Virus record (IMG/VR): IMGVR_UViG_3300033995_001164
Span: 124,001-188,000 of that record
DNA length: 64,000 nucleotides
Direction: 5' to 3' (one strand)
Shown here: positions 1-64,000 of the stretch, in pieces
How the letters are laid out: each line of letters opens with the position of its first letter
How positions within the stretch are numbered: position 1 is the first letter of the stretch
Translations under genes and position numbers: made by a program
Notes under the pieces: model-generated
Databases searched by the model: none
What the model was told of the DNA's origin: nothing
Seen by the model: only the letters and a program-made list of their open reading frames with translations

Positions 1-2325
1 ACCAAGTCCTTTAACAATGTTGTTAACTTCCGATTCAACATTTAACTTAATTAATTCATCAATTTGATTAGAATTTGCTCTAATTAATCCGGAATAATGT
101 GATGTTAAAAATTGTCGTTCCCAAATTTCATAAAAGAATTTAACCTCTTCTTTATTGACATATGGTAATCCCGCAGATGGAAACTCAATTGCATTTATAT
201 TAATTCGATTAGTATCTCTTTCATTATCTAATGGTGGCGGGGCAATCGGAATTGTAAATTTTTGAGTTAGTCCCTTCATATACTCTTCGACAAATTCAAC
301 TTCAGGCCATTTATCAAAAAGATAACCTTGTGTTAAGTTAACAACTGTTGGGTCAGCAATATATTTTAATTGAAATCTTCCTTTTTTATCTTCGGGTGTT
401 TCAACAAAAAATAATGGCCATGGATATACCGGTTCTTCCGAATTCGATAAACCTTGATTAGATTCTTTGGCACTAACAGATATTGGGACTTTCTGTCTCG
501 TCTCAGAACTTTGAGCAGAAGACGGATTATCCATAATGGCTTGTTTTCTAACAGGGTCATATTTTACATTCCAAGCATTAGTATGAACATCATCTAATAA
601 TCTAATAAACGCCTCTGCAGATGCCATAACAACTGCAATCATATTTCTAACTGTTGGTTTAAATCCAAGACCACTGTCAGTGTCTTCAATTTTTCTTAAC
701 AATTCCGCAGAAATTGATGATTCATATTCTGATAATTTTTTATTTGCATCAGTCTCTAATAAAGATATCTGACCATCAAATCTATTCGTCCCTTCAAAGA
801 TAAAAAAACTTGGTGCCAATACTTCTGATTTTGAAATTACAGGAAGTTTTGTTTGATATAATTGTTCTTTAAAAGCATTTATGTCATCTTCTGTCGGTAA
901 TACTTTACCTGTTTGTAACCTTACTGTTTCTTTCCAATTGATAGCACCATCAACTGGTGGGTCAATTTTAAGAGTGTTAAATTTAATAGGATTTGGAATT
1001 GGGGATTCCCCATTTTTACCTAAAGTTTCATTTTCAGATAAAGCTTTGTTAAATTTATCAACATAACTTTCCAATAATTTACCGGCAGTTTCTTTTTCCC
1101 CCAAGGTTAATTTTTTATAAACATAAACTTTTTCATTTGTATTATTTAACACAATTGGTTTTGGGTCAATATAGGTATTAAACCATGAAATGTTTGTTCC
1201 CCTAATCGCAGAAAAATATTGTTTTAATATTTCTTTATAATTACGAATATTAGTAAGAGGCATAACCTTCGCTTTAGGAAATTTATCCATAATACGATTC
1301 TCAAATGTACTCAACTTAGTCATCAATTGGAATAATGTTAATTCCGGTAAATCAGCCGGAATTAATCCTTTTGCCTTATATTCACTATAAACCTCAACAA
1401 TTTTTTGATAACCCTTTTCCGAAACTATTTGAGTAACAACAGAGTTATCACTTTGAGAATTATTCTGTGAAATAACTCCTTGAGCCTTTGATTGTGATTC
1501 TGCCGTCTTATTAGATTCCTGTGTTCCTGTAGGAGATGTCGAAATATTAAATGTTTGACCATACATGTGTGGTACTGCCATTAAATGTCCCATTGATATT
1601 TCATTTAAGACATTAAACTTGTATCCTTTAAATTGTAAATCCACTTGATAGTTACCACTAAATGTATTAAATGTTGCATGAAATTTTTCCAAATTTAATT
1701 GATATCTAATTGCCTGTCCATAATACCCTTTTAATGTTAAATAAAAGGGTGGGTAAGGAAGATTAAAAAAAGCGGCATAAGGCGAATTATTACCCAACGA
1801 AAACAATGCTTTACCTTGAACATCCTCCAACCTCATACTAACTGAAGGTACAAAAGACGAATTAGTTGTTATATTAATTGATGTAATCCCAAGTAATCCA
1901 TTATCAAACACATTTGTTAAATTGGCCGGAGAACTGATTGAATATGCCTGATTACCGTCATTAGTCGGAACTGTCTTTTCCATCATTTGATTATCACCAT
2001 TAAACTTAGTTGAATTATTACCTGTCAATTCATCGTAATACCCAACCCCTAAAAAACTATCTTTGGTTGGTTTTAAAAAATTCATCTTGGCAACTGATAT
2101 AGTTCTAATTCTATCTTCAGGACTTGCACCAACTGCAAGTTTAGTTCTTGGAAGAACTTCCGCCTCCAAATTTGCAAACATTACTAAACTCTCATGGTCT
2201 ATTAATCTTTCTTGTATTTTCCCTTGTGAATCTATTGTTTTATTAGGGTCAACTACAATAATGTTATTGTAATCAAACTCAACTAATATATCTCCGCTGT
2301 TGTCCGCTCTTAAGTTACCTGCCAT
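1..2325 (-). CDS. Large virion/baseplate-associated hypothetical protein (3' end outside window)
   Basis: Missing from the ORF track because it runs off the edge. ATG at 2325 overlaps the end of the upstream gene and reads MAGNLRADNSGDILVEFDYNNIIVVDPNK...; spot-checked frame is open at the window edge (...DELIKLNVESEVNNIVKGLG). Co-oriented with the baseplate genes. Confidence 0.8.
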   Translation of the reverse strand, partial: MAGNLRADNSGDILVEFDYNNIIVVDPNKTIDSQGKIQERLIDHESLVMFANLEAEVLPRTKLAVGASPEDRIRTISVAKMNFLKPTKDSFLGVGYYDELTGNNSTKFNGDNQMMEKTVPTNDGNQAYSISSPANLTNVFDNGLLGITSINITTNSSFVPSVSMRLEDVQGKALFSLGNNSPYAAFFNLPYPPFYLTLKGYYGQAIRYQLNLEKFHATFNTFSGNYQVDLQFKGYKFNVLNEISMGHLMAVPHMYGQTFNISTSPTGTQESNKTAESQSKAQGVISQNNSQSDNSVVTQIVSEKGYQKIVEVYSEYKAKGLIPADLPELTLFQLMTKLSTFENRIMDKFPKAKVMPLTNIRNYKEILKQYFSAIRGTNISWFNTYIDPKPIVLNNTNEKVYVYKKLTLGEKETAGKLLESYVDKFNKALSENETLGKNGESPIPNPIKFNTLKIDPPVDGAINWKETVRLQTGKVLPTEDDINAFKEQLYQTKLPVISKSEVLAPSFFIFEGTNRFDGQISLLETDANKKLSEYESSISAELLRKIEDTDSGLGFKPTVRNMIAVVMASAEAFIRLLDDVHTNAWNVKYDPVRKQAIMDNPSSAQSSETRQKVPISVSAKESNQGLSNSEEPVYPWPLFFVETPEDKKGRFQLKYIADPTVVNLTQGYLFDKWPEVEFVEEYMKGLTQKFTIPIAPPPLDNERDTNRININAIEFPSAGLPYVNKEEVKFFYEIWERQFLTSHYSGLIRANSNQIDELIKLNVESEVNNIVKGLG

Positions 2326-2638
2326 AATAATAAAAATGATTTTCTAATGCCCCCTTATAGTCCTGTAATGAAGGTAGTAAAGGAAAAGGAATTATCAATA
2401 TACTACCATCCGGTATAGTATTCTCTAAACCACCATATTGAGGATTAGCTTGGAGAACTAACCATCCGAAATAAGGTGAGTTATAATAATCCTGAGATAC
2501 TTTATCCAATCTACTTCTACCAACTTTATATATAAATGCCTTATCGGTTGGTTTTTGAGGTAATTGCACGTAAGGTACAACGGTTTGTTCACCGTTAATT
2601 AAAAATTCACTATATCTGTTCCAATATTGAAATGCCAT
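2315..2638 (-). CDS. LysM-like baseplate/tail protein (P2 gpX / T4 gp53-like)
   Basis: 107 aa; RLDKVSQDYYNSPYFGWLVLQANP...GSILIIP fits the LysM-like baseplate wedge pattern; sits in the baseplate cluster. Confidence 0.7.
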   Translation of the reverse strand: MAFQYWNRYSEFLINGEQTVVPYVQLPQKPTDKAFIYKVGRSRLDKVSQDYYNSPYFGWLVLQANPQYGGLENTIPDGSILIIPFPLLPSLQDYKGALENHFYYYGR

Positions 2639-5600
2639 TAATTAAGTTTTATTTTTGATATGTATGCTCCCGCAGAAACTCCGTCTTCAGAATTCCATTT
2701 ATTATTGTCGGTATTTCTATTTGTTGTGTCTGATAATGTTGAAATCATAGTTTTTTGCGATTTTTTAATATCATCACTTCCATTTGTTTCTGTTGAATAA
2801 TTAAAAACTCTATCTTTTTTATCAAATGGAGTGTAAATTATATAATTTTTCAATTTGTTTTTTTCAACATAATTAATAAACTCTTTAGTAATATTATTTT
2901 CACTAACGAATAAAGGTCTAGTTTGAGTCACCCAATAGTTATCGAATTTAGATTCTACATCATCAAAACCACCTTTTAATAAATCACTATTATTAATTAT
3001 ATTACCAATCATAGCGGTTTTAAATGTTTCATATTTTTTAATATCCACAACATCATCAGACATTATCATATAAACTCTTCTGAAGATTTTATTTTCAAAT
3101 TGGGTGTTTTTACTAAAAGGAAAAAATACTTCTTCGACTGTCGGACCTTTCATACTTTTTCCTTTATCATTTGTTTCAAATACTAAAACACCTTTATATG
3201 TTAAACCATCAGAAGGATTAACAAATTCCGATTCACTCCATATAAGTCCATTAAATTCTTTAATACCGTCATATATTTTTCGAATGTCATTAGCCAACTC
3301 AATTAATGTATTTGACGCTCCATTTGAGGTTGGGCTGACATTAGTTGTTCCACTTGTTACATAAATTTTAACCGGCCCTGATTTTACTTGATATCCGTCA
3401 GTACCACTAACATAGGTCATTGCACCATCGAATATTGTAATGTTAGCTCTTCCTATTGTTTGGATATAATTTTGTTCCGTTGTTGTAATATCTTGAGTTA
3501 TTTTTGTAATTGCGTTCTGATATGACGCTCTTTTATTTTTAATTAAATTTTTATAATTTTCTTTTAATTGACGAATCACTTTTGGTGAAAAATTACAAGT
3601 ATCGGATGACATGAATTTAATAAATCCTTCATCCCCACTTTGAATATTTGTTTGTAATTCCGCAAAAATATCATCGAATCTTTTTTCAACATTATTTGGT
3701 TTGCCAAATAAAACTGATTTCTCAGTACTAACACCAAAATTACCTTGAGTGTATGAACGTTCTACCATCCATTGTTGTCTCACAGCATTATTATATTGAT
3801 TAACACTTTCTTTTGTTTTATTTACAACTGTTTGAAAATACGTCTGAGTTTCATTCATAAATTTAACCATAAAATCAGAATAACTAATAGTACCTGTTTC
3901 ACTGGTTTCCGTTACAACATTTGTAACTGTCACACCTATAGTACTATTATTACTTTGTCCATTCTCAACCGCCGCTTGATTAATTGCCGGTGCTTGAGGA
4001 GGTGATGTCATCGCTAAAAATTCTTTATCTAAAACTTTTAAGAAATCTTCTTGAGCCGTCACATCTGCTCTGTCATCCCAAATTTCAGTATTGGCATAAT
4101 AGTTGAATGTTAATGCGTTTTGTAACTTATCAATAGATTCTTTTAACCCACTCCCACCAACAAATTTAAATGATAAAGTTACATTTGCTATCATTGGTTG
4201 AATACCAATCCCTTCAGGGTTAATATCTAACGATTCATAAGCAAGACTTAAACCCTCAGGTATAATTTTAGTGTTATAAAAATCCCCGATTCGTAACACT
4301 AATACCGGTGGCGAACCAAATGAGGTATTAGTTGCGTTATTATATTGTAATTGTTGTTTACCCGCAATATCTTTAACCGTTGGGATTGTGTCTCCCGGTC
4401 TCATACATTGTTGTAAGAATGTTAAACGAGAGTTTAACCCTTCAGGTGTTGTCGAATGGAATGCAGGTTGAAAGAATTTTAACTTGTCTCTAAGATTATC
4501 ATAAACCATAGGTGTTTCAGCCTTGATAGTTTCAAAGTAGTCACATTCAGATAATAACGCTCTTAAAACTCGTTTAGTAATATTATCCCTTGGTTTCCAC
4601 TCTTGAGTAATAACTTCTTCTTTAACCGTTGAGGTAATTGTGTTCTCGGTTACTTTTGTAACATATTTAGGTGGTGGTGGGGTGTCCGGAGATGTTAAAG
4701 TTGAAACAATATTTGAAATATATGACCTTCTACATGCCATTGCACCATATGTGAAAATATCTTTACTACCAACTTGAACTTGTAATTCCGTATCACCTCC
4801 AATCACATTATTATCTTTATCAGTACAATTAATTGTTTTACCAGGACTTAACCCATCAACAGTATATGGACTTATGTTAGATGTCATTGGTTGTGTGTTT
4901 ACTGTTTCTCCACTAGCAACCCCCGGTTTAATTATTAATCTTTTAGGAGAACTTGTTATAAATTTTTTAAGTGATTCGTTTTCATTAAAAAATTTAATTG
5001 TTGACTCTATTCTTCTAGCAGATAATTGCTCGTTGTATTCAATACTTGCCGGTGCAGAACAACTTGAGTCAACACTAATAGTAACAGTACCTGTGGTATT
5101 TTGGGTTAATTGTTTGGCCAAATCAGTTACAAATTGTTTCATCACTTCATAATTTGGTGTCACAACCGTTGAAAACACTTGGCTTGTTTGTGCTGAATTT
5201 GGTTGAGTTTTGTAATAATTCTTATTTTGTTCACTAGTATATCTATCATATTCAACAGTATAATTTGGAACCGGTTGATTCTTTTTTGGATAATCATTCC
5301 CAAAATAAAACCCTAAATTTTTATATTTGTTAAAATAGTCTTTAGAATTTCCCCCTCCCCCTGATTGAGAGGTGTCATTTGGGACTTTTACCGTTTCTTT
5401 AATATATTGTGTTTGCTCCTTTGTAGTTTCTTTTGATGATATAGCTTCTTGTAATTGATACAAATCATTTGGATTAACCGTATAATATTTTTTAGCTAAT
5501 TCATATAAATCATATTTTCTACATCCAGCAAAGAATGATTCTAAAATACTATCAATTCTAACTTTATTAGTTTCATTACCCAATATTTTATCCACAACAA

Positions 5601-7692
5601 CATTTAATGCGGATGGATGGTCAACAACTATTTTCCACGTTAAATTACCCGAACGAGATGTACTTTTATATGTATAGATAGGTTCCGGTCTACCAAGGAA
5701 TTCAGTTGGGTTCCAATTTGCTTGGGTTTGTTCTGTAAAAGTTAGACCATATGGTGCAAACCACATAACTCTTCCTCCATTAGGCCCTCTTTCACATATT
5801 GGTAAATCCGCAACTGAAAAACCAGGAGTACTTGATGTTCTCCATGCTAGATTTTCTAATGAAAACATATACTTTTTAGCGTATCCATTATTCATCCCAC
5901 CAATAAGGTTTGTCGAATCTTGTCCCCCTTCTTGTTTGTTTGGTGCGATATTAAGGTTATAGGTATTATCAAACACAGAATCTGAAAATCGTCTTCCTGA
6001 TGTTGTTATACCATCTGTTTTTTGTAAATCATTATATTGTAGGTACGGTAAATCTTTTGCAAAAATACGGCAATATTCAGTTCCAACTTCTTGTCCAACA
6101 GCTCCAACGTATCGGTATACTTTAGAACCTTTAGTTATTTCTTTATAACCATCATGGAAAACTTTACTAACTTGGTCTATCGCATTACCTACATGTTGTA
6201 ATCTTCTTCCTCCTTGAGGTTGACTATTAATTAATCTCTGAGTATCATCTAAGATAGAACCCCCTTTAAAAGTTCTATTTGTTGATTCCGTTGTATTAAA
6301 TGATGATGGTTTAAAATCTTCATCTTCATTAGTAATTACTCCGCCTAAACCAACTTTTTTACCAGCATTGTCTTTATATTTTGGGGAAGTCCAAGTGAAT
6401 CCACCCTCAATACCACCTCCATTTGAATATGTTGGCCCGTTAGCACCTAATCGAATATCTTTGCTTGGTCCCTCATAAAGTTGTGATAACTCTTGAGGTC
6501 CATATACCGGTGATTGTTGTTCTTTACCAAATTGGTCAACAGGTAAATCACCACCAGGTGAGAATACTCTTGAAGGGTCAGAATTTCTTGACCCAACATA
6601 AAAATCGCTATTATTTGATAATGTTCCGGTTAAGGCGCCAGCAACTCTATCGAACACACCTCTATCATAATTTGGTTTGTATCTATTATAATCAATGTTT
6701 TTAAACAAACGTGATTTTTGACCAGCACCTGTATTATTATAAAAAATTTGTGACCCGGTTTGTCCGGCACCCAATAATTGATTAAAAAAGTTTCCAACTG
6801 TTGTTCCAGCAATTGCGTTTGTAACTTGTTGAATTGTTGTAGGTTGTCCCGGATTAATCTTTGGGTCAAAATAGGACCCCGGAATTAAACTCACGGGTAA
6901 AATACTACCACCTAAACGAAGTGCAAAATCAGCAGCGGCCGTTATTGGATTTGACGGAACTGAAATTTGCCAATTTGGTTCTAATATTGGAACTTGTCCT
7001 GATAAAATATTAACCAAGTCCGTTCCACTAGTTACATTTAAAATATTAGCTCTTCCTATTGTTTCTAACCTTATTCGAGCAGCAATTCTTTCTTGAAACT
7101 CGTTTCTAAGTGTTTGAGCACCTAAACGAGCAATATATGAATCTTGACTCATAGAACCATTACTACCATTAGGATTGTTAGATAATAATATTGATAATGG
7201 TGAATAAGTCGACACAACAATTGAACCAGGATATGGTTGTCCATTACCTTGTCTATCTTGGTCAGGTCTAACCGTTTCTAAACTTGAGAATGATTCTGCT
7301 GAGTCAAACACATTTAATCCGTCAGCATAGGCATTTAAAGGTCTCCATAACCTAACTGCATCGTAACCTTCATCAACAATATGAGCATCTTGTTGTCCCG
7401 GTCCATATGACCCTTGATTTGAAACTGAATTAGTTAATCTATTTGGGTCTGGAACTTGCTCATACCCACCCTCATTACCATATCTATTTAAAGGGTATAG
7501 TTGATTGGCTAATGAAGGAACATCAATAAGTTGGTCAGGACTATCAATAACTGATAAATCTGATTGAATATGCTCATACGGAACTTGAACAGAAGGTCTG
7601 TTTGGAGATTTAGTATAAGGAACTAAATTTCTTGTTATTAATTTCTTTCTGAAACCATCCGAATTTACGTAATCTAATGGACTGTTTGACAT
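2638..7692 (-). CDS. Giant baseplate / tail-tube-initiator-like protein with internal OmpA-C-like domain
   Basis: 1684 aa. Tube-initiator-like segments (FTEQTQANWNPTEFLGRPEPIYTYKSTSRSGNLTWKI; PPVLVLRIGDFYNTKII...ANVTLSFKFVG) flank an OmpA-like motif (YFGNDYP...SCSAPASIEYNEQLSARRIESTIKFF). Directly follows the tape measure gene. Confidence 0.6.
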   Translation of the reverse strand: MSNSPLDYVNSDGFRKKLITRNLVPYTKSPNRPSVQVPYEHIQSDLSVIDSPDQLIDVPSLANQLYPLNRYGNEGGYEQVPDPNRLTNSVSNQGSYGPGQQDAHIVDEGYDAVRLWRPLNAYADGLNVFDSAESFSSLETVRPDQDRQGNGQPYPGSIVVSTYSPLSILLSNNPNGSNGSMSQDSYIARLGAQTLRNEFQERIAARIRLETIGRANILNVTSGTDLVNILSGQVPILEPNWQISVPSNPITAAADFALRLGGSILPVSLIPGSYFDPKINPGQPTTIQQVTNAIAGTTVGNFFNQLLGAGQTGSQIFYNNTGAGQKSRLFKNIDYNRYKPNYDRGVFDRVAGALTGTLSNNSDFYVGSRNSDPSRVFSPGGDLPVDQFGKEQQSPVYGPQELSQLYEGPSKDIRLGANGPTYSNGGGIEGGFTWTSPKYKDNAGKKVGLGGVITNEDEDFKPSSFNTTESTNRTFKGGSILDDTQRLINSQPQGGRRLQHVGNAIDQVSKVFHDGYKEITKGSKVYRYVGAVGQEVGTEYCRIFAKDLPYLQYNDLQKTDGITTSGRRFSDSVFDNTYNLNIAPNKQEGGQDSTNLIGGMNNGYAKKYMFSLENLAWRTSSTPGFSVADLPICERGPNGGRVMWFAPYGLTFTEQTQANWNPTEFLGRPEPIYTYKSTSRSGNLTWKIVVDHPSALNVVVDKILGNETNKVRIDSILESFFAGCRKYDLYELAKKYYTVNPNDLYQLQEAISSKETTKEQTQYIKETVKVPNDTSQSGGGGNSKDYFNKYKNLGFYFGNDYPKKNQPVPNYTVEYDRYTSEQNKNYYKTQPNSAQTSQVFSTVVTPNYEVMKQFVTDLAKQLTQNTTGTVTISVDSSCSAPASIEYNEQLSARRIESTIKFFNENESLKKFITSSPKRLIIKPGVASGETVNTQPMTSNISPYTVDGLSPGKTINCTDKDNNVIGGDTELQVQVGSKDIFTYGAMACRRSYISNIVSTLTSPDTPPPPKYVTKVTENTITSTVKEEVITQEWKPRDNITKRVLRALLSECDYFETIKAETPMVYDNLRDKLKFFQPAFHSTTPEGLNSRLTFLQQCMRPGDTIPTVKDIAGKQQLQYNNATNTSFGSPPVLVLRIGDFYNTKIIPEGLSLAYESLDINPEGIGIQPMIANVTLSFKFVGGSGLKESIDKLQNALTFNYYANTEIWDDRADVTAQEDFLKVLDKEFLAMTSPPQAPAINQAAVENGQSNNSTIGVTVTNVVTETSETGTISYSDFMVKFMNETQTYFQTVVNKTKESVNQYNNAVRQQWMVERSYTQGNFGVSTEKSVLFGKPNNVEKRFDDIFAELQTNIQSGDEGFIKFMSSDTCNFSPKVIRQLKENYKNLIKNKRASYQNAITKITQDITTTEQNYIQTIGRANITIFDGAMTYVSGTDGYQVKSGPVKIYVTSGTTNVSPTSNGASNTLIELANDIRKIYDGIKEFNGLIWSESEFVNPSDGLTYKGVLVFETNDKGKSMKGPTVEEVFFPFSKNTQFENKIFRRVYMIMSDDVVDIKKYETFKTAMIGNIINNSDLLKGGFDDVESKFDNYWVTQTRPLFVSENNITKEFINYVEKNKLKNYIIYTPFDKKDRVFNYSTETNGSDDIKKSQKTMISTLSDTTNRNTDNNKWNSEDGVSAGAYISKIKLN

Positions 7693-7743
7693 CTATGACT
7701 TTTTATTTATAAATAGATTAAGGATGAGTTTTTATATTAAAAC

Positions 7744-9549
7744 TTAAGCGGAATAAGTTTTTGAAATAGGTTCTCTATTAGAGTCGGTTGGAGATGCTAC
7801 TCTGGCAATATAATCTTTAAATGAATTACTATTAAACGCGGTATCAAAAGATTGTTTTAATTGCTCAGTTGAAATCCCTAAAGGTGCCGTAACATTAATT
7901 TCAAGTTTTCCTCCTATATCTATTTTTGAATTTGTTGTTTGAGATGCAACATTGTTTTGGTTATTCTGTAACATTTCAACCTTATTTCCAACAGATGAGG
8001 TTAATGGAGACACAGAAGTTGACACCTTACCTCCATAAGATTCAACAACTTTATCGACAGTGCTTTTTGCTGTACTATCAATCACATTTTGATTTGTTAA
8101 CTTTTTAGAGATGTTTTCACCAATTCCTTTGAAAATTTCCGTGAAATTTTTTTGTGAGACATCCAAAGTATCACCAAATCTATTTAACCCATTTGCAAGA
8201 ACATCAGTAAGTGGTTTATTACCTTCTTTAAAATCTGTTACAACACCACCTAACGCTGTTAAAAATCCTTCACTTACATCTCTAAAATCTTTAGTTTTAA
8301 TTGCGCCCGAGGTTTCACCAAGAACTGTTTTAGTAACTCTTTGAACTCCTGCAATACCTTGTCGAATTTGTTTTGGACTTGTTATCCCTTGTACTACAGA
8401 CTCTCTAATTGCAGCAACATTTGATAATATTGTTTTATCAATTGTTAATTGAGACATGGTCATTTCCTCAAGAGTTTTAGGACCTGTTTTTTGTTGTTCA
8501 AGTAATTTATTAAATTCATCTTGTTTTAAGTCAGATAATTCTTTTTTAGTTCCATCTTCAAGAGTTACTTTATATGTCCCACCTTCCATATTTGCAATAT
8601 TAGAAAGATATTGTTTGTCTTCCTCATTTATAAATGTTAATCCCGCTAAATTAACTGCGGATAATCTTTGGTCCATTTCAGCAGCAGCAAGACCCATTTT
8701 ACTCATCTCCGCAGCGCTAACACCTGTTTGTTTTTCCATCTCTCTAAGTGTTAGAACACCCTGAGGATTAATTTTAAAAGTCTTAGTTTTATCATCAAAA
8801 TAAGTAAATTGTTTTGCAACATCGGCCAAACTATTTTGTAATCCTGAAGGGTCATTAATCGATTGATTCATTAATTGGAATGGGTCTGCCAAATCTCCGG
8901 CAGAAACACCTAATCTTTGAAACGCTGCCGCAACCTCAACAGCTCTTTCAGGGTCTAAAACATCATTAGCCAATTTAAATGTTTCGTTCATGTTAAATCG
9001 TAACATAGATGCTTGTGCCGCCATTTTTGTTAACCCCTGAACACCACCTTCAAATTGGTATCGATTCATCTGGTCCATGTTAGTAGTAACATCTTTCATT
9101 ACCGCTTTGGTATTTCCACCAATACTTCTGATATAATTAATTGAAGATTCTAATTGTGTTCCAATTTGACCAACCCCAACTCCAATGTCTAAGAAAGCAT
9201 TACTTAAAGTTTCCGCACTTCCATCAATAAGTTGTGTGGCAGCATAAAGTTTTTCAACATCTTCTGTATTTGCAATAACATTTCGTCTTGAAGCTTCAGC
9301 AATTCCACTAATTGATTCCTGAACATCTTTAACCGAACCACCTAAACGAGTAACTCTCGGTATTGCATCTGACACCGCACCCATCATTTCAGATAATCTT
9401 TCCTGGCCTTGACCAAAAGTTCTGTTAATTTCAACTGAAGTGTTGTATGCGTCCTGAATAGCCCTAGATAATGTTGTCCAATCTATCGTGGCTTCTTTTG
9501 CCAATTTCTGAGCAAAACTTAAATCCGGAGTAGTATCGCCTGTTGCCAT
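7744..9549 (-). CDS. Tape measure-like protein
   Basis: 601 aa, Ala/Gln/Leu-rich and helical in character; canonical position after the tube and chaperone genes. Confidence 0.7.
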   Translation of the reverse strand: MATGDTTPDLSFAQKLAKEATIDWTTLSRAIQDAYNTSVEINRTFGQGQERLSEMMGAVSDAIPRVTRLGGSVKDVQESISGIAEASRRNVIANTEDVEKLYAATQLIDGSAETLSNAFLDIGVGVGQIGTQLESSINYIRSIGGNTKAVMKDVTTNMDQMNRYQFEGGVQGLTKMAAQASMLRFNMNETFKLANDVLDPERAVEVAAAFQRLGVSAGDLADPFQLMNQSINDPSGLQNSLADVAKQFTYFDDKTKTFKINPQGVLTLREMEKQTGVSAAEMSKMGLAAAEMDQRLSAVNLAGLTFINEEDKQYLSNIANMEGGTYKVTLEDGTKKELSDLKQDEFNKLLEQQKTGPKTLEEMTMSQLTIDKTILSNVAAIRESVVQGITSPKQIRQGIAGVQRVTKTVLGETSGAIKTKDFRDVSEGFLTALGGVVTDFKEGNKPLTDVLANGLNRFGDTLDVSQKNFTEIFKGIGENISKKLTNQNVIDSTAKSTVDKVVESYGGKVSTSVSPLTSSVGNKVEMLQNNQNNVASQTTNSKIDIGGKLEINVTAPLGISTEQLKQSFDTAFNSNSFKDYIARVASPTDSNREPISKTYSA

Positions 9550-9578
9550 AATTTAAATAGTATTTTAATATAAATACA

Positions 9579-9602
9579 AAAGGACTGAGTTTTCAGTCCT
9601 TT
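9579..9602 (-). terminator. Intrinsic terminator
   Basis: 10-bp stem AAAGGACTGA-AAAC-TCAGTCCTTT on the minus strand followed by TGTATTT; overlaps the TGA at 9595-9593. Confidence 0.7.
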
Positions 9603-9751
9603 GTGTTATCTTCTAACCACTTATCTAATAAATATTTTCTAACGAATAGTGGCATTCCTTGAAAATCTTGATAGGTTATGTTCATTAATTTGTTCAAATA
9701 GTAGAATTCGTCTATTTGTCCTTTTCTATAATCAGAAGAAAGGACGAAAAA
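9593..9751 (-). CDS. Probable frameshift extension of the tail assembly chaperone (lambda gpGT-like)
   Basis: 52-codon +1 frame FFVLSSDYRKGQIDEFYYLNKLMNITYQDFQGMPLFVRKYLLDKWLEDNTKD*, bounded upstream by TAG, with no ATG until codon 23; overlaps the T6 run of the upstream gene. Confidence 0.6.
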   Translation of the reverse strand, partial: FFVLSSDYRKGQIDEFYYLNKLMNITYQDFQGMPLFVRKYLLDKWLEDNTKD

Positions 9752-10475
9752 ACTCTACCCCAAATCCGACATTAACTGTCATCTTTTCTCCTGATGGGGT
9801 GATTAAAACTCTACTTAAATCTAATCTTGGTTCATTTTCATTCATAAATTTTCTTATGAATTTTGAATCCATGATTGGCATTTGTTCAACAAACTTGGCA
9901 ATCTCTGATTTATCGGTACTTCCGTTCACCTCTACAATTTCTTTTTGAAGTCTCCAAGTAATTTTTGGAACTACTCTACCAACAGGGTAAGAATCTTCTA
10001 ATTTACTTATCTCTAAAATTTCACCATAACTCAAAGGTTTTAATTTAATAGTCGCCTGTGATTTTGGTAAATTAGTTATAAAGGTACCATCTTCATTAGG
10101 TGTCTGTCCATTAATAACTGATAATGTATCAAGTGTTACTGTCGCTTGAAATGGTTTTCGTGTTGATGGGTCAACTAAATTTAAATTAATTTCAGGACCA
10201 AATCCTGTATTTCTCAAAAATATTAGAACTGCCTCAACGTCTCCCTCTAACATATCCTCAACCTTAAGGTCCGGTTCATAGATTTTACTTCTTAATAGTG
10301 TTGTGGTCATATCATTACCACCAGCCATTAAAATGTTTTCATCATTTGCCGTTAGATAACCTACCTTGATAGATTTCTTTTTATTTTTGTAAAACACTCC
10401 TCCCGATGGTAGTGGTACTACATCATGTGGTAACGTAAAGTTTTGTTGTCCGTATTCGATTGCCTGATTTTCCAT
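9732..10475 (-). CDS. Tail assembly chaperone / T4 gp26-like baseplate hub assembly protein
   Basis: 247 aa; VPLPSGGVFY...LTANDENILM...GDVEAVLIFLRNTGFG, ending FGVEFFRPFF; lies between tube and tape measure genes. Confidence 0.75.
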   Translation of the reverse strand: MENQAIEYGQQNFTLPHDVVPLPSGGVFYKNKKKSIKVGYLTANDENILMAGGNDMTTTLLRSKIYEPDLKVEDMLEGDVEAVLIFLRNTGFGPEINLNLVDPSTRKPFQATVTLDTLSVINGQTPNEDGTFITNLPKSQATIKLKPLSYGEILEISKLEDSYPVGRVVPKITWRLQKEIVEVNGSTDKSEIAKFVEQMPIMDSKFIRKFMNENEPRLDLSRVLITPSGEKMTVNVGFGVEFFRPFF

Positions 10476-10477
10476 AT

Positions 10478-10513
10478 AAAAAAATAACCGTAAAGTTTAT
10501 GTCTTTACGGTTA
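10478..10513 (-). terminator. Intrinsic terminator after tail tube gene
   Basis: Perfect 11-bp stem TAACCGTAAAG / CTTTACGGTTA, 7-nt loop, followed by T7 on the minus strand. Confidence 0.8.
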
Positions 10514-10569
10514 AATATAATTAGTATTGATTTTTTATCAACACATATGTTTTTATTAGTATTAAAAAA

Positions 10570-11058
10570 TCAATAAACTAATACACATCTATCCATTCTT
10601 AACGATACACTAATATCTGCAAGAGCGTCAGTACTATACGCCAATGAACCAAAGTCAACACTAGTTAAGAATGTACCATACAAAATCCATTTCTCAACAA
10701 CAACTCCTGTTGGGTCTAACATCTCAAGGTCAATATCTTTCTTATAACCCGCAGCATATCCCATACGACCTGTAACAGATTCAGCATGTAAACGAACCCA
10801 CTCCATAAGAGCTTGTGATGCAGATGGACCAATTGGGTCTCTAAATTTAACAGGTATCTCATCCCAATTAAATCTACCCGCAACATACGTTGAGGTATTT
10901 AGAAATTGAATTTCTGTAGGTTGAATTTTAATTTTAGGTCTTGCAGCACTTTCTACAAACCATTCGTTAATCCCTAAGCTTGATGGAAACCTTAGTATGA
11001 ATCGATTCTGTCTTTTCGGTTCGTAAGGAATCGGCATTTTCATCAATAAATCAGCCAT
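10570..11058 (-). CDS. Tail tube protein (T4 gp19-like)
   Basis: 162 aa; EPKRQNRF, GRFNWDEIPVKFRDPI, YKKDIDLEMLDPTGVVVEKWILYGTF; near the sheath gene. Confidence 0.9.
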   Translation of the reverse strand: MADLLMKMPIPYEPKRQNRFILRFPSSLGINEWFVESAARPKIKIQPTEIQFLNTSTYVAGRFNWDEIPVKFRDPIGPSASQALMEWVRLHAESVTGRMGYAAGYKKDIDLEMLDPTGVVVEKWILYGTFLTSVDFGSLAYSTDALADISVSLRMDRCVLVY

Positions 11059-11162
11059 ATTATTTTAAATTAGTTTTTCTTTGTTTATTATCATAAATAT
11101 ATCCTTTTGGAAAATATTTTTATTGACTTTCTGAATTTAATTTATTATCATTATAATCCAGA

Positions 11163-11235
11163 CTAGTTTATTTAATTCTAGTTAATTTAACTAGTTTTTA
11201 ATTAATTATTTAATACTAGTTCTTTATAACTAGTT
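11163..11235. repeat. Five CTAGTT copies in an AT-rich intergenic region
   Basis: CTAGTT at 11163, 11178, 11191, 11216 and 11230. Confidence 0.75.
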
Positions 11236-12064
11236 AATATTCTTTTTTTATTCCTCCTGCTGTTGAATAAGTTTTAACAATATTGCCAGGCTTATCTTTG
11301 AAGTGTTTTTTCATAACTTCTACATTTCGTATATCGTCGTCAGAAAAACCAATTGTTGGTTTTGTTGGAACAAAATTATTACTCACATCTTTTTTTAGGA
11401 ACGCTTTTTTGTCTAAATTAGACGACATTTCTTTAATGTAATCCACAAATTTATCCATAGCACGAACTTTAGCTTCTTCAGGATTTGCCGCACCCTCCTC
11501 ATCATTGTAAGATACAGGATGGAATTTACACATATCCAAGTAAGCTTTGATTAATTCGTCATCACCCATTTCATCATCACCGGAAATACTTCTATATTTT
11601 TTAAGATTCTTAATCAACTCTTCTTTGTCTATCCCGTTGAATCCTTCTATGATATAATTGTATACGGCTTGTTTTAACGTATTAGGATTGTGTCCACGAG
11701 CGGTTATGATAGAAAAGATAGAACCTTCGTTAATAGCCTCTCTAAAGTCGTCAAATGCCGGTCCAATCTTGGCTCTCATTGCATCAATTAAAAAGTTTTT
11801 ATCTCCGGGTGTTTGAAAATTTTTAAAAGGTTCGTTTCCATATCCTACAACAGTCTCACCATTATATTCAAAAGGTTCTTTACCTAATTGATGTCTGTAT
11901 TCAGCAAAATCATCAGTACTCATCCCAATTTCGTCACCGTCCTCAGTTTTAACCATAATCTTGGTTGGCATATGAACAATATTATCGTCCCAATCGAATG
12001 CGTAATATTTCATATCAGGAGTACCCTGTTCACTAATTCCTTCTTTTAATGTATTTTTTTTCAT
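11234..12064 (-). CDS. HAD-superfamily phosphatase-like protein
   Basis: 276 aa; HAD motif I YAFDWDDN, motif II IITARG, motif IV GFSDDD. Confidence 0.65.
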   Translation of the reverse strand: MKKNTLKEGISEQGTPDMKYYAFDWDDNIVHMPTKIMVKTEDGDEIGMSTDDFAEYRHQLGKEPFEYNGETVVGYGNEPFKNFQTPGDKNFLIDAMRAKIGPAFDDFREAINEGSIFSIITARGHNPNTLKQAVYNYIIEGFNGIDKEELIKNLKKYRSISGDDEMGDDELIKAYLDMCKFHPVSYNDEEGAANPEEAKVRAMDKFVDYIKEMSSNLDKKAFLKKDVSNNFVPTKPTIGFSDDDIRNVEVMKKHFKDKPGNIVKTYSTAGGIKKEY

Positions 12065-12072
12065 AATTGGCT

Positions 12073-12097
12073 AAAAAGTGGGGACGAATCCCCACTT
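12073..12097 (-). terminator. Intrinsic terminator after tail sheath gene
   Basis: 9-bp stem AAGTGGGGA-TTCG-TCCCCACTT plus a T run on the minus strand. Confidence 0.8.
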
Positions 12098-12107
12098 ATG
12101 GTTTTTA

Positions 12108-15100
12108 TTAAATATTCTCGAACGAAGCTCCTGTTGGAGTAATGAAGAATTCAATATCGATGAACTCTAATGCTTTCGTCGGTTTTAAGTAAATTTTACC
12201 TGTTAAAGTATTTCTATCTAAATCCTCAGGTGAAGATGAAACAGTTACACGGAAATCGTATAAACCTCTATCTCTTCTAATTGAGTCTAAGATTGGGTTA
12301 ACACTATCTAAGAATTGTTGTCTAACAATTTGGTCGTTTTGTTCAAACAATAATCTTACAGCCACCGCTGAAATCAACTTACGAGCTTGAAGTAATAATC
12401 TTCTTACATTCAATCTATTAAGTGCCGTATCGGCAATTTGTAATGTTTTATTACCCCAAATTACTGTACCAACATCAGAGAAAGTTGCGATAGGGTTAAT
12501 TCTACCTTGGTACAATGTATCTCTATCTTCTTGAGTTAATTTAACTCTCGCCTTAACTGAGTTTACAAGACCTCTAGTATAACCCGCAGATGCGAACCAT
12601 GGGAAAGCGATGTTATCAGTTAACGCTAAGTTTCTACAAACCTCACCTGTTGCCGGTAAATAAATTTGTGTATTATTTACAGTATCTCTTGTTAAAACCC
12701 AAGGATAATAAGTTGCGGTATAGTTAGAGTCAATTCCGGTATTATCTAAATTATCTACTGATTCTTGAGGATAAATAATATCCTGTGGATTAGTTGAGTC
12801 CGGAGTATACATATTGTAATCCGGAGTTGTTGCAATATAAACTGAATCCGCTCTTTGGTATTGAATCATGTCAATAGTTTCTTCAACTAAGTTAGAGTTA
12901 TTGATGTAGTCAATACTTGATGTTGCAAATACATTAATGTTTGTAGCTTCAGGGTTTCTAAATGTTAGAATACCCAGTAAGTAAGCATAATAGTCGGTAT
13001 TAGCAAAATCTTGAGTGTTATCAGCAACAGTAATTCTTTTAAATAAACCACTTCCGGTTGCGTTAGGGTATCGAGTTGAAGATGATGCTCCCGCTAAAAA
13101 TCCTGATTGACCTAATTGGAATCTATCTTGATTTGTTCTAAATTCTCTATAGATGTCCCAACCGTCGAATCCACCAGCAAAACATACAGTATATTTTCTT
13201 GAGTAGATGAAATAGTATGGATTTTCTTGAGTTTCAGGGTCTGTTCTAAATTCTGCAGTACCACATTCAAATGCAGTTTGACCACTAGTTAATGAACTAT
13301 TTGAAATTGTGACTACGGTTGCACCGGAATCCATGTGGAAACCTTTACTTACATAATTCCAAGACGCCCCTTCAATTGGTTGTGGGGCAATAACCCAAGA
13401 TTCTGGGGTTTGTTTACCTTTGTAAGATAAAAATGATTCGTCAATACCATATTGAGTTGAGAAACCTAAATAAGTTCTTCTAACAATATCACCCGGAGAT
13501 TCTACTGTGTTTGGACCACCGGTTGGTGTACCGAATGGTGGATTAGCAATGGTTTCACCAGGGAAAAAATATTTTGTTTTAAATTTAGGGGTCGGTGATG
13601 GATTTAAAACTGAATCGTATTCTCTTTGAGTATATCCTTCAAACCCACAAGGAATTGCATCAATTGGGGCCTCATCCGCCATTTCAATCATTACGTATTT
13701 TGAAAGTAACGCGTATTCTCCGTTAGTGGAACCAAGTTTCTTAGCAACAAAGTTGTTAGAATTAGGGTCCATATTACAGTTAGTAAATTTTTCAATAACA
13801 ACTGGGTTTGAATCAGTGTCAAAGAAATTTCTAACTAACACATCAAATGTCATATTATTAAATGATAGGTTAGCAATTGAAACTTTAACTTCAGTATTTG
13901 CAGCATCTCCATCTGAGATTGAAACAAATTTAAATAATTTGTAAACTTTATTACCTCTTAATTCTGACACCAAATAAGGTGTACTTGGTGATTGATATTG
14001 ACCTACATTATACGCTATTGATGACGGATTTTCACTTTTAGCATCCGGTAATGCAACTAATTCAGGATTAATACCTTTTATATATCCTTGATTATAAGCG
14101 TATGCCAATGAACCAGGGTAAATCTCTTCAACAAATAAAGGAACCTCATTTCTTGATTTTCCAAAATTATCAACACCTAATACTTTAGTAATAAATTTTG
14201 AAGAAGCAGCAGATAAGTTAGTTTCAAATGTAAAATTATCCCCATCTTTAGTGACACCTGATAAACCAAATGAGGCATAAGGGTTTTTATCAATATCTGC
14301 GTATTGGTCAGTAGATAATAATGTAACATTAGTTAAACCACTTACCTCATAAATTGGTCCATGATTATCACTAGTTGAACTATTAGTATATAATGAAATA
14401 CCTCTTGAACGAAGAGTTGCAACAACCATGTCATTGTATTCAGTATAAGCCGTTCCGGTAAAACTGTAATAATCTCCCGATATAGTTCCCGAAAAACTAT
14501 CGGTTAATCCGGTAGTGATGGAATCAAACGCATAGTTAAATGAATAACCTGAATAAGAGTTACCCGCATAATTATTAAAATTCGCATAGTACCATGAATC
14601 ATTTTGACCGGCAGATAAATCATTATTTGTTAAATTAAGAGAGTCAACACCATATGAATTCACAACAGTACCATATTGACCTATTAAAACATAATAATCA
14701 CTTTCAGGGATTGAACCGTAAGCGATTGCCGTTGTTGCAGACAATGTAGGATTACCAACTAATGTTATTATAGTATTTGTAATGTCGTTATTATATGTTG
14801 ATGTACTTCCATCTGAAAGTCTGTATTGTGTATTAAAGTTAGCCTGAACCACAGTTGGAAATGAACCACTAATAAAATTAACAGTTTCAGCACTGGTTGA
14901 ACCTGTAAAAGATACAGACCAAGATGTTGCACCTGTTGGACTTTGATTTATTGTAGTAGGGTCAACATTTGCAGTAACTCTAATACTCCAAGATGGTCCT
15001 GCATCATATCCTGATAAACCTAAGATTCTTGTAACAAACAATTGGTTTGATTGTTGCAAGTAAGATTTAGCAATATATGCCGCTTCATATTTAGGGATTT

Positions 15101-15320
15101 GTGTGTTAACAAATTTGGTTGGTTCTGTTCCTCCGAAAAAGGCTTGGAATTCGTCATAGTTTGTTATAAATACCGGTTCAAATGCGGGACCTTTTAAAGT
15201 CTCACCAACTAAACCTAAGGTAGTAACACCTACACTTTGTGCTACGAATGATAAGTCAGTTTCTGAAGTGTATACTCCCGGTGAAACGAAAACTTTTTGA
15301 TTTGCTTGTGCTGTTGCCAT
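12108..15320 (-). CDS. Tail sheath protein (T4 gp18-like)
   Basis: 1070 aa; N-terminal FVSPGVYTSETDLS and GLVGETLKGP; C-terminal PWFASAGYTRG, LYQGRINPI, WGNKTLQ, RLNVRRLL, GKIYLKP. Confidence 0.95.
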   Translation of the reverse strand: MATAQANQKVFVSPGVYTSETDLSFVAQSVGVTTLGLVGETLKGPAFEPVFITNYDEFQAFFGGTEPTKFVNTQIPKYEAAYIAKSYLQQSNQLFVTRILGLSGYDAGPSWSIRVTANVDPTTINQSPTGATSWSVSFTGSTSAETVNFISGSFPTVVQANFNTQYRLSDGSTSTYNNDITNTIITLVGNPTLSATTAIAYGSIPESDYYVLIGQYGTVVNSYGVDSLNLTNNDLSAGQNDSWYYANFNNYAGNSYSGYSFNYAFDSITTGLTDSFSGTISGDYYSFTGTAYTEYNDMVVATLRSRGISLYTNSSTSDNHGPIYEVSGLTNVTLLSTDQYADIDKNPYASFGLSGVTKDGDNFTFETNLSAASSKFITKVLGVDNFGKSRNEVPLFVEEIYPGSLAYAYNQGYIKGINPELVALPDAKSENPSSIAYNVGQYQSPSTPYLVSELRGNKVYKLFKFVSISDGDAANTEVKVSIANLSFNNMTFDVLVRNFFDTDSNPVVIEKFTNCNMDPNSNNFVAKKLGSTNGEYALLSKYVMIEMADEAPIDAIPCGFEGYTQREYDSVLNPSPTPKFKTKYFFPGETIANPPFGTPTGGPNTVESPGDIVRRTYLGFSTQYGIDESFLSYKGKQTPESWVIAPQPIEGASWNYVSKGFHMDSGATVVTISNSSLTSGQTAFECGTAEFRTDPETQENPYYFIYSRKYTVCFAGGFDGWDIYREFRTNQDRFQLGQSGFLAGASSSTRYPNATGSGLFKRITVADNTQDFANTDYYAYLLGILTFRNPEATNINVFATSSIDYINNSNLVEETIDMIQYQRADSVYIATTPDYNMYTPDSTNPQDIIYPQESVDNLDNTGIDSNYTATYYPWVLTRDTVNNTQIYLPATGEVCRNLALTDNIAFPWFASAGYTRGLVNSVKARVKLTQEDRDTLYQGRINPIATFSDVGTVIWGNKTLQIADTALNRLNVRRLLLQARKLISAVAVRLLFEQNDQIVRQQFLDSVNPILDSIRRDRGLYDFRVTVSSSPEDLDRNTLTGKIYLKPTKALEFIDIEFFITPTGASFENI

Positions 15321-15440
15321 TATTTAATTATTCTATTGTAGATTTATTTTATAGATAAATATTCAATAGAATATCAAAAAACTTTACTTTTAAATATCTA
15401 TTAGTAAAGAGTATGAATAAATTCTACCTTTTTTCTACCT

Positions 15441-15602
15441 ATGAAACAGACAAAAGAAATCAAGAACATTAAAATAGACCCCGCCGTCCACGAGATACTC
15501 AAAAAGTACTGTGAAAAACGAGGATTAAAAATTTATAAGTTTTTAGAAAAATTAATTACAGAAACCTGTAAAGAGAAAAAAGATATATATGGTGAGGATT
15601 AA
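15441..15602 (+). CDS. Small ribbon-helix-helix-like DNA-binding protein
   Basis: Below the ORF-track cutoff: MKQTKEIKNIKIDPAVHEILKKYCEKRGLKIYKFLEKLITETCKEKKDIYGED* (53 aa); alternating beta strand followed by two helices. Confidence 0.65.
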   Translation: MKQTKEIKNIKIDPAVHEILKKYCEKRGLKIYKFLEKLITETCKEKKDIYGED

Positions 15603-16639
15603 ACCAATAAGTTTTCAAACTGAATTGTGGATTCCAAATTGTCATCAGTTTTAACAACATCTATTCGTAAAATATCGTTAGTTGTTATTTGAATATTTTG
15701 GACATCTGTACCAAAATAATCTCCATTAATATAGACATCGTATGTCTCAACATTAGACCAAGTACCGAAAGAAAGATTTGCGGTGTAAGATACCATATCA
15801 CTTAGGGTATCATTCCCAACAACAAACAAATAATTCTCTAAAAATTCGTTAGGGTTCTTAGGGTATTTATCTCTTTTTTTGTTATTTTCGGTTCCACTTA
15901 ATTCCATAAGTTGGGTTACTCTTGCAATTGCCGGTTTAACCTCAAACTCTTCTTCGTCAATCAAATAACCTAACATTGTGAAGTCATAAGATTGAACATA
16001 ATACTTTCTAGAATCTAAACTCATTTGTGATTCGTCTGAAACATTATTCATAACAATTGGAACATATTGACCTTTGATAAATGTATAGGCTTGTCTTGAT
16101 GAGAATTTCTGCATAATCACTTTATTCAATTGATTAAGTTCTCTCATTCTATTACAAATAATTTTTACACTGTAATTAATATCTACAGGAACCGGTTGAG
16201 GTATTGTGTAAATGTCCATACCTTGAACATTTCCATTCCAAGTCGGAACGGATGCGTAATAAAATTGTTTTCTATCCGGAATCGTATATTTCAAAGCAGG
16301 GTTGGTTCCAAATTTAACTTCGGGACTTCTAACCACTGTGATGAAGGGCGGGGATGGATTATAATCTAAATCCACAAATAAAGCAGTTTCAACATATTGA
16401 GACCAATTTTGTGATGTGATTATAATATCAACCATTGGAACTGTTTTTCCTGCGGTAATGACCTCTAAATCAGTTTTAACAAAATCTAACATTCCTCTAT
16501 CCAAATCTGCATGCAACACTGATTTAGGAAGATATGTTCCATCCTCATTAATATATTCCAATAGTTGTTCCCTACGAGCTGACAAGGTCTTCTGTGGAAC
16601 TAAAGGTAATGTTGGTATAACTTTTTTTGGTAATGGCAT
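15599..16639 (-). CDS. Tail completion / sheath terminator protein (T4 gp15-like)
   Basis: 346 aa; PQPVPVDINYSVKIICNRMRELNQL...YDFTMLGYL; upstream of the sheath gene. Confidence 0.65.
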   Translation of the reverse strand: MPLPKKVIPTLPLVPQKTLSARREQLLEYINEDGTYLPKSVLHADLDRGMLDFVKTDLEVITAGKTVPMVDIIITSQNWSQYVETALFVDLDYNPSPPFITVVRSPEVKFGTNPALKYTIPDRKQFYYASVPTWNGNVQGMDIYTIPQPVPVDINYSVKIICNRMRELNQLNKVIMQKFSSRQAYTFIKGQYVPIVMNNVSDESQMSLDSRKYYVQSYDFTMLGYLIDEEEFEVKPAIARVTQLMELSGTENNKKRDKYPKNPNEFLENYLFVVGNDTLSDMVSYTANLSFGTWSNVETYDVYINGDYFGTDVQNIQITTNDILRIDVVKTDDNLESTIQFENLLV

Positions 16640-16640
16640 A

Positions 16641-17084
16641 TTATTTAGTTATATATATTTTGTCTTTTAAATTTATCATTTCTACTTCACCCGCACTATA
16701 AACTGGTTCATCAGTTCCTTTATAAACAAACGAATCATATTTATATGGATTATAAGTCGCCACCACATCAGATGGTGGAATTGGCATATCCTCACACGGG
16801 TATTCACAAAAATCAATTAAATCTCCAATAACAAACGCATGGACATTTTTTTGTTTTTCAGAACGAACTCTTTCTTTTCCTCCCGGTCTAACTCTAAATT
16901 CAACATTCTCTAACTTGACGTAATCGGCATGTAAAATTATTTTATTATTATATCTAACTGAAAATGTATGTTTGTGTAAATTATAGTACGCCATAACTCG
17001 TTTACCAATAAAGTCATCTTCTTCTTTATTGATAACAATTTCATATATCCTTCTTAACTGTGATTCTTTTACTAATACTTTCAT
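16641..17084 (-). CDS. Conserved phage hypothetical protein (YNLH...KNVHAFV type)
   Basis: 147 aa; N-terminus MKVLVKESQL; abuts its neighbours. Confidence 0.7.
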   Translation of the reverse strand: MKVLVKESQLRRIYEIVINKEEDDFIGKRVMAYYNLHKHTFSVRYNNKIILHADYVKLENVEFRVRPGGKERVRSEKQKNVHAFVIGDLIDFCEYPCEDMPIPPSDVVATYNPYKYDSFVYKGTDEPVYSAGEVEMINLKDKIYITK

Positions 17085-17479
17085 TATTCGTAATATGTTG
17101 ACACCGTATTAACCGGTAAATTAAAATTATCTTCAAACCATTTTTTCATAGGTTCTTCCCAATGTTTATTAAACATACTGTCTAAATGTTCTCCATATTC
17201 ACCCATAACTTCTAAAATTGGAGCTTCGTCTTTGTAGCTTCCGGGGGTATCTTCATAATAATCTACCATAAAGTAATTAAAAACTATATCACTATAATCT
17301 TCTCCCGTCCAAGTACCTCCTTTATAAAAGACTAAAGAGTCTTCATTATCAGGATACTCGTCATTATCTTCATCCCCATCTCTACCATAAACCCAATTAA
17401 TTTCGTTTGAGTTTAAATAACTATCAATATACTGATAGATGGCGTTAAATAATTTACTTTCTGTTATTAATACTTTCAT
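17084..17479 (-). CDS. Hypothetical acidic protein
   Basis: 131 aa; N-terminus MKVLITESKL; overlaps both neighbours. Confidence 0.75.
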   Translation of the reverse strand: MKVLITESKLFNAIYQYIDSYLNSNEINWVYGRDGDEDNDEYPDNEDSLVFYKGGTWTGEDYSDIVFNYFMVDYYEDTPGSYKDEAPILEVMGEYGEHLDSMFNKHWEEPMKKWFEDNFNLPVNTVSTYYE

Positions 17480-17781
17480 ATTTCATCTACCTTAGCAAGG
17501 TTTTTTATCCTAAACCCAAATTTATTACTACACCAATTTAATAGAATTTTTTCCGTCTCATCATAATCTAATCCAAACATATCTGTAATAAAATTCCATA
17601 CCTCACTAAGAATATATAATCGTTTTGCCTTTATATTATACATAAATTTAAACCTCCCATTTTTGGATAAATAAATTTCTCTAAATTCAGTACGATTAAA
17701 TTTTTCTAAGTCACCATAGTTTTCATTTAACCAATTTTCAATAATTGAATTTAACCTACTTTCTGTTATTATGTATTTCAT
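17476..17781 (-). CDS. Hypothetical protein
   Basis: 101 aa; N-terminus MKYIITESRL; C-terminal WCSNKF echoes WFEDNF of the neighbour, so a probable paralogue. Confidence 0.75.
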   Translation of the reverse strand: MKYIITESRLNSIIENWLNENYGDLEKFNRTEFREIYLSKNGRFKFMYNIKAKRLYILSEVWNFITDMFGLDYDETEKILLNWCSNKFGFRIKNLAKVDEI

Positions 17782-18293
17782 TATATCCCTCTAAATTCGT
17801 TTTCACTAACATATGTCGCTATGATAGTCCTGTAAAAAGGTTTGTAACCCGCGTACGAATGGCGGTTATCTGACCTAACATATCCATCATCACTCACAAC
17901 ATAATATCTAACTCGGTCTTCAGTTTCATAATACCCAAGATAATCTCCCAAAAATACCTCAACACCTAATTCATCAAGTGTTTTTTGATACACCGAAAAT
18001 TTCATATTACCAGGTTCCTGACTCTCAAGTTTAGAACTGGCAATTAGTTTAGAGGTTGGAGCCATTACTTGAACCAAACCTTGTAATTCAACCGGTGCCA
18101 TGAATTGGATTCCATCTTCGGTCACCTCACCATAAACATCATCAGTTTTAGTTTTATATCTATCAACTCTATAAAGAATAACGGTAAAGTTCATATCTCC
18201 CAATAACCATTCCTCACCCATACCTATGTCGAGAGAATAATCTTCGGCTCCGAAGAACTTACCTAATCTTGTTATTGGAACTAATTTTTGCAT
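17781..18293 (-). CDS. Neck / head-closure protein (T4 gp14-like)
   Basis: 170 aa; TKTDDVYGE...PVELQGLV...GNMKFSVYQKTL...GDYLGY. Confidence 0.6.
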   Translation of the reverse strand: MQKLVPITRLGKFFGAEDYSLDIGMGEEWLLGDMNFTVILYRVDRYKTKTDDVYGEVTEDGIQFMAPVELQGLVQVMAPTSKLIASSKLESQEPGNMKFSVYQKTLDELGVEVFLGDYLGYYETEDRVRYYVVSDDGYVRSDNRHSYAGYKPFYRTIIATYVSENEFRGI

Positions 18294-18297
18294 ATTA

Positions 18298-18615
18298 TCA
18301 CTGTTTTAATCTATTATGATATGACTCAGATTCAATAGACGATGAACTAATAACAACATTAACATTAAAATAATTTTTAATTGTATTTTTAATCTCACGA
18401 TTCCATTGGTCTCTATAAACATCAGTTTTTTTCATGTTGTCTCTTTTTAAAAATTCACTTCCATCAGGGACAACATATGTAACCATCATATAGTATTCAT
18501 CCTTATAAGTTTCCATTGGTTTTAAATTAAAACCCATATCGGATACACCATTAGGTTTAATGACATTCATCATTTTACCTATCATTTTTTCTAATTGTGT
18601 TTGATTCATACTCAT
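18298..18615 (-). CDS. Hypothetical protein
   Basis: 105 aa ORF with a TATTTAT motif 7 nt upstream. Confidence 0.7.
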   Translation of the reverse strand: MSMNQTQLEKMIGKMMNVIKPNGVSDMGFNLKPMETYKDEYYMMVTYVVPDGSEFLKRDNMKKTDVYRDQWNREIKNTIKNYFNVNVVISSSSIESESYHNRLKQ

Positions 18616-18670
18616 ATCTTGATAAATACTTCAATATCAACTATATTTAATTAAAATATTTTTTGTATAA

Positions 18671-21559
18671 ATGGATGTAAGTCTCGAGTCAAAAGCATTG
18701 TCCTTATTGGAAACCTATGAAGGTGGTAATAACTACCTTATTGAATTAAAACGAAAGTCACAATTAAATAGAAAGTTTTACCCAACAAGGAGTCAATCAG
18801 AATACATAATTAACAATCACGATAAACAACCCAAAGTTGCCAAGAAATGGGTAATTCTTGATACCTACTTCGCACAGAAACTTGCGGATGATAAATTGTA
18901 TACTGAAATACCACAAAAGGTATGGGTTGAGAAATTATTATCGGATAAAGAAAAAGCGTATCATATTTGGGGTAGAGTATTTGAAACCGAAGAGTTCCAT
19001 CATTTTTGGTTACCTAAAGCGGCAATCATTAAAGATAACACCGTTAAAAACGTTGTAATTGATTATTCAAAATACTCTAATCGTCCTCCTCTTGAACATC
19101 AAAAAGAAGCCGTCCAAAAATTAGTTGAGAATAAGAAGTTTATTCTTGCTGACGATATGGGGTTGGGTAAAGCTGAATTTGTTGAGAATAAAGTATTTAC
19201 CCCATATGGTAGAAAAAGAATTGGAGATTTAGAAATTGGTGATGAAGTTATTGGTAGTGATGGTAAGAAATGTAATGTTCAAGGTGTTTATCCTCAAGGA
19301 ATTAAAGATTTATATAGAGTAACATTTAACGATGGAGTTTCTGTCTTAGTCTGTAAAGAACATTTATTTTCTGTTAGGGCGCGAAGTTTTGGTCATAATA
19401 CTAAAAATTCTCGTAATAAAAAAAACATTGTTTTATCTATTGGTCAAATGATTGATGAAGAATTATTTTTAGAAGTCTCAGGTGAGAAAAATAATATTAA
19501 TAGAAATTATAAATTTAAAACTTATTTTAAGGAAAAAGGAGGTAATAGTAAGTGGCAAATACCTATTGTTAAACCAATTGAATTTGTTGATAATGAAATC
19601 CCGGTAAATCCTTATTTACTTGGGTTAATTTTAGGTGATGGAGGTATCAGTCAAAAAAGTATTATGTTTAGTTCCGCAGATGATGAAATCATAGAATATA
19701 TTAAAGAATTATTACCTGAAAATACTCAAATAATTAAAAAGAAAAATACTAAATATGATTATTCCATTACAAAAAAAAATGGTCACAATAATCCTATCAC
19801 ACAAATTCTTAAAAATTTAAATTTAATGGGTTGTACTTCTCATAATAAATTTGTCCCGGATTGTTTTAAATATACCTCAATTGAAAATAGATTAGAAATT
19901 TTAAAAGGTTTAATGGATACTGATGGAACTTGTTGCCTCAATAAAAAAGGAAATTTTGAAGGGACTGAATTTTCAACTGTATCGGAAAGATTATGTGATG
20001 ATGTTATTGAAATCGTACATAGTTTAGGTGGTATTGCCAAAAAAAAAAGTAGAACAACTAACTATACATACAAGGGTGAAAAAAAAGAAGGTAAAAAATC
20101 TTATAGAGTTAACATAAAATTACCATCAGGGATGAATCCATTTAAACTTAAAAGAAAATACGATTTATACAATACTCCCGAAAAATATAAGGTTGGTAGA
20201 TATATTAAAGATATTAAATTTGAGGGTAATGGTGAGGCTATTTGTATTTCAGTAGATTCTCCTGATAAATTATATGTAACTGAACACGCAATTGTTACAC
20301 ATAACACAACTTCTACCATTATTGCCGCTTTAGAAACGGGAGCGAAGAAAATTTTAATTATTTGTCCCGCAACTCTTAAAATTAACTGGAAAAGAGAAAT
20401 TGAAAATTATTCGGATAGAAGTATCTATATCTCAGAAGGAAAACAATTTAGTACCGAAGATGATTTTGTTATCGTTAATTACGATATTATGAAGAATTTT
20501 CACGACCCAAAAAAGAAAGATGATTCTTTAATCTTAATGTCAAAATTTGATTTAATTATTATTGATGAAGCTCATTATATTAAAAATGCTCAAGCTCAAC
20601 GAACAAAACTTATTAATGACATTACAAAAAGTGTTGATAGGTTGTGGTTATTAACTGGTACACCAATGACTTCCCGTCCAATCGATTATTTTAATTTACT
20701 TAGTTTAATTGATTCACCTGTAGCCAAGAATTGGATGGCATATGTTATTCGTTATTGTTCTGGTTTTCAATTTAAAGTTGGTCCAAGAAAAATTTGGAAT
20801 GTTCAAGGGGCATCTAATCTTGAAGAATTACGAGATAGAACTGCAGGTCTTACTTTGAGAAGGTTGAAAGAAAATGTTTTAGATTTACCAGATAAAATTA
20901 TTACTCCGGTTTACTTAAGATTAAAGTCTAAACTTTATGAAGAAGTAATGGGTGATTATTACAATTGGTATGAAAAGAACCCTGAAGAATCAAAATCCTT
21001 AACAGTTCAATTCACAAAACTTACTAAAATTCGTCAAATTATTGCAGATGAAAAAATTACTCAAACAATAGAAATTGCGGAAAATATTATCGAACAAGAT
21101 AAAAAAGTCATAATTTTTTGTAACTTTACCGATTCATTAAATAAAATTACAGAACATTTTGGAAAAGCGGCGGTTAAACTCGATGGTTCAATGTCTAAAG
21201 TTGAGAGACAATTCAGTGTGGACCAATTCCAAGAAAATGATAAGATAAAAGTATTTGTCGGTAATATTAAAGCTGCCGGTGTTGGTATTACATTGACATC
21301 TGCTGAAGCGGTAATTTTTAATGATTTATCGTTTTTACCTTCCGACCATGCACAATCAGAAGACCGGGCATATAGATATGGACAAAAAAACAACGTATTA
21401 GTTTATTACCCAATTTTTGAAAATACAATTGAGGGAATTATCTACGACATACTTCATAATAAGAAACAAGTGATTGCAACCGTCATGGGAGATAATCAAA
21501 ATACTGCTGACGCAGCTGAAGAAATTATGACAAAAATTAATAGTTTAAGAAAAAAATAA
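18671..21559 (+). CDS. SNF2/SF2 helicase containing an intein
   Basis: Walker A LADDMGLGK|T interrupted by an intein; DEAH box, LTGTP, and helicase-C motifs QSEDRAYRYGQ. Confidence 0.92.
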   Translation: MDVSLESKALSLLETYEGGNNYLIELKRKSQLNRKFYPTRSQSEYIINNHDKQPKVAKKWVILDTYFAQKLADDKLYTEIPQKVWVEKLLSDKEKAYHIWGRVFETEEFHHFWLPKAAIIKDNTVKNVVIDYSKYSNRPPLEHQKEAVQKLVENKKFILADDMGLGKAEFVENKVFTPYGRKRIGDLEIGDEVIGSDGKKCNVQGVYPQGIKDLYRVTFNDGVSVLVCKEHLFSVRARSFGHNTKNSRNKKNIVLSIGQMIDEELFLEVSGEKNNINRNYKFKTYFKEKGGNSKWQIPIVKPIEFVDNEIPVNPYLLGLILGDGGISQKSIMFSSADDEIIEYIKELLPENTQIIKKKNTKYDYSITKKNGHNNPITQILKNLNLMGCTSHNKFVPDCFKYTSIENRLEILKGLMDTDGTCCLNKKGNFEGTEFSTVSERLCDDVIEIVHSLGGIAKKKSRTTNYTYKGEKKEGKKSYRVNIKLPSGMNPFKLKRKYDLYNTPEKYKVGRYIKDIKFEGNGEAICISVDSPDKLYVTEHAIVTHNTTSTIIAALETGAKKILIICPATLKINWKREIENYSDRSIYISEGKQFSTEDDFVIVNYDIMKNFHDPKKKDDSLILMSKFDLIIIDEAHYIKNAQAQRTKLINDITKSVDRLWLLTGTPMTSRPIDYFNLLSLIDSPVAKNWMAYVIRYCSGFQFKVGPRKIWNVQGASNLEELRDRTAGLTLRRLKENVLDLPDKIITPVYLRLKSKLYEEVMGDYYNWYEKNPEESKSLTVQFTKLTKIRQIIADEKITQTIEIAENIIEQDKKVIIFCNFTDSLNKITEHFGKAAVKLDGSMSKVERQFSVDQFQENDKIKVFVGNIKAAGVGITLTSAEAVIFNDLSFLPSDHAQSEDRAYRYGQKNNVLVYYPIFENTIEGIIYDILHNKKQVIATVMGDNQNTADAAEEIMTKINSLRKK
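19172..20305 (+). mobile_element. 378-aa intein with LAGLIDADG endonuclease (Ala1, class 3-like)
   Basis: Starts AEFVENKVF after GLGK and ends IVTHN before Thr+1. LAGLIDADG motifs LLGLILGDG and LKGLMDTDG; block F AICISVD has Cys at F4. Confidence 0.92.
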
Positions 21560-21625
21560 TTGAATAATTTTGATTATTGTTTTTATTTATATATATTTGT
21601 TCCCTAATTATAAAAACAAGCCTAT

Positions 21626-22462
21626 ATGACAACTGTTAAGACAAGTACATATTTAATTTTACTGACTGAAAAAGCCGAAAAATGTTCTCCATCCAAAGTG
21701 GAAGAATGTAGATTATTATTTAATAATAATCCCACCGTTAAGAATCTATTTAAAAATAGTATTAACCAAATCTTAAAAGAAGTTTTTCACCAATATTACT
21801 ATGAAAAAGATAAGTATTCTCCGGGAGAATCTTATGGTATTTATGATTTAGAAATGCCGGGTCGGTCAGTAATTAACAAACTAAACACAAACTATAGTGC
21901 GTTTAGTGTATTATTACGAGATGTTAATAAAGTACTCTCGGCCTTACAACAACCCATAATCATATTCCAATTCCAAACAGCCCAAGGACAAATTAGTGAA
22001 GTTAAAAGATTAAATCAATTTATCTACGAATATAAAAATAGAATATTCAATACCACTTCCCCTACATTCCAATCTTTAATGATGGTTCTGAATCAAACTC
22101 ACGCTTGGGGTCAAAAACGAGAAGACACCACAATTGAAATACTTAAAAAACGATTCGGGGGTAATAATATTATACCAATTGGTAAACTTGGAAGTAGTGA
22201 AGATATGATTGGTGGTGTTGATTGTAAAATAACTGTCGATGGTGTTTTAAAAACCTCTCAAATTAAACCATTTACTCATTTTAAAACCGAAAATGGTGCT
22301 ACTACAATAATGGGGTCCGGAAATGTTAAACGATATGATACTAATTGGTTGATATTCGCAAAAAATAATAAAGAAATTTTAATATTTGAAAATAAAAATA
22401 TTAAAATTGACGAAGGTAATTTTGTTTTTCCAGAACAAAATTTAATTTATAGTCTTTCTTGA
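21626..22462 (+). CDS. Putative PD-(D/E)XK-fold nuclease
   Basis: 278 aa; C-terminal EDMIGGVDCKITVDGVLKTSQIKPF resembles a D...GxD...QxK nuclease core. Confidence 0.45.
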   Translation: MTTVKTSTYLILLTEKAEKCSPSKVEECRLLFNNNPTVKNLFKNSINQILKEVFHQYYYEKDKYSPGESYGIYDLEMPGRSVINKLNTNYSAFSVLLRDVNKVLSALQQPIIIFQFQTAQGQISEVKRLNQFIYEYKNRIFNTTSPTFQSLMMVLNQTHAWGQKREDTTIEILKKRFGGNNIIPIGKLGSSEDMIGGVDCKITVDGVLKTSQIKPFTHFKTENGATTIMGSGNVKRYDTNWLIFAKNNKEILIFENKNIKIDEGNFVFPEQNLIYSLS

Positions 22463-22473
22463 TATTTATAATT

Positions 22474-23601
22474 ATGGCAGTTATACCGGAACCAGAAAGA
22501 AGTAAAATATATACGAGGGTCAAACATCAATTAGGAGCACCACTTAGAAGTGTTGAACTTGAAGATGAAATGATGGATTCGTTAATGGAATTATCTATTG
22601 GAGATTACGAAGAATATGTTCTTCAGTGGTTGATAGATAGTCAATGGGTTAATTTAGTTAATCTAAACATGAATGAGAAATCAGTTGCGAAGGCATTGAT
22701 TACTCGAACAATGGACTTTGAACAACAATTTAGTTATTCATATTCAAAAATTGTGGGTCTTCAAACAGAAGGTCCTTGGGTTCTAAAGAAGGACTATTTT
22801 GTATTAAGTGCAAACACTCAAACTTATGAGATTCCAGCGGGTCGAGAGGTTAATGAATTATTATGGTTTAGTGATAGACCATGGAACGCATTTGGATTAG
22901 GAGGGGCTGCCGGTGGATTTGGTATGGGTATGGGTCTTGGTGCTAGTGAGGCGGGGTTCGCCCAAATGGGAAATCAAGGTTCTTACTTTATGATGTCAGG
23001 TTTTGATTATTTATCGAGAATGCAAGAAGCAAATGTCATGAGTAGAATTTTAGGAGGTTCGCTTACCTATAGAATTACCGGATTACCTGATGGTAAGAAA
23101 AATATTCATTTATACAATACACCGGGAGGAAGATTTAATTGGAATAATATTAATGGTTATGTGGGTAAAGCCGTGTGGTATTGGTATTATGATGTGTCTC
23201 CTGATAATAGAGCCGATTGTTTAAAAAATAATCCTGATGTAATTAAATTACCGTCAGATGTTCCAATGGATAATTTAACTTGGGAAGAGTTAAATATACC
23301 GGGTCAACAATGGGTTAGAAGATGGTTTACTGCATATTGTAAAGAAACATTGGCAAGAGTTAGAGGAAAGTATAGTGGTAATCTTAAGACACCTGATAGT
23401 GAATTAACAATGGATTATCAATCATTATCGACTGAATCAAAAGATGAAAAATCAAAATTAATTGAAGAATTAACAGGTGCTGAAGGTTGGTTAACAAGAT
23501 TAAGACCTGAAAAAGTAATGGAAAGAGAAGCATTAATTGCTGAAAACTTAAACAAACAAATGAAATTTAGAGCAATGCCTCGACAAATTTACGTAATATA
23601 A
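22474..23601 (+). CDS. Neck / head-tail adaptor protein (T4 gp13-like)
   Basis: RVKHQLGAPLRSVELEDEMMD and KETLARVRGKYSG motifs. Start moved from TTG 22459 to ATG 22474, which follows TATTTAT at 22463. Confidence 0.75.
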   Translation: MAVIPEPERSKIYTRVKHQLGAPLRSVELEDEMMDSLMELSIGDYEEYVLQWLIDSQWVNLVNLNMNEKSVAKALITRTMDFEQQFSYSYSKIVGLQTEGPWVLKKDYFVLSANTQTYEIPAGREVNELLWFSDRPWNAFGLGGAAGGFGMGMGLGASEAGFAQMGNQGSYFMMSGFDYLSRMQEANVMSRILGGSLTYRITGLPDGKKNIHLYNTPGGRFNWNNINGYVGKAVWYWYYDVSPDNRADCLKNNPDVIKLPSDVPMDNLTWEELNIPGQQWVRRWFTAYCKETLARVRGKYSGNLKTPDSELTMDYQSLSTESKDEKSKLIEELTGAEGWLTRLRPEKVMEREALIAENLNKQMKFRAMPRQIYVI

Positions 23602-23602
23602 T

Positions 23603-23938
23603 ATGGCAATAGTAAAATCAATTCCTTCAAGAAGGATTATAAATGGAATGGTAATTGACACCTCGGAAATATCTGTAGTGTCTGAATCGGATTATAGGAC
23701 AAATGGAGAAAGTTGTATTATTGTTAGAGGTGTCTCAGAATCAATAATTATTTTAGACTCAAAAACAACTGACCATATTGTAATTAAATCAATGACTAAA
23801 GTTACGATAAAACCGGACATTGGAAAAATAGATGAAGACTATGATGAAATAGTTGCCGACCAATATGCTTGTATTGAATTTAGGTTTGTTGGAGGTAATT
23901 GGTACGTGTTGAGCTCAGATGGACTTAAACAATCATAA
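23603..23938 (+). CDS. Hypothetical (probably structural, beta-rich) protein
   Basis: 111 aa; coupled to the neck gene. Confidence 0.75.
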   Translation: MAIVKSIPSRRIINGMVIDTSEISVVSESDYRTNGESCIIVRGVSESIIILDSKTTDHIVIKSMTKVTIKPDIGKIDEDYDEIVADQYACIEFRFVGGNWYVLSSDGLKQS

Positions 23939-23965
23939 AAAAAGTGGATTATATCCACTTTTTTT
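23937..23965. terminator. Bidirectional intrinsic terminator
   Basis: AAAAAAAGTGGAT-TAT-ATCCACTTTTTTT between convergent genes. Confidence 0.8.
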
Positions 23966-24563
23966 ATGTCACTCTATTTCCCTTTTTCATATTATCCTTT
24001 CCCCACAATGGTTGTAGATTAGTATAATTAGATAGTCTGATAATGTCTTCCTCATTTTTTGCCGAAGATAATGGAATTATATGGTCAATATGCCACCCGT
24101 AAAATCCCTTGTTATCCCAAGTCATACCTTCACTAAATTTATCTTCTAAGTATTTTTTCAAAAATGTTGTATCACACCCTAAATAATCTATCGAGCGATT
24201 TTTTTTAATAAGATTATTATCTCTAAAAATATCTTTTAACCTATTTCGATAATTTGTAATTAATTTAAATAATATATCATTGTTATATCTTTCTTTATTT
24301 TTCTTTGACTGATAATTCCTAATTTTATCTTTGTTTTTATCTCTCCATTTTTTATTATATTCGTATAATCTTCCCGGATTTTTTTTAAGAAATTTTTTTT
24401 TAATGTCGTCAGATTTTTCCTGATTATTTTTTCTCCAATTCTCACTGTTCTTATTTTGACATTTTTTACAGTTAGACCTTAATCCATCATGAGAATCCCC
24501 ATTTCTATAAAAATCACAAACATTTTTTTCTTCTTTACATTTACTACAAGTTTTTGTTTCCAT
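23964..24563 (-). mobile_element. Free-standing HNH homing endonuclease gene
   Basis: 199 aa; N-terminal CSKC...CKKC zinc motif, C-terminal WHIDHIIP...NLQPLW..DN. Confidence 0.85.
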
Positions 24564-24705
24564 CTTTTCTATAATCTTTAAGTAATTGATTCACTAATGA
24601 TGATAAATTAATGTGAAGTCCTCGATAATAAGTTAATAGTTCAGGGTCTAACGCCACCGATACTTTAGTTTTCCTTTCTTCTTCTAATTTTAATTTTCTT
24701 CCCAT
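24544..24705 (-). CDS. Small RHH-like protein overlapping the HNH start
   Basis: Hand-translated MGRKLKLEEERKTKVSVALDPELLTYYRGLHINLSSLVNQLLKDYRKDGNKNL* (53 aa); TATTTAT 5 nt upstream. Confidence 0.75.
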   Translation of the reverse strand: MGRKLKLEEERKTKVSVALDPELLTYYRGLHINLSSLVNQLLKDYRKDGNKNL

Positions 24706-24752
24706 AATAATAAATATCTATAAATATAGTAAAAGTGTGATGATTCACAAAA

Positions 24753-27467
24753 TTATTTTATATATTCTTCCCACCCTTCTTCCGCCAAATCATAAATGTA
24801 ATCAGGGCTAACACCAACTCTGTCCCAAAATTTTAGTTCTAAGTCTGTAATTTCTAATAACTCCTCCACAGTGTCTTGGTCACCATCTTTTAACGGATTC
24901 CCACTAATTAATTCACATTGAGACTTGGTAAATATACCTCTTTTTTCAGGTTCATTGACTAATAAATTATTTCTGACCTCATCTTGAAATACAACCATTA
25001 GTGGTAATAGTTTTTTATTGAAAGTAACAACAGCCCTTGCGACATTATAATCACCTTTTAAATCAGGGTTATCCGTTAGAATATCTTTATCTAATAAATA
25101 ACAATTCAATTGAACCCCGTCATTCTTTTTTTGTACATCTCCATGAGAAGCTCTTAACCCATTGTTAACATACATAATAACATCACCCAAATTAACTTTT
25201 AAGTTTTCTTGTATTGCTAATTCCAAATGAGCCATGCGTGACATACTATTTCCAGATTTTGTTTTAGTCGTCAATCGTTTCTTATAATCATCTAACGATA
25301 ATTTAACTCTAGCCCTTTGAGCAATTTTACTTAATGAAATTTCTTTATTATAAATCTTTTGTAGGTATTCATAGTAATATTCAACAAACCCCTGACCATT
25401 ACCCTCTAATAATAATTTAACACCTTTGTCTAAAAATTCCTCAATATATAAAGGTAGTTTTTTAGATTTAATTGAATTTCCGGTTAGTTTAATTTTACCA
25501 TTAGTTTCCATTACGGCATAATTTTTTCGAGCGAGATTAATACAACTCACCCAAGTTCCGTCACAGTCTAAGGCCATTTCACCTTTTTGGAAAATATCGT
25601 TATATTCAGCAACATCGGCGTAATAACCCTCATAAACTTTATCTTTTTTTACTTTCCAATTTAACCCTTTACCAATATATCTACGAGTTTCAACTCCATC
25701 GGGGATTGTAAAGTTCATACCATCAGTATCGCAAACCAAAGAAGTATAACCTTTTTTGGTAAAAAACTTTAACATCTGTCTTAAATATTGTCTACCGGTA
25801 CAGGTAATTTTTTCACCCTTATTCATATCTCCCCAAGCGTATACTTGTGGAGCCGATAAAGCACCAAATAACGAATTAATGAAAATCTTAATTGGTAACT
25901 GCTTATTACCATATGACTCAGATTTTGCTTTGTCTGTTTCATAAAACTCCTCAGCTAATTGTTTATATTTGATACGAGTATTACGGAAATAGGTTAACAT
26001 ACCTTTCATTGCTCCCGTAACATCACAATCAGGAAATACATCGTGTACCAATTGAATTGAGGGATATAGGGAGCTAAAGTCAAGTTTTAGTACATTCTTA
26101 CTATAACCAACTTTTAAGAGTCTTGAAAGACCCCCTACGAAGTCAGTCTTAGGTTCTTTAACTGGAATGGCTAAATTATATTTATATGACCACGCTAAAA
26201 GTAACATTCTCCACAGACTTGCAGTACCCATTGTTGAAACCCTTTCATATGTTGTTGGAATCATTGCCGCCAATAAGAATGAACCTTGGTTGAACTCTTG
26301 GTCAACTTTAAGGGTTTCATCTAAGTCATCGTCAAGATACATCTCTACTAACTTATCTCCACTAGTTTTCTCGTAAGTATCAATTCGTCTTTTACATATT
26401 TCATCAATCTTAGGGTCAACACCAACTTTCTTGTAATTACCATTAGTAGTGTTTAACCAAAAATCTTCCTTGTTGGCATAAAATGGACCAATGTCTAAGT
26501 GGTCAATGTAAACACGACTTGGAGATTCCGCATTAATGTATTTGGTGATATATTTTAAACCAGCCGCTTTAATACTTGAGTTGATTGCTTGAGCCCTACG
26601 AACCGCATGGATAATATCAATAACGTTATAACCCCAAATAGAAGTTTGAGTATAAGTCTCAACCTCATTAGCCAATTTTAACATACCATCTTTACGAGTA
26701 TAAGAATGGTTAGGGTTTAATGATTTACATACCTTTTTCAAATCAATCCCCAATATTTTACTTCTTTCAAATATCCAATGCCAGTCAAAGTTTGCCGAGT
26801 TATATCCACCAATAATTGATGGCTTAAGTTCATTGATTACTTTAAAAAATTCAATGATTGCCCCCTTTTCTTCGTTTTCATCAGTACACTCAATCACTCT
26901 ATGGAATCCTTTATTGGTTTTGATTCCAATCATAAAGATACGACCATCCTTAGGTTCAAGGGAGGTCGTCTCCAAGTCATAAACCATTCGAGTAACCTCG
27001 TTATAGTTTTCAAACCCTTTGAATAATCTTTTTTCTTTGGATACAAGGTATTGTTCCACCGGAGATAAAAGAGTTATTTTATCCTTGGCTTTATCACCCC
27101 ATGGGTCACATCCTCCATCTCTAAAGAATTGGATAAGTTCTCTATATCCTTTCATGGATTTAACCAAATAGGTTAAGCCCTTTTCAAGACGTTCATTTCC
27201 ATGAGTTTCCAATTTCTCAATCAGAATTCCATACTTGGACATGGCTTCTTTCTGAGCAGCCCTTGAATCGTTATAAAATTTTAGTTGTTTTAAATCACCC
27301 ACCCAAGCGAACGGGGTAAAAGTGTCTTTACGGATTTCTTTTCCTTTGCCAGGAACTTCACGTACTTTGTAAATACAGTTGTCTCGGTAGTCATACTCGA
27401 TGGCAACTATAAATTCTTCCGGGTCATTTCCGTGGAGGAATGACTCAATTTCTTTACTGTCTATCAT
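24753..27467 (-). CDS. Family B DNA polymerase
   Basis: 904 aa; Exo motifs YDLET and GYNSANFD; Pol motifs DFSSLYPS, KIFINSLFG and CDTDG. Confidence 0.95.
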   Translation of the reverse strand: MIDSKEIESFLHGNDPEEFIVAIEYDYRDNCIYKVREVPGKGKEIRKDTFTPFAWVGDLKQLKFYNDSRAAQKEAMSKYGILIEKLETHGNERLEKGLTYLVKSMKGYRELIQFFRDGGCDPWGDKAKDKITLLSPVEQYLVSKEKRLFKGFENYNEVTRMVYDLETTSLEPKDGRIFMIGIKTNKGFHRVIECTDENEEKGAIIEFFKVINELKPSIIGGYNSANFDWHWIFERSKILGIDLKKVCKSLNPNHSYTRKDGMLKLANEVETYTQTSIWGYNVIDIIHAVRRAQAINSSIKAAGLKYITKYINAESPSRVYIDHLDIGPFYANKEDFWLNTTNGNYKKVGVDPKIDEICKRRIDTYEKTSGDKLVEMYLDDDLDETLKVDQEFNQGSFLLAAMIPTTYERVSTMGTASLWRMLLLAWSYKYNLAIPVKEPKTDFVGGLSRLLKVGYSKNVLKLDFSSLYPSIQLVHDVFPDCDVTGAMKGMLTYFRNTRIKYKQLAEEFYETDKAKSESYGNKQLPIKIFINSLFGALSAPQVYAWGDMNKGEKITCTGRQYLRQMLKFFTKKGYTSLVCDTDGMNFTIPDGVETRRYIGKGLNWKVKKDKVYEGYYADVAEYNDIFQKGEMALDCDGTWVSCINLARKNYAVMETNGKIKLTGNSIKSKKLPLYIEEFLDKGVKLLLEGNGQGFVEYYYEYLQKIYNKEISLSKIAQRARVKLSLDDYKKRLTTKTKSGNSMSRMAHLELAIQENLKVNLGDVIMYVNNGLRASHGDVQKKNDGVQLNCYLLDKDILTDNPDLKGDYNVARAVVTFNKKLLPLMVVFQDEVRNNLLVNEPEKRGIFTKSQCELISGNPLKDGDQDTVEELLEITDLELKFWDRVGVSPDYIYDLAEEGWEEYIK

Positions 27468-27562
27468 ATATTATCTTGGAGTGGTATATTAGCAATCACT
27501 TAGTTGTGAAGTTCACCTTACTCATCGTAGATAAATATAGTTAATTAAATTTAAGAATCAAA

Positions 27563-27940
27563 TTAACAACAAGCGGTTTCCGAAATAAAACTTGGTTGGA
27601 TATTAATATAGAGTTCTTCTCTAATTGGAAGTATTAGATTACCCTCATCATTTTTAATCAGCACCTGACCTTGAAACCTTCCCGGAGTATTTGTATCTCT
27701 TGAAGTAAATTTATAATATACATAATATTCAGTTGGTGCACCGTCAGGTAATATTAAAGAAACTATACTACAAGGAGCCGAAACGATTTTAGGTATTCCC
27801 GTCTCCACGTCAATCATTGTAAAAAATATTGTAGAAACTTCCAAATCTCTCATAAGTTGTTCATACCCTGAGCGCCCATCTTTTACAATTTGAAATTTTA
27901 AGACCGGTAAGTTTGAATTCTGTTTAATAAAAAATTCCAT
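27563..27940 (-). CDS. BppU N-terminal-like domain protein
   Basis: 125 aa; FFIKQNSNLPVLKFQI...YKFTSRDTNTPGRFQGQV pattern. Confidence 0.55.
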   Translation of the reverse strand: MEFFIKQNSNLPVLKFQIVKDGRSGYEQLMRDLEVSTIFFTMIDVETGIPKIVSAPCSIVSLILPDGAPTEYYVYYKFTSRDTNTPGRFQGQVLIKNDEGNLILPIREELYINIQPSFISETACC

Positions 27941-28022
27941 TTTTTTTGTTTATTAATAAATATATCGTATTTTTGTTTTAATAAAGTATAACTTTTCATA
28001 CTTTACAAGATATTTATAGTAT

Positions 28023-28175
28023 ATGAAACCAAGAAAAAAAGAAGAAGAGAAAAAGATTAAATTTGCCATTAGTTTAGACCCTAAATTATTTAAACGAATG
28101 GAAGATGATATCACAAATAAATCGAGACTAATCGAAACTTTACTTAAAGAACATTATGGAAAAAAAGATTTGTAG
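28023..28175 (+). CDS. Small RHH-like protein overlapping the HNH start
   Basis: Hand-translated MKPRKKEEEKKIKFAISLDPKLFKRMEDDITNKSRLIETLLKEHYGKKDL* (50 aa), homologous to 24544..24705; TATTTAT at 28011. Confidence 0.75.
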   Translation: MKPRKKEEEKKIKFAISLDPKLFKRMEDDITNKSRLIETLLKEHYGKKDL

Positions 28176-28812
28176 TAAGTGTAAAGAAGAAAAGGAATTT
28201 TGTGAGTTTAATAAAAGAAAAGATTCGAAAGACGGTCATAGAAATGAGTGTAAAATTTGTTGGTATTTAAAAAGCCAAAATTATATTAAAAAATTTCCAC
28301 AAAAAAAACAAGAATATAATAACAAGTGGTTTTCTAAAAATACTTCTTATTATAAACAATATTATAAAAATAATGAAAAAAAATTTTTAGAGTATAAAAT
28401 AAAATTTAACGGTTTAAACCCGGATTATAATAAAAATTATTATGTTAATAATAAGGATTATTTTTCTGATTATGTAATGTTTAAATACGTTAATAATAAT
28501 TTATTTAGATTATCTCACATCATAAGAAATAGAATTAGAACATTTCTTAAATTAAAAAATCTAACTAAAACAAATAAAACTTTTGATATTGTAGGATGTT
28601 CTCCGGAATTCCTTAAAGAACATTTAGAACAACAATTCACGGAAGGAATGTCTTGGGGTAATCAAGGATTGTACGGATGGCACATTGACCACAAAATACC
28701 ATTATCTTCCTCCAATACCGAAGAAGAAATATATAAACTTTGTCATTATACAAATCTTCAGCCACTATGGGCTGAAGATAATTTGAAAAAAAGTAATAAA
28801 ATAATAAATTAA
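28156..28812 (+). mobile_element. Free-standing HNH homing endonuclease gene
   Basis: 218 aa; paralogue of 23964..24563 (CSKCKEEK...GWHIDH.IPLSS...YTNLQPLW..DN). Confidence 0.85.
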
Positions 28813-30482
28813 GATTCTTTTCTTAAAGAACCATCATAGTGGTCAAATCGGTCATGCTCAGTTGGAGTTAATAACAAAATACCTGGTTTAATATTACCTT
28901 TAACAGTTTCCTGATAACAATGAGACATGAGAGTCTGCTCGAATGCGTGCGCCCATTGTGTCTCTAAATAACATTTATAATTACCTATTTTATTTAACAC
29001 AATTGGCCAGTTGGATAAATAGATTTCACCATCAACGTAAGGTAACCCCTGATGTGTTTTAATGTTATTGAATTTAGTTCTTGGTGCGTTTGGGTCTAAT
29101 CCTTGAACAGGTAATAATGGTTTTTCGGGGAATAATTCTACCCTAACATTTTGGGGTACATTGTACCATGAAAATTGTATGTCATTTGAACCATAAAATT
29201 CAGTAAAACTTAATTTTAAAAAATCAAAATTTTCATTTTTAATAATTTGTAATGATTTTGAATATAAGTTTGAAACAAATCTATTAAAACCGTTTTTACA
29301 CACTTCACCTTTTTTAGGGTAAAACGCCATGTCATCTTCAAAAAAGTAATAAAAATCCAAATCAGTTTCATCGAAATGTTCGGCAACAAATACTCTACCA
29401 CCAACAATTCCAATATTATCTTTTTTGATGTGTTCAAATCCATATTCTTCACATAGTTCCTGATATCTTGAAGTTGTCGATAGGTCAGTTGAGTTATCAA
29501 GTAAGAACTTTTTTGGTTTAAGTATGAAGTCCTTATCGTATTCCAACATTGATTTAATTAGGGTTTCAAATTGATTAGGACTATTGAATGTAATAACATA
29601 AAGTCCAACTTTGTTGGTATCCAAGGTATTCTCGACAGACACTTTCCCCTCATTTTTTGGTATTAACTTATCGTCTTTTAAATCTTCAAAAAACTTTCCA
29701 ATTAGTCCACTTGACTCAATTTCAAAATAATTAATTAAATCAGAATGTTTATATGTCATAATACTAAAGATTGATTCTTCAGTACCCATATACCCTTCTT
29801 CTAAAGTTGATTTTAACAATCCATAATAAATTCCGTTAATATCACTTATTGAACTTTTGGGACCACCAAAGAATCCACCTCGAGAAACTTTAGTTACTTC
29901 ATCACCTGCAATTGAATTTAATTTGTCATATTCAAACCCGTGTATTTCGGTCTCAGCTCCATATGGAAAACTGATAAATGAAAACTTTGACACATATTTT
30001 GATAATTTATCAAGAACTTTATCATGAGTAAAATAACCCGGATGTACAGTATTGGTTAAACCTCCATCAATCCAAAACATATATTCCGATTCAAACTTAT
30101 CCATTATTTTTGCGTCGTGTAGTAAGAACACTTTGGACATCACAAGAGGATTATAGTTTTTTAATTTTGCTTGGGTTGATTCCCCTAACCAACCAACTTG
30201 GTCTATCCAACTTGGTCTTGTTCTAATAACTTGAATTATATTGTAAAACTCAGAATTTGTGAACCAAGATAAAGGTCTTTCAATAAATTGAGTGTTTGAT
30301 TCATTTCTTTTTTTGAAAACAAACTCTTTAAGTTCATTATCACCAAATATTATCATATTTTCTTGAACATCTAATAATTGTTCAAATTTATCTAAATAAT
30401 GTTGATAAGACCTAGACCAACCTTCAGATAAGTCACCTCTACCAATATCCCAAATTCCGGTTACTAATGTTATTTTATTCAT
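28809..30482 (-). CDS. HtrL/WlaTC-like protein fused to a GT-A (GT2-like) domain
   Basis: 557 aa; N-terminal TLVTGIWDIGR...MFWIDGG; C-terminal VITFNSP...LLDNS...FFEDD. Confidence 0.65.
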   Translation of the reverse strand: MNKITLVTGIWDIGRGDLSEGWSRSYQHYLDKFEQLLDVQENMIIFGDNELKEFVFKKRNESNTQFIERPLSWFTNSEFYNIIQVIRTRPSWIDQVGWLGESTQAKLKNYNPLVMSKVFLLHDAKIMDKFESEYMFWIDGGLTNTVHPGYFTHDKVLDKLSKYVSKFSFISFPYGAETEIHGFEYDKLNSIAGDEVTKVSRGGFFGGPKSSISDINGIYYGLLKSTLEEGYMGTEESIFSIMTYKHSDLINYFEIESSGLIGKFFEDLKDDKLIPKNEGKVSVENTLDTNKVGLYVITFNSPNQFETLIKSMLEYDKDFILKPKKFLLDNSTDLSTTSRYQELCEEYGFEHIKKDNIGIVGGRVFVAEHFDETDLDFYYFFEDDMAFYPKKGEVCKNGFNRFVSNLYSKSLQIIKNENFDFLKLSFTEFYGSNDIQFSWYNVPQNVRVELFPEKPLLPVQGLDPNAPRTKFNNIKTHQGLPYVDGEIYLSNWPIVLNKIGNYKCYLETQWAHAFEQTLMSHCYQETVKGNIKPGILLLTPTEHDRFDHYDGSLRKES

Positions 30483-30500
30483 ATTATTTTTTAGTTATTT

Positions 30501-31184
30501 TTATTTATAATTTTCGTATATATTATAATATAGGTTAAAAATAGGGGGGACATTAAGAAATGAGTGTACTTTGTGTTCCGAACTTAAAATCCAATTTTCC
30601 GAAGAATATCTATGTTCAAATAAAATAGATTCGTCTAATTTTTTAACATAATTAGATTTGGTCCAAAAAAAGTTACCATTAAATATTTGAATCAACTTTG
30701 TTTTACCTCTAACATTACCGGCATGGTCTTGGTAATTAATTCCACAACAATCAAATCCGTTATCTAATGTTTCAACACAGATTTTCCAATTAGTAATTAA
30801 AAAATGTTCCATCATTAATCTCCACTCTTTAACAGGTTTTTCTCGTATTGACTCGTATTGTGTAACACCTTTAGTATGAAGATAAAGAATATTAGTATTA
30901 TCATTATCGGACATAGAAAATTCTTTAAGTTTACTTAAAGTTTTTGATTCTCCAAATGAATTATTTTCATTAATGAACATTAAATTAAGACTCGGTATTT
31001 TTAATAAAAGTTCCATTAATGTTTCTTCTTCGTTATCAATTTTTTTGTCAAAAAAAACACCAATATTTAATGTTGATACTTCTAATAATCCTGAATTAGT
31101 TAATGATTCAATTTGTTCTTTTACAATATTAACCCAATTATTAATTAAAAAAATGTGATAAAATATTTGTATTTTTTTACCCAT
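30501..31184 (-). CDS. Putative glycosyltransferase-like protein
   Basis: YHIF...LYLHTKG...WR.MMEHF...FNGNFFW pattern. Start moved to ATG 31184, which overlaps the upstream stop. Confidence 0.5.
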   Translation of the reverse strand: MGKKIQIFYHIFLINNWVNIVKEQIESLTNSGLLEVSTLNIGVFFDKKIDNEEETLMELLLKIPSLNLMFINENNSFGESKTLSKLKEFSMSDNDNTNILYLHTKGVTQYESIREKPVKEWRLMMEHFLITNWKICVETLDNGFDCCGINYQDHAGNVRGKTKLIQIFNGNFFWTKSNYVKKLDESILFEHRYSSENWILSSEHKVHSFLNVPPIFNLYYNIYENYK

Positions 31185-31860
31185 AAATTGTGTTAAATGA
31201 TATAAACGATTTATATGATGAGGCATTGGTGGCATTTAGTAAATAATTATAGAATTCGAAATTTTTATTTGGCATATCCTGTATAATGTCCTTAGTAATT
31301 TCCCAAGGAATATGTCTTGCGCTATATGGTAAATTAGTGGCACAACTATGTCCATGAGGATGTCTATCGATATGATATAATGCAAATGTTGTATCAACTA
31401 ACTGTTTTGTCAATAATCCATCAATGATAGTATCTTCACCCCAATTATTTAAACCCCAAGTTTTTAAAAAATGATGATAAGGGGATTCTTCAGATACATT
31501 CCAATTATAAAGTGATAATCCAATTTTTGAATATTCCAAATGGGAATCTAATTTTTCTTTCAATTGGAGTAATGAATTTTTAGGTGTTTTAGATAGGTCT
31601 AAATCAGAGTCAGTGACCACGTAATAATCAAACCCTAATTTATTTGGTAAATTTAAAATCCATGGAGCTCCTTGACCTAAATTTTCAGAATAAATTATTG
31701 TACAAGGATTTGTCTTATACCATTCTAAAAGAGGTTCGTAAGTTGACCCATTATCTAAGATAATAATTTCACCAACATTTTCAAAAGTCTGTAAATCTTC
31801 AACCATTTTTGACGGCCAAGTAAGTAAATTTCTATTATTTATTATTATTGGTATTTTCAT
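31177..31860 (-). CDS. GT2-like glycosyltransferase
   Basis: 227 aa; IIILDNGST and YVVTDSD (DxD). Confidence 0.7.
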   Translation of the reverse strand: MKIPIIINNRNLLTWPSKMVEDLQTFENVGEIIILDNGSTYEPLLEWYKTNPCTIIYSENLGQGAPWILNLPNKLGFDYYVVTDSDLDLSKTPKNSLLQLKEKLDSHLEYSKIGLSLYNWNVSEESPYHHFLKTWGLNNWGEDTIIDGLLTKQLVDTTFALYHIDRHPHGHSCATNLPYSARHIPWEITKDIIQDMPNKNFEFYNYLLNATNASSYKSFISFNTIYG

Positions 31861-33320
31861 TATTTAGTTATTATCCATAATTTATCGTTATTAACTAATT
31901 CTTTATTAGTTACCTCAAACTTATATTCATCTATAATTGAGTTTATAGTTGATATAGTGTAATCTCTATTAGCATATTCAGGGTGTAAATCTTCAATAAA
32001 GTAATAACCCCCCTTTTTTATATGAGGATATAATGTTTTAAAACTAGTTATAATATGTTCCGAAATGTGACTACCATCATCGATAATAAAATCAACCTTA
32101 CCCGATAAATCATATGTTTTAATCATCCTCATTAAATCTTCAGGTTTATTTTGGTCCCCTATAATTGTGGTAATTTTTTCTCTATTACATTTTAAATGGT
32201 TACAGTCTACTATATCAAACCCATAATATTCCATATTAGGGAAAATTAAATCCCAAAATTTTAAACATCCACCAGGAAATCTTGTATCATGTACCCCAAT
32301 TTCAATTATTACTGGAGTTTTATTGATATACTTTGATAACATTTTTTCATAAACCTCACTATACATATGGTTTTCATATATAGAACCTTTATCAATACCC
32401 AACTTATCAGATAATTCGGTAAAACTATTAAAAGTAATGTCCTCATCTAAAATATTTTCTATATTTGTATCCGTTGTATATCCCAAAATACTATCTATCT
32501 TATATTTATTGTTATCTAACAAATCCATAAGGTCTAATATACCTTTTTGTAAATCTAACCAATCCTCAAAATTAAAAAATTTAACATCGTTAGTATGAGT
32601 TAGAATCGATAAAACTTCTTGTTCACTAATTAATTTATTTGTTTTTGTGTAGTATGTTTCAAAAATTGACGAATAATTAGATAAAACTTTTTTAACGGAT
32701 TCACTGTCCCCACCAAATAACCCACCGGGTACTAATTTAAAATCAGTGTTGAACATATCAACTAAAACCGCTTTAAGTTCATAATTTACTTGAATTGATT
32801 CTCCTCTTAAACAAATAAACCCATTATCCGATATTTTTTCATTTATTTTATTTAAAAATAGTTCTGAATGGGCGAAAACATTGATATAATCTCTCCATCT
32901 ATCATGACAACTAGTCCCAAATAAACCAGAATCAATCCATACAACGTTTTTATTATCTTCACACTCATCAAGTAAAAATTGTAATTTATTAAAAATAACT
33001 TCAATATAATTTTTAACACTATAAATTCTATCATGAATTTCCCCTTCAGAAAATTTAAGGTTTCTAATTGGATTTATATTATTAAGATAGTTTTCAGAGT
33101 TTAATTCATGAAATTTTATGGTTATGTTAGGTTGATTAAATTGGTCACCCAAATGATACTTATCATAAGTGTATTGGTTTGTGTAAATCACATACTCAAA
33201 ATCATCAAAAATAATATTTCGTAATGTTTGAGTTAATAATGGGTATGATTTATATACCATACCTCCTCTTGCGTCTTCATAGTTTAACTCGTAAACTGAT
33301 GTCACTATTTTTAGTACCAT
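31860..33320 (-). CDS. HtrL-like domain fused to class I SAM O-methyltransferase
   Basis: 486 aa; VWIDSGL and GGLFGG (HtrL-like); C-terminal IIEIGV, YGFDI, DFIIDDGSH, KGGYYFIEDL. Confidence 0.65.
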   Translation of the reverse strand: MVLKIVTSVYELNYEDARGGMVYKSYPLLTQTLRNIIFDDFEYVIYTNQYTYDKYHLGDQFNQPNITIKFHELNSENYLNNINPIRNLKFSEGEIHDRIYSVKNYIEVIFNKLQFLLDECEDNKNVVWIDSGLFGTSCHDRWRDYINVFAHSELFLNKINEKISDNGFICLRGESIQVNYELKAVLVDMFNTDFKLVPGGLFGGDSESVKKVLSNYSSIFETYYTKTNKLISEQEVLSILTHTNDVKFFNFEDWLDLQKGILDLMDLLDNNKYKIDSILGYTTDTNIENILDEDITFNSFTELSDKLGIDKGSIYENHMYSEVYEKMLSKYINKTPVIIEIGVHDTRFPGGCLKFWDLIFPNMEYYGFDIVDCNHLKCNREKITTIIGDQNKPEDLMRMIKTYDLSGKVDFIIDDGSHISEHIITSFKTLYPHIKKGGYYFIEDLHPEYANRDYTISTINSIIDEYKFEVTNKELVNNDKLWIITK

Positions 33321-34018
33321 TTATCGTGATTGGGAATTAATAAGTTTATATGTTTACTGGAGTTATTATGTAATTCAACCCCATTATTAAATGCAGAAAA
33401 ACACATTTCGTCAATATTTCCTGCGGGTATATTATGTAATTTATCCGAATATTTAATTTCAATACATTTATCCCAAGTGGATAAAAAAGAGTAAAATTTT
33501 TCTTTTTCAATATCCAAAAATTGAATACAGTCTTCCGGCATCCACATATCTTTTTTGTCGTAATTAACACCAAATTTTGATTCGTAATGGGTAAATCGTC
33601 TACCTAACATACTATTAGTCTCAACTTCTTTTTCAAAAAGATATGTTACTTGCCCCGATACACTATTAGGAATGAAACATTCTAAAATATTTTCCCGATT
33701 GAATAATTGTTGATTTGGAATAATATCTGTATCTGTTAAAATTATCTTAGTAAACCCATTATCTAATGCAAATTTTACTGAAAATCTTTTAACCGAGAAA
33801 TCAAAATCATAGTAATTAGTATTATATGTTGAGTATTTTTCATCGTACTCTTTAATATCGGCAACAAATACAAAATCTTCTTTAGTAATTGATTCCGGAC
33901 TATCCGTTACAATAAAAATTTTTGGTTTATCTTTAAGGTTTTTAAATGATTCTATCATTCTATTTGTTTGGTTATAATATCTTTCCCCATAACAAAATGT
34001 TGCAATTGCGTAACTCAT
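33311..34018 (-). CDS. Putative GT-A glycosyltransferase
   Basis: 235 aa; IFIVTD and ILTDTD (DxD) motifs; inside the GT operon. Confidence 0.5.
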   Translation of the reverse strand: MSYAIATFCYGERYYNQTNRMIESFKNLKDKPKIFIVTDSPESITKEDFVFVADIKEYDEKYSTYNTNYYDFDFSVKRFSVKFALDNGFTKIILTDTDIIPNQQLFNRENILECFIPNSVSGQVTYLFEKEVETNSMLGRRFTHYESKFGVNYDKKDMWMPEDCIQFLDIEKEKFYSFLSTWDKCIEIKYSDKLHNIPAGNIDEMCFSAFNNGVELHNNSSKHINLLIPNHDKWY

Positions 34019-34029
34019 ATTATTATTTA

Positions 34030-35295
34030 TTAACTAACATGATTGTGTGTAATTCTTCCTGTTATTCTATCACACCATCCTTTAGATTCAGAGTGAGGCC
34101 ATACAACCCAATAATCAGGTAATGCATCCGTTTGGAATTCTCTCCAAATTTTACAATAACCATCAGGGTCTCTCAACATATTAGTAATTTCGTTTTTATC
34201 CGCATCTTTTCTAAATAAAGTTTCGTCTTTATTATTGTGAAATGCTACCACCCAAAAATCATAATCTTTTTCAGGAACACTAGTATATCCAACATCAACA
34301 CAATGTTTAAACACCATACAAAAACTATTTTTCCATTCTTCTTCTGTTTCAAAATTATATGGATTTGGTGGATAATTTTTATCTAAAGTATGTTTATCAA
34401 TTGCTCGTTTTTCAAATAAAAGTCCTGAATATTTTTCATATTCAGTTAATGTCCTAACAGGCCCAAAGCCATATGGACCATCATGACCTTCTTGAACTTC
34501 TCCATCCATACCAAATAGTTTTCGATTTGTATGATGAGAATGTTTATTCTTATCCCCCCAACTCTTATCGTCATCCCATTGTTTGGTTCTACCTTTTCTA
34601 GTGTATTCATGATAAACCACCGGAATTTGTGGGTGAAATAAATCATAACCCCAAGTATATGCTCTTGCTGCAATTGAAATCTCTTCACCATGGAAGTAAT
34701 ATTCCGGATTATGTTGAACTTCGATTGAAAAGGCACCTAAAGTAAAACAAAAGTGAGCAGAATAGAATCTTGCTGTAACAGGCTTTTTTAATTCTTTCCA
34801 TCCCGGAATTGTCTCAGGTAAAAAGAATACTGCCCCTTCAGGGATGAATCTATCAAACACCATTCTCCAAGCTTCATTTACTCGACCAGCAGGGTCATTT
34901 TCAGGGTCAAAGGATGGAACATAACCCGTAAGTAGAGGCTTCTCATAACCATCCTTTTGTAACCCCTTAATCATTTTAATTAAAATGTCGTCCCAATTTT
35001 TTACAAATCTCATATGGGAATCTATTTGAAGGGTATATGTTTCACCGTCGTATAATTGTTGAGTTAGATTTCTTGCCCAACAAACTCCTTTAGAATCTTC
35101 GTGAGGAATATCAAGTATTCTAAATCTTTTGTCTTTTCTATAGTCTTCTAATTTATCAAATCCGTCTTCTTCACTAAATTGTCTTGCAATCCCAAACGTG
35201 ATGTTTTTAGGTTTTTTTGCGTTTGACAACATATCTTTGATTGTTGGTTCTAATTGTGGGTCTCTATACGACGCGATTTGAACAAATATTTTCAT
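34030..35295 (-). CDS. GT60-like (Gnt1 / polypeptide GlcNAc-transferase-type) glycosyltransferase
   Basis: 421 aa; IFVQIASYRDP, GVCWAR, YTLQIDSHMRF, YFHGEEI, AYTWGYDLF match the family pattern (DSH DxH motif). Confidence 0.75.
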   Translation of the reverse strand: MKIFVQIASYRDPQLEPTIKDMLSNAKKPKNITFGIARQFSEEDGFDKLEDYRKDKRFRILDIPHEDSKGVCWARNLTQQLYDGETYTLQIDSHMRFVKNWDDILIKMIKGLQKDGYEKPLLTGYVPSFDPENDPAGRVNEAWRMVFDRFIPEGAVFFLPETIPGWKELKKPVTARFYSAHFCFTLGAFSIEVQHNPEYYFHGEEISIAARAYTWGYDLFHPQIPVVYHEYTRKGRTKQWDDDKSWGDKNKHSHHTNRKLFGMDGEVQEGHDGPYGFGPVRTLTEYEKYSGLLFEKRAIDKHTLDKNYPPNPYNFETEEEWKNSFCMVFKHCVDVGYTSVPEKDYDFWVVAFHNNKDETLFRKDADKNEITNMLRDPDGYCKIWREFQTDALPDYWVVWPHSESKGWCDRITGRITHNHVS

Positions 35296-35319
35296 ATTAC
35301 TACTTTTTAGTTTAAAAAT

Positions 35320-35350
35320 AAAAAACCCCCGAGATAAGTCGAGGGTTTTT
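35320..35350. terminator. Intrinsic terminator (imperfect stem)
   Basis: AAAAACCCCCGA-GATAAG-TCGAGGGTTTTT. Confidence 0.65.
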
Positions 35351-35363
35351 AAAATATATTTTA

Positions 35364-35759
35364 AATTAAAATGTTATGCGCATTGATTAAAATTATTTAA
35401 ATTAATTTCTCTCACACCACCGGTAATTAAATACCGTGAGTGTCATTCGAATAATGACCATAAGGTGTTATAACCCTAAAACTTATGTTAGAGTATTAGT
35501 TAAAGTTGGTGTATTAGGTTCTTGTCGGCGTTGGAGTTTAAGTTACACTAACCGGTGGGAAAACCCCTTGATTCACTAAAGAGACCGAATTTTTAAAAAA
35601 TGGTGCAATTGAATACGTATTATCTATCAACCATATATTTTTTGATTGGGATGGATTTAATTCAACTTGGTATTCCCATAGTGAATCTTCACATCTTCGG
35701 TAATTAAAGTTCACTAAAGTTGAACCGGTGTTCGTTAAAGTATATTTGCTACATGCCAT
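35364..35759 (-). pseudogene. Truncated fibre-like gene with decayed Pro/Thr linker
   Basis: The 73-aa ORF stops at TAA 35540-35538; the same frame continues TPTPTRT*, and a +1 frame gives PNTPTLTNTLT*. Confidence 0.5.
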
Positions 35760-35879
35760 GTTATTTCTATTTAAATATAAATACTACGATAGTATTGATT
35801 TTATGTTTTTATGCTAAAAAAAAATATAATTGACCCTTATCACCGAGATTAATGAACCGTAGGGTCTGTGGGTTAATTT

Positions 35880-36740
35880 TTAATTAATATTAGTTGATGT
35901 TACTGTTGGGGTTGGAGTTGAACCAGTAGGGGAAATACCTTGTTTTAATCTAATAGAATATCCTTTACCTTTACTATCAGGTCCGTGATAAACATCGGTA
36001 CGCCCGTAATTTAAGTTCATAACCATTACTGAACCACCAATTTCTGTGGTCGTCCAAAAACTTGCACGTTCATTAAGTAAATCTGGAAAACCTCCATCGG
36101 ACATAACACCACTAGGAACGCCTGAGAAACCGATTTCGTTTGTTGCACCTGCATTAGGAGCGTACCATAATCCGTTATTGTCTTCTATTGTACCCGTTGT
36201 TTTTAACTTCCCACCAGCAATAGAATTACCCCCTAAACATATCTCAAAAGTATCCCAATCAGATTCACTTGGAACTATATAACCCACCGAACCAATTCCT
36301 CTACTATCCTCAACAACATACCAATTATATAGTTTACCATAAATTATACCAATATCAAAATCAAAGTTATAATAACACCAAGCAGGCGTTTGATTAGTGT
36401 TAGCATCAGCCCATTCTGTACTGTTTATTGCTTGTGGTATTATATCCCCATTTCTAAACGTTGTACCGTTGAAATTTTCGGTCATCCAACCATCGAGACA
36501 AGTTGGTATTGGTGTTGTTGTGGGTGTAGGTGTTGGAGTCGGTTCCGGAACTTCTAAACTATATGTGTAACCATATGTAGGAACATAACAATTATAAGTC
36601 CCATAGATATATCCTGAGAGGTAATTAAATGGAAATACTTGAGTCCCAAGATTAACTGTCCCCCCTGATAGAGGTAAAAATGTTACATCAGTGGTTTGTC
36701 CACTTAAATTATTACTTAAAATCCTTATTCCAATTGGCAT
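35880..36740 (-). CDS. Fibre/adhesin-like protein with Fib_succ_major (FISUMP) domain and PT linkers
   Basis: 286 aa; [13 protein letters not shown] linker, then WMTENF...AWCYYN...YGKLYNW...VPSESDW...FWTTT...GYSIR. Confidence 0.75.
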   Translation of the reverse strand: MPIGIRILSNNLSGQTTDVTFLPLSGGTVNLGTQVFPFNYLSGYIYGTYNCYVPTYGYTYSLEVPEPTPTPTPTTTPIPTCLDGWMTENFNGTTFRNGDIIPQAINSTEWADANTNQTPAWCYYNFDFDIGIIYGKLYNWYVVEDSRGIGSVGYIVPSESDWDTFEICLGGNSIAGGKLKTTGTIEDNNGLWYAPNAGATNEIGFSGVPSGVMSDGGFPDLLNERASFWTTTEIGGSVMVMNLNYGRTDVYHGPDSKGKGYSIRLKQGISPTGSTPTPTVTSTNIN

Positions 36741-36777
36741 ATCAATAAATACTCAATTATTTTATTTTATCTTATTT

Positions 36778-37347
36778 CTAAAAACAAAGACCCTGATTTA
36801 TTATTAATGTTCCGGATATTTGTATAAACCTAGCACCATCAGATATTGTAAAATTGGCGTTAATTGGAGGGAATGTCATAGTCTTATCTCCAAATACGTG
36901 GTCACCAACAGTCAATAATGAAAAAGGTTTCGTCGAATATACCGCAACATTTGCGGGATTGGCAAATGAATTAACTGACTCACAAACATTTTGATACCAA
37001 CCTCCCGTTCTTAAATTTTGAACATACAATGGTGATGGTGTAATCGACGGTGTTACGGTATTTGTAGGGGTTGGAGTTTGTGTCGTTGGAGTTGCAGATA
37101 AACTAACCGTAGGGGTAACCGTAGGAGTTACCGTAGAAGTTGCAGTAGATGTTGGACATAATCCAATATTAGCGATTGTTAAAGGTGCACCATAATCTTC
37201 CTGAACTAATTCGTTGGCACAAACATAATCCGTTTGTAATGGATTAATTTGTGAGACATTTACAATTCCAGTACACCCTGTCCATGTATAATACCCTATT
37301 TGAATATTATTATAATTTACTATTCTAAAATAATTACAATTGACCAT
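36778..37347 (-). CDS. Small virion decoration/fibre-like protein with Thr/Pro linker
   Basis: 189 aa; two Cys-containing modules joined by TSTATSTVTPTVTP...TPTPTNTVTPS. Confidence 0.7.
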   Translation of the reverse strand: MVNCNYFRIVNYNNIQIGYYTWTGCTGIVNVSQINPLQTDYVCANELVQEDYGAPLTIANIGLCPTSTATSTVTPTVTPTVSLSATPTTQTPTPTNTVTPSITPSPLYVQNLRTGGWYQNVCESVNSFANPANVAVYSTKPFSLLTVGDHVFGDKTMTFPPINANFTISDGARFIQISGTLIINQGLCF

Positions 37348-37358
37348 ATATGACGTTG

Positions 37359-40094
37359 TTAATAAATTTTAGTAAGTGTAAAATTTCTTGAAAATATTTG
37401 ATTTCCTGCATTATTGGTATTCCATTGGACATTCACTGATAATGTGTTGATTATTGTGGTGTCGAATGTTGTATTATTAATCTCACTTAACGGATATCCT
37501 TCATAGGTAAGTCCAGAATCTTTAAGGTAGGAGAATAGTCCACCGGATGATATTGAAGCAACGGTGGTTCCTCCGATTTGTCTTATTGTGAAATATAAAG
37601 TCAACAACCAAGGTCTTGAGGTTGAGGTATCCAAATCTATTACTCCTGTGTCAATGAGTAATGCACCACCAGTTGTTCTAACGTGAACATGGATTGTTGC
37701 AGTGTTAATACAAGATAAAATACCATCGAATGATGCCTGAAACGAATCACCTACTTTGAAACCATTTGCTGGAACAGACAAAGTTCCAACTCCTGGTCCC
37801 ATTACACTAGTCTCGACAGTGGTCGCTGATACCGTAGCACTATCACCTGTTTGAGCAAATAAACCATATGCCGTTGGGTATGGAGAAACGGGTGCAGTTA
37901 CCAACAACCCATTTGAACCAACACAAACTGAACTCCCTGAGGAACCTGTAAAACTACAAATAGATAAATCATTTACAAATGTTGTACAAGCTCTGTTTGC
38001 TGTGATATTACTACCAATTATATTAGTATGGGTAAATGCGGATGATATGGTATTACACATTCCCCCAAGAATTGACGAACAAGAAGAACAAACTCTATTT
38101 CCAAAACCACCACCTATTGTTGAATGAGAACCAGAGGCAGTATTATACGAACCACCACCAATTGTTGAACAAAAACCAGAAGCAAGATTGAAAAACCCAC
38201 CGCCAACTGTTGAATAACCATTTGAAGTGCAATTACTATAACCACCTCCAATTGTTGACCAATTTCCAAGTGATGAATTATTCTTTCCTCCACCAATTGT
38301 TGAACAATCACCATAAGCGGTATTTAGATACCCACCACCAATTGTTGAACTATTACCAGAAGAAGTATTACGATAACCACCACCAATTGTTGAATAATCA
38401 CCTAAAGCAAGATTAGAACTACCCCCACCAATTGTTGAGTAAGTACAAGAAGCGGTATTACCACGACCTCCACCAATTGTTGAAGTACCAGAAGCAGTGT
38501 TATCACGACCACCTCCAATTGTTGAATAATTATTTGAAGAAGTATTATACGAACCGCCGCCAACGGTTGAAAGATACCCAGTTGCAGTATTGTCACGACC
38601 CCCACCTATTGTTGAATAACATCCAGAAGCGATATTACTTAGACCTCCTCCAATTGTTGATGTAGCACCTGTTGCTGAATTATAAGAACCTCCACCAATG
38701 AATGATGAAAAACCTAATGCACAATTACCTCTACCACCACCAATTGTTGAACTAGCTCCTGTTGCACAGTTTCTAAATCCACCTCCAATTGTCGATAGTC
38801 TACCAGCATTACAACAAACAATTGTCCCTGATAATATACCTGTATACATATCAAATGTTCCACCTGAAGTATTGTGTCCAATACCACCACCAATTGTAAC
38901 GCCTAATGAACAATATTCGTTTATTGGTGATTGAATTATATTTCTTTGTCCACCGGCAATAACCGAATATCTTGAATTTGTAATGTTACAACGACCACCA
39001 CCAATTGTTGAAGTATTACCGGAAGCAGTATTAGAATAACCACCACCAACTGTTGAATTAAGTCCTGTAGCATTATTATAAGAACCACCACCAATTGTTG
39101 ATTGGTAACCTAATGCAATAATATTACTTCTACCACCACCAATTGTTGAATAATCACCATTAGCAATATTAGAACCGCCACCACCAATTGTTGAGCAATT
39201 TCCAGATGCGATGTTGCGATAACCACCGCCAATAGACGACAATCCAGAAGCAATGTTATTAAAACCTCCGGCAACTGTTGAAGGGCCTAAAGAAGCGGTG
39301 TTTCCACCCCCACCACCAACTGTTGAATAAGTACCTGACACATTATTACATCTACCTCCTCCAATCGATGTCCAAGTACCTGAAGCAACATTAGTTTGAC
39401 CACCACCAATTGTTGAGCAATTTCCAGATGAGATGTTGCGATAACCACCGCCAATAGACGACAATCCAGAGGCGGTATTAAAAAGACCACCACCAACTGA
39501 TGAAGTACTGGAAGAAGTGTTCCTACCCCCTCCACCAACTGTTGAATAACATCCATAAGCATTATTACAATAACCACCACCAATTGTTGAACAATCTCCA
39601 GAAGCAATGTTATGATAACCACCTCCAATTGTTGAGCCACTACCCAAAGTGGTGTTGTTATAACCACCCCCAATTGTTGAACTACTACAATAAGTAATAT
39701 TGCTAAAACCACCCCCGATTGTTGTTGTATGTCCGGAAGCGGTGTTCCCTTGACCACCCCCGATTGTAGAATTAACCCCATAAGCACTATTTAAAGCTCC
39801 ACCACCAATTTTTGCAAACACATTTGTTGCTTTATTATCTTTACCACCACCAATTGTACTATAAAAACCTGTCGATGTATTAGTACCTGAAATAGGTTCG
39901 ATTCCGGTTGGTGTTGAACTATTAAATCTAAATGGTGAATTAACACTACTTCCTGAAAATTGTTCGGTTAATGAGGAAAAATATATTGAATTTGTAATTC
40001 CTGATGATTCTACATCATAATTAACAATCACCATTAAAGACGATGGTTGTCCTGATATTGCTAATGGTAATTGAGATATTGGTAAATTAGGCAT
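37359..40094 (-). CDS. Fibre/adhesin with about 39 (S/T)TIGGGxxN repeats (YadA-head-like beta-roll)
   Basis: 911 aa; N-terminus MPNLPISQLP, repeat period about 15 aa, globular C-terminus. Confidence 0.75.
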   Translation of the reverse strand: MPNLPISQLPLAISGQPSSLMVIVNYDVESSGITNSIYFSSLTEQFSGSSVNSPFRFNSSTPTGIEPISGTNTSTGFYSTIGGGKDNKATNVFAKIGGGALNSAYGVNSTIGGGQGNTASGHTTTIGGGFSNITYCSSSTIGGGYNNTTLGSGSTIGGGYHNIASGDCSTIGGGYCNNAYGCYSTVGGGGRNTSSSTSSVGGGLFNTASGLSSIGGGYRNISSGNCSTIGGGQTNVASGTWTSIGGGRCNNVSGTYSTVGGGGGNTASLGPSTVAGGFNNIASGLSSIGGGYRNIASGNCSTIGGGGSNIANGDYSTIGGGRSNIIALGYQSTIGGGSYNNATGLNSTVGGGYSNTASGNTSTIGGGRCNITNSRYSVIAGGQRNIIQSPINEYCSLGVTIGGGIGHNTSGGTFDMYTGILSGTIVCCNAGRLSTIGGGFRNCATGASSTIGGGRGNCALGFSSFIGGGSYNSATGATSTIGGGLSNIASGCYSTIGGGRDNTATGYLSTVGGGSYNTSSNNYSTIGGGRDNTASGTSTIGGGRGNTASCTYSTIGGGSSNLALGDYSTIGGGYRNTSSGNSSTIGGGYLNTAYGDCSTIGGGKNNSSLGNWSTIGGGYSNCTSNGYSTVGGGFFNLASGFCSTIGGGSYNTASGSHSTIGGGFGNRVCSSCSSILGGMCNTISSAFTHTNIIGSNITANRACTTFVNDLSICSFTGSSGSSVCVGSNGLLVTAPVSPYPTAYGLFAQTGDSATVSATTVETSVMGPGVGTLSVPANGFKVGDSFQASFDGILSCINTATIHVHVRTTGGALLIDTGVIDLDTSTSRPWLLTLYFTIRQIGGTTVASISSGGLFSYLKDSGLTYEGYPLSEINNTTFDTTIINTLSVNVQWNTNNAGNQIFSRNFTLTKIY
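38090..39860 (-). repeat. Coding tandem repeat, unit about 45 bp
   Basis: Recurring CCACCAATTGTTGA on the + strand; 68-bp duplicate with one mismatch at 39181-39248 and 39403-39470. Confidence 0.9.
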
Positions 40095-40095
40095 A

Positions 40096-42474
40096 TTAAT
40101 AAGTTATTATTATTTTATTTAAATCTTCTTGTAATAAATACGCAAGATTTTCTTGTAATAAGAAATTTGTGTCTTCAATCGGTGTATTTGTCGGTGTAGG
40201 TGTAGGTGTTTCAGTATTTGTATTTGTCGGTGTAGGTGTAGGTGTTTCAGTATTTGTAGGCGTTGGAGTAGTCGTTGGAGTAGGTGTAGGTGTTTCAGTA
40301 TTTGTAGGCGTTGGAGTAGGCGTTGGAGTAGGTGTTGGAGTTTCAGTATTTGTTGGCGTTGGAGTAGGTGTTGGAGTTTCAGTATTTGTTGGCGTTGGAG
40401 TAGTCGTTGGAGTTTCAGTATTTGTTGGCGTTGGAGTAGTCGTTGGAGTAGTCGTTGGAGTTTCAGTATTTGTTGGCGTAGGTGTTGGAGTTTCGGTATT
40501 TGTAGGCGTTGGAGTATTCGTTGGAGTTTCAGTATTTGTGGGTGTTGGTGTGGGTGTTGGTGTAGGAGTTGGTGTAGGTTCAATTAATTCATAGTATAAA
40601 TCATTTGATGGTATGGTGATTCTACAGTTCAAACAATTAGGGTCTAATAAATTATATTTTAATTTTAATAAATTAAAATTGTGTTTTATTTGGGAGGTAT
40701 TTAATGGTTCGGTATACATTCTAAATGAACTAATATCTCCAATCATACTTCCCCCAAATATTTCTTCTAATCTAATATTAGTTGTTAAACCGGAATATTC
40801 TGTGTGTGTGAGGTCGTTAGTTGTAAGGCATTCGGGGTCTTGTTGGTAAACCATTTCTTCTAAATTTGGTGGGCATCCACCTGAGAATGTTAAATTATCG
40901 TGAAGACCTTGGGTTCCACCCCCCAATGAAATATTATAACCAACACCGATTTGTTTTTCTTTTGGGGTGTTAAGTAATCTTGGAATGATTTCCTCAAAGT
41001 TTTCGGCAACCATAAACAACTTACCATTAACATAGAACTTCATAGTTCCTAGTCTATATTTCTCTTCTGCTGTCCAATTATCATTAAATGTTACTACTTC
41101 GGTAGTTGCCGGGTCATAAGTTTCTTGATGAGTAATTGGAGGTTCAATTAGACTAATACTATTATTAGCGGTAGTTGCGGTATAAATTTCTTTAACTATT
41201 AATCCAAGACCTCCTTTGATATTTAAATCACAAGTATCTAACCATTCATATCTTTGAAATACTGCATCAATCTGAACCCAATGTTCCACATTTGAATAAG
41301 TTGTCCCACTACAATCATCAAAAATACCTCTTGTTGAGCACCATTCGGTCACCGATGTTCCAGTAGTATATGTAATTCCTGTAACACAAGTTCCAGTTGT
41401 CTCACATCCACCTGTAATTCTATAGGTTTTAACACATAGTTTAGGACTTCCGGTGTCACCACTTAATCTCAACGATAATGCGTTTGATACTCCGTCATAT
41501 AATGGGTCTGTTTCAGGATACTGTGCCGATACACCACAAGAACAAGGACATCCACAACTACAATTGTATGAAGTACCACCAGATTGTTGATAAACTTTTA
41601 AACAATCATGAGGGTCACTGCCTAATAAACCACACGCACAAGTGTCCATACAAGTTAAACCTGAGGTAACTCTTGTATATCCTGAATCTTGAATTGGGGA
41701 ACCGTCAGGGTAATGGTAGAATTTATTTTCAGCCCTTGCACCCATATAAAAGAAAGTTCCTTTGTTATTTGGGTATCGAGAATTTAATCCAACCGAAGTG
41801 TCGCCCGTCCATCTATATCTTAACATAATTTCCGTACTCCAACCTAAACTTGGTCTTTGTGGAAAAATTTGATAATCATATCCCGCAATTTTATAAAATC
41901 CTTGGAAGAATCCTCCATTTAATTTCGCAACATATCCTACATCTCCACCATCATTACTATAAGATAAATCATATGAATATGAATTATCATTCCACAATCT
42001 ATTTTCAGAAGTTGTAAATCCTGTAATAGGGTGCATTTTCATTCTCCTATCGTACTTGTATCTACTAAATTTGTCTGATTGTGAAATATAAAGACCTGTA
42101 TTGATTTGAATTGTCTCTCCGGACATATTTTTTACAAGACCATTATCAATACCTGTTAATCCAACATCACATAAATCAGTAATAATTGGACAAAGATTTG
42201 GGTCAGTATTAGTGGGGTTCCAATAGTTTTCAGATACAATGGTGTCATAATTAAAGGTACAGGCACTTATTGGACATAATGTTGTTCCTGAACTATTAAA
42301 ATCAAACTTAAATGGCATTCTGTTACCATCTAATTCCCCTATTAATAAAGGTGAAAATACAACCTCTTGGTCGTAGTCTTTTTCGTCTGAAGCAAGACAA
42401 ATGTCCGTGATTTCATTCGCCGGTTTTAGACCCCATCGTCTAAAATTATACTGATTAATGTTTTGATATGCCAT
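40096..42474 (-). CDS. LamG/ConA-like virion protein with C-terminal mucin-like PT tract
   Basis: FYVNGKL and [22 protein letters not shown] (LamG-like), then about 135 aa of PTPTNTET repeats. Start moved to ATG 42474, which follows TATTTAT. Confidence 0.75.
40170..40580 (-). repeat. Coding tandem repeat ([10 protein letters not shown])n
   Basis: GGTGTTGGAGTTTCAGTATTTGT-type units on the + strand. Confidence 0.9.
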
Positions 42475-42483
42475 ATACAATTG

Positions 42484-42510
42484 ATAAATACCTTGGTTCA
42501 TAGTATTTAT
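42484..42510. promoter_or_regulatory. Back-to-back TATTTAT motifs at a divergent junction (candidate late promoters)
   Basis: ATAAATA at 42484-42490 (minus, before ATG 42474) and TATTTAT at 42504-42510 (plus, before ATG 42526); the same motif precedes about 15 starts in the window. Confidence 0.55.
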
Positions 42511-42525
42511 AGTTAAAAAGAACAG

Positions 42526-43338
42526 ATGATTTCCGTAGATAAAGAATTTTATTCGTCACCATATTATTTTCTCCTTCGTGATAAAGGAGACAAATATTCA
42601 TTATATTTCTCAGTAGAGGAAACTTTAACTGAATCTCGTAAAAAAGATGAGGTAATTCATTTCGATAAAAAGAAAGGAAAAAAAGTTAAAAATCATTTAG
42701 AAAAAGTGGCAAAAGAAAAAAAAGTTAAGTCAACCAAAACATTAAAAACTGATTTGGAAGAATTAGTAAATGCCGATGGGGCTATGTCAAATTCATCAAT
42801 TCCAATCCTTGACCCAAAACTCCATCCAAAGAAAACTATGGACCAGACAATATCCATGGCTCGTATAACTAATGACCCGATTGCTCGTGGTTATAGAACT
42901 TATTATGGGGAATCAGTTGAAGAAATTGAAGAAATTGACATGTCAGGAGCGTTCGGATACGAAGAAACCGAAGATATGGATGGTGAAGAAACTTTTGAAT
43001 ATTTGGTTAAAGATATGGGAATGGAACCGGAAGAAGCCAAAGAAAGAACAAAACAAAAAGGACAAGACCCATCAGGAAAAAAAGATAAAAAGTCGGCATA
43101 TTATAAAGACCCAAATTTTATCACAAGAGCAACCCTATCTGAGATTCAAAAACAAAAGGCGATTAAAGTTGTTGAAGATTTATTAGTTAAGAAAAAATCA
43201 TCTGATAGTAGAGACGTAAATAAAAAAGATTTAGAAACCTCAAGAATGTTAAAAAGAAATTTAACGGTTTTGAAAAGACAAGCCGAAAAAGAAGGTATTT
43301 CAGTTTCTGATTTAATTAAAATGTTAAAAAGTGAATAA
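42526..43338 (+). CDS. Hypothetical charged protein
   Basis: 270 aa ORF with TATTTAT at 42504. Confidence 0.8.
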
Positions 43339-43807
43339 AGACCTATACAATTCATCCAAAGGTGAAATCGAATTCCCAAAAGACAAACAGGAACATATGA
43401 GAAAATGTTTCTCCATTGTTAAAGGAGCTGACGAAAATACTGAAGGTTTTAATCGAAATAAGGAGTTACAACATCAAAATTTCATAGAATACAAACAATT
43501 AAAAAGAATTAAAAACTTCTTTGATAATTTCATAGGTAATCAAAATGAACCTTCATTTATTTTAAATGGTGGTGCCATTATGAAAAATTGGGTTAATGAT
43601 GAATTAAGAAAAATGAGGGAATTTGGAGATTTAACTAAAAGAAATAAGATGGATACGGGAATGCAAAATTCTTATATCAAACCTCACGAGAAAAAAGACT
43701 TTACAAATGTAAGAAAATCTCAAGAACATTCTAAAACTGTTGAACGATATGACGAAGCGGTTACGAATACCTTGAAAAGAATAAATGAAATAATGTTAAA
43801 ATTATAA
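43331..43807 (+). CDS. Hypothetical protein
   Basis: 158 aa; overlaps the upstream stop. Confidence 0.8.
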   Translation: MNKDLYNSSKGEIEFPKDKQEHMRKCFSIVKGADENTEGFNRNKELQHQNFIEYKQLKRIKNFFDNFIGNQNEPSFILNGGAIMKNWVNDELRKMREFGDLTKRNKMDTGMQNSYIKPHEKKDFTNVRKSQEHSKTVERYDEAVTNTLKRINEIMLKL

Positions 43808-43809
43808 TT

Positions 43810-44109
43810 ATGGCTAACGAAATAACAATCGATTTATCACAAAATGTTGAAAACAACCTAACAGCAATTGCTGAAATGGAGAGAGCTAAATTAATACCTA
43901 AAAACGATTACAATGCGGCGGGTAATGAATATTCCTCAGTGAATAGAGATGCCGTTGCGGATGGTGATAATAAAGGTAGAGGGACAGGAGTATTTCTTGA
44001 TGTTTATAATACGGCAGCAGGAACATCAACGGATGTAGTTGAAAGAAAAAGTGAAATTAAAATAAACAAGTTCAATGCTTCTAATACTTATCCGAATTTT
44101 CAACTATAA
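43810..44109 (+). CDS. Hypothetical protein
   Basis: 99 aa; abuts both neighbours. Confidence 0.75.
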   Translation: MANEITIDLSQNVENNLTAIAEMERAKLIPKNDYNAAGNEYSSVNRDAVADGDNKGRGTGVFLDVYNTAAGTSTDVVERKSEIKINKFNASNTYPNFQL

Positions 44110-44768
44110 TGAAATTACAAGAATCCCTTAAAGGTTTAATCTTAGAAATTGCTTCTATTGAAAGTGTCGTGGACTCAATCAAAAGAAAACAAGTTATTGT
44201 TTTATATTACACCGGTGACGCTCCGGGTGGAGATGGTTTAAGAACCATTGAGCCTGTATGTCTTGGGGTTAGTAAAGCAGGTAATAAAGTTTTACGGGCT
44301 TGGGATTATGAAGGAGCCTCACATACGGCAACATTAGGTACCCAACCATTACCGGGATGGAGACTTTTTAGATTAGATAAAATAACCTCATACAAACCAA
44401 ATGGACAAGTCTTTAATGAAATGAGACCAAACTTTAATCCAAATGGAGATAAAAGTATGGTGTCTATAATAACCTTAGCGAATTTTGGGCAACCAGCACA
44501 ACCATCAATAATCCCACGAGAGTTACAACAACCTCAACAAACACCTGAAACACCACAAGTAAATACTGATGAAATCATTAATAAAACAATTGATTCATTA
44601 ACAACAGAATTTACACAAAAATACGGTGAAGGAGGATTTGACTTATCTAAATCAGCTGAAGCTTTCAAACGAATCTACTCGGCAATAGAGTCAGAAACCG
44701 GAAATCGATTAACTGATACCGAAAGAACAACATTAAGAACAACAATAACAAACAAATTACAAAAATAA
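44109..44768 (+). CDS. WYL-domain protein
   Basis: 219 aa; IVLYY...RTIEPVCLG...VLRAWD...WRLFRLDKI WYL core, then a Q/P linker and helical tail. Confidence 0.7.
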   Translation: MKLQESLKGLILEIASIESVVDSIKRKQVIVLYYTGDAPGGDGLRTIEPVCLGVSKAGNKVLRAWDYEGASHTATLGTQPLPGWRLFRLDKITSYKPNGQVFNEMRPNFNPNGDKSMVSIITLANFGQPAQPSIIPRELQQPQQTPETPQVNTDEIINKTIDSLTTEFTQKYGEGGFDLSKSAEAFKRIYSAIESETGNRLTDTERTTLRTTITNKLQK

Positions 44769-44829
44769 TTTTAACCTTATAGTGACAAAATAATAATATC
44801 GGTTATGATTAAATTAAAATTAAAAACTT

Positions 44830-45459
44830 ATGAGTGATTTAATGCAAAAATTAGCAATGTCAAATGCTAAAACCCTTATGGGCCAAACAGATAGTCCAAA
44901 AAGAATGGATTCATCTCGTCAATCAATGGTTCAAGAATTTGAAGTCCCAAATATTAAATATAATATACCTCAAGAGTACTTACAAGAAAATCCACAACAA
45001 TCTTCACAACCGTATCTATCATCATTACCGGTAGAAAATACTAAACCTGTTGGTGTTCCAACAGTTGACGCTATTAAAAATTCAAAATTACCGGATGAAA
45101 TTAAAAAATTAATGATGGAACATCCAATTGGTCAACCCGCACAACAACAAACAATGACTATGTCAAATGAGTTGATTGAAAAGTCGAGAAGATTAATGGG
45201 TAATTCAGACGCAGGATACTTACCTGAATCCGCAAGACCAAAAACAGTACCACAACAATCACAACCCCAATCACAACCATCAAACACAGGAATTGATTAT
45301 AAATTAATTCAAAAAATGATTAATGAGGCAGTAACCAAATCATTAAGAGAAAATGGGTTAATTGCTGAAAGTTCTGAAAAATCTAATGAAGTGTTTAGTT
45401 TTAAAGTTGGAAAACACATATTCGAGGGTAAAGTAACAAAAATTAAAAAATTAGCATAA
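44830..45459 (+). CDS. Hypothetical Q/P/S-rich protein
   Basis: 209 aa ORF followed by a terminator. Confidence 0.8.
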   Translation: MSDLMQKLAMSNAKTLMGQTDSPKRMDSSRQSMVQEFEVPNIKYNIPQEYLQENPQQSSQPYLSSLPVENTKPVGVPTVDAIKNSKLPDEIKKLMMEHPIGQPAQQQTMTMSNELIEKSRRLMGNSDAGYLPESARPKTVPQQSQPQSQPSNTGIDYKLIQKMINEAVTKSLRENGLIAESSEKSNEVFSFKVGKHIFEGKVTKIKKLA

Positions 45460-45477
45460 GAAACTAAAATAATTTAG

Positions 45478-45500
45478 AGCCCACTTTTGTGGGTTTTTTT
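45478..45500 (+). terminator. Intrinsic terminator
   Basis: AGCCCAC-TTTT-GTGGGTT followed by a T run. Confidence 0.7.
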
Positions 45501-45544
45501 ATATAAAAAATGTTCCGTCTGACAGAACGAAATATTTATAAAAT

Positions 45545-46306
45545 ATGGATACTAAAATTAAAAATAAGATAATTAAAGAATATCTAAAAGGTAAGGGTTC
45601 TACAACAATTGAGAGGGAATTAAAAGTTTCAAAAAAAACAATATTATTAATTCTTAACAATGAAGGTATTGTTAGAAAAAGAGATAGATGCAATTCTTTA
45701 AATATTGTGAAATCCGAAAATTATTTTATAGTTAATCGAATATGCCCTATATGCAACAAAAATGTTGAAACTAAATCAATAGATAGGGCAATTGCCTGTA
45801 GGAACCATTATAGAAAAATTAATAATAATACTCCTTGTAAGACATGTTCTATAAAATTACAAACAGGTGAGGGAAATCCATTTTACGGAAAAAAACACAC
45901 AAAAGAATCTCTTAATAAATTGTCAAAAACATTATCGGACAACCCAAGAAAATTTAGTTCATCGTCAAAACCCGAAAAACAAATTGAAAAAATTATTAAA
46001 GGTCTTGGGTATGAGGTTAAGAGAACATATAAAGTCAATGAATATATTTGTGATATCTACATACCTAAATTTAATCTAATAATTGAATATAATGGGGATT
46101 ATTGGCATTGTAATCCAAATAAATATGATTCTAATTATGTCCACCCTCATAAGAAAAAACCCTCATCTCAAATATGGTGTGAGGATAAAATAAGAATTGA
46201 CAACATCATTGATTATGATTATAATTTGGAAGTGGTTTGGGAATCTAATTTTAATGAAAAAACCACAATTCAAAATATAATTAAAAAATATGAAACAAAA
46301 AATTAA
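45545..46306 (+). mobile_element. Free-standing Vsr/DUF559-like homing endonuclease with NUMOD3 motif
   Basis: 253 aa; GEGNPFYGKKHTKES (NUMOD3); KPEKQI...CDIYI...IIEYNGDYWH...DKIR...VVWES. Confidence 0.8.
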
Positions 46307-47507
46307 TGTTGTAGTAATACCCAGCGATAAAAGTGGAGTTGGAAAATTTCGTTCTGTTGACCCTCATGTCTTTCTTCAAAATCTTTATAAAGATGAATTT
46401 CATATCGATATCGTCTATGACCCACCATACGATGATATGAACTTTTGGAAACAATATCAAATAGTTTCATACCATAGGAGTATTGGAGCAGATTTTGAAA
46501 GAGCAAACGCCCTTATCAGAATTTTAAACTCCATGGGTATTGTTACTGTTTGTGATATTGACGATTATTGGATGCCGGGTAAAGAACACCCAATTCACGA
46601 TATTATTAAATTTAATAAAATAAATGAAAAAATTGTCGAGAATCTTAAGGTTTCAAAATACGTTACAACAACAACAACTTTATTTGCGGATGAAATTAAA
46701 AAAATAAATAAAAATGTTTTTGTAATCCCCAACGCGATAAATCCAAATGAACCACAATTTAAAGAACCAACATTAGAGTCAGATAGATTGAGAATTGGTT
46801 GGTTAGGCGGTTCATCTCACTTACATGATTTAGATATTTTAAATCCATCATTTGGTAAATTAGCACAACACAAAGATAAATTACAATATGTTCTTTGTGG
46901 ATTTGATGTTAGGGGAACTGTCACAGAAATCAATTCTCAAACAGGGGAGCACGTAAAAAGAGATATTAGACCGGAAGAAACAGTTTGGGCTCAATATGAA
47001 AAGATTTTTACACAGAATTACGGAAATATTTCTGAAGAATACAAAAAACATTTAGTAAATTATAATACTAATTCGTTTCCGGATGAAATGACTGAATCAT
47101 ACTTAAGAGTTTGGACTAAACCAGTTACATCTTATGCTAAGAATTATTCAAAATTTGATGTATCTTTGTCTCCAATTAAGAATCATATGTTTAATAGAAT
47201 GAAATCTCAATTAAAAGTTATTGAGGCGGGATTCTATAAAAAGGCGTTAATCGCGTCTAACATTGGACCATACACTCTTGATTTGAAACATTGTTTAAAA
47301 AATGGGGAATTTGTTGATGGAAATGCGATGTTAGTTGATGAGGTTAGAAACCATTCTGATTGGGCAAAATGTATTGAAAAACTGATGAAGAACCCTAATT
47401 TAGTTAAAGATATGGGGGAAAGATTATATGAAACCGTTAAAGACAGATACGATTTGAATATAGTAACAAAAGATAGAAGAGATTTTTACTTAAGCATTAT
47501 TAAATAA
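46290..47507 (+). CDS. GT-B (GT4-like) glycosyltransferase
   Basis: 405 aa; RIGWLGGSSH, FDVSLSPI...KSQLKVIEAG...LIASNIGPY. Confidence 0.8.
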   Translation: MKQKINVVVIPSDKSGVGKFRSVDPHVFLQNLYKDEFHIDIVYDPPYDDMNFWKQYQIVSYHRSIGADFERANALIRILNSMGIVTVCDIDDYWMPGKEHPIHDIIKFNKINEKIVENLKVSKYVTTTTTLFADEIKKINKNVFVIPNAINPNEPQFKEPTLESDRLRIGWLGGSSHLHDLDILNPSFGKLAQHKDKLQYVLCGFDVRGTVTEINSQTGEHVKRDIRPEETVWAQYEKIFTQNYGNISEEYKKHLVNYNTNSFPDEMTESYLRVWTKPVTSYAKNYSKFDVSLSPIKNHMFNRMKSQLKVIEAGFYKKALIASNIGPYTLDLKHCLKNGEFVDGNAMLVDEVRNHSDWAKCIEKLMKNPNLVKDMGERLYETVKDRYDLNIVTKDRRDFYLSIIK

Positions 47508-47508
47508 T

Positions 47509-48210
47509 ATGATAAACATTCCATTAAATAAGATTTTATTTTTAGATATTGAAACCGTTGGGATTGAACCCACTTGGGAATCGTTATGTACGAATAGACC
47601 GGAACTTTCCTTTCAGTTTGAAAAATATTTTGATTGGTTTCAAAAAAGGTTCCCCGAAGATGCCGATGAAGGTCCGGGAAAAATGTTTGTTAATCGGGCA
47701 GCACTAGTCCCTGAATTCTTAAGAATTGCTTGTGTTAGTGTTGCCTTTATTGGGCCTGATGGTGAAACAAAAATGCAGTCATTTAGTAATCTTGATGAAA
47801 AAGAATTACTAATAGATGTTCAAAAAATGCTTTATCGTACCGGTGAATTAGGGTTTTTTCTTTGCGGACATAATGTTAAAGGTTTTGATATTCCTGTTCT
47901 TGCTAAAAGAATGATAATGAATGGGTTACTACCTCCAAAAATTTTACCAGGTCACGATACTAAACCTTGGGAAATTAAAGCTCTTGATACTAAAGAAGTG
48001 TGGCAATATGGTGGTTATGGGTCAATTGCCTCATTAGAGTTAATGTGTGTGTGTTTAGGTGTTGAATCGTCTAAAAATATGGAAGTAACAGGAAATAAAG
48101 TTCATGAAGCCTTTTGGATTAAAAAAGACATTAAAGGTATTGTAGAATACTGCGAAAAAGATGTTGAGGTACTAGTGGAAGTAATTAAAAAATTAAAAGA
48201 ATTAAAATAA
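47509..48210 (+). CDS. Stand-alone PolB-type 3'-5' exonuclease
   Basis: 233 aa; DEDDy motifs FLDIET, GHNVKGFD and YCEKD. Confidence 0.85.
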   Translation: MINIPLNKILFLDIETVGIEPTWESLCTNRPELSFQFEKYFDWFQKRFPEDADEGPGKMFVNRAALVPEFLRIACVSVAFIGPDGETKMQSFSNLDEKELLIDVQKMLYRTGELGFFLCGHNVKGFDIPVLAKRMIMNGLLPPKILPGHDTKPWEIKALDTKEVWQYGGYGSIASLELMCVCLGVESSKNMEVTGNKVHEAFWIKKDIKGIVEYCEKDVEVLVEVIKKLKELK

Positions 48211-48926
48211 TGGGAGGATTTGATGGTTTAGATGGTTTAGGGTTTGACCCTGAAATATTAAATGATATTCAAAATCATTTTAAAAAAATACAGGAAGAAT
48301 CAGGTGTTGAGATTGACGAAGACGACGAATACCAAAAAGAGTTGGAAGAATTGATTGGTATGACGTATGAGGAGATGAACGAAGACGCGTTAAAAGCAAT
48401 TAAGACTAAAAATTTAAAAGTGGAATTATTAAATGAGGATGCGAAGTTTCCTGAATACGCTTACCCAAGTGATTCAGGATTTGACCTATTTTCGACGGAA
48501 GAAGTTATTCTACCTCCATTTGGTCGGGGATTAGTCCCAACAGGTATTAAATTATCAATCCCTGATGAATTTGAAATACAAGTAAGACCAAAAAGCGGTT
48601 TAGCGATTAATCAAGGTTTAACAGTATTAAATACTCCCGGAACTGTAGATTGTTTCTCTGAGGATATGAAAATACTTACAGTTGATGGTGAGAAATTATT
48701 ATCGGAATTAAAAATAAACGATGTTGTTTTTTCAGTTAATGAAAAAACTTTTGAGATTGAAAAAGATGTCGTATCCAACATATTTGATACAGAAACTCAA
48801 GAAGTTCTTATTATTGAAACGGAATTAGGTGTGCTAGAAGTCACACCAAATTCCGAGGTATATACGACTAACGGAATTATTTTAGCCAAAAATTTAAAAG
48901 AAAATGATGAAATTATAATCTTTTAA
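48210..48926 (+). CDS. dut: dUTPase N-terminal half fused to split-intein N fragment
   Basis: dUTPase motifs SGFDL, RPKSGLA and TPGTVD, then Cys (48651) begins a 91-aa IntN (CFSEDMKILT...LAKNLKENDEI). Confidence 0.9.
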   Translation: MGGFDGLDGLGFDPEILNDIQNHFKKIQEESGVEIDEDDEYQKELEELIGMTYEEMNEDALKAIKTKNLKVELLNEDAKFPEYAYPSDSGFDLFSTEEVILPPFGRGLVPTGIKLSIPDEFEIQVRPKSGLAINQGLTVLNTPGTVDCFSEDMKILTVDGEKLLSELKINDVVFSVNEKTFEIEKDVVSNIFDTETQEVLIIETELGVLEVTPNSEVYTTNGIILAKNLKENDEIIIF

Positions 48927-48938
48927 TCACCAGTATAC

Positions 48939-48960
48939 TATCTATCAATAAAGATAGATA
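48939..48960 (+). promoter_or_regulatory. Hairpin immediately upstream of endonuclease start
   Basis: Perfect 8-bp stem TATCTATC-AATAAA-GATAGATA ending 6 nt before ATG 48967. Confidence 0.45.
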
Positions 48961-48966
48961 TAGAGT

Positions 48967-49854
48967 ATGTCGGTAAAATGTCAAATATGCGGGGTTGAGA
49001 AAGAATACTCAATAGTGGAACACTTAAAGTACGAACACAAAATAACCTCAAAAGAATATAAAGAAAGGTTTCCTAAATCTAATGTTAAGTCAGTTGAATT
49101 TTTTAAAATGAATTCAAATAATATGAAGTCAAAATGGTCGGAACCTGAGTTTAAAGAAAAGATGAAAATTTCAAGAAAAATTTCACATAATAAACCAGAA
49201 TTTATTGAAAAAATGAGTGAAATTGTGAAAAAAAAACACAAGGAAACTCCTGAAATTTACTCCGGTTTTACATCGTGGTCTAAAAGTGAAAGGTTTAAAG
49301 AATGGGTTAAATCTGAAGAAAGAATTAAAAAAATATCAAAAAGTTCAAAAGAAAGATGGGAAGATGATGATTATCGAAAAAGAACTATACAAACAATTAA
49401 AGAGAGATTAAATGATGGGAGATGTCAAAAAAGTGACGATTTTAAAGAAAAAATGTCGGAGATAATATCAAAATTATATAGTTCAGGTAAGTTCTCTAAT
49501 GACAGTAATAGATATAAAACAGGAACATACACATCAAATAAACAAGAAACTTTTTATTATTCATCATCATACGAGTTAGATTCTATGAAGTTTTTGGACT
49601 CTATAGATTATGTTAAAACATGGACAAATAAACACGGAATAAGAATCAAATATTATTATAATAATATGAATAGATACTATATTCCTGATTTCTATGTTGA
49701 ATTAGAAAATGGTAATAAATTTATTATTGAAATGAAGGGATGGGAAACCGAAGAAGTTTTAATTAAACAAAAATATACATTAAAACAATACCCAAACTAT
49801 AAACTATTTTATTCAGTCGACGATTTAAAAAAATTCATATATGAAAACAAGTAA
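48967..49854 (+). mobile_element. Free-standing endonuclease (C2H2 finger, NUMOD3-like repeats, TnsA-like PD-(D/E)XK head)
   Basis: 295 aa; CQIC...H...H; KEKMKIS, EKMSEI and KEKMSEI repeats; SSYE...YIPDFYV...IIEMKG. Confidence 0.8.
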
Positions 49855-50146
49855 AATTAAAAAAATCACCAAAACGGAAAAACAAACTTATGATATAACA
49901 GTAAAAAACAATCATAATTTTTTTTGTAATAAACATCTAATACACAATTGTGGTTATAATGGAGAAATTAAAGTAATCGTCTTCAACACAAATAATATAA
50001 CAAAATCAATCCCTAAAGGGACAAAAATCGCTCAAGCAGTTTTATGTCCAGTGGTTAATGGAAAATATGTCAACTTAATTCAAGTTGATTCAATAACTGA
50101 AGGGGAACGAGGAAATAACGGATTTGGGTCAACAGGTTTAATTTAA
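49841..50146 (+). CDS. dut: Split-intein C fragment fused to dUTPase C-terminal half
   Basis: 36-aa IntC MKTSKIKKI...TYDITVKNNHNFFCNKHLIHN (to 49948), then C+1 GYNGEI, KIAQAVL and RGNNGFGSTG (dUTPase motifs 3-5). Confidence 0.9.
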   Translation: MKTSKIKKITKTEKQTYDITVKNNHNFFCNKHLIHNCGYNGEIKVIVFNTNNITKSIPKGTKIAQAVLCPVVNGKYVNLIQVDSITEGERGNNGFGSTGLI

Positions 50147-50153
50147 AACAATC

Positions 50154-50717
50154 ATGAAAATAATACAGTTAGGAACAAATGATGGCCAGGATGATTTAAC
50201 AAAAATAGTTATGTCGTATAAACCATCGGACATTGAACTTTTGGTTTTAGTTGAACCTCAAGAAATTTTTAATAGTAGTATTAAAAATATATATCAAGAT
50301 TATAATTTTAATATTGAAAATAAAATTATAAATTTAGACGAAAGTAAAAAATCTGAAATTTTTTATACTTGTATTCATAAACATTTAAGCAGTTTAAAAA
50401 AAGAAAACATTGAAAATCATGGTTTAGGTGTTCCAATATCAGAGGTTGTTTACGAATCAATAACATTGAATGAGTTATTTGAAAAATATAATGTGGTTGA
50501 TTTGGATATTTTATTTGTTGATGTTGAAGGTATGGACGACAAAATAATATCAAGTATTGATTTTAATAAAGTTTCTATAAAACAAATTTACTACGAATTT
50601 TCTCACATAGATGACGAATCTTTTATTAATTTTTTAAATACAAGGGGATATGAAGTCCATAAAAATATTTTTTATAATGGATATACCAATTTGGCAACTA
50701 AAAAATGTAATTTATGA
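50154..50717 (+). CDS. FkbM-family methyltransferase
   Basis: 187 aa; IIQLGTNDG, LVEP, ITLNELFEKY..DILFVDVEG. Confidence 0.8.
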   Translation: MKIIQLGTNDGQDDLTKIVMSYKPSDIELLVLVEPQEIFNSSIKNIYQDYNFNIENKIINLDESKKSEIFYTCIHKHLSSLKKENIENHGLGVPISEVVYESITLNELFEKYNVVDLDILFVDVEGMDDKIISSIDFNKVSIKQIYYEFSHIDDESFINFLNTRGYEVHKNIFYNGYTNLATKKCNL

Positions 50718-51445
50718 AAATATCGTTAGTTTGTATTGCGAAAAATGAGGATAATTATATTCAGGAATGGATTAATTATCATTTAAAATTAGGGTTTGAT
50801 AATATTTTTATTTACGAAAATGATTGGGACTCAAAAATTGAAAATCATAAAGTCACTAAATACCCTGTTGTGGGAGTTAAACAACAAATTCCCGTCTATA
50901 ATGAGTTTATTTCAAAACATAAAAACAGTTATGATTGGGCAGCGTTTTTAGATGTTGATGAGTTTTTGGTATTAAAAAAACATAAAACAATTCACGAATT
51001 TATTGAGGACTACAAAGACAATGATTCTATTGGGGTTAATTGGGTTTTGTTCGGTGACAATAATTTAACTAAAAGTGACGACTACGGAATGATTAATCGT
51101 TTTACAATGAGACAAAATTCACCAAATCACCACATTAAATCAATAATTAATTTAAAAAATGCTGGATATATGTCGGTACATAACCATAGTGGTAAATGTG
51201 TTGATACCAATTATAAAAGAATTGACAATTCACCATTTAATTATAATGGACCTATAGATGTCGCACAAATAAATCATTATTTTTGTAAAACAAAAGATGA
51301 GTTTATCGAGAAATTAAATAGGGGTAGGGCCGACAATGGAACACATAGAGACATTTCCGATTTTAACGACAATAATTTCAATGAAATTGAAGACTTAACA
51401 GCAATGAACTTTTTATATGATAACAATAATTTACTCAACACATAA
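50714..51445 (+). CDS. GT2/GT92-like glycosyltransferase
   Basis: 243 aa; CIAKNEDNYIQEWINYHLKLGFD, AFLDVDEF, INHY. Confidence 0.8.
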   Translation: MKISLVCIAKNEDNYIQEWINYHLKLGFDNIFIYENDWDSKIENHKVTKYPVVGVKQQIPVYNEFISKHKNSYDWAAFLDVDEFLVLKKHKTIHEFIEDYKDNDSIGVNWVLFGDNNLTKSDDYGMINRFTMRQNSPNHHIKSIINLKNAGYMSVHNHSGKCVDTNYKRIDNSPFNYNGPIDVAQINHYFCKTKDEFIEKLNRGRADNGTHRDISDFNDNNFNEIEDLTAMNFLYDNNNLLNT

Positions 51446-52928
51446 AGACGAAATTTATAATAACAAATTTAGACAACATTTGTTACAAAGTTCCGGGCTA
51501 AAAGATATTCAAATATTAGAATACATTAATCACAATCAATATAGTTTATCTGAATTATACAATAGAGGTATATCCGAATCAGAAAACGACATCATTGTAT
51601 GTTGTCATAACGATATAAAACTTGAAAATGGTTGGGGTAAAAAATTACTTAATGATTTTGATAAAAATCCTGATTATGGGATTATAGGTAAAGCTGGTTC
51701 TTGTTATTTTCCGGAATCCGGAATTTATTGGGAAAAAATGCGTCAGACAATGGTTGGTCAAGTTTATCATCACCCTGAAGGTCGGAAAAAATGGTTAAAT
51801 ACTTATTCATCAAAATTACCGTATTTAATCCCTGTCGTAACTATTGATGGATTATTTATATCGTTTAATAAATTAAAAGTTAAGAACCAATTTGATGAAA
51901 CAATTGGTAAATTTCACTTTTATGACCATTTATTTTGTATACCAAATTATTTAGACGGTGTTAAAATTGGTGTAACCTCATCATTTGAAATTACTCATGA
52001 ATCCGTAGGACAACCGAATCAAGAATTTTTTGAATCAAAAGATAAATTTATTTTAAAGTGGGGAAAAAAATTACCCTTAGATTTGAAACCTGAAAAAATA
52101 TATGTCCCCGAAATTAAAGAAAAACCAATTAAAAATATTGGTAAAGTTGCCATTATTATTCCGACCAAAAGTAAATTAGATTTATTATTACCTTGTATCG
52201 AATCATTTTACGAACATTGTAACGAAAATTTATTTGAAATATTCATATCAGACACTGGTTCATCAGAAGAAGAAAAAAATGAAATTAAAAATTTTATTTC
52301 ATTTAAACAAAACATAAAGTTAATTGAATATGATTATTACAATTTTGCGAAAATAAATAATGATGTCGTTAAAAATCATTTAACTGACTCTCATGAGTTC
52401 ATTTTATTTTGTAATAATGATATTAAGGTTTGTAATAATGCGATTTACGGAATGTTAAAAATCTTCAAAGAAAATAAAAAAGTTGGGACCGTAGGTGCTA
52501 GACTTCACTTTAAAGATAATACAATACAACATGGAGGTATTACAATGTTAATTAATGGTAATAATATTTTAGGTGTCACCCATAATAATTTAGGTAGTTA
52601 CTATGGTGATTCGATTAGTAAGAAAACTATTCTCGGAAGTACCGGAGCGTTATTAATGATAAAAAAGATAGTATTTGAACAATCCGGATATTTTAACGAA
52701 AATTACATCAATTGTTTTGAAGATGTTGAATTAAATTTAAAAACTAACTTGTTAGGCTACTCTAATGTGTATGACGGAAATATAGTTGCGTATCACTATG
52801 AAAGCAGTACAAGAAATGAAGATGAAGATAATATAAAAAAATTAATGTCAGATTACCACAATAATTTATTACCATTCATAATTAAACATTTTAATCATTT
52901 AAAAGATAAAATTCAAATTATTAATTAA
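51417..52928 (+). CDS. Two-domain GT2-type glycosyltransferase
   Basis: 503 aa; CCHNDI and FHFYD in domain 1; IIIPTK, FCNNDI, TGALLMI...FEDVEL in domain 2. Confidence 0.8.
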   Translation: MITIIYSTHKDEIYNNKFRQHLLQSSGLKDIQILEYINHNQYSLSELYNRGISESENDIIVCCHNDIKLENGWGKKLLNDFDKNPDYGIIGKAGSCYFPESGIYWEKMRQTMVGQVYHHPEGRKKWLNTYSSKLPYLIPVVTIDGLFISFNKLKVKNQFDETIGKFHFYDHLFCIPNYLDGVKIGVTSSFEITHESVGQPNQEFFESKDKFILKWGKKLPLDLKPEKIYVPEIKEKPIKNIGKVAIIIPTKSKLDLLLPCIESFYEHCNENLFEIFISDTGSSEEEKNEIKNFISFKQNIKLIEYDYYNFAKINNDVVKNHLTDSHEFILFCNNDIKVCNNAIYGMLKIFKENKKVGTVGARLHFKDNTIQHGGITMLINGNNILGVTHNNLGSYYGDSISKKTILGSTGALLMIKKIVFEQSGYFNENYINCFEDVELNLKTNLLGYSNVYDGNIVAYHYESSTRNEDEDNIKKLMSDYHNNLLPFIIKHFNHLKDKIQIIN

Positions 52929-53039
52929 AAAAAAATGAGAATAGAGTTACACACAAAACCGTGGTGGGGTTATAATAAATAAAGAAAAGTATTACTCATC
53001 AAATGTTACTAAATAAATAAAACAAAAATATATTATAAT

Positions 53040-54197
53040 ATGAAAATTGGAGTTATTGGGGCAAACACGTTAGGAGTTGCCTTTTCATTAATATGTGAAA
53101 AAGCTGGATACGATGTCACGATTTATGATGAAAATGAAGACGTTATTTCGAATCTGAATCAAGAAATATACAACACAACCGAACCATTAATTCAAAAAAT
53201 GTTATTCGACTCATATGAGTTTTCCGGAACTACAAATGTTATTGAATTAATAGAGAGATGTGATTTTATATTTACATTCGTCGACACAATACCAACCATT
53301 GATGGTGGAAATGATACTACAAAAGTTTTTGAGGTGTCAAATCATTTTTTCACAGCGTCACAATTAGATATACCGATTCATAATAAAAAATTCATAATTG
53401 GGTCAACAATGAATCCTGGTGAAACAGAACAGATTCAAGAAAAATTACATATGTTCAATATAGAAGTTGGGTATTGCCCAACAATGTCATCTGAAGGTAA
53501 TATAATTAACGGGTATTATAGTTCTGACATTATAATAATTGGGACTGAACACCAAGAACTCTCGAATCATTTAATTTATTTGTTTAGTAAAATTCAACCA
53601 AACGGACTTAATGTTCATACAATGTCTTCTAAAGCGGCAGAGATTTCTAAATTATCAATAAATGCATATTTGTCTATGAAAATTAGTTTCGTTAATATGT
53701 TAGGTGATTTATTTATTAAATCCGGATTAAAAGAAGAATGTGGTGTGATATTAAATGCTATTGGGGGAGATTCGAGGATTGGTTCAAAATCACTTAAATA
53801 TGGGTTCGGATATGGAGGACTTAATCTCCCAAGAGATTCTAAAACACTAACTGAATTTATAAAAAAATATGAAATCGATGATACATTAATATCATCGATT
53901 AAAAATAGTAATGAAAATCATTTAAAATTCTTAAAAGAACATTACATATCTCAAAATCCGAATAAAGAAACCCCTTTTGTTGTTGAATATATTGGGTTTA
54001 AAAAAGGGACTGAAAATTTAATGAATTCACAACAATGGAATCTTTGTCTTGATTTACTTAAGGAGGGGTATTATATTAATGTGATTGATGACAATAAACT
54101 TGGTATTCAATTCCATGAGTTATGTTTATTTTATAATAATAGACTTAAATTTTATAAATCAGGTACGACGCCTGAAGGATATAAAATCAAATTATAA
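53040..54197 (+). CDS. UDP-glucose/GDP-mannose dehydrogenase-family protein with degenerate active site
   Basis: 385 aa; AEISKLSINAY...DSRIG...GFGYGGLNLPRD (catalytic Cys position is Asn). Confidence 0.8.
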   Translation: MKIGVIGANTLGVAFSLICEKAGYDVTIYDENEDVISNLNQEIYNTTEPLIQKMLFDSYEFSGTTNVIELIERCDFIFTFVDTIPTIDGGNDTTKVFEVSNHFFTASQLDIPIHNKKFIIGSTMNPGETEQIQEKLHMFNIEVGYCPTMSSEGNIINGYYSSDIIIIGTEHQELSNHLIYLFSKIQPNGLNVHTMSSKAAEISKLSINAYLSMKISFVNMLGDLFIKSGLKEECGVILNAIGGDSRIGSKSLKYGFGYGGLNLPRDSKTLTEFIKKYEIDDTLISSIKNSNENHLKFLKEHYISQNPNKETPFVVEYIGFKKGTENLMNSQQWNLCLDLLKEGYYINVIDDNKLGIQFHELCLFYNNRLKFYKSGTTPEGYKIKL

Positions 54198-54300
54198 TGA
54201 AATTTATAACAGAAAGAACCGACCAAGAACTTATTAGAGAGATATGTGATAAGAATAAGTTTATAATACTATACTACTATAAATCAAATAAAAACTAAAA

Positions 54301-55044
54301 ATGCAAAAACCTACAAAAGGAATTAAACCAAAACCAACATCTGATGTTACAGGTGACAAAGTTGATAAAAAAACTAAAAAACAATTAATTTGTTCGTTGG
54401 TTAAAAAGAAAACTAAAGAAAAATTTTTATCAGAGGGTCAAAGAAAATATTACGATATTCTTAACAACAATCAGATAACAATTTGTTCCGGACCCGCAGG
54501 TGTAGGTAAAAGTTATATCGCAATGAAAGCAGCTGTTGATTTATTGTTAGATGAAACAAATTTTTATGAAAAAATAATAATTGTTAGGCCAGCCGTTGAA
54601 GCAGAAGAAAAACTTGGTAGTTTACCAGGTGGAGTAGAAGAAAAATTAGACCCTTATATTTTTCCATCTTATTATCTTTTAAATAAAATTATAGGTAAAG
54701 AGACAAGGGAAAAATTAAAAGAAATTGAAGCGATTGAAGTATTTGCATTGGCTTACATGAGAGGAATGAATATCGACAATTCAATATTAATTTTTGAAGA
54801 AGCCCAAAATTCCACCCCAAGTCAAATGAAACTTCTTTTAACAAGAATTGGATTTAATTCAAAATTCTTTATTTCAGGGGATTTGGAACAATTTGATAGA
54901 CATAAAGATAGAACACAAACCGGGTTATGGGATGCTCTTAAAAAGTTTCAAGATTTAGAAGATGTTGGGACATTTGAATTTAGTTCTGAGGATATTGTGA
55001 GAAATCCATTAATTTCTAAAATATTAAAAAGATACGAACCATGA
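54301..55044 (+). CDS. phoH: PhoH-family ATPase
   Basis: GPAGVGKS, RPAVEAEEKLGSLPG, AYMRG, EEAQN, GDLEQFD, DIVRNP. Confidence 0.92.
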   Translation: MQKPTKGIKPKPTSDVTGDKVDKKTKKQLICSLVKKKTKEKFLSEGQRKYYDILNNNQITICSGPAGVGKSYIAMKAAVDLLLDETNFYEKIIIVRPAVEAEEKLGSLPGGVEEKLDPYIFPSYYLLNKIIGKETREKLKEIEAIEVFALAYMRGMNIDNSILIFEEAQNSTPSQMKLLLTRIGFNSKFFISGDLEQFDRHKDRTQTGLWDALKKFQDLEDVGTFEFSSEDIVRNPLISKILKRYEP

Positions 55045-55640
55045 GAATTGGGATAGAGTTAAATGGGGTGTTGAGAGATACCCTTAAAAAAATACAACAA
55101 GAGTACGAAAAATGGTATATTGAAAATCCATTTAAAGAAGAAGGTGAAGAGGGATTTGAATATCAAGTAATCTCTGATTTGACAACTTTGAATATCATGA
55201 CTCACCTTAAATTTAAAAATGAGGACGAATTATATGATTTTCTTTATAAAGAACATACAATGGAGATTTTCGGTCATTCGGGGTCTGTTGAAATATCGAG
55301 TATGTCCGACTTTAACGAATTTTATTTGGACATTAGGGATAATCATGATGTTTTAATTGTTTCCGATGAAATGGGTAAATCAAAACCAGCTTCATTATTT
55401 TTTATTTCAAAATTTGGTTGTTTAGTCGAAACTATAAAATTTTATAGCGAATCAACAATAAATTTGATGTGGGATTCAATAGACGTTTTACTTACCGCAA
55501 ATCCTAAACTATTATTAGACTATCCTGAGGGTAAAACGATAATAAAGTTTAACACCATTTATAACTCAGAAATTAACATCGAGCACTCAATATCAAGTAT
55601 TAAAGAGCTCAAATCTAAAATCGAAAAAATTTATGATTAA
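55041..55640 (+). CDS. 5'(3')-nucleotidase-like HAD protein, degenerate motif I
   Basis: 199 aa; RIGIELNGVLRD instead of D-x-D-G-V. Confidence 0.5.
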   Translation: MRIGIELNGVLRDTLKKIQQEYEKWYIENPFKEEGEEGFEYQVISDLTTLNIMTHLKFKNEDELYDFLYKEHTMEIFGHSGSVEISSMSDFNEFYLDIRDNHDVLIVSDEMGKSKPASLFFISKFGCLVETIKFYSESTINLMWDSIDVLLTANPKLLLDYPEGKTIIKFNTIYNSEINIEHSISSIKELKSKIEKIYD

Positions 55641-55911
55641 TGTATTAGGAGAAGTTTATTATATTGACTTAGACTTAGTTGAAGAATACATTGGAATCTC
55701 CAATGATAATGAGACACTGTCAGGAGACACATCCGAAGTGAAAATAAATATTGTTAAGTTTGACTTAGTAAAAATGATGTTAGACACGGTATTATCAGAG
55801 CATGATGAGCTTGACGAAACATTAGGTATGAAACAAACATCAAATACCAGTATACCATTTAGAATTGCCTTCAATAGCCTATTAAACAAAAAACTTATAA
55901 ATCACTATTAA
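55633..55911 (+). CDS. Hypothetical protein
   Basis: 92 aa; overlaps the upstream gene. Confidence 0.75.
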   Translation: MINVLGEVYYIDLDLVEEYIGISNDNETLSGDTSEVKINIVKFDLVKMMLDTVLSEHDELDETLGMKQTSNTSIPFRIAFNSLLNKKLINHY

Positions 55912-55914
55912 AAT

Positions 55915-56967
55915 ATGGAAAATTCGTTAGAAGAAAAAGTAAAACAATCCATCCAAACATTAAGAGACAAACAATCAAGAATTTATCTATTAGTTCAAGA
56001 CACTAAAGGTAATGCAAGAGCATCTGTTCGTTTTATGTATCAAATGGGCAAAACATTAAAAGACAATGGGTTCAACCCAATCATACTTCATGAAAAGGTA
56101 GATTATGCCGGAGTTGTTGCATGGTTAGACGAATCTTATATGGAGTTACCTCACAAGGCAATTGAAGGTCAAAATTTGGAGATATCTCCTGAAGATTTTT
56201 TGATTATTCCAGAAGTATTTGGTTACATAATGGACCAAGTTAAACAATTACCATGTGCTAAAATTGTGTTGACTCAATCATACTCATATATGTTAGAAAC
56301 GTTACAACCAGGTCAAACTTGGTCTCAATTTGGGTTTATGAAATGTATCACAACTAATAATAAACAAAAAGAATATATTGAGAAAGTTATGAGAAGTTGT
56401 TCTTTTGATATTCTTGAACCTTATATTAGTGAAGTTTTTACACCTAAATTATTACCCGCAATGCCAATCATTGGTATTCATACTAAAGACCAAAGTGATG
56501 CAGTCAATCTAATTAAAACATTTTATTTGAGGTTTCCTCAGTATCGTTGGTTTACCTTTAGAGATTTAAGAGGTTTATCTGAAGTAGAATTTGCTAATTC
56601 TCTTAAAGATTGTTTTGTTAGTGTTTGGGTAGATAATGAAAGTGGATTTGGTACATTTCCATTAGAATCTATGAAATCAAATGTTCCTGTGATAGGTAAA
56701 GTTCCCGACTTACCTCCGACTTGGATGAATGAAGATAACGGTATTTGGATAACAGACCATACATTACTTGCTGATGTTATTTCAGATTTTATTCAAAATT
56801 GGTTAGAGGATAATATTAAACCTGAACTTTATGATGAAATGAAAAAAACATCAGAACAGTTTTCGGACAAACAAAAATTTGAATCATCAGTAGTTTCATT
56901 ATTTGAAAATTACCTAAATACGAGAGCGGATGCGTTCGAACAACAAATCACTAAAACAGAAGAATAA
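55915..56967 (+). CDS. GT-B-like glycosyltransferase
   Basis: 350 aa; IIPE and ESGFGTFPLESM.S.VPVIG (GT4-like donor-binding motif). Confidence 0.7.
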   Translation: MENSLEEKVKQSIQTLRDKQSRIYLLVQDTKGNARASVRFMYQMGKTLKDNGFNPIILHEKVDYAGVVAWLDESYMELPHKAIEGQNLEISPEDFLIIPEVFGYIMDQVKQLPCAKIVLTQSYSYMLETLQPGQTWSQFGFMKCITTNNKQKEYIEKVMRSCSFDILEPYISEVFTPKLLPAMPIIGIHTKDQSDAVNLIKTFYLRFPQYRWFTFRDLRGLSEVEFANSLKDCFVSVWVDNESGFGTFPLESMKSNVPVIGKVPDLPPTWMNEDNGIWITDHTLLADVISDFIQNWLEDNIKPELYDEMKKTSEQFSDKQKFESSVVSLFENYLNTRADAFEQQITKTEE

Positions 56968-56968
56968 T

Positions 56969-57775
56969 ATGGAAAACAAATTATCACTTTCAATTATATT
57001 ACCAATCAAATCTTCAAAAGTAAAAGACTTTGAAGACTATTTTAATAAGGCAATTGAGTCTATTAAAAATCAACAAGTCAGTATTGAAGAATTAGTAATA
57101 GTACATACTCCTGAAGAATCATTAGTGTCTTTCATTAGCGGATACGACTTTGGAGAATTAAAGATTAATAAATTAGTTTGGGATAAAGACCCGAGTTATA
57201 TGGACCAAGTTAACCATGGTATTAAAAACGCTAAAGGTGAGTGGATTTCATTATTTGAGTTTGATGATGAATATTCTTCAATTTGGTTTAAAAATGTTAA
57301 AAAATATACAGAATCTTACCCCGAAATACAAATGTTTTTACCGGTAGTTGTTGAGACTGACGATAAAGGAGTGTTCGCAGGATTCACCAATGAGGCTACT
57401 TTTGCGGCAAATTTTACACAAGAGATGGGATTTTTGACAAATGAAACATTGCAGAATTATCAAAATTTCCAAACTGCCGGGTCAGTTTTTAAAAAAGAAA
57501 TTATTGAAGATTTTGGAGGATTTAAATCGTCAATTAAATTAACATTTATCTATGAATTTTTATTAAGGTTAACTTATAATTCAGTTTCAATTATGACCAT
57601 CCCAAAGCTTGGATACAAACATATTAATATGAGAGAAGGTTCTATTTTTTGGAACTATAAGTTTGGTGAATCAGTAATGACTGAAGATGAGGTAAAATTT
57701 TGGATTCAAACGGCAAAACGAGAATACTTTTTCGTTGAGGATAGAGCCATAAAGTATGAACCATTAAATGAGTAA
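56969..57775 (+). CDS. GT2-like glycosyltransferase
   Basis: SIILPI...NHGIKNAKGEWISLFEFDD. Start moved to ATG 56969, just after the upstream stop. Confidence 0.75.
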   Translation: MENKLSLSIILPIKSSKVKDFEDYFNKAIESIKNQQVSIEELVIVHTPEESLVSFISGYDFGELKINKLVWDKDPSYMDQVNHGIKNAKGEWISLFEFDDEYSSIWFKNVKKYTESYPEIQMFLPVVVETDDKGVFAGFTNEATFAANFTQEMGFLTNETLQNYQNFQTAGSVFKKEIIEDFGGFKSSIKLTFIYEFLLRLTYNSVSIMTIPKLGYKHINMREGSIFWNYKFGESVMTEDEVKFWIQTAKREYFFVEDRAIKYEPLNE

Positions 57776-58522
57776 ATGCAAGAAACTCTATCTGCGTCAA
57801 CAGAAGATGTTTTATCGAAAAAAAGAGGTAGGAAAACCGTTAATTTAAACTATTTTGATGTAAGAGAAGAATTAGCCGTAAGGAATTTTTTAATTGCGGA
57901 AACCTTTGAGGAAAAAAATAAAATTTATAATGAATTTTTAAGAGGGCCTTTAGATAAAATGATATCTTCTATTATTAGACGATACAAATTATATCGTAAA
58001 GATATGAATTTTACTGAAATTCATACGGACACTCACTCATTTTTGATGACAAAAGTTGATAAATTCAAACCATCAAAAGAGAAAAAAGCGTATTCGTATT
58101 TTGGTACCATTTGTAAAAATTATTTAATGGGTCAAATAATTAAAGACCAAAAAGAAACTAATAGGAGAGTATCTTATGAAGACATTTCCACCAGTATTGA
58201 AGAAAGACCGGATATGATTTATAGAATTGATGATGATATTGTTGAAAGTCATGCCATCATCAATGAGTATCTTAAGGAATTAAAAGACTTCATTGAGAAA
58301 GAATCATTAAACGATAATGAAAAAAAATTAGGTTACGCTCTTATTGATTTATTTGATAATTATGAACAGATTTTTTCAGGGGCGGATAATAACAAATTTA
58401 ATAAAAATGTTATACTTCTTTCGTTAAGAGAAATGACTAACTTGAGTACTAAAGAAATTCGTAGTTCAATTAAACGATTTAAAAAACTTTACCTAATTAT
58501 TCAGGTAAAAATGAAAAACTAA
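57776..58522 (+). CDS. Putative late sigma factor (T4 gp55-like)
   Basis: 248 aa; KVDKFKPSKEKKAYSYFGTICKNYL resembles the sigma region 2 F.P....AFAYFT.I pattern of gp55. Confidence 0.65.
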   Translation: MQETLSASTEDVLSKKRGRKTVNLNYFDVREELAVRNFLIAETFEEKNKIYNEFLRGPLDKMISSIIRRYKLYRKDMNFTEIHTDTHSFLMTKVDKFKPSKEKKAYSYFGTICKNYLMGQIIKDQKETNRRVSYEDISTSIEERPDMIYRIDDDIVESHAIINEYLKELKDFIEKESLNDNEKKLGYALIDLFDNYEQIFSGADNNKFNKNVILLSLREMTNLSTKEIRSSIKRFKKLYLIIQVKMKN

Positions 58523-58541
58523 ATGGGAAGTATTTATTAAT

Positions 58542-58907
58542 ATGGCAAGACCTACAAGAAAAGAAATTAATTTTTCAAAAGACTCTATATTATCTCTTAT
58601 GCAAGAAATCTACAATGAACTTGTTGAGCAAAGACAAACCGCGATTAGAATTCAAAACAAAATGTTGGCAATGTTGAAGGACCCTTCCGATATGATTACT
58701 ATTGGTCCGGTAATTGAAAAACAACAAAAAATTGTTAATGATTGCGTCGAGAAAAAAATTAGTCTTTCTAAACTACAGTCAAGTATTTGGGAAAAATCTA
58801 GTAATAATACTGAGTCATTTTCAATGGCTGACTTAGACGATGATTTAATACAGAATCTTATTGAAAAGGATGTTTCTGATGATTTGGAAACATATAAAAT
58901 GAAATAA
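58542..58907 (+). CDS. Hypothetical coiled-coil protein
   Basis: 121 aa; TATTTAT at 58531. Confidence 0.8.
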   Translation: MARPTRKEINFSKDSILSLMQEIYNELVEQRQTAIRIQNKMLAMLKDPSDMITIGPVIEKQQKIVNDCVEKKISLSKLQSSIWEKSSNNTESFSMADLDDDLIQNLIEKDVSDDLETYKMK

Positions 58908-58913
58908 GATATT

Positions 58914-60983
58914 ATGGCAATACCTGATTTAGTAAATTCTGAACAAAAAATTCAAAGTAGACTTAACGCAATTAAGACATTTAATGATGTGTCTCAATCG
59001 GAAAAGTCTTTAATTAAAAATGCGGGTAATTCATTATCTAAATCTACCGCAGAAATATCGACACAACTTAATAAAATTAAAGACTTACAAAAAAGGTATT
59101 TAAAAGACCCTCTAAATTCAACTGACAAATTATTAAATTTTTTAGGGACAACTAAAGGAAATGGGTCTGAGTCATTAGGATACCTTAAAAAAAAAGTACT
59201 CGAAGTTGCGGTTAAAATTGAACCAACAATTGCAGCAATAGTTAAAGAACAAACAATTAAGGCTTTGGGGTGTTCTCAGGAACAAACCTATACAGGTTTT
59301 AATCTTAACGGACTTCAAATAAGTCCATTATCCACATTACCTCAATCTGAAGGTATTTACATTCCTATACAATCGATTGATTTCTTTTCTAATTTAAAAA
59401 ATTCACCAGACACTAAATTTGGTAAAATGTTTTATGAAAAACCGGTTCCGTCCGCTAGTACGATATTTAAACCGTATGGTGGGACAAAGTCATTTCCAAT
59501 GAACAAACAAATGTATCAACTTACCGAGACTCAAAATTTAGGTAAATCATTTTCACAAATTAACGGTAAAAATTACTTAGGTAAATCCGGTCAAAATTTA
59601 TTTGATTTCCAATACACTAAACAAAATAGCTTTCAAGTAACCGGAGATTATTATAGAGTATTGTTACTTAATCGAGAAAATAATATAAATAATGTTGGTG
59701 AATTTTTATCGGATTATTATAGTACTATTAAATTAATTGACCCAGTTGATGTTGGAATGCAATTAGTTAATATTGTTTCAGGCGCAATCAGTATAAATTC
59801 TCAAATTGGTAGTGGGGAAATAACTAATCAATCAAAATTTATGCTAATCGCTCAACGAATTTTAGGACTTTGTTTTGATTCAAGGCAAGAAATTGATGTT
59901 AGTGGTACCGCTAAAATTGCGGAATTAGATGGGGTTGATGATAGTTTTTTTGAATTAACGGAGATTGATTTAAGAAATATAGAAATTGAAATTTCAAATA
60001 TTCAAAACGGGGTAATGGAATTTGTTGATTGTGATAACGTTAAATTACCTGTTGATACAGAATCATTGGTTTCTCAGCTTGTTGATTTTCGAGATAATGT
60101 TGATAATCAAACAACTGAACAACAAGTTAACACTATTAATACAATTGTTAATTCAATTTCACAAAACCCTCAGTGGTCTCTGATGATTCCATCTAATTTT
60201 AATGCTAGTGTTGCAATTGATAAAAATATAATTAAAAAAATACCTTTGGCGGTTGCATCTGGAGTTTTATCTCCCAAAGTCTTATTACCACTTTATACTT
60301 TACTCTCAGTTGTTCAATCAGGGGCGACCTATACTTATAACCAACAGGTAACTTCAGTAAATCAAGTTATTCAATCAGGTAATAGTAATACAACACAAGG
60401 GAGTAATATTGTTGCAGATGGTGCTGATTTTTTAAAGAAATATAAAAAATTCTCAATCGAAGTTATATCTTTAATTAATAGCGAATTCTTAAAAGTGTTA
60501 TTTCAAGAATTAAAAAAAGATATTTTAAATTTAGTCGTATTAATTTTAAAGGATGTGACAAAATCTCAAAGATTAAAAAAATACGCAATTATTTTAAAAT
60601 TAGTTCAGTTGGCATTAATTGTATCACAACTAATCAATGACTATCGAAAATGTAAGTCATTAATGAGTAACATTTTATTATTACTTAACACAATTAACGG
60701 ATTAGGTCCTAAACAATTAATTAGTAGGAATGCTATACCCCTACCATTATTATACATGGCTCAATTTTTACCGGGATTTTCACCTGAAAGAGCTTCGATT
60801 AATACTATTGAATTACTACAAGGGATAGGAATACCAACAGGTACATTACCTGACGGTTCCCCGAATTTAATGTTATTATATAATTTAATGGCGAATAAAG
60901 GTGTTGATACGGAAAGAGCAGAAAATGAATGGGTGCAAGTCGCCATTACAAGTCCCGCCACAGGTGTCGGAAAACCAGTATAA
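58914..60983 (+). CDS. Hypothetical large (probably structural) protein
   Basis: 689 aa ORF in an operon with the spike gene. Confidence 0.8.
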   Translation: MAIPDLVNSEQKIQSRLNAIKTFNDVSQSEKSLIKNAGNSLSKSTAEISTQLNKIKDLQKRYLKDPLNSTDKLLNFLGTTKGNGSESLGYLKKKVLEVAVKIEPTIAAIVKEQTIKALGCSQEQTYTGFNLNGLQISPLSTLPQSEGIYIPIQSIDFFSNLKNSPDTKFGKMFYEKPVPSASTIFKPYGGTKSFPMNKQMYQLTETQNLGKSFSQINGKNYLGKSGQNLFDFQYTKQNSFQVTGDYYRVLLLNRENNINNVGEFLSDYYSTIKLIDPVDVGMQLVNIVSGAISINSQIGSGEITNQSKFMLIAQRILGLCFDSRQEIDVSGTAKIAELDGVDDSFFELTEIDLRNIEIEISNIQNGVMEFVDCDNVKLPVDTESLVSQLVDFRDNVDNQTTEQQVNTINTIVNSISQNPQWSLMIPSNFNASVAIDKNIIKKIPLAVASGVLSPKVLLPLYTLLSVVQSGATYTYNQQVTSVNQVIQSGNSNTTQGSNIVADGADFLKKYKKFSIEVISLINSEFLKVLFQELKKDILNLVVLILKDVTKSQRLKKYAIILKLVQLALIVSQLINDYRKCKSLMSNILLLLNTINGLGPKQLISRNAIPLPLLYMAQFLPGFSPERASINTIELLQGIGIPTGTLPDGSPNLMLLYNLMANKGVDTERAENEWVQVAITSPATGVGKPV

Positions 60984-60984
60984 T

Positions 60985-61191
60985 ATGAAAAAAGAAGAAT
61001 TTGAAAATATAATTAAGGAGCAATCTAATCTCAAAAACTTACCTAACCAAAAATTAGTTGAGTTCATGGATTTACTATCTTCAGATTTTGAAGGTACTAA
61101 ACAAAGTATAATAAACTCAACACTTTATTTAGATAAAGTCGAGGAGTTATATAATAACACTTTAAAAGTTTATCAAGAAAGAACTAAATAA
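60985..61191 (+). CDS. Hypothetical small helical protein
   Basis: MKKEEFENIIKEQ... (68 aa). Start moved to ATG 60985, right after the upstream stop. Confidence 0.7.
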   Translation: MKKEEFENIIKEQSNLKNLPNQKLVEFMDLLSSDFEGTKQSIINSTLYLDKVEELYNNTLKVYQERTK

Positions 61192-62711
61192 TGAGTAAAC
61201 CTATATTTTATCAATGTATTGTCTTAGATAATCAAGACCCTCTAATGCTTGGGAGAGTAAGGGCTAGAATAGTTACGGACAATTACGAAGATATTCTTAA
61301 GAGTATTGATAGTCCTAAATGGAATCCTGAAAAAGACCCATGGACTTCAAGGGACCCGTTAGTGTTTAATTCATTATTACCTTATTTTGTTTATCAAGTT
61401 CCAAAGGTTGACGAGTTAATTCAAGTAATGTTTTTAAATGTTGATTTTAAATATCAAAATCAATATTACGTTCAGAATAATTTCTCAAGTCCGACATCCA
61501 CATTTAAAGAATTTAATTTTGGTGCAAATAAATTCACTGGGACCGGTTTTCAGATTGAGAACCCAAGACCACTAAAAAATCAAAATGGGACTTACACCGA
61601 TAATGGTATTCATGAGGGGGTATTTCCTCAACCAGGTGATAACGCTTTATTAGGACGTGGTAGTGCCGATATTGTTATAAAACAAGATGAGGTTTTATTA
61701 AGGGCGGGAAAATTTAAAGGTGAAACATTACAACCGAATGTAGTACCTGTCGGTAATTCTCAAAGAGGATTTTTCCAACTTACCAAATTTAATAGTGTTA
61801 AACAAAGTTTGGCACCAAAAACTTATTTTGAACTTAAAGAAAATGTTCTTTTAACCAAATATCTAATAGAATGGGTTGTTAATAATCCTGAAAATAGTCA
61901 AGATAAGTTTGGAGGTTCCGTTTATTTATATCAATTAAAATCAGATATTTCTGTTAATACAAAAAATTTAACAGTTGGTAGTCCTATTAATGAAAATCTA
62001 AAACAATTAATAACAACACAAGATTTTTCATTATTAACTAAATCGGACACAATTAAATTCATTAACGCATTTATTAAAAAATGTAATGATAAAAGTCCTT
62101 CAATTGGGGGAGTTGTAACTTTTTCATCTAATGCTCAAGACACCAATTTCCCAATATTTTTTAGACCATCAAATTCAATGTATTCATTAATTAATTCAAC
62201 CTCATCTAGCATTGAATCAATTAATATTTCTCAAATATATAAAGAGGTTAAATTAAACTCTGCAGACCCAGGAGGTTATGGATTTATTTATGTTAAAGGT
62301 AAAGTGACTTTACGTACTCCTTTAGTTCCTGTTAAAGTAGTTGTCCCACAAGATACTTATATTAGTACAGAGTCAACATATGGCGCTATTGGTGCGGATA
62401 AATTATATTTGTTGTCTCATCTATCTCAAATACCGGGTAAATCAAAAATAAATTTTGATAATACATTATATGGAATTGATACTAAAAAATTCGCAGATGA
62501 CATTGAACCTAATACTTCAAGTATGGTTAGAGGTGAAGAACTTTTAGAATTAATCAGTTTAATTGTTAGATTCTTGGTTAGTCACACACACGCTTATCCA
62601 GGATTACCCCCTGTTAATGTCACTCAAGATGGTTCTAACGTTGCAAACATACTTACTGAAATGCAAAATGCCTATACTAAAATACTTAATGAAAATATTC
62701 GACTTAATTGA
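61191..62711 (+). CDS. Baseplate hub/central spike (gp5/VgrG-like)
   Basis: N-terminal OB-fold motif VLDNQDPLMLGRVRARI; C-terminal VRGEEL...SHTH (HxH) spike-tip motif. Confidence 0.7.
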   Translation: MSKPIFYQCIVLDNQDPLMLGRVRARIVTDNYEDILKSIDSPKWNPEKDPWTSRDPLVFNSLLPYFVYQVPKVDELIQVMFLNVDFKYQNQYYVQNNFSSPTSTFKEFNFGANKFTGTGFQIENPRPLKNQNGTYTDNGIHEGVFPQPGDNALLGRGSADIVIKQDEVLLRAGKFKGETLQPNVVPVGNSQRGFFQLTKFNSVKQSLAPKTYFELKENVLLTKYLIEWVVNNPENSQDKFGGSVYLYQLKSDISVNTKNLTVGSPINENLKQLITTQDFSLLTKSDTIKFINAFIKKCNDKSPSIGGVVTFSSNAQDTNFPIFFRPSNSMYSLINSTSSSIESINISQIYKEVKLNSADPGGYGFIYVKGKVTLRTPLVPVKVVVPQDTYISTESTYGAIGADKLYLLSHLSQIPGKSKINFDNTLYGIDTKKFADDIEPNTSSMVRGEELLELISLIVRFLVSHTHAYPGLPPVNVTQDGSNVANILTEMQNAYTKILNENIRLN

Positions 62712-62732
62712 TATTTATAATTAAAAAGATAG

Positions 62733-64000
62733 ATGTCAATTTTAAGGTCTTATATAGATAAAAACAATACCATTATTTCAAACTCTTATGTTAATACAGG
62801 AAGGAACCCTGTTATTGAGTTAAATTTTGGTGCTTCTGATTTAATTGTTCCAAACTTTGGGTATACGAGATTCATCTTCGATTTAGATTTATCTTTACTA
62901 CGTCAAAACATTCAATCGGGTGTAATCTCAACAGGTTGTACTACCGGAATGACACATACATTAAACATGACTAATACCTCTTCATTTGATAACGAATTAT
63001 TAAATACTTTCATGTCAAACGAAAGAAGAAGGGCAACCTCATTTGATTTAATCCTATTTAGAATCCCTGAGATTTCCGGAACTACCGGAGGACCTCAACT
63101 ATGGGATGAAGGTGTTGGATTTGATTATAGTGATTTTAATGTTAGTAAAGGAACCTCAAATGGTTCTTCAACCCCACTTACCTATGTTGATAGTCGTGCA
63201 TATTCGTCAAGACCATCTAACTGGTTTCAAACAACCACAATAGATAATTGGTCTCAACCGGGAATATATGACAACACTAATCAAGGGGTTGTTAATTATT
63301 CGGGATTAACTATTGTTAGTCGACAACATTTTGAATTAGGTAATGAAGACTTATATATGGATATGTCCGCCGAAATTAATGGAGTGTTAAATGGAAGTAT
63401 CACAGGAGTTACCGGGTGGGGATTGGCGTATCTCCCTCAAATTGAGAATATTTCAGGTCTTACCGATAGTTATAGTGTTGCATTCTTTTCAAGACAAACC
63501 CAGACGTTTTACCAACCATTCCTACAAACAACATATAATGATTTAATTCAAGACGATAGAAATCAATTTCTAAAAAACCAAGTTAATAAACTTTATCTAT
63601 ATATCTACCAAAATGGGAATTTTGTAAATTTAGATAGAAACCCTATTGTAAACGTTTATACTCGAGATAATTCACTTTGGTCAGGTGCGACCGGATTAAC
63701 TTCTTGTCTAATTACAAAAGGAATATATGAAGTCACTATTCCTAATGTATTTTCAGGATGTGCCGCCCCATGTGTTTTTTACGATGTATGGTCAAACCTT
63801 TCAATAAATGGACAAGGAATACCAAATGTAGAAAATCAATTTATTCTCCAAGAATATACTTCAGGAATACAAATTGGGTCAACATCTAAGGAGCCTCAAA
63901 AATATGGATTTAATTTTTATGGTATATTACAAAATGAAAATATCCTTAATACCGACATCAGGAAAGTTGGGGTAACCATTAAAAAGGCGTATACCGCTCA
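62733..64000 (+). CDS. Virion/baseplate-associated hypothetical protein (3' end outside window)
   Basis: Not in the ORF track. ATG 62733 follows TATTTAT (62712); reads MSILRSYIDKNNTIISNSYVNTGRNPVIELNFG...YTRFIFDLDL. Confidence 0.75.
   Translation, partial: MSILRSYIDKNNTIISNSYVNTGRNPVIELNFGASDLIVPNFGYTRFIFDLDLSLLRQNIQSGVISTGCTTGMTHTLNMTNTSSFDNELLNTFMSNERRRATSFDLILFRIPEISGTTGGPQLWDEGVGFDYSDFNVSKGTSNGSSTPLTYVDSRAYSSRPSNWFQTTTIDNWSQPGIYDNTNQGVVNYSGLTIVSRQHFELGNEDLYMDMSAEINGVLNGSITGVTGWGLAYLPQIENISGLTDSYSVAFFSRQTQTFYQPFLQTTYNDLIQDDRNQFLKNQVNKLYLYIYQNGNFVNLDRNPIVNVYTRDNSLWSGATGLTSCLITKGIYEVTIPNVFSGCAAPCVFYDVWSNLSINGQGIPNVENQFILQEYTSGIQIGSTSKEPQKYGFNFYGILQNENILNTDIRKVGVTIKKAYTA

Follow-up and report, generated by a model that had tools for sequence, protein, structure and literature searches.

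A probable programmed +1 ribosomal frameshift in a T4 gp26/gp51-family assembly chaperone gene of a 309-kb lake phage

The frameshift in tail assembly chaperone (TAC) genes is among the most conserved recoding events in the tailed phages. In phage lambda, where the products are gpG and gpGT, and also in P2 (E and E+E′), the gene is located between those for the tail tube and the tape measure; the two lambda proteins have a common N-terminus, a shift near the 3′ end adds a short second domain, and the arrangement is conserved despite sequence divergence. The gene described here is similar in each of these respects, with two products predicted, a probable tape measure gene downstream and TACs as the best, if modest, PDB matches of its protein, but the lambda shift is a −1 event on an X_XXY_YYZ heptamer, whereas the shift proposed here is +1 on UUU_Y. 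Phage T4 has been treated as an exception to the G/GT scheme (PMC5009743). The role of hub assembly chaperone, which is known for T4 only, is assigned to its gp26 and gp51; they are needed for hub assembly, and the finished virion lacks gp51 (PMC3004832). The protein studied here resembles this T4 pair in its profile match, which is above the curated cut-off, in its predicted fold, and in gene context, since the T4 members likewise adjoin genes for the hub and the tape measure; it differs in that the T4 proteins come from a gene each, with no frameshift, whereas a single gene seems to encode both forms here. We consider it probable, from comparative sequence analysis, that a programmed +1 ribosomal frameshift close to the chaperone gene's 3′ end gives rise to products of 247 and 293 amino acids.

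Both UUU_Ynn and UUU_CGU are documented +1 sites, and Yersinia YopN-TyeA is an example of a bacterial UUU_Ynn +1 site (PMC5009743). A further example is the influenza A PA-X site (UCC_UUU_CGU), where tRNA-Phe moves from UUU to UUC before a rare CGU codon and no 3′ structure is needed (PMC5009743). The site proposed here is alike in these features, but it would be read by bacterial ribosomes and its upstream codon is UUU, not UCC. In the Listeria phages PSA, A118 and A500, as proposed here, a +1 shift extends a phage tail-related protein (PMC5009743); those shifts, however, are at CCC by a stop codon or pseudoknot and affect capsid and tail-shaft genes, not the chaperone. The presumed +1 G-T shift of the haloarchaeal myovirus HSTV-2 (PMC5009743) would be a +1 version of the chaperone shift itself, although it is unrelated in sequence to the gene described here. 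Finally, the CUU_UGA site of prfB (release factor 2) likewise involves a P-site slip onto UUY, and two loci related to ours (L089 and L090) have CUU_U, but the present site has neither an A-site stop codon nor a Shine–Dalgarno (SD)-like stimulator.

The chaperone gene lies on the minus strand of a 309-kb phage genome (31% GC) from a lake, of which the window is a 64,000-nt stretch. Its 0-frame ORF (P0001; 9732–10475, minus strand) encodes the 247-residue short form of this T4 gp26/gp51-family assembly chaperone, which ends ...GVEFFRPFF*. The 3′ end of the ORF reads GAG (9755–9753), TTT (9752–9750), TTT (9749–9747), CGT (9746–9744), CCT, TTC, TTC and TGA (9734–9732). The +1 frame is closed upstream by TAG at 9757–9755 and stays open beyond it as a 53-codon ORF (P0124; 9596–9754, minus strand) that opens SFFVLSSDYRKGQIDEFYYLNKLM and stops at TGA (9595–9593), within the stem of a terminator-like hairpin. 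Thus, the 0-frame end and the open +1 frame claimed in an earlier, sequence-only reading of this DNA were confirmed. Any shift must fall between the +1-frame TAG and the 0-frame TGA (9732–9757, minus strand), an overlap of seven codons that contains a T6 run (9752–9747). The −1 frame is shut six codons beyond the 0-frame stop, or 14 codons in when counted from where the overlap begins. From 9745 downward, the +1 ORF would supply the 50-residue tail of the 293-residue long form (model P0123). This frame has no ATG, GTG or TTG before codon 20, which is TTG, and its earliest ATG is codon 24. Both the chaperone N-domain and the tail are present in one copy across the 309-kb genome. By itself, an open +1 frame is nothing unusual in this genome, since its genes often run into their downstream neighbors, and a test of open +1 frames past its gene ends was uninformative, the overlapping neighbor genes inflating the distribution. 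What is beyond chance, judged from the alignments described below, is the conservation of the open +1 frame, not its openness alone.

The gene has the canonical chaperone position, in the order sheath, tube, chaperone and probable tape measure. The tail gene block starts with a 1,070-residue tail sheath protein (12108–15320, minus strand; phrog_23, E 2e-54), and the upstream neighbor of the chaperone gene encodes a 162-residue tail tube protein (10570–11058, minus strand; phrog_4542 tail tube, E 6e-25, with a weak Phage_T4_gp19 match). Downstream lies the gene for P0002 (601 residues; 7744–9549, minus strand), a probable tape measure protein by position and size. P0002 gave no match to Pfam or PHROG and no similarity to T4 gp29 by BLASTP; its language-model neighbors are the PhageMin_Tail and TMP_3 clusters (score 0.91), which we take at lead level only.

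P0001 matched PF12322 (T4_baseplate) over residues 31 to 213 with 26.6 bits against a cut-off of 24.5, and the same family is precomputed on most of its close relatives. It also matched phrog_150 ("baseplate hub") with an E value of 3.4e-11, a match that becomes 20 profile positions longer when the fusion model is used. For P0001, the AF2 model (pLDDT 87.6) resembled, among BFVD models, a baseplate hub subunit of Bacillus phage SP-15 (E 9e-17, TM 0.82), T4-like entries for a "baseplate hub assembly protein" (E 9e-13) and gp26 of Aeromonas phage 25 (E 2e-5). By sequence and predicted fold, the chaperone gene therefore belongs to the T4 gp26/gp51 hub assembly chaperone family. Against the PDB, residues ∼125 to 224 of the model matched YqbN (3klu, Z 5.6), Rbstp2171 (3fgx, Z 5.5) and the HK97 TAC (2ob9, Z 5.3), Z scores that are modest and too low to be relied on by themselves. 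These are the three known TAC structures (PMC9603447). They ranked 1 to 3 of 48,161 PDB chains, and from rank 6 on the entries were unrelated, with Z of 3.5 or less. Foldseek found no PDB match for the fused model. The protein differs from the solved TACs in being ∼100 residues longer and in belonging by sequence to the T4 gp26/gp51 family, and the "tail assembly chaperone" label derives from gene position together with the modest match of a predicted fold.

Related sequences show how widely the +1 arrangement is conserved. A search of cluster representatives returned 1,268 relatives at E ≤ 0.001, and among the best 150 of these, nearly all full-coverage proteins end two to eight residues past an FF[WRY]P motif. 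A tail HMM located the tail in the +1 frame, across the 0-frame stop, at 156 of 161 related metagenomic loci (31 to 100% identity). Among close viral loci, the 78 with a contig long enough to include the gene end (75 to 100% identity) all have the stop at codon 248, as TGA or TAA, and all keep the tail in +1; the diverse loci at 31 to 60% identity are likewise +1. The dN/dS of the tail is 0.083 in the +1 frame and 1.9 and 0.97 in the other two frames, compared to 0.112 for the gene body, and third-position variability of the tail is highest in the +1 phase. Conservation of the tail starts at the overlap. Among 43 unique close relatives, the FFRPFF* overlap is almost invariant at the nucleotide level (positions −18 to 0 from the stop, save two sites), which is the result expected from two overlapping frames under selection. 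Codons 6 to 19 of the +1 frame, before any start codon, are under purifying selection, and the +1 codons 5′ of the ATG retain their residues by changing synonymously. In contrast, many relatives have Leu in place of the ATG (codon 24), and the TTG at codon 20 is also not conserved. From this pattern of substitution we conclude that translation reaches the tail in the +1 frame with no separate start codon, and the spread of the loci marks the +1 arrangement as ancient and widespread.

The best 120 database relatives are called as proteins of 243 to 249 residues (115 of 120 as 247 residues), and a tail word search with the fusion model against called proteins of 161 to 512 residues gave no match; therefore, no close relative is annotated as a fusion. 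The main inference of the sequence-only reading, a frame-shifted extension in a gp26/gp51-like gene that annotation misses, is supported, and both comparative checks that it suggested, on the FFRPFF* overlap and on the +1 codons before the ATG, came out in its favor. The same comparisons bear on the suggestion that the locus is really one 293-codon ORF, either decaying or split by a homopolymer miscount in sequencing or assembly. The frame change does adjoin a homopolymer, the classic place for indel errors, but the identical stop and offset are seen again in hundreds of assemblies made independently, in different studies and from different clades, with identity as low as 31%, and both frames are under purifying selection. 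Moreover, independent contigs from lake metagenomes (runs X5 and X6) have 0 substitutions and 0 indels at the junction. We regard an error or decay as already refuted by the comparative data, and its probability as negligible.

The tail might instead be made as a separate, unfused small protein, by non-canonical initiation or by reinitiation past the stop. Some relatives do have a tail start codon: a clade of ∼412-kb megaphages has a homologous +1 ORF with a conserved ATG seven codons before the upstream stop, and no in-frame UUU_Y; in cyanophage S-SM2 the ATG of the tail ORF lies 12 nt past the gp26 stop; and in Xoo-sp13 the tail is annotated as a separate ORF. The ATGs in the megaphages and S-SM2 indicate that the tail can work as a separate protein. 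At the present locus, however, the lack of any start codon before codon 20, the constraint on codons 6 to 19 and the turnover of the TTG and ATG argue against it. In addition, many relatives have conserved S-S-D-Y residues upstream of the 0-frame stop, which rules out termination–reinitiation. In-frame fused homologs further show the tail as the natural C-terminus of the domain. Such fusions were found only among distant representatives (P0249, P0273, L113 and the second paralogs in L085 and L086), and they align residue for residue with the conceptual fusion, as in the example EFLGVTPDYRKN, aligned with FFGLTLNYK / FFVLSSDYRK. AlphaFold also modeled the fused form with confidence (pLDDT 93; 82 to 98 per 10-residue block of the tail, lower only at the last few residues). 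We thus judge a separate tail protein improbable for this phage, and favor a tail fused to the chaperone by a +1 shift.

Comparative data confine the +1 shift to about five codons. At all 156 +1 loci, UUU_Y is present (CUU_U in the two loci named above), and it is the sole slippery element common to all. The codon after the slip triplet is CGN or UGG, codons that are rare or read by a single tRNA, with CUA or CUC in two loci; the following codons seen in relatives include UGG, CGC, CGG, CGA, CUA and CUC. In this phage the element is UUU_C (9749–9746), a P-site UUU followed by a pyrimidine, and the proposed shift site, UUU UUU CGU (9744–9752, minus strand), combines it with a rare 0-frame codon. 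In 15 loci, 5 nt separate the slip codon from the opening of the +1 frame upstream. On this comparison, the most likely site is the UUU_C that closes the T run (UUU_CGU), but a slip there and a shift one or two codons later are inseparable comparatively because dual coding (RPFF* in frame 0, VLSS D in frame +1) keeps the overlap 3′ of the site invariant. A shift at TTC_TGA, of the antizyme type, was rejected as the general site, since the 0-frame stop of relatives lies four to eight codons past the slip codon, not always adjoining TTC, and conserved tail residues precede it. A −2 shift was also rejected as a general mechanism, since relatives with broken T runs (TTC TTT TGG, TTT CTT TGG, TTT CTA) still keep UUU_Y or CUU_U. 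Hence, of the "+1 or −2" event offered by the sequence-only reading, the +1 alternative stands and −2 is unlikely as the general case; of the two overlap elements that it listed, the T6 run, with UUU_C at its end, is the more likely site, and TTC-TGA the less likely.

In the mechanism that we propose, most ribosomes would stay in frame 0 through GAG UUU UUU CGU CCU UUC UUC UGA and produce the 247-residue form ending in FFRPFF. A fraction would pause with peptidyl-tRNA-Phe on the second UUU (9749–9747) and the rare Arg codon CGU (9746–9744) in the A site, and the tRNA-Phe would re-pair one base forward, on UUC (9748–9746). These ribosomes would then read GUC CUU UCU UCU GAU and onward to the stop at 9595–9593, yielding a 293-residue long form composed of 243 shared N-terminal residues and a predicted 50-residue helical tail (VLSSDYRKGQIDEF...). 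The junction peptide expected from a slip on UUU_C is ...GFGVEFFVLSSDYR, and that from a later shift is ...EFFR followed by PSSDYR or LSSDYR. Both products would be required, as are lambda gpG and gpGT, with the shared domain acting on the tape measure and hub in tail initiation and the tail providing a second contact. The exact slip codon, the efficiency of the shift and the binding partner of the tail are the parts of this scheme that we infer.

The same long protein would result if RNA polymerase dropped one U on the U6 run, so that a minority of mRNAs encoded it in frame. A homopolymer is indeed present at the site (six T residues in this phage, seven in relatives with TTT TTT TGG), and the relatives L098, L153 and RsoM2USA, in which the tail is in −1, have T9 runs, a length known to provoke slippage (PMC5009743). 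A tail in −1, on U_UUU_UUU, was found only in L098, L153 and the cultured jumbo phages RsoM2USA (Ralstonia) and Xoo-sp13 (Xanthomonas), the last of which has a U7 run. However, six U residues are short for efficient transcriptional slippage, and the +1 arrangement persists in at least 12 loci, drawn from several clades, whose run has only three or four T residues (as in the broken runs listed above and in TTA TTT TGG). The codon after the run is, moreover, limited to CGN, UGG, CUA and CUC, a restriction that has meaning for a ribosome but none for a polymerase. Contigs of related strains from two runs filed as RNA libraries (X20, and X19 as a guess only) crossed the junction without an indel, though contigs report only the majority species. 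Polymerase slippage therefore seems to us an unlikely source of the long form.

For a ribosomal +1 slip, codon usage suggests that CGU may be decoded slowly in the A site: per 1,000 codons, CGT is used 3.1 times, CGC 0.3 and CGG 0.4, compared to 21.4 for AGA. UGG, the 0-frame codon of many relatives, is not rare, and the phage carries its own tRNA-Arg(ACG) and tRNA-Phe, which could relieve a pause at CGU. Two candidate stimulators were rejected. A 3′ hairpin, GUCCUUU...AAAGGAC (−9.6 kcal/mol), has a z score of only −1.1, and changes in its 3′ arm among relatives go uncompensated; an SD-like GGGG upstream is invariant in close relatives and absent from distant ones. An SD core precedes just 1 of the 53 genes in the window, and the host therefore probably lacks SD pairing. 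As neither a conserved RNA structure 3′ of the shift site nor an SD-like stimulator of use was found, efficiency would depend only on the slippery codon and its slow A-site neighbor.

Quadruplet decoding would place the shift slightly later, at CCUU (9743–9740), read by a phage tRNA-like RNA with AAGG in an 8-nt anticodon loop. ARAGORN predicts such a tRNA (88 nt, four-base anticodon aagg; genome positions 26185–26272), its Rfam tRNA score is 39.3 bits against a cut-off of 29, and AAGG is the complement of CCUU, a sequence that does not vary within the overlap of close relatives. Infernal, however, pairs the same arm otherwise, leaving a 5-nt loop, and the gene sits among tRNA-like and YrlA-like elements, outside the tRNA cluster. 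Relatives with CCU-A or CCU-G sites have no matching quadruplet, and a relative showed no covariation with the site; the odd tRNA-like gene of G004 has taca, and its closest homolog differs over the whole arm. The probability that one 4-mer matches the seven-codon window by chance is a few percent. We give quadruplet decoding very little weight and retain the slip on UUU_C.

Taken as a member of the T4 hub-chaperone family, with a chaperone-like fold, this protein would follow G/GT logic by means of a +1 slip. One tentative extension, which we think somewhat less probable than its opposite, is that the T4_baseplate (gp26/gp51) family is the T4-lineage counterpart of lambda G/GT, with short and long forms made by interchangeable routes, T4 gp26 and gp51 being a two-gene solution. 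The routes would be a +1 shift in most uncultured lineages, a −1 shift on a U run, a separate tail ORF, and two paralogs. An arrangement of the last kind is seen in L085 and L086, where a short paralog is followed by a long one with the tail in frame. In T4 itself, the tail HMM gave no gp26 or gp51 match over the T4 region, the N-domain profile gave nothing significant against single T4 sequences, and hhalign of the tail profile to gp51 gave an E value of 0.056 (residues 219 to 245), which is suggestive only. The two-gene reading, if true, would account for the standing of T4 as the textbook exception to the chaperone frameshift, and the +1, −1, fused, split-ORF and duplicated-gene variants would form a comparative series on the need for two forms and a fixed ratio. 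If the shift is confirmed, these loci would constitute a large and ancient family of bacterial +1 frameshift sites, would provide a testable hypothesis on the role of T4 gp26 and gp51, and would mean that pipelines systematically miss a domain of 45 to 90 residues, cultured jumbo phages included.

Two hairpins flank the chaperone gene. The intrinsic-terminator-like hairpin downstream (9579–9602, minus strand) has a 10-bp stem, a loop of four and a T-rich tail, with a predicted energy of −15.7 kcal/mol (z −5.3 compared to shuffles). The +1 stop is the last triplet of its 5′ arm, and its sequence is retained in close relatives. A second terminator-like hairpin (10485–10513, minus strand), with an 11-bp stem followed by T7, lies between the tube and chaperone genes.

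The genes around the chaperone gene all lie on the minus strand of the window. A tail sheath gene (12108-15320, 1070 aa) is followed by genes for a 276-aa protein and the tail tube (10570-11058), by the chaperone gene (10475-9732, 247 codons) and then by three genes, whose products are a 601-aa protein with features of a tape measure (9549-7744), a protein of 1684 aa and a small gp25-like protein. Profile matches to the sheath protein are limited to residues ~840-1068 of 1070, and for the 800 residues at its N-terminus no matching family was found. The chaperone gene ends in GAG TTT TTT CGT CCT TTC TTC TGA, exactly as quoted in the sequence-only reading. A TAG at 9757-9755 closes the +1 frame upstream, after which 53 codons are open (9754-9596) up to a stop at 9595-9593; the −1 frame closes 6 codons beyond the 0-frame stop. 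A strong terminator hairpin (9602-9579, minus strand) has the stop of the +1 ORF in its 5′ arm, and a terminator-like hairpin (10513-10485, minus strand; 11-bp stem, then T7) separates the tube and chaperone genes. The presence of terminators on both sides of the chaperone gene suggests stepwise attenuation across the tube, chaperone and tape measure genes.

The 247-aa protein matched Pfam T4_baseplate with 26.6 bits (cut-off 24.5) and the "baseplate hub" profile phrog_150 with an E value of 3e-11. Its AlphaFold model (pLDDT 87.6) matched predicted structures of baseplate hub subunits and hub assembly proteins of many phages, as well as that of Aeromonas phage 25 gp26. T4 gp26 and gp51 are listed hub assembly chaperones, gp51 being needed for assembly and not present in the particle (PMC3004832). 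Among 48,161 solved chains, the three top matches, each spanning most of the target, were YqbN (3klu, Z 5.6), Rbstp2171 (3fgx, Z 5.5) and the HK97 tail assembly chaperone (TAC; 2ob9, Z 5.3), which together make up the set of known TAC structures (PMC9603447). Rank 4 was taken by a PICI-like-element protein (5ir0, Z 4.6), rank 5 by a protein of phage YuA (3pes, Z 3.9), and unrelated chains from rank 6 down had Z scores of 3.5 or lower. Because these Z scores are modest and Foldseek returned no structural match, we take the TAC matches as supporting evidence, not proof.

A sequencing or assembly error as the source of the frame offset was ruled out by the recurring stop, the kept +1 peptide and the independent contigs. 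Gene calls for the 120 best database relatives of the 247-aa protein, which come from many samples and share 75-95% identity with it, range from 243 to 249 aa, and 115 are exactly 247 aa. Of 80 related viral contigs, 78 reach the gene end, and all 78 have a stop (TGA or TAA) at codon 248 and keep the downstream +1 peptide, SS[DN]YRKxQ[IL]DE[FY]YYL ... MP[LIV]F[VMI]RKYLL[DN]KW.E[DE]N.KD, followed by a stop. The junction sequence is identical in independent DNA contigs, and contigs of related strains, from two runs labelled as RNA libraries (one by guess only), show no indels there.

The ~50-residue extension encoded by the +1 ORF, hereafter the tail, evolves as protein. Among 43 unique close sequences, variability at the three codon positions was 0.09/0.07/0.24 for the gene body in frame 0 and 0.11/0.06/0.24 for the tail phased in +1. 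Nei-Gojobori dN/dS was 0.083 for the tail in +1 and 0.112 for the gene body, and 1.9 and 0.97 for the tail DNA in the two other frames. Selection on the +1 frame begins at the overlap, well upstream of TTG codon 20 and ATG codon 24, at both of which many relatives have CTG/TTA or Leu codons instead; the +1 codons ahead of the ATG, on which the sequence-only reading had placed weight, are thus conserved. Termination-reinitiation was excluded, since in many relatives the 0-frame is two codons longer (RPFFGL*) and the conserved tail residues S-S-D-Y precede the 0-frame stop. By these comparative measures, the tail has no start codon of its own and is translated in the +1 frame.

The arrangement extends far beyond close relatives. 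Searching exhaustively and without a profile, we found 1268 relatives (E ≤ 0.001) among cluster representatives at 50% identity. In nearly all those with full coverage the chaperone C-terminus lies 2-8 residues past [FL]F[WRYLF]P, and this end point persists where identity falls to 30-40% and where the N-terminus is extended by up to ~200 residues. We scanned 161 loci with a 65-position HMM built from 58 unique tails. The tail spanned the stop in the +1 frame in 156, lay in the −1 frame in two (L098 and L153, on GAT TTT TTT TTC CCA) and was fused in frame in one (L113); the remaining two, L085 and L086, have no tail, and their next gene is a second paralogue with an in-frame tail. The representatives P0249 and P0273 are also natural in-frame fusions, and in alignment they follow the conceptual fusion P0123 residue by residue. 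At the junction P0249 reads EFLGVTPDYRKN, compared with FFGLTLNYK (L084, +1) and FFVLSSDYRK (window, +1), and the L113 fusion EFFLPKNLAGKYKE matches the L098 −1 reading FFFPKSLAGDYKK. The predicted fold of P0249 (pLDDT 93.4) has a tail of three to four helices, and on P0123 the end of the phrog_150 match moves from profile position 232 to 252. The +1 extension claimed for this gene in the tail-chaperone position is therefore supported, and the +1 arrangement is, as predicted across these loci, conserved in a very large group of uncultured phages. Tandem pairs of T4_baseplate paralogues occur in L085, in L086 and on the P0182 contig: a short first copy, which ends a few residues after LFWP/LFYP, and a longer second copy with an in-frame tail. 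This arrangement resembles the two-gene layout of T4 gp26 and gp51. The whole 309-kb genome holds a single N-domain and a single tail, and no second chaperone paralogue was found in it. In the 2246-aa database protein P0192, 32 separate stretches match chaperone residues 192-235, forming a long repeat array.

The +1 stop lies 5 nt ahead of the second Phe codon in 15 loci, the window included, and elsewhere the 0-frame stop comes as few as 4 codons after it; together these place the shift within about E-F-F-(R/W)-P, the exact codon being putative. UUU plus a pyrimidine (CUU_U in two) is found at the second Phe codon in 156/156 +1 loci, and the next 0-frame codon is CGU, CGC, CGG, CGA or UGG (CUA in L081, CUC in L121). 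Several clades interrupt the T run (TTC TTT TGG, TTT CTT TGG, TTT CTA, TTA TTT TGG) yet keep UUU_Y or CUU_U, which argues for tRNA re-pairing as the probable mechanism rather than polymerase slippage or a −2 shift. Thus, of the +1 or −2 event first proposed, the +1 direction stands and −2 is set aside, and the site moves to UUU_CGU at the end of the T run, where UUU (9749-9747) would slip to UUC with CGU (9746-9744) in the A site. Codon use in the phage genome (per 1000: AGA 21.4, CGT 3.1, CGC 0.3, CGG 0.4) makes UUU_CGU a slippery codon followed by a rare one. UUU_Ynn sequences are documented +1 sites, and the influenza A shift cassette, UCC_UUU_CGU, contains the same UUU_CGU (PMC5009743). 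The local hairpin past the shift site is weak (z −1.1) with an unconserved 3′ arm, an upstream GGGG is conserved among close relatives only, and no further stimulatory element was detected.

From the shift site to the stop, the DNA is dual coding (RPFF* in frame 0, VLSS-D in +1), and because both frames are coding there, all but two sites at positions −18 to 0 relative to the stop are invariant in the 43 sequences. One variable site is CGT/CGC, synonymous in frame 0 and Val/Ala in +1. In the short paralogues of L085 and L086, which do not shift, F[WY]P persists in frame 0, so the short-form C-terminus is a protein feature in itself. Both the short and the long products appear to be under selection.

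The G-T frameshift has been described as conserved in long-tailed phages "except T4" (PMC5009743), and our search of the literature outside subscription journals turned up no report of frameshifting in genes of the gp26/gp51 family. The data support a +1 counterpart of this frameshift within the family of T4 hub chaperones, with a predicted trans-frame protein; as in lambda G/GT the chaperone gene would shift, but in the +1 direction, a new form of an already known chaperone frameshift.

Among cultured phages, Ralstonia jumbo phage RsoM2USA (MG752970.1, ~253025) has GTT TTT TTT TCC GAG TAA, a U9 run upstream of an unannotated tail in −1, and Xanthomonas jumbo phage Xoo-sp13 (MN047793.1, ~196434) has U_UUU_UUU and a −1 tail annotated in part, as a 60-aa ORF from an internal ATG. 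Both are probable unrecognized −1 frameshift or slippage sites. In the T4-like cyanophage S-SM2, gp26 is followed by a tail-like ORF that lies in the −1 frame and has its own ATG. In a ~412-kb megaphage clade from IMG/VR (L165-L169), the chaperone homologue (~330-480 aa) ends in ...VFLNISDG[RG]E[EK]S* without an in-frame UUU_Y, and the +1 tail has a conserved ATG of its own and is probably a separate protein. Given these −1, own-ATG and +1 variants, the family is predicted to supply the tail module in several ways.

The source virus record (309,177 bp, 31.6% GC), of which the window covers bases 124001-188000, is rated complete, and the phage is present in many lake-water metagenomes. An SD core precedes 1 of 53 window genes (8% expected by chance), and this near-absence together with 31% GC suggests a host that initiates independently of SD pairing, such as Bacteroidota. 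A 962-aa ORF (18671-21559, plus strand) probably encodes a fused P-loop primase-helicase rather than a terminase. Its residues 542-942 match DNA helicase profiles, and the N-terminal half matches profiles labelled terminase large subunit, primase or helicase loader. Outside the window, positions 24900-28100 of the genome hold a cluster of tRNA-like genes with a common acceptor stem (AGUCAGG...). In one of them the anticodon loop is 8 nt long, ARAGORN reads a four-base anticodon (aagg) and the Rfam tRNA score is 39.3 bits; this gene adjoins a YrlA-like (Y RNA-like) match of 40.4 bits, under the gathering score; small ORFs lie between these elements, and relatives have similar ones with other loops (e.g., taca). 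A further block at genome positions 229000-243000, also outside the window, contains more than 20 tRNA genes, including tRNA-Phe(GAA), tRNA-Arg(ACG), tRNA-Arg(UCU) and tRNA-Trp, the readers of the shift-site codons.

What the first reader, a model, noticed from the sequence alone, without database searches (positions are those of the whole stretch)
28809..42474. Candidate phage-encoded mucin-type O-glycosylation system: GT60-like enzyme beside Pro/Thr-repeat fibres
Seen: 13.7 kb of minus-strand genes run from four or five fibre/adhesin-like genes, most with Thr/Pro tracts (about 135 aa of PTPTNTET at 40170-40580; shorter tracts in 36778 and 35880; a relic at 35538), into six GT-type genes. The first of these (34030..35295) has the IASYRD / QIDSH / GEE signature. 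Established: that signature marks GT60 (Dictyostelium Gnt1, trypanosome mucin-initiating alpha-GlcNAc transferases), relatives of GT27 mucin initiators that modify Thr in Pro-rich tracts. Virion glycosylation is known in some actinobacteriophages and in giant-virus fibrils. Inference: enzyme and substrate are encoded together; GT60 primes the PT tracts, GT2/HtrL-like enzymes extend the glycan and the fused O-methyltransferase caps it, giving glycan-coated fibres. A terminator at 35320-35350 separates the two halves, so linkage is positional rather than one transcript.
Basis: partly seen in the sequence, partly recalled or inferred. Interest (0 to 1): 0.82.

Follow-up and report, generated by a model that had tools for sequence, protein, structure and literature searches.

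The report
Phage GT60 glycosylation of Pro/Thr fibres
A giant bacteriophage carries, beside fibre-like genes full of Pro-Thr repeats, a highly conserved enzyme of the family that starts mucin-type sugar coats in protists; comparison with other phages and with bacteria suggests it sugar-coats those repeats, but this has not been shown at the bench.

Summary
Window 28809-42501 (minus strand) holds five fibre-like genes. Three carry Pro/Thr tracts and one is a truncated relic. A conserved terminator follows, then six soluble glycosyltransferase-type genes. The first (34030-35295) is a clear PF11397/GT60 member, with an invariant DxH motif and a predicted fold closest to GT27 mucin-initiating GalNAc-transferases.

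New points:
- The conserved core is GT60 plus a two-domain glycosyltransferase (28809-30482). The four genes between them are one variant of a hypervariable cassette.
- The same GT60 + dual-GT pair occurs in XacN1-like jumbo phages, whose virions stain as glycoproteins in the literature, in a crAss-like prophage, and in many bacterial phyla.
- In bacteria, genes with Pro/Thr/Ser tracts are about 7-fold enriched next to the pair, and most carry twin-arginine-like signals.
- Xoo-sp13 (GT60+) has 12 proteins with long P/T/S tracts. Its nearest GT60-less relative, RsoM2USA, has none.

Most likely this is a cytoplasmic, mucin-type-like O-glycosylation module acting on Pro/Thr tracts of phage fibre proteins (confidence about 0.6). 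The sugar, the linkage and the virion location are inferred. The main rivals are host envelope remodelling and other protein targets. It is a new variant of a known kind and is testable in cultured phages.

The parts
40096..42501 (-). 801-aa fibre-like protein. About 640 aa are conserved, including a LamG/concanavalin-like part. A 138-aa Pro/Thr tract follows (DNA 40174-40587), then a 25-aa tail.
   Evidence: tract. (Atlas: nearest named clusters are Laminin_G_3; a lead only). (homologues at a median 80% identity in 42 loci).
37359..40094 (-). 911-aa fibre with about 40 copies of a 15-residue STIGGG-type repeat and a C-terminal globular part. It has no Pro/Thr tract and is present in few relatives.
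   Evidence: (45-nt period arrays). (UspA1_rep below cut-off). (found in only 5 other loci, as partial matches).
36778..37347 (-). 189-aa protein: an N-terminal part of about 65-85 aa, a Pro/Thr/Ser linker, then a domain of about 89 aa.
   Evidence: one of three paralogous families, each with a conserved N-terminal domain followed by Pro/Thr tracts.
35880..36740 (-). 286-aa protein: a 62-aa N-terminal domain, a Pro/Thr linker, a Fib_succ_major (FISUMP) domain, and a short Pro/Thr tail.
   Evidence: PF09603, E 8.7e-25. (TIGR02145)..
35351..35759 (-). Truncated fibre gene. The 73-aa ORF (35538-35759) is the conserved N-terminal domain. A stop falls at the start of the Pro/Thr tract, and a decayed remainder follows.
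   Evidence: translation through the region. (homologues are mostly about 330-830 aa with 60-210 aa of Pro/Thr tract).
35321..35350 (-). Intrinsic terminator between the fibre genes and the glycosyltransferase genes.
   Evidence: 12-pair stem plus T run. (hairpin kept in 12 of 13 related loci; 3 pairs show compensatory changes).
34030..35295 (-). GT60-family glycosyltransferase: a GT-A catalytic domain (about 1-300; DxH = D92-S93-H94; H229) plus a conserved C-terminal beta domain (about 325-414). It is soluble.
33311..34018 (-). 235-aa putative GT-A glycosyltransferase (GT8/Nucleotid_trans-like). It belongs to the variable cassette.
   Evidence: Atlas lead, score 0.95-0.96. No Pfam hit. Found in only 2 other related loci.
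31860..33320 (-). 486-aa fusion: an HtrL-like glycosyltransferase domain (about 3-245) plus a class I SAM methyltransferase domain (about 300-454). It belongs to the variable cassette.
   Evidence: hhalign to the HtrL domain of the 557-aa family: 91%, E 1e-6. (phrog_21658 methyltransferase, E 1.7e-15). (Methyltransf_24, weak).
31177..31860 (-). 227-aa putative GT-A protein (DNGS ... DSD motifs). It belongs to the variable cassette.
   Evidence: (weak hhalign to the GT-A domain of the 557-aa family, E 0.017) and motifs read. Weak support.
30501..31235 (-). 244-aa DUF8361-like protein with a GT-A-like predicted fold. It belongs to the variable cassette.
   Evidence: Atlas score 0.98 to DUF8361 clusters; TM about 0.6 to GT2 models. 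A lead only.
28809..30482 (-). 557-aa dual glycosyltransferase: an HtrL_YibB-like domain (3-252) plus a second GT-A domain (about 290-557; DNS, EDD). It is the conserved partner of GT60.
   Evidence: PF09612, E 6.8e-19. (AF2 pLDDT 88; best PDB neighbours are two-domain GTs: LH3, K4CP, LARGE1). (co-occurs with GT60 in phages and bacteria).

Best explanation
The block is a phage-borne, cytoplasmic, mucin-type-like protein O-glycosylation module together with its likely acceptors.

Shown by the sequence:
- A soluble GT60-family enzyme with an intact DxH metal site.
- A tightly packed operon that ends in a conserved two-domain glycosyltransferase.
- A variable set of extra transferases between the two, here including an HtrL-like/methyltransferase fusion.
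- Directly upstream, behind a conserved terminator, modular fibre-like proteins whose domains are joined by Thr/Pro tracts.

Inferred:
- During infection GT60 transfers a first sugar to Thr hydroxyls of the Pro/Thr tracts of newly made fibre proteins in the cytoplasm. By analogy with characterised GT60 enzymes this would be alpha-GlcNAc from UDP-GlcNAc.
- The dual glycosyltransferase and the cassette enzymes extend the glycan, and here also methylate it.
- The tracts become stiff, protease-resistant, glycan-covered stalks that hold out the C-terminal binding modules (LamG-like, FISUMP and others) on the virion.
- Swapping the cassette changes the glycan between close relatives.

The same GT60 + dual-GT module in bacteria would glycosylate Pro/Thr-tract proteins before export, apparently by the Tat route.
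For: Family:
- PF11397 at E 6.3e-65, and a full-length match to phrog_24687.
- D92-S93-H94 and H229 are invariant in homologues down to 39% identity.
- The AF2 model has pLDDT 90, and the 34 best PDB neighbours are all GT27 polypeptide GalNAc-transferases.
- Characterised GT60 enzymes act on polypeptides: Skp1 hydroxyproline, and Thr of T. cruzi mucins (PMC6939170, PMC3769586).

Linkage in the window and its lineage:
- Pro/Thr tracts occur nowhere else in the 64 kb window.
- In nearly all of 80 related loci the genes just upstream of GT60 carry 20-300 aa of Pro/Thr tract, and none lies downstream.

Linkage in other phage lineages:
- L098/L100: a 404-aa protein with three Pro/Thr tracts ends 35 bp before GT60.
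- L127: a crAss-like prophage in which Pro/Thr-bearing muzzle proteins flank GT60.

Linkage in bacteria:
- There were 492 hits, and GT60 is paired with the dual GT in 44 of the 80 loci fetched.
- P/T/S-tract genes make up 7.7% of genes within 1 kb of the module against 1.2% beyond 5 kb (Fisher p 1e-4).
- 13 of 17 adjacent tract proteins have an RRx(F/A/L)-type motif followed by a hydrophobic stretch.
- The other neighbours are heterogeneous and include no Wzx/Wzy/ABC export genes.
- The Pro/Thr association appears in all major clades of the GT60 tree.

Genome-level contrast:
- Xoo-sp13 (GT60+) has 12 ORFs with at least 30 aa of tract, 1,798 residues in all.
- RsoM2USA, its nearest relative without GT60, has the same GC content and none.

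Other support:
- XacN1 virions contain at least two PAS-stained glycoproteins, and its authors point to ORF334, the GT60 homologue.
- None of the block's proteins has a membrane segment.
- GT60 is at least as conserved as the DNA polymerase (median 85% against 79%).
Against: - There is no biochemical evidence for this phage or its lineage.
- Pro/Thr linkers are common flexible linkers and need not be glycosylated.
- Within the window's lineage the adjacency is a single inherited arrangement.
- In Xoo-sp13 the tract proteins are dispersed, so adjacency there is uninformative.
- 52 of 80 bacterial loci show no tract gene within the fetched flanks.
- HtrL-type transferases are known from LPS/LOS core loci (PMC4172580).
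- A conserved terminator separates the fibre genes from the transferase genes.
- The 911-aa fibre has no tract, and one tract gene is broken.
- Virion location of these proteins is assumed from their domain types.
- The donor sugar and Thr specificity rest on analogy.
- The Tat calls come from a simple pattern, not a validated predictor.
- The genome-level contrast is one pair of genomes.
Confidence: 0.6

Rival explanations
1. The transferases remodel a host envelope glycan (LPS/LOS core, capsule or another polysaccharide) during infection, for example to block superinfection. The Pro/Thr fibre genes are merely neighbours.
For: HtrL/YibB-type proteins lie in LPS/LOS core loci (PMC4172580 listed). 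A comparative review of jumbo phages reads their glycosyltransferase clusters as modifiers of outer polysaccharides (PMC7824862). The hypervariable cassette resembles O-antigen-type diversity. UDP-glucose dehydrogenase and more GT2 genes lie on the plus strand.
Against: No characterised GT60/GT27 enzyme acts on a lipid or a polysaccharide primer. The block has no membrane protein, flippase, polymerase or exporter, and none was found among 28 bacterial neighbours. GT60 is the most conserved gene of the block, which is unexpected for a host-serotype function. This reading does not explain the enrichment of tract genes next to the module or the Xoo-sp13/RsoM2USA contrast.
Confidence: 0.12
2. The module glycosylates phage proteins, but not the Pro/Thr tracts. 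Targets would be, for example, capsid, sheath or folded domains, as in mycobacteriophages. The tracts are plain linkers.
For: Virion glycosylation in Che8-type mycobacteriophages targets capsid proteins (PMC11256854 citing Freeman 2023). The XacN1 PAS-positive bands were not assigned to proteins. The window holds a very large sheath and other structural genes.
Against: The association with tract proteins recurs in unrelated genomic settings, including bacteria, which have no capsids. The closest characterised enzymes prefer Thr/Pro-rich or hydroxyproline sites.
Confidence: 0.15
3. The transferases build or decorate a small molecule or secondary metabolite. The carbamoyl- and methyltransferases in related clusters are tailoring enzymes.
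For: A carbamoyltransferase follows GT60 in XacN1, Xoo-sp13 and Jiulongibacter. Methyltransferase fusions are present. The review PMC7824862 proposes sugar-derived metabolites for some cyanophage clusters.
Against: No scaffold-forming enzymes (NRPS, PKS, aminoglycoside-type) were seen in the window or in the sampled neighbourhoods. O-methylation and carbamoylation are also ordinary glycan decorations. This reading does not explain the tract association.
Confidence: 0.05
4. The transferases hypermodify phage DNA by glycosylating a hydroxymethylated base. This is suggested by their position next to the DNA polymerase.
For: The block abuts polB (24753-27467). In XacN1-like phages it lies near the polymerase and RNase H. 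Phage DNA glycosylation is well known.
Against: The fold and family are those of polypeptide transferases, not of known DNA glycosyltransferases. The same module sits in bacterial chromosomes beside exported tract proteins. No hydroxymethylase or TET/JBP gene was found among the window ORFs scanned. A multi-enzyme, hypervariable, methylated or carbamoylated glycan is not what DNA modification systems look like.
Confidence: 0.03

Closest known systems
CAZy GT60 / Pfam PF11397: Dictyostelium and Toxoplasma Gnt1 (Skp1 hydroxyproline alpha-GlcNAc-transferase) and T. cruzi UDP-GlcNAc:polypeptide alpha-GlcNAc-transferase
   Same: Strong profile match, GT-A fold, DxH metal motif. It is soluble and cytoplasmic like Gnt1, and its likely acceptors are Thr/Pro-rich like the T. 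cruzi mucins.
   Different: It is prokaryotic/viral and carries an extra conserved C-terminal beta domain of about 95 aa (duplicated in L094). No prolyl hydroxylase was seen nearby. Donor, linkage and acceptor are untested.
GT27 polypeptide GalNAc-transferases (animal and Toxoplasma mucin-type O-glycosylation initiators)
   Same: They are the nearest solved structures (top 34 Foldseek hits, E about 1e-9 to 1e-10). Both are a catalytic GT-A domain followed by a C-terminal accessory domain.
   Different: Sequence identity is 10-18% and there is no sequence-level match to PDB. GT27 enzymes are Golgi type II membrane proteins with a ricin-type lectin domain. The phage domain is smaller and unassigned.
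Skp1 glycosylation pathway (Gnt1, then the two-domain PgtA, GT74 + GT2)
   Same: A GT60 initiator is followed by a bifunctional two-domain glycosyltransferase, all in the cytoplasm (PMC6939170).
   Different: Homology between the 557-aa protein and PgtA was not tested, because no PgtA sequence or structure was at hand. The acceptor here would be repetitive tracts, not a single hydroxyproline.
Two-domain glycosyltransferases LARGE1, K4CP chondroitin polymerase, PmHS2, LH3/COLGALT1
   Same: They are the best structural neighbours of the 557-aa protein: two GT-A-type domains in one chain. UDP-glucose dehydrogenase genes lie in the window and beside the bacterial module.
   Different: TM-scores are only 0.24-0.29 over the whole chain, because the domain arrangement differs. 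Polymerase activity is pure speculation.
Virion glycosylation in mycobacteriophages (Che8, Rita; Freeman et al. 2023) and the XacN1 glycoprotein observation
   Same: Phage-encoded soluble glycosyltransferases modify structural proteins in the cytoplasm. XacN1 carries the GT60 and dual-GT homologues, and its virions stain with PAS.
   Different: The mycobacteriophage enzymes and targets (capsid) differ. No GT60 or Pro/Thr-tract link has been described. The XacN1 bands were not identified.
Chlorovirus PBCV-1 A064R (two glycosyltransferase domains + methyltransferase) and other giant-virus glycan machinery
   Same: Virus-encoded, soluble, multi-domain transferase with a fused O-methyltransferase that finishes a capsid glycan. 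Variants change antigenic class (PMC9614988).
   Different: It makes N-linked glycans on a eukaryotic virus capsid. Homology to the 486-aa protein was not tested.
Cytoplasmic glycosylation of bacterial adhesins before export (serine-rich repeat proteins with GtfA/B; from my own knowledge, not tested here)
   Same: O-GlcNAc-type priming of Ser/Thr-rich repeats in the cytoplasm, extension by further transferases, then export by a dedicated route.
   Different: GtfA/B are GT-B enzymes of Gram-positive bacteria and use the accessory Sec system. Here the enzyme is GT-A/GT60 and the signal peptides look Tat-like.

Membership tests
GT60 / Pfam PF11397 (GlcNAc) | Significant match to the family profile above the curated cut-off | tested here: met
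   E 6.3e-65, 220.4 bits against a cut-off of 21. The best stretch covers residues 53-294 of the protein and profile positions 94-350 of 352.
GT60 / Pfam PF11397 (GlcNAc) | GT-A fold with a DxH metal-binding motif and a downstream His, as in GT27/GT60 | tested here: met
   D92-S93-H94 and H229 are invariant in 16 sequences down to 39% identity; a confident model whose nearest solved folds are GT27 enzymes.
GT60 / Pfam PF11397 (GlcNAc) | Retaining transfer of GlcNAc from UDP-GlcNAc | not testable with these tools
   This needs an enzyme assay. Donor specificity cannot be read from the sequence.
GT60 / Pfam PF11397 (GlcNAc) | Polypeptide acceptor (Thr/Ser in Pro-rich tracts, or hydroxyproline) | tested here: inconclusive
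   The evidence is circumstantial only: tract genes next to the module in phages and bacteria, and the genome contrast.
Mucin-type O-glycosylation system (initiating polypeptide transferase + dense Thr/Pro acceptor + extending enzymes) | Acceptor proteins with long, dense Thr/Pro repeats | tested here: met
   a 138-aa tract that is 51% Thr and 30% Pro. Across the lineage the tracts are 49% Thr, 26% Pro and 4% Ser (the detector itself favours Pro/Thr).
Mucin-type O-glycosylation system (initiating polypeptide transferase + dense Thr/Pro acceptor + extending enzymes) | The tracts actually carry O-glycans | not testable with these tools
   The only indirect evidence is PAS-positive bands in XacN1 virions. 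The bands were not assigned to proteins.
HtrL_YibB (PF09612 / TIGR02192) | Match above the Pfam cut-off in the 557-aa protein | tested here: met
   68.9 bits against 24.1, residues 3-252.
HtrL_YibB (PF09612 / TIGR02192) | Equivalog of E. coli YibB (NCBIfam cut-off) | tested here: not met
   79.3 bits against a cut-off of 264.9. It is a relative of the domain family, not a YibB orthologue, and it carries a second GT-A domain.
Phage DNA glycosyltransferases (T4 alpha/beta-GT and relatives) | Profile or fold match to a known DNA glycosyltransferase, with a partner base hydroxymethylase or oxygenase | tested here: not met
   there was no such match among Pfam hits, PHROG hits or the top 50 PDB neighbours; no hydroxymethylase or TET/JBP gene among the window ORFs scanned. 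The rest of the roughly 309 kb genome was not seen.
Fib_succ_major / FISUMP domain (286-aa protein) | Match above the curated cut-offs | tested here: met
   PF09603, 88.5 bits against 33.9. TIGR02145, 56.4 bits against 41.65.
Virion structural (tail fibre) proteins | Homology to a known virion protein, or proteomic detection | tested here: inconclusive
   The PHROG structural matches are only to the low-complexity tract. Fibre-like repeats and lectin-type domains are suggestive. In L127 the tract proteins match crAss muzzle proteins. No proteome exists for this phage.

The most novel reading that the evidence does not exclude
GT60 plus the two-domain glycosyltransferase form a self-contained, cytoplasmic, mucin-type O-glycosylation system. 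It is widespread in bacteria, where it would act on Tat-exported Pro/Thr-tract proteins. Several phage lineages captured it to clothe their fibres in a glycan brush whose structure is diversified by cassette swapping. On this reading it is a prokaryotic counterpart, possibly a forerunner, of the eukaryotic GT60/GT27 mucin and Skp1 pathways. The dual enzyme may even polymerise a repeating disaccharide, as LARGE1 and K4CP do.
Probability: 0.35. Interest if true: 0.85.

Novelty: new variant of a known kind. Interest (0 to 1): 0.72.

Why it matters
If true, abundant environmental jumbo phages make mucin-like glycoprotein fibres with their own enzymes. More than 7,200 GT60 protein clusters and 480 viral contigs were found. 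That would extend phage virion glycosylation well beyond actinobacteriophages. It would give the first function to prokaryotic GT60 enzymes, and it would point to an unrecognised bacterial route of cytoplasmic O-glycosylation followed by apparent Tat export. It would also bear on the origin of eukaryotic mucin-type and Skp1 glycosylation. Glycan-coated fibres could affect adsorption, protease resistance, stickiness to particles or mucus, and immune recognition of therapeutic phages. The hypothesis is directly testable, because XacN1, Xoo-sp13, RAS14/CM1 and the bacterium Jiulongibacter sediminis are in culture.

Tried and rejected
- Megablast of the whole block against 50,697 phage records found nothing.
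- Sequence searches of PDB with GT60 (single sequence and profile) and with the 557-aa profile gave no useful hit. Only fold comparison worked.
- A single-sequence scan of bacterial genomes with the 557-aa protein found nothing. The profile scan with GT60 did.
- Pfam at E up to 10 gave nothing for the 235-, 227- and 244-aa proteins, the C-terminal half of the 557-aa protein, the 73-aa ORF or the 125-aa ORF.
It was rerun without them.
- A paper on glycosylated 5-hydroxycytosine in viral DNA does not mention this family or these phages.
- Literature searches for GT60 or PF11397 in phages or bacteria found no prior description.
- I first counted the Pro/Thr tracts in the giant XacN1/Xoo-sp13 protein about 9 kb from GT60 as positional support. 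I withdrew that after the whole-genome scan showed such proteins scattered over Xoo-sp13.
- Pro/Thr hits 4 kb from the module in Achromobacter, Trinickia and Paraherbaspirillum look like VgrG-type proteins, so I treated them as background.
- The label 'tract gene nearby' is not clustered on the GT60 tree (19 changes against 22 in shuffles). The tree therefore gives no co-evolution signal. It shows only that the association is spread over all clades.

Full report
**What the window is.** The window is about 30% G+C and encodes a 1,070-aa tail sheath, a baseplate hub, a family B DNA polymerase, an intein-bearing SNF2 helicase, PhoH and dUTPase. It is identical to part of a 309 kb IMG/VR contig, and relatives reach 321 kb. 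It is therefore a jumbo myovirus with no close cultured relative.

On the minus strand, 42501 to 28809 holds five fibre-like ORFs, a terminator and six tightly packed ORFs.
- The 801-aa protein ends in a 138-aa tract of 70 Thr, 42 Pro, 12 Asn and 11 Glu (DNA 40174-40587). A 25-residue tail follows.
- The 189-aa and 286-aa proteins have an N-terminal part of about 62-83 aa, a Pro/Thr linker and a C-terminal domain. In the 286-aa protein this is a FISUMP domain.
- The 73-aa ORF is the N-terminal domain of a third paralogue. It is cut by a stop exactly where relatives start their tract, and TPTPTRT follows the stop. Homologues are mostly about 330-830 aa.
- The 911-aa protein is a repeat fibre without a tract.
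- No other ORF in the 64 kb has a Pro/Thr tract.

**The first transferase is a GT60 enzyme.**
- It matches PF11397 at E 6.3e-65 and matches phage family phrog_24687 over its full length.
- D92-S93-H94 (DxH), H229, E205 and D218 are invariant in homologues down to 39% identity.
- An AlphaFold model (pLDDT 90) has a GT-A domain plus a conserved C-terminal beta domain.
- Its 34 best PDB neighbours are all GT27 polypeptide GalNAc-transferases. There is no sequence-level PDB match.
- Characterised GT60 enzymes glycosylate polypeptides: Skp1 hydroxyproline, and Thr of T. cruzi mucins (PMC6939170, PMC3769586).

**The other transferases.**
- The 557-aa protein is an HtrL_YibB-like domain plus a second GT-A domain. 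Its best structural neighbours are two-domain enzymes: LH3, K4CP, LARGE1, COLGALT1 and PmHS2. The whole-chain TM-scores are low.
- The 486-aa protein is an HtrL-like domain fused to a methyltransferase.
- The 235-, 227- and 244-aa proteins are GT-A-like only by weaker leads.
- None of the block's proteins has a membrane segment.

**Conservation and variability.**
- GT60 has 480 relatives in viral contigs and more than 7,200 protein clusters in metagenomes.
- In the 80 closest loci the order is: fibre genes, GT60, variable cassette, 557-aa protein, 125-aa ORF, polB.
- Median identities are GT60 85%, polB 79% and the 557-aa protein 73%. The loci were chosen by GT60 similarity, which biases this comparison.
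- Between GT60 and the 557-aa gene there are 36 protein clusters in about 30 layouts. The commonest layout is two genes, found in 45 loci. The window's four-gene layout is rare.
- The terminator hairpin upstream of GT60 is conserved with compensatory changes. Fibre genes and transferase genes are therefore separate transcription units throughout the lineage.

**Linkage to Pro/Thr tracts in phages.**
- In nearly all related loci the genes just upstream of GT60 carry 20-300 aa of tract, often as several tracts between small domains.
- A distant lineage (L098/L100, 37-39% identity) has a 404-aa protein with three tracts that ends 35 bp before GT60.
- In a Saprospiraceae contig, GT60 sits between crAss-type muzzle proteins that carry tracts.
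- XacN1-like phages keep the pair: GT60, carbamoyltransferase, two ORFs, then the 557-aa homologue at 42% identity.
- The whole Xoo-sp13 genome has 12 tract proteins scattered over 309 kb. One is annotated 'mucin-16-like'. Adjacency there is therefore not evidence.
- The genome-level contrast is evidence. The nearest relative without GT60 or the 557-aa protein is Ralstonia phage RsoM2USA (capsid 49% identical, G+C 41.4% against 40.9%). It has no ORF with 30 aa of tract in 344 kb.
- XacN1 virions contain at least two PAS-stained glycoproteins. The authors suggested ORF328 and ORF334 as the enzymes, and ORF334 is the GT60 homologue (PMC5852040).

**Bacteria.** A profile scan found 492 GT60 homologues in bacterial genomes of many phyla, including isolates.
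- The 557-aa homologue accompanies GT60 in 44 of the 80 loci fetched, usually right beside it.
- P/T/S-tract genes make up 17 of 220 genes within 1 kb of the module against 4 of 337 genes beyond 5 kb (odds ratio 7, p 1e-4).
- Thirteen of the 17 adjacent tract proteins have an RR motif followed by a hydrophobic stretch, which looks like a twin-arginine signal. This is a pattern match only. It would fit export of a protein already glycosylated in the cytoplasm.
- In Jiulongibacter sediminis the locus reads: UDP-glucose dehydrogenase, epimerase, a second GT60, the tract protein, GT60, carbamoyltransferase, then a methyltransferase-HtrL-GT fusion.
- Other neighbours are heterogeneous and include no polysaccharide export genes.
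- On a FastTree of GT60, phage sequences fall in at least three separate places. The window's lineage lies next to Saprospiraceae/Lewinellaceae sequences, and tract-adjacent loci occur in all major clades.

**Interpretation.** I read the block as a cytoplasmic, mucin-type-like O-glycosylation module with its acceptors. GT60 primes Thr in the tracts. The dual enzyme and the cassette enzymes extend the glycan, and here methylate it. The result is glycan-covered stalks that hold out binding modules (confidence about 0.6).
- Shown: the family, the fold, the catalytic motif, solubility, synteny, cassette variability and the statistical association.
- Inferred: acceptor, sugar, linkage, order of action, virion location and biological benefit.

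**Rivals.**
- Host envelope remodelling (0.12): supported by the HtrL link to LPS loci and by PMC7824862.
- Other protein targets (0.15).
- A glycosylated small molecule (0.05).
- DNA modification (0.03).

**Novelty.** Phage virion glycosylation is known in mycobacteriophages (PMC11256854), and virus-encoded glycan machinery is known in giant viruses (PMC9614988). The XacN1 authors already guessed a role for their transferases. I found no description of prokaryotic or phage GT60 function, of its pairing with the dual transferase, or of its link to Pro/Thr-tract proteins. I rate it a new variant of a known kind.

Noticed in passing
window 46290-47507, 50154-52928, 53040-54197, 56930-57775 (+ strand): There is a second, dispersed set of sugar genes: a phrog_7162 glycosyltransferase, an FkbM methyltransferase, a GT2_4/GT92-like protein, a double GT2 protein, UDP-glucose dehydrogenase and another GT2. 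The phage's glycan capacity is therefore larger than the finding covers.
   Followed up: partly
window 28156-28812 (+): An HNH-type endonuclease-like ORF (HIDH ... N motifs, read by eye) is wedged between the 557-aa transferase gene and the 125-aa ORF. It is present in only 8 of the related loci, at 44-80% identity, so it is probably a mobile homing element.
   Followed up: partly
window 18671-21559 (+): The SNF2-family helicase is interrupted by an intein with a LAGLIDADG homing endonuclease domain.
   Followed up: no
window 48210-48926 and 48967-49854 (+): A dUTPase ORF ends in a Hint/intein N-terminal part. The next ORF has weak DUF1064 and other hits. This may be an intein-interrupted or split dUTPase gene.
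   Followed up: no
window 12108-15320 (-), 2638-7692 (-): The tail sheath is unusually long (1,070 aa, with the sheath domains only in the last 230 residues). A 1,684-aa protein has no family match.
   Followed up: no
L116 8510-9235, L117 3839-4471, L124 9155-9874 (Gemmatimonadaceae): The tract proteins directly upstream of GT60 begin with a domain of about 100 aa that looks PqqD/RRE-like by eye. In L116 and L117 an RR motif plus a hydrophobic segment and a Thr/Pro/Ser/Ala tail follow. The domain was not tested against profiles.
   Followed up: no
L123 (Jiulongibacter sediminis) 7942-8862; L130 (Chthoniobacter) 11297-12529: Some bacterial loci carry two GT60 paralogues side by side. One is a short 306-aa form without the C-terminal beta domain.
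   Followed up: no
L094 10001-11716: In one XacN1-like contig the C-terminal beta domain of GT60 is duplicated in tandem.
   Followed up: no
Xoo-sp13 MN047793.1 108649-111639, 264916-270306, 131854-140146: GenBank annotators named tract-rich proteins 'mucin-16-like protein' and 'endo-1,4-beta-xylanase A precursor'. Five of the six adjacent ORFs Xoosp13_222-227 (all but the short _223) also carry tracts.
   Followed up: partly
L101, L102, L108 (Saprospiraceae MAG contigs, G+C 0.33-0.34): These are the closest cellular homologues of the phage GT60 (67-70% identity) and of the 557-aa protein (61-64%). They come from low-GC Saprospiraceae and have an RR-signal tract protein next to them. This hints at the host group or the gene source of the phage lineage.
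   Followed up: partly

Follow-up and report, generated by a model that had tools for sequence, protein, structure and literature searches.

A probable fractured dUTPase gene with intein halves and a TnsA-like endonuclease in a giant freshwater phage

What divides the dUTPase gene (dut) of a giant freshwater phage into two pieces, and could a complete enzyme still be made from them? The phage is an uncultured, tailed jumbo phage, and the locus lies in a stretch of 64,000 nt that was analysed as a whole (the window; positions 124,001 to 188,000 of IMG/VR record IMGVR_UViG_3300033995_001164). Two ORFs that match dUTPase profiles are adjacent and co-oriented and lie 915 nt apart, with an endonuclease ORF between them (Table 1); the three ORFs of this cassette occupy three different reading frames. 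As read from the predicted translations, the dut frame is broken exactly between the catalytic Asp and the next Ser of motif 3. The locus is probably a fractured gene, i.e. a composite mobile element in a phage dut that combines a trans-splicing split intein (IntN and IntC) with a homing endonuclease. A preliminary description of this DNA had given the position and arrangement of the three ORFs, the sizes of IntN and IntC and the positions of the junction residues, and these proved exact at every position. The overlap of the 295-aa endonuclease ORF with the start of IntC, which it also reported, amounts to 14 nt, and the IntC start codon lies inside the endonuclease ORF.

Table 1. Features of the divided dut locus (positions within the window)
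Feature	Position	Strand	Size	Evidence
ORF, dUTPase N-part and IntN	48210-48926	+	238 aa	
ORF, endonuclease	48967-49854	+	295 aa	
ORF, IntC, Cys and dUTPase remainder	49841-50146	+	101 aa	
dUTPase N-extein	48210-48650	+		PF00692 (E 1.6e-9); TIGR00576 positions 2-82
IntN	48651-48926	+	91 aa plus stop codon	HINT/intein profiles, DnaB mini-intein alignment, family alignment
IntN Cys1 codon	48651-48653			
Conserved RNA hairpin in the 40-nt spacer	48935-48968	+		folds at all 17 loci examined
Inner stem of the hairpin	48939-48946 / 48953-48960			
Free-standing endonuclease, putatively of homing type	48967-49854	+	295 aa	31-homologue alignment, AlphaFold2, Foldseek
IntC	49841-49948	+	36 aa	Intein_splicing profile positions 121-155; 6qaz (E 5e-5)
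His-Asn end of IntC	49948			
+1 Cys codon	49949-49951			
dUTPase C-extein, including +1 Cys and stop codon	49949-50146	+		PF00692 positions 71-129; TIGR00576 positions 83-142

The two outer ORFs together are predicted to encode a member of the trimeric dUTPase family (PF00692 / TIGR00576) in two pieces. Of the 143 positions of TIGR00576, the 5' ORF covers 2-82 (E 2e-20) and the 3' ORF 83-142 (E 9e-14); the pieces thus fit together exactly, with the split in motif 3 as previously claimed. Each half alone scores under the NCBIfam whole-protein cut-off, as expected of half proteins. The N-extein begins with an acidic extension of about 60 aa, after which come motifs 1-2 and the opening half of motif 3; it ends in ...PGTVD, which places the catalytic Asp at the -1 position, where it is found in 29 of 29 dUTPase-hosted IntN sequences. 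The C-extein comprises the +1 Cys, the second half of motif 3 (GYNGEI) and motifs 4-5. All five dUTPase motifs are thus present across both exteins, including the Asp of motif 3 and the GFGSTG of motif 5, and hydrolysis by the spliced product is putative.

Both intein pieces match HINT/intein profiles, with individual Pfam/NCBIfam scores below the curated whole-domain cut-offs, as expected of fragments. An exhaustive search with IntN alone as query returned 254 HINT-bearing proteins at E<=1e-3. The best match of IntC among solved structures is the gp41-1 split intein, whereas IntN matches the DnaB mini-inteins 4o1r and 1mi8 better (E about 5e-4). Cys1 is kept in 29 of 29 dUTPase-hosted IntN. 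The C-half was compared in 111 clusters, which are the C-half-sized, aligned ones among the best 120 of 247 C-half matches; in these, IntC carries D18 in 110, H25 in 109, and both H35 and N36 in 110. The net charges of the halves are -13 for IntN and +6 for IntC in the window, with family medians of -9 and +4. D39, I44, G48 and the Gly at -4 are conserved specifically in the dUTPase inteins and were considered as residues that might compensate for a missing block B His (see below).

The class 1 intein features Cys1, block F Asp/His, block G His-Asn and +1 Cys are all found in the window, but not the Thr-x-x-His of block B, which reads TPNS. The Thr is present and the His is replaced by Ser, which stands opposite the TGNH histidine in the DnaB mini-intein alignment. 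The active site is therefore not of the canonical class 1 type, and splicing competence has to be inferred rather than taken as given. This replacement had escaped the preliminary description. According to PMC6333167, no intein residue is more conserved than the block B histidine, which is essential in many inteins. At this position His occurs in 0 of 29 sequences of the dUTPase clade, where Thr (76%) or, in most others, Ser is found; it is present in 75 of 75 related inteins of other hosts. The block B Thr is conserved in 90% of the dUTPase-hosted IntN. Tentatively, the dUTPase split inteins may be a clade with a mechanism of its own, in which activation of the N-terminal splice junction would depend not on the block B His but on the replacing Ser/Thr, the invariant -1 Asp, or both. 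If so, they would represent a natural case of extein-assisted splicing and a large and varied set of split-intein pairs (>100 clusters), which might be orthogonal to the DnaE, gp41-1 and NrdJ-1 tools. Up to now, mutants and one small archaeal group have been the main subjects of work on splicing without the block B His.

The missing His also speaks for a different reading, which is nevertheless unlikely, namely that splicing was lost and the intein halves remain as a high-affinity dimerisation module that reconstitutes the dUTPase from its pieces without a covalent bond. The His is gone in the whole dUTPase clade, and charge complementarity would suffice for binding; a precedent is the endonuclease-fractured NrdA of phage Aeh1, whose pieces are joined by interaction domains (PMC3045599). 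Binding, however, needs none of Cys1, the terminal Asn, the penultimate His, the block F Asp/His and the +1 Cys, which are 98-100% conserved (>100 clusters). The +1 residue is Cys in 110 of the 111 split-allele clusters (from the best 120 of 247 listed) and Ser in all 103 intein-free alleles found among the 120 best N-half matches listed, which means that a nucleophile has been maintained. An unspliced HINT domain of 127 aa would, moreover, directly follow the catalytic Asp of motif 3. The two dUTPase halves are predicted partners in trans-splicing.

The endonuclease carries a zinc-finger-like C-x2-C...H-x4-H motif at the N-terminus, a helical repeat region in the middle (about residues 43-173) and a TnsA-like PD-(D/E)XK nuclease domain at the C-terminus, with E203, P240-D241 and E255-x-K257. 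E203, D241, E255 and K257 are invariant in the 31 sequences of the homologue alignment. With the AlphaFold2 model (pLDDT 88.8), the top matches in Foldseek were TnsA 1t0f/1f1z (probability 1.0, E 5e-4), and weak profile matches were obtained to DUF1064, TnsA_N and BPTD_3080. The score for Pfam TnsA_N (Tn7_TnsA-like_N) was 16.9 bits versus a cut-off of 26.5, and no transposition genes were found near the endonuclease; the protein thus has the fold of TnsA without being a member of the TnsA family proper. The relationship to TnsA became visible through the fold search; the sequence-level PDB search with the endonuclease profile gave one weak match, to Hjc, aligned on the PD...ExK motif. No Pfam match to GIY-YIG or Vsr was found in the endonuclease, and hhalign against the window's own Vsr/NUMOD3-like endonuclease gave a probability of 1%. 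The fold is TnsA-like PD-(D/E)XK and not Vsr-like, in agreement with the initial assignment. Homing is the presumed function of the endonuclease, with putative cleavage of the element-free allele. The same genome also encodes a LAGLIDADG intein and a Vsr-like free-standing endonuclease.

The spacer ahead of the endonuclease gene folds into a hairpin whose outer stem reaches the endonuclease start codon; its consensus structure has 11 pairs, with one compensatory pair (C-G to U-A). A hairpin was reported before 15 of 16 fractured-gene endonucleases (PMC2677866). In the present phage it may repress translation of the endonuclease, since the other leaders are unstructured and A/T-rich and lack Shine-Dalgarno motifs.

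The same three-gene layout was found in every related locus examined (>30 distinct loci). The cassette is kept in >100 diverged clusters, at endonuclease identities as low as 32-34% and in different genome neighbourhoods, including a contig of 617 kb. Endonuclease-free alleles (like gp41-7) were not encountered in these >30 loci, a biased sample because the endonuclease served as the query for most of them; those retrieved by way of the C-half carry it too. No IntN match was found in deposited phage genomes, which hold distant relatives of the endonuclease only. The exact empty site, ...TVD-S-GYNGE..., is seen at both the protein and the DNA level in intein-free alleles with the same neighbouring genes. 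The N-extein of the window is 94-97% identical to intein-free alleles, and the highest identity is 96-97% according to the way of counting. The search for contiguous-intein or intein-free dut alleles proposed in the preliminary description was thus successful for the latter, in syntenic alleles, but not for the former: no contiguous dUTPase intein was present among the 150 best of the 254 IntN matches. A contiguous dUTPase intein as an ancestor was rejected on these matches; the one contiguous candidate was P0208, whose host protein is unassigned and which carries two HINT domains in tandem.

In the extein tree, intein-free alleles surround that of the window, whose sister is the intein-free P0013. 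Such nesting is the mark of a mobile element, and the starred branches of the tree force at least four changes of intein state. Presence/absence polymorphism among closely related dut alleles, as looked for in a homing element, was thereby found. The evidence for co-conversion of the flanks, which was considered as proof of homing, is weak: the C-extein, with an identity of 0.84-0.87 (near the 5th percentile of the baseline), is unusually diverged for the identity of its N-extein, but the differences do not lie beside the junction.

These data bear on the earlier suggestion that the intein gates dUTPase activity. With such a gate, activity would be conditional, e.g. on when the C-half is translated in coupling with the endonuclease ORF, or on the Cys1/Cys+1 redox state. 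The start of the C-half inside the endonuclease ORF and the conserved hairpin in the endonuclease leader would allow for a coupling in the expression of the three products. Near-identical phages, however, thrive with dut in one piece (of the 120 best N-half matches listed, 103 are intein-free clusters), and the presence/absence pattern fits a selfish element. The same hairpin and overlap are found in fractured genes of unrelated hosts, and are thus features of the endonuclease rather than of dut regulation. A regulatory gate is therefore improbable and unsupported; the observations agree with a selfish cassette that spreads by homing and would simply restore the enzyme by splicing.

The median dN/dS values, from 120 locus pairs with saturated synonymous divergence, are 0.14 for IntN, 0.16 for IntC, 0.25 for the endonuclease and 0.24-0.26 for the exteins. 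All five segments are under purifying selection, which is strongest on the intein halves. That dut was inactivated by insertion of the endonuclease, with the intein pieces as functionless remnants, is very improbable: the gene is indeed interrupted and a host dUTPase might compensate, but dN/dS lies between 0.14 and 0.26 in every segment, the ORFs are intact at all loci examined and the five dUTPase motifs are kept.

Least credible are an artefact of assembly and interruptions of other types, namely an intron of group I/II with an endonuclease or a contiguous intein with a recoded stop. In their favour are the metagenomic source and the recoding of stop codons in some large phages (PMC7886860), but the identical cassette occurs on >40 contigs from many samples. 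The N-half protein is identical on 41 contigs and the C-half protein on 43, from many samples and with contigs of up to 315 kb, which rules out chance as well as the misassembly that the preliminary description had named as a possible refutation. No Rfam match to a group I/II intron was obtained in positions 47500-51000 at E<=1. Read-through or recoding into one contiguous intein was rejected on account of the three reading frames and of the stop at the end of IntN, which varies between TAA, TGA and TAG among relatives and is thus a genuine stop codon.

Under the fractured-gene reading, the IntN-bearing and the IntC-bearing halves would be translated separately, and the acidic IntN and basic IntC would associate into one HINT domain. 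The first splicing step would be activated by some compensating mechanism in place of the block B His. Trans-splicing by this domain would join the exteins into a full-length dUTPase in which the catalytic Asp is followed by Cys rather than Ser, and the active trimer would be built from three spliced chains. The endonuclease would cut intein-free dut alleles of co-infecting relatives, and repair would copy the whole IntN-endonuclease-IntC cassette into the cut allele (homing).

Few split inteins occur in nature, and protein ligation relies chiefly on them; any new pair that is efficient and orthogonal is therefore of practical value. The class of fractured genes is itself already known; new in this locus are the dUTPase host, the TnsA-like PD-(D/E)XK nuclease and the missing block B His. 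With it, dUTPase becomes the ninth host enzyme and the TnsA-like nucleases the third endonuclease family of the class, which is abundant (247 C-half protein clusters) and spread across jumbo phages. The locus is also a further case of selfish elements aimed at active-site motifs of phage enzymes of nucleotide metabolism.

Among known systems, the intein in the dCTP deaminase of cyanophage vB_AphaS-CL131 also resides in a phage enzyme of the dUTPase/dCTP-deaminase superfamily, and was shown experimentally to self-excise (PMC6293099). It differs in being contiguous, in its internal homing endonuclease domain and in its host, dCTP deaminase (PMC6293099). Related free-standing endonuclease genes, one of them annotated as NUMOD3, occur between genes in the Bacillus phages HSE3 and Moonbeam; their products are 25-34% identical to the present endonuclease, and the genes lie outside any split gene. 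The HSE3 and Moonbeam genes are typical homing-type genes. TnsA of Tn7 (1f1z, 1t0f) shares the fold of the nuclease domain and the E...D...ExK signature, but at 13-16% identity the nuclease domain alone aligns (~125 columns, TM about 0.3), and the present locus has neither a transposon context nor TnsB/TnsC partners.

For inteins without the block B His, the closest parallel is provided by the Tko CDC21-1 orthologues (cited in PMC6333167), which are natural inteins that lack this residue and are still maintained, implying a compensating mechanism. These are contiguous and archaeal, with Leu at -1, whereas the dUTPase inteins are split and phage-borne, with Ser/Thr at the His position and the catalytic Asp of the host enzyme at -1.

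The split intein gp41-1 (6qaz) resembles the present one in blocks F and G (…NH.F.aN..l.HN), in the split point, in the fragment lengths and in its phage origin. It has Ser at +1 and has kept the block B His. The likeness in sequence, however, is recognisable in the C-part only, and IntN is positive in gp41-1 according to Dassa 2009 but negative here.

The closest match for the locus as a whole is the set of fractured genes of Dassa 2009 (PMC2677866), i.e. gp41-1, NrdJ-1, IMPDH-1, NrdA-2, DnaE, ligase and terminase loci from GOS metagenomes. There, too, the break falls at a conserved motif of a conserved phage enzyme of nucleotide or DNA metabolism, the 5' ORF closes with IntN and the 3' ORF opens with IntC, a free-standing endonuclease lies between them and a hairpin precedes the endonuclease start. 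The overlap between endonuclease and IntC is 14 nt here versus 6-69 bp in those loci (PMC2677866), and the lengths of IntN (91 aa) and IntC (36 aa) fall inside the published ranges (88-105 and 33-54). The preliminary description was thus right to place the arrangement with the gp41, NrdJ and IMPDH split inteins and to compare its fragment sizes with known pairs. It also held that a dUTPase host for a split intein was not known; no report of one was found in the literature, and dUTPase is absent from the eight host types of Dassa 2009. The block B His, one of the five catalytic residues of the split inteins in that study, is missing in the dUTPase clade. The endonuclease belongs to neither of the two families reported for the class, GIY-YIG and Vsr-like; its TnsA-like PD-(D/E)XK domain and zinc-finger-like N-terminus widen the class of fractured genes and do not exclude the locus from it.

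The dut locus is read as a fractured gene, i.e., an enzyme gene broken by a split intein and a free-standing endonuclease (Dassa et al. 2009, PMC2677866), here with dUTPase as the broken enzyme and an endonuclease of homing type. The arrangement observed in the preliminary description is confirmed, and its interpretation is supported in its core by anatomy, empty site, conservation and mobility pattern. The two halves would trans-splice and restore dUTPase activity, and the endonuclease would cleave DNA.

Three plus-strand ORFs lie within 48210-50146, exactly as first described according to ORF calls and profile matches (see table). The dUTPase part of the N-half matches PF00692 (E 1.6e-9) and positions 2-82 of 143 of TIGR00576 (E 2e-20), up to LNTPGTVD. 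IntN consists of a Cys at 48651 and 90 further residues, matching HINT/intein N-terminal profiles. The first 36 residues of the C-half match the C-terminal intein splicing region, with the terminal His-Asn at 49948, and are followed by Cys and GYNGEI of the C-extein (TIGR00576 positions 83-142, E 9e-14). The endonuclease ORF overlaps the C-half by 14 nt.

Features of the split dut locus and of the surrounding window
Feature	Position	Strand	Size	Content
dUTPase N-part + IntN	48210-48926	+	238 aa	acidic N-terminal extension, dUTPase profile, HINT/intein N-terminal profile
Endonuclease	48967-49854	+	295 aa	third frame, between the dut halves
IntC + dUTPase C-part	49841-50146	+	101 aa	C-terminal intein splicing region, then dUTPase profile
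Tail sheath gene	12108-15320
SNF2-family helicase	18671-21559	+		contiguous intein with LAGLIDADG homing endonuclease
Family B polymerase	24753-27467
Second free-standing homing-type endonuclease	45545-46306	+		two genes upstream of dut
Genes downstream of dut	50154-52928			FkbM methyltransferase, GT92, 503-aa glycosyltransferase

The genome is that of a tailed jumbo phage, with tail sheath and family B polymerase genes. Only one of the 46 large ORFs in the window has a Shine-Dalgarno-like core upstream, and leaders are A/T-rich, which suggests a host with Shine-Dalgarno-independent initiation, e.g. Bacteroidota. DNA-level matches in deposited phages were limited to short dUTPase-core stretches of Bacteroides phages. 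Close relatives (loci L002, L003, L013 and L017) carry a single 541- or 633-aa glycosyltransferase downstream of dut instead of the genes found here; the glycosyltransferase cassette looks like a variable region.

Other explanations of the interruption fare poorly. A recoded sense codon at the end of IntN is ruled out, and the stop is real, because TAA, TGA and TAG alternate there among relatives. An intron is disfavoured by a scan of 47500-51000 against Rfam (E ≤ 1), which returned no intron and no other RNA family. Misassembly of the junctions, raised in the preliminary description, is contradicted by identical N-halves on 41 contigs and identical C-halves on 43, up to 315 kb long and from many samples; six viral contigs from IMG/VR, 6-309 kb in length, contain the identical endonuclease gene whole. 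The split arrangement is neither chance nor artefact.

Related contigs were searched for intein-free dut alleles, and these were found with an exact empty site. Uninterrupted dut ORFs of 209-218 aa occur in close phage relatives whose genes are ordered alike (exonuclease, dut, glycosyltransferase), and they align to the halves as PGTVD-S-GYNGEIKV. At both protein and DNA level, IntN begins straight after the Asp of PGTVD and IntC ends straight before a Cys, where the uninterrupted allele has Ser. The residue after the Asp is Ser in all 103 intein-free clusters examined and Cys in 110 of 111 split C-halves. Active sites are the usual insertion places of inteins. The -1 residue is the Asp of motif 3, which in dUTPases serves to activate the catalytic water, and thus the element sits in the dUTPase active site. 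Among the relatives sampled, neither a contiguous dUTPase intein nor a split dut allele without endonuclease was seen.

The split cassette is a family and no one-off. Diverged split relatives (56-82% identity) were retrieved with the N-half. The C-half search gave 247 clusters; 110 of the 120 listed had the length of a C-half (90-110 aa), and the C-half alignment comprised 111 sequences, including that of the window. In an exhaustive IntN-only search, dUTPase N-halves with this type of IntN at their end made up at least 35 of the cluster representatives (clustering at 50% identity). The endonuclease has relatives in 72 clusters, none annotated. Wherever the context of a full-length endonuclease relative was readable, the gene is flanked by the two intein halves of a split dut (>30 distinct loci, identity down to 32-34%), including quite different gene neighbourhoods and one 617 kb contig.

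Sixteen loci were compared in 120 pairs, with synonymous sites close to saturation. Median dN/dS was 0.14 for IntN, 0.16 for IntC, 0.25 for the endonuclease, 0.24 for the N-extein and 0.26 for the C-extein; the intein halves are therefore constrained at least as much as the host enzyme. Cys1 of IntN is invariant in 29 dUTPase-hosted sequences, and on the IntC side 109-110 of 111 clusters conserve the Asp and His of block F, the final His-Asn and the Cys at +1. Net charge is -13 for IntN (family median -9) and +6 for IntC (family median +4); such acidic/basic electrostatic pairing is described for natural split inteins (Dassa et al. 2009, PMC2677866). Residue 29 of IntC, in the block F region (NFFCN, 49925-49927), is Cys in 109 of 111 C-half clusters; L015, L038 and L041, the loci furthest removed, have Ala. 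The closest contiguous relative of IntN, P0208 (316 aa), has tandem HINT domains (residues 88-217 and from ~223) and a host part of no recognisable family.

The Thr-x-x-His of block B reads T-P-N-S in this IntN. The Ser faces the His of TGNH in an alignment with DnaB mini-inteins, and its placement is firm because the flanking residues are identical (TPN[H/S]EVYT) in a 108-sequence alignment. All 75 related inteins of other host proteins have His at this position; the dUTPase-hosted ones have Thr or Ser (His in 0 of 29), and all 29 have Asp at -1. No intein residue is described as more conserved than the block B His, which is essential in many inteins; natural inteins without it are a very small subset, the Tko CDC21-1 orthologues, and engineered inteins can make up for its loss with a bulky residue at -1 (PMC6333167). 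That every other catalytic residue is strictly conserved speaks for retained splicing in the dUTPase-hosted inteins, via a putative compensating mechanism.

In the N-extein tree the window allele is sister to the intein-free dUTPase P0013 (96-97% identity, depending on counting) and nested inside a clade formed by 103 intein-free clusters. Two further split alleles are nested separately in that clade, deeper clades are entirely split, and the branches with good support require four or more changes of state. Such a distribution is that expected of a homing element. Identity of the C-extein (49949-50146) to its nearest intein-free relatives is 0.84-0.87, against a baseline median of 0.95 (5th percentile 0.85). 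This raised divergence may hint at co-conversion, if faintly, because the differences lie away from the junction, clustered ~45-55 residues past it.

Further mobile elements were noted. The second endonuclease matches NUMOD3 (E 1e-6) and, weakly, Vsr, MTES_1575 and DUF559, which places it in the Vsr-like family described by Dassa et al. 2009. It is polymorphic too, being present in L001, L003 and L017-19 and missing from the syntenic L002 and L013. The SNF2 helicase intein (Hom_end_hint, LAGLIDADG_3 and Hom_end matches) is inserted in motif I (DDMGLGK/A...THN/T). Its first residue is Ala, not Cys or Ser, Thr precedes the His-Asn, and Cys occupies the usual block F Asp position (AICISV), a combination that recalls class 3 inteins, e.g. 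the Deinococcus Snf2 intein. In a distant relative, a class II ribonucleotide reductase beside the split dut (L058:533-3520) itself has a LAGLIDADG intein. Nucleotide-metabolism genes of these phages seem to accumulate mobile elements.

Alignment of 31 endonuclease homologues shows an N-terminal C-x2-C...H-x4-H motif, a helical middle region in which W...(F/Y)K.KM units recur, and a C-terminal domain where E203, WTNKHG, P240-D241 and E255-x-K257 are invariant. The best PDB matches of the confident AlphaFold2 model (mean pLDDT 88.8) are three TnsA chains (1t0f, 1f1z; probability 1.0, E 5e-4 to 2e-3, ~125 aligned columns). Other PD-(D/E)XK nucleases rank far below, and Vsr was not found in the match list, in line with the TnsA-like, rather than Vsr-like, assignment first proposed. 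Weak profile matches (DUF1064, TnsA_N, BPTD_3080 restriction enzyme C-terminus, Hjc) agree with the structural match. Profile comparison with the second endonuclease showed no relationship. The only relatives in deposited phage genomes come from Bacillus phages; they are distant, at 25-34% identity, and are free-standing 'endonuclease' genes. The dut endonuclease thus has a TnsA fold and catalytic signature, yet is neither a TnsA nor Vsr-like.

The conserved spacer of 33-40 nt before the endonuclease start folds as a hairpin, whose 3' arm spans a purine-rich stretch and, in the window, also the first bases of the ATG. The consensus has 11 pairs, one with a compensatory C-G to U-A change; in distant loci the spacer sequence differs, and a hairpin is present there as well. 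Because Shine-Dalgarno motifs are near-absent (1/46 genes) and leaders A/T-rich, a hairpin of such stability at the start probably lowers translation of the endonuclease. The earlier proposal that the intein gates dUTPase activity is without support, because abundant near-identical phages carry an uninterrupted dut and the control elements are those of the endonuclease.

The dut locus has all the structural features of the fractured genes of Dassa et al. 2009, including a hairpin (15 of 16 loci there) and an endonuclease/IntC overlap (6-69 bp, 15 loci) (PMC2677866). It differs in its endonuclease, which has a TnsA-like fold where those are GIY-YIG or Vsr-like, and in its block B His, kept there and missing from the dut clade. 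Its host differs too: that study lists gp41, NrdA, NrdJ, IMPDH, DnaE, DNA ligase, terminase and an unknown protein (PMC2677866), and dUTPase is not among them. The preliminary description knew of no dUTPase host for a split intein, and no dUTPase host of a split intein, or of any intein, was found in a full-text literature search (subscription journals and intein databases outside its scope), and dUTPase is absent from two intein surveys. The nearest published case is the intein of a cyanophage dCTP deaminase, an enzyme of the same superfamily, which is contiguous and for which self-excision was experimentally demonstrated (PMC6293099).

Follow-up and report, generated by a model that had tools for sequence, protein, structure and literature searches.

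The sole dUTPase gene of a T4-like jumbo phage is broken, right after the catalytic aspartate of motif III, by what appears to be a naturally split DnaB-type mini-intein whose N-terminal half (IntN) lacks the block B histidine, and this absence is a conserved trait of a whole clade, being neither a private mutation nor an error. Based on sequence comparison, we consider it likely that the fractured gene is joined by class 1 trans-splicing of the split intein, with the block B histidine playing no part in activating the first step. The inteins found at this site form a large, diverse and apparently functional clade of phage split inteins devoid of that residue, all at one insertion site and behind an aspartate, and may offer a natural system in which to study the actual role of the block B histidine and the means by which exteins can take its place.

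Organization of the fractured dUTPase locus

The window, a stretch of 64,000 nucleotides, belongs to a 309-kb virus genome with a G+C content of 31.6% and a T4 gp23-like capsid gene. The size of the genome, its T4 gp23-like capsid gene, what we read as a T4-like portal gene, and the lack of an NCLDV capsid identify it as that of a T4-like jumbo phage, known only from metagenomes; a giant virus of eukaryotes was considered and rejected on the same capsid and portal evidence.

Three closely packed ORFs on the plus strand fill positions 48210-50146 of the window (Table 1). The first matches the Pfam dUTPase family and then HINT/intein models, and each of the two outer ORFs carries one intein half at a single locus, which is the arrangement of a naturally split intein or "fractured gene". 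The break lies within dUTPase motif III, between the catalytic Asp and Gly-Tyr, and no other dUTPase is present in the genome. The dUTPase begins with an acidic, Asp/Glu-rich extension of about 70 residues (48210-48420), shared with the intein-free (empty) alleles L009-L015 and L038-L044. The order of N-half, nuclease ORF and C-half is constant across all intein-bearing loci that have the nuclease ORF. In the window the 3' end of this ORF and the start of the ORF for IntC, the C-terminal intein half, overlap by 14 nt (49841-49854), which suggests that translation of the C-half is coupled to the endonuclease gene. A promoter and terminator scan gave nothing exceeding the shuffle background.

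In the 295-aa ORF between the intein halves, a C2H2-like zinc finger at the N terminus and repeated helical modules are followed at the C terminus by a PD-(D/E)xK-like nuclease motif (..P-D-F..E-M-K..), and the ORF is presumed to encode a putative homing endonuclease. Its family matches are weak in Pfam (DUF1064 and TnsA_N), and in PHROG it matches 22215 as well as 15427, "endonuclease", the latter at an E value of 2.6e-5; no solved relatives were found by sequence. The ORF is found at 60-71% identity in every intein-bearing near relative, and among the wider relatives locus L054 is an exception in having no nuclease ORF. A hairpin in the preceding spacer covers the ribosome-binding region and the start codon of the endonuclease ORF. 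It folds in eight distinct loci at -8 to -16.5 kcal/mol, with an outer stem and a conserved core stem of 6-8 bp (T-A-T-(C/T)-T-A-T-C / G-A-T-A-(G/A)-A-T-A; 7-8 bp in the window and 4-6 in relatives); covariation support is weak, and so is the consensus fold once divergent loci are added. Hairpins throttle the translation of homing endonuclease genes in T4, and the one described here may act likewise on the endonuclease ORF.

The genes flanking the fractured dUTPase look like a sugar-modification gene cluster. Outside the window, the same genome holds a second, contiguous intein in a 939-aa ORF whose host, read from the translation, we take to be the T4-like portal protein. This intein has a nested HNH endonuclease domain, ends in ..S-H-N with Thr at +1, and its block B is an ordinary T-W-E-H; it provides an internal control, because a canonical block B in the same genome indicates that neither the genetic code nor the assembly is odd.

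Table 1. Features of the fractured dUTPase locus, its surroundings and related loci (positions are those of the window unless a locus is named)
Feature	Position	Strand	Remarks
Glycosyltransferase	46290-47507		flanks fractured dUTPase
3'-5' exonuclease	47509-48210		flanks fractured dUTPase
dUTPase N-half + IntN ORF	48210-48926	+	238 aa; ATG at 48210
N-extein, dUTPase N-half	48210-48650	+	147 aa, motifs I-III; Pfam PF00692 positions 2-63, E 1.6e-9; PHROG 135 dUTPase; ends ..N-T-P-G-T-V-D
Catalytic Asp147, dUTPase motif III	48648-48650	+	GAT; last N-extein residue
IntN	48651-48926	+	91 aa (48651-48923) plus stop; starts C-F-S-E-D-M-K
Cys1 of IntN	48651-48653	+	
Block B (N3) of IntN	48828-48866	+	G60 to T72, G-V-L-E-V-T-P-N-S-E-V-Y-T
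Thr65 (B7)	48843-48845	+	ACA
Asn67 (B9)		+	
Ser68 (B10)	48852-48854	+	TCC
Intergenic spacer with hairpin	48927-48974	+	MFE -12.8 kcal/mol
Free-standing nuclease-like ORF	48967-49854	+	295 aa; between intein halves
IntC + dUTPase C-half ORF	49841-50146	+	101 aa
IntC	49841-49948	+	36 aa, Lys-rich; ..T-Y-D-I-T-V..N-H-N-F-F..L-I-H-N; Asp18 (F4), His25 (F13), His35-Asn36 (G6-G7), clade-typical Cys29 and His32
C-extein, dUTPase C-half	49949-50146	+	Cys+1 (TGT, 49949-49951); 65 aa, motifs III-V, plus stop; Pfam PF00692 positions 71-129, E 2.5e-10
FkbM-type methyltransferase	50154-50717		flanks fractured dUTPase
Two downstream ORFs	50714-51445 and 51417-52928		glycosyltransferase-like by eye
Second, contiguous intein	G000:C1:202754-205570	-	939-aa ORF; same genome, outside window
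K-type sister dUTPase split inteins	L046:2811-4643 and L050:1329-3312		same insertion site; start C-V-P
Divergent Ser-type member	L048:1376-3215		IntC ..S-D-I-T-V-R-N-N-N-N-F-F-A-N-N-F-L-M-H-N
Thr-type dUTPase split intein without endonuclease gene	L054:3001-3964		N-half and C-half genes directly overlapping
Empty-allele insertion site	L009		..GGAACAGTTGAT / TCCGGTTATAAT..

Block B in the dUTPase-site inteins

A first-pass annotation of this DNA had read block B of IntN as LEVTPNSEVYT, with a serine codon where the histidine is expected, and blocks F and G of IntC as canonical (Y-D-I-T-V..N-H-N-F..H-N). Both readings hold, the serine codon being found at the position given and in frame with the start codon of the ORF. 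Independent phmmer comparisons with solved structures place TPNS opposite TGNH in the DnaB mini-intein of Npu (4o1r) and opposite TANH in that of Ssp. Another histidine might have been placed at B10 by realignment, as the same annotation had pointed out, but such a shift is excluded, since IntN contains no histidine in all of its 91 residues and two independent alignments agree. Of the IntN residues that mark a class 1 intein, Cys1 and the block B Thr are present and the block B His is absent.

The identical sequence occurs on five other IMG/VR contigs (L003-L007) and the protein on 41, from which it follows that Ser68 is not a read or assembly error. Conservation of the serine among homologues had been proposed as a check, and in 120 homologous N-fragments, 59-100% identical over IntN, position B10 is Ser in 99, Thr in 21 and His in none, contrary to the outcome in which all homologues carry His. 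With 41 contigs and 120 of 120 homologues lacking the histidine, a private mutation or sequencing error is ruled out. Cys1, Thr65 and Asn67 are each found in all 120 fragments. Nine distinct DNA versions use the B10 codons TCC, TCA, AGC, AGT, ACA and ACT, and because both Ser codon families are in use, connected only through Thr, a hydroxyl at this position appears to be selectively kept.

The extent of the trait was assessed by scoring IntN alone against 1.84 billion cluster representatives and aligning the best 150 hits. Among these, B10 is His in 131 stretches, in many other host proteins, and Thr, Ser, Lys and Gln in 32, 5, 6 and 2 stretches, respectively. Nearly all of the Thr and Ser stretches, six of six with Lys and one of the two with Gln (P0293) are dUTPase N-halves broken at ..G-x-(I/V)-D before the Cys, and the remaining few belong to other hosts (multi-HINT proteins P0255, P0344 and P0249). 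Counted as clusters, all 38 dUTPase-site IntN among the best 150 hits have Ser, Thr, Lys or Gln at B10. A FastTree phylogeny built from 143 IntN stretches groups the 31 dUTPase inteins of the Ser/Thr type in one clade (support 0.805), and the 38 dUTPase-site IntN of the Ser/Thr, Lys and Gln types together in another that encloses it (support 0.885). Since no His-bearing member falls within the latter, a single loss of the block B histidine, in the ancestor of the dUTPase-site inteins, is most likely. At 90% identity the clade amounts to more than 120 clusters, at 50% to 38, and the His-less state persists down to approximately 43% identity within the Ser/Thr type, lower still to the Lys type, and across two associated endonuclease types.

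Several members of this clade display features of their own. Block B of the K-type sister inteins is I-P-x-x-K, so that B7 is Pro and B10 is Lys, and the F4 Asp is replaced by His in L046 and by Asn in L050; their active site departs still further from the canonical one than that of the Ser/Thr type. Between the halves of the K-type loci lies a Cys-rich, Vsr-like endonuclease (..E-C-x-G-x-Y-W-H-C..), and in L046 a gene with a Cas12f1-like TNB (TnpB-type) domain is located at 292-1371, about 1.4 kb upstream of the fractured dUTPase. In the divergent Ser-type member L048 the F13 His, Cys29 and His32 are all missing, leaving the penultimate His alone in the intein motifs, with one further His in the tail beyond IntN. 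The Thr-type locus L054 resembles the endonuclease-less gp41-7 locus of Dassa 2009 (PMC2677866), and upstream of its split dUTPase an 806-aa glycosyltransferase-like ORF with a faint intein match is found.

Activation of the first step and alternative readings

We infer that covalent splicing occurs. Upon translation, the acidic strand of IntN and the Lys-rich strand of IntC would zip together into the HINT fold, and the ordinary class 1 route would be followed, from the N-S acyl shift at Cys1 through transesterification to Cys+1 to cyclisation of Asn36, the product being the two dUTPase halves ligated by the intein. The first step would be activated without a block B His, in whose place Ser or Thr stands in the clade and Lys or Gln in the sister lineages. 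Among the options considered in the first-pass annotation, a non-canonical first step is the one favoured here, given that the His-less block B is under purifying selection clade-wide and that the other catalytic residues are invariant; this part of its interpretation is likely to stand, while the part that reduced the intein to a docking pair loses ground, and splicing may, as it also suggested, be slow or conditional.

The two halves are predicted to dock, in runs where IntN kept ten residues of its extein and IntC fourteen, the separate natural ORFs serving as input for searches and folds. The pair scored an ipSAE of 0.74 against 0.01 for the best control, the ipSAE mark being reached by 51 of 78 solved complexes and by 2 of 108 mismatched pairs; runs share at least 87% of contacts, with partner pLDDT of at least 68. 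Since split-intein complexes have already been solved, this pass shows likeness to known complexes rather than proof of binding. The model pairs the acidic strand of IntN (residues 52-57) with the Lys-rich strand of IntC (6-12) and places the junction residues 146-148 and IntC residues 1-37 in the interface.

What could compensate for the histidine is suggested by the residue that precedes the intein. Besides the standard nucleophiles, the feature common to all His-less members is Asp at -1, and in a cross-table of the aligned stretches those with -1 Asp are all without His, whereas those with His all have another -1 residue; because the dUTPase-site inteins form one clade and the association reflects a single evolutionary event, it is not statistical evidence of causation. 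In standard inteins, premature cleavage can result from an Asp at -1. Our leading idea, although a tentative one, is co-adaptation with the obligatory -1 Asp: the hydroxyl at B10, or the Lys or Gln, would hold the carboxylate of the -1 Asp, which in turn would either assist proton transfer at the scissile bond or need to be restrained from premature N-terminal cleavage. Alternatively, the -1 Asp may render a fully activated junction too prone to cleavage, such that the histidine was selected against. A more specific version, rather speculative, is that the dUTPase-site inteins constitute a mechanistic subclass of class 1, with a substrate-assisted N-S acyl shift that relies on the catalytic Asp of the host enzyme at -1 and on B10, instead of the canonical His, for positioning its carboxylate. 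If true, the first step would depend on the extein and on the assembly of both halves. Residues within the intein have also been considered as compensators, namely Lys38, which is not universal in the clade, and His32 and Cys29 of IntC, each found in 71 of 72 close relatives and both absent from L048.

Of these, His32 in block G position 3, which is Ile in DnaB inteins, might take over the role of the block B His in trans, in which case step 1 could start only once the halves meet. This is an unlikely solution to our mind. IntN itself has no His to offer, His32 is kept in the divergent T-type loci L054 and L055 as well as in the close relatives, and in the docking model it contacts, together with Leu33, IntN residues Ile88, Ile89 and Tyr71. 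However, the position is Phe in the S-type L048, which also lacks Cys29 and the F13 His, and Phe again in P0183, whose likely partner, from a contig of equal length, keeps Ser at B10, and it is Leu in the K-type members. Moreover, some four residues of the strand separate G3 from the splice junction, and it is doubtful that G3 can reach the scissile bond.

It is less probable still that the intein halves splice no longer and serve just to keep the two parts of the dUTPase in non-covalent contact, in the way that tails act in the NrdA of phage Aeh1, which is split by mobE. The missing catalytic His of step 1, the predicted docking and the precedent itself, a gene split by a mobile endonuclease and assembled non-covalently (PMC3045599), are all compatible with docking only. 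Against it stands the conservation of the splicing residues, as Cys1 is invariant in the 120 N-fragments, and Asp18, His25, His35, Asn36 and Cys+1 are each present in 72 of 72 IntC-bearing C-fragments, across lineages that are saturated at synonymous sites. The block F Asp and His, the block G His-Asn pair and the +1 nucleophile expected of a class 1 intein are, in other words, all in place. Near-invariant columns number 22 of 91 in IntN and 15 of 36 in IntC, and all six catalytic positions are among them, the chance of which is approximately 0.001 by our own arithmetic from the column counts. A further argument against docking only comes from residue +1, which is Cys in 72 of 72 intein-bearing alleles and Ser in the 10 of 10 empty alleles examined; in closely related phages the uninterrupted dUTPase reads G-T-V-D-S-G-Y-N-G-E, the break site falling between GTVD and SGYNGE. 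For the exteins of the window, identity to empty alleles is 86-94% (N) and 78-86% (C), and to other intein-bearing alleles it falls to 62-82% (N) and 56-69% (C); because they are thus closer to alleles with Ser than to alleles with Cys, Cys+1 moves with the intein and not with the host gene. Finally, a 127-residue HINT domain retained inside motif III should, from what is generally known of dUTPase structure, occlude the active site. As docking only leaves the invariant nucleophiles and the Ser-to-Cys change at +1 unexplained, and the break lies inside motif III, the suggestion in the first-pass annotation of a mere docking pair is disfavoured.

The distribution of the element is patchy, with occupied and empty alleles side by side, as would be expected of a homing element. 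Compared with distant alleles, the intein halves of the window are 67-77% (IntN) and 81-92% (IntC) identical, and in some phage pairs, such as that with L037, the intein halves are more alike than the exteins.

The possibility that the element is decaying, with an inactive intein, a dUTPase pseudogene in pieces and the serine as one lesion among others, is very improbable. It could draw on another natural intein without His at B10, that of Arthrobacter DnaB, which is described as a pseudogene in the account given in PMC4031507, and on locus L027, where the C-extein stops early after C-S-Y-N (2076-2243; 56-aa product, P0193). The latter copy is apparently decaying, and its truncated C-extein indicates that some copies do decay. 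The dN/dS ratios, however, lie between 0.11 and 0.20 in all four parts (Nei-Gojobori, eight distinct loci: IntN 0.135, IntC 0.11, flanking dUTPase parts 0.13 and 0.20), with synonymous differences near saturation in the same comparison; no stops or frameshifts are found in more than 100 homologues, the same state extends clade-wide to about 43% identity with two endonuclease types, and the genome has this dUTPase only. Judging from these signs, the dUTPase-site split intein looks fully functional. A different splicing class in which the block B His is dispensable, either class 2 (Cys+1 attacks the N-terminal junction) or class 3 (branch at an internal Cys, the F4 Cys of a Trp B12/Cys F4/Thr G5, or WCT, signature), hardly deserves credit, as the extra conserved Cys29 that could speak for it, located where block F ends, is replaced by Ala in P0195 and L048, the signature is absent (B12 Val or Ile, F4 Asp, G5 Ile), and class 2 inteins lack the nucleophile at residue 1, which here is Cys in 120 of 120 N-fragments.

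Comparison with known inteins and split genes

No description of a dUTPase intein was found in the literature searched, and the element is absent from 50,697 GenBank phage records, in which only ordinary dUTPases were matched, at less than 60% identity. Its architecture is that of the "fractured genes" of phage metagenomes (gp41-1, gp41-8, NrdJ-1, NrdA-2 and IMPDH-1; Dassa et al. 2009, PMC2677866), whose halves span 88-105 and 33-54 aa, compared with 91 and 36 aa here. The charge polarity is of the NrdJ-1 type, IntN being negative and IntC positive, and in both cases alleles with and without the insert coexist. Nevertheless, dUTPase is not one of the eight host enzyme types of that study and is now added to the enzymes known as fractured. 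The inteins described there are reported to retain five catalytic residues including the block B His, in contrast to the dUTPase clade, and their endonucleases belong to a Vsr-like family, also found in our K-type sister lineage, rather than to the PD-(D/E)xK-like type with a C2H2 finger. Likewise, in Aeromonas phage Aeh1 a nucleotide-metabolism gene, nrdA, is interrupted by the mobile endonuclease gene mobE (Crona et al. 2010, PMC3045599). NrdA, however, contains no intein and its function is restored by non-covalent tails, whereas complete HINT halves with their nucleophiles are found here.

By sequence, the closest solved relatives are the Ssp and Npu DnaB mini-inteins (PDB 1mi8 and 4o1r; E 5e-4 to 6e-4), which share with our IntN a ..N-E-x-T-x-x-(I/L)-E.. 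segment and the T-x-N-(H/S) register of block B. These inteins are contiguous or artificially split, reside in DnaB behind a Gly at -1 and depend on His73; the Ssp DnaB intein, which is the closest relative to have been characterised, cannot do without its block B His (PMC6333167), and the H73A variant works only when given a bulky -1 residue (PMC6333167). The dUTPase-site inteins, small in both halves (91 + 36 aa) and natively accepting Asp at -1, could on this account serve protein ligation. The cysteine-less PolB16 OarG intein (Pasch et al. 2023, PMC10189870) is likewise natural and split and can function without its block B (N3) His, but it has retained this residue and relies critically on a second His, in motif NX near Ser1; the dUTPase IntN has no His and the intein uses Cys1 and Cys+1.

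Conservation among intein residues is highest for the block B His (PMC4031507), and the natural inteins without it that are named in this 2014 review are only Tko CDC21-1, compensated by Lys58, and one pseudogene. The CDC21-1 orthologues of Thermococcus kodakaraensis (Tori et al. 2012, as related in PMC4031507 and PMC6333167) thus provide the other case of a natural class 1 intein devoid of the block B His, and according to these accounts the family is active, with its N-terminal junction activated by a compensatory route. The CDC21-1 structure paper does not discuss block B. A Lys equivalent to that of CDC21-1, expected about 23 residues past B10 by the rule in PMC4031507, was not found in IntN, whose residues 90-91 are Ile-Phe, nor was any sequence relationship to CDC21-1 inteins, the nearest relatives being DnaB-type. 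As described in the same sources, the CDC21-1 inteins are archaeal and contiguous, contain an endonuclease domain, rely on a Lys58 outside the motifs and follow a bulky Leu at -1, whereas those of the dUTPase clade are from phages and split, with Ser or Thr at B10 and Asp at -1.
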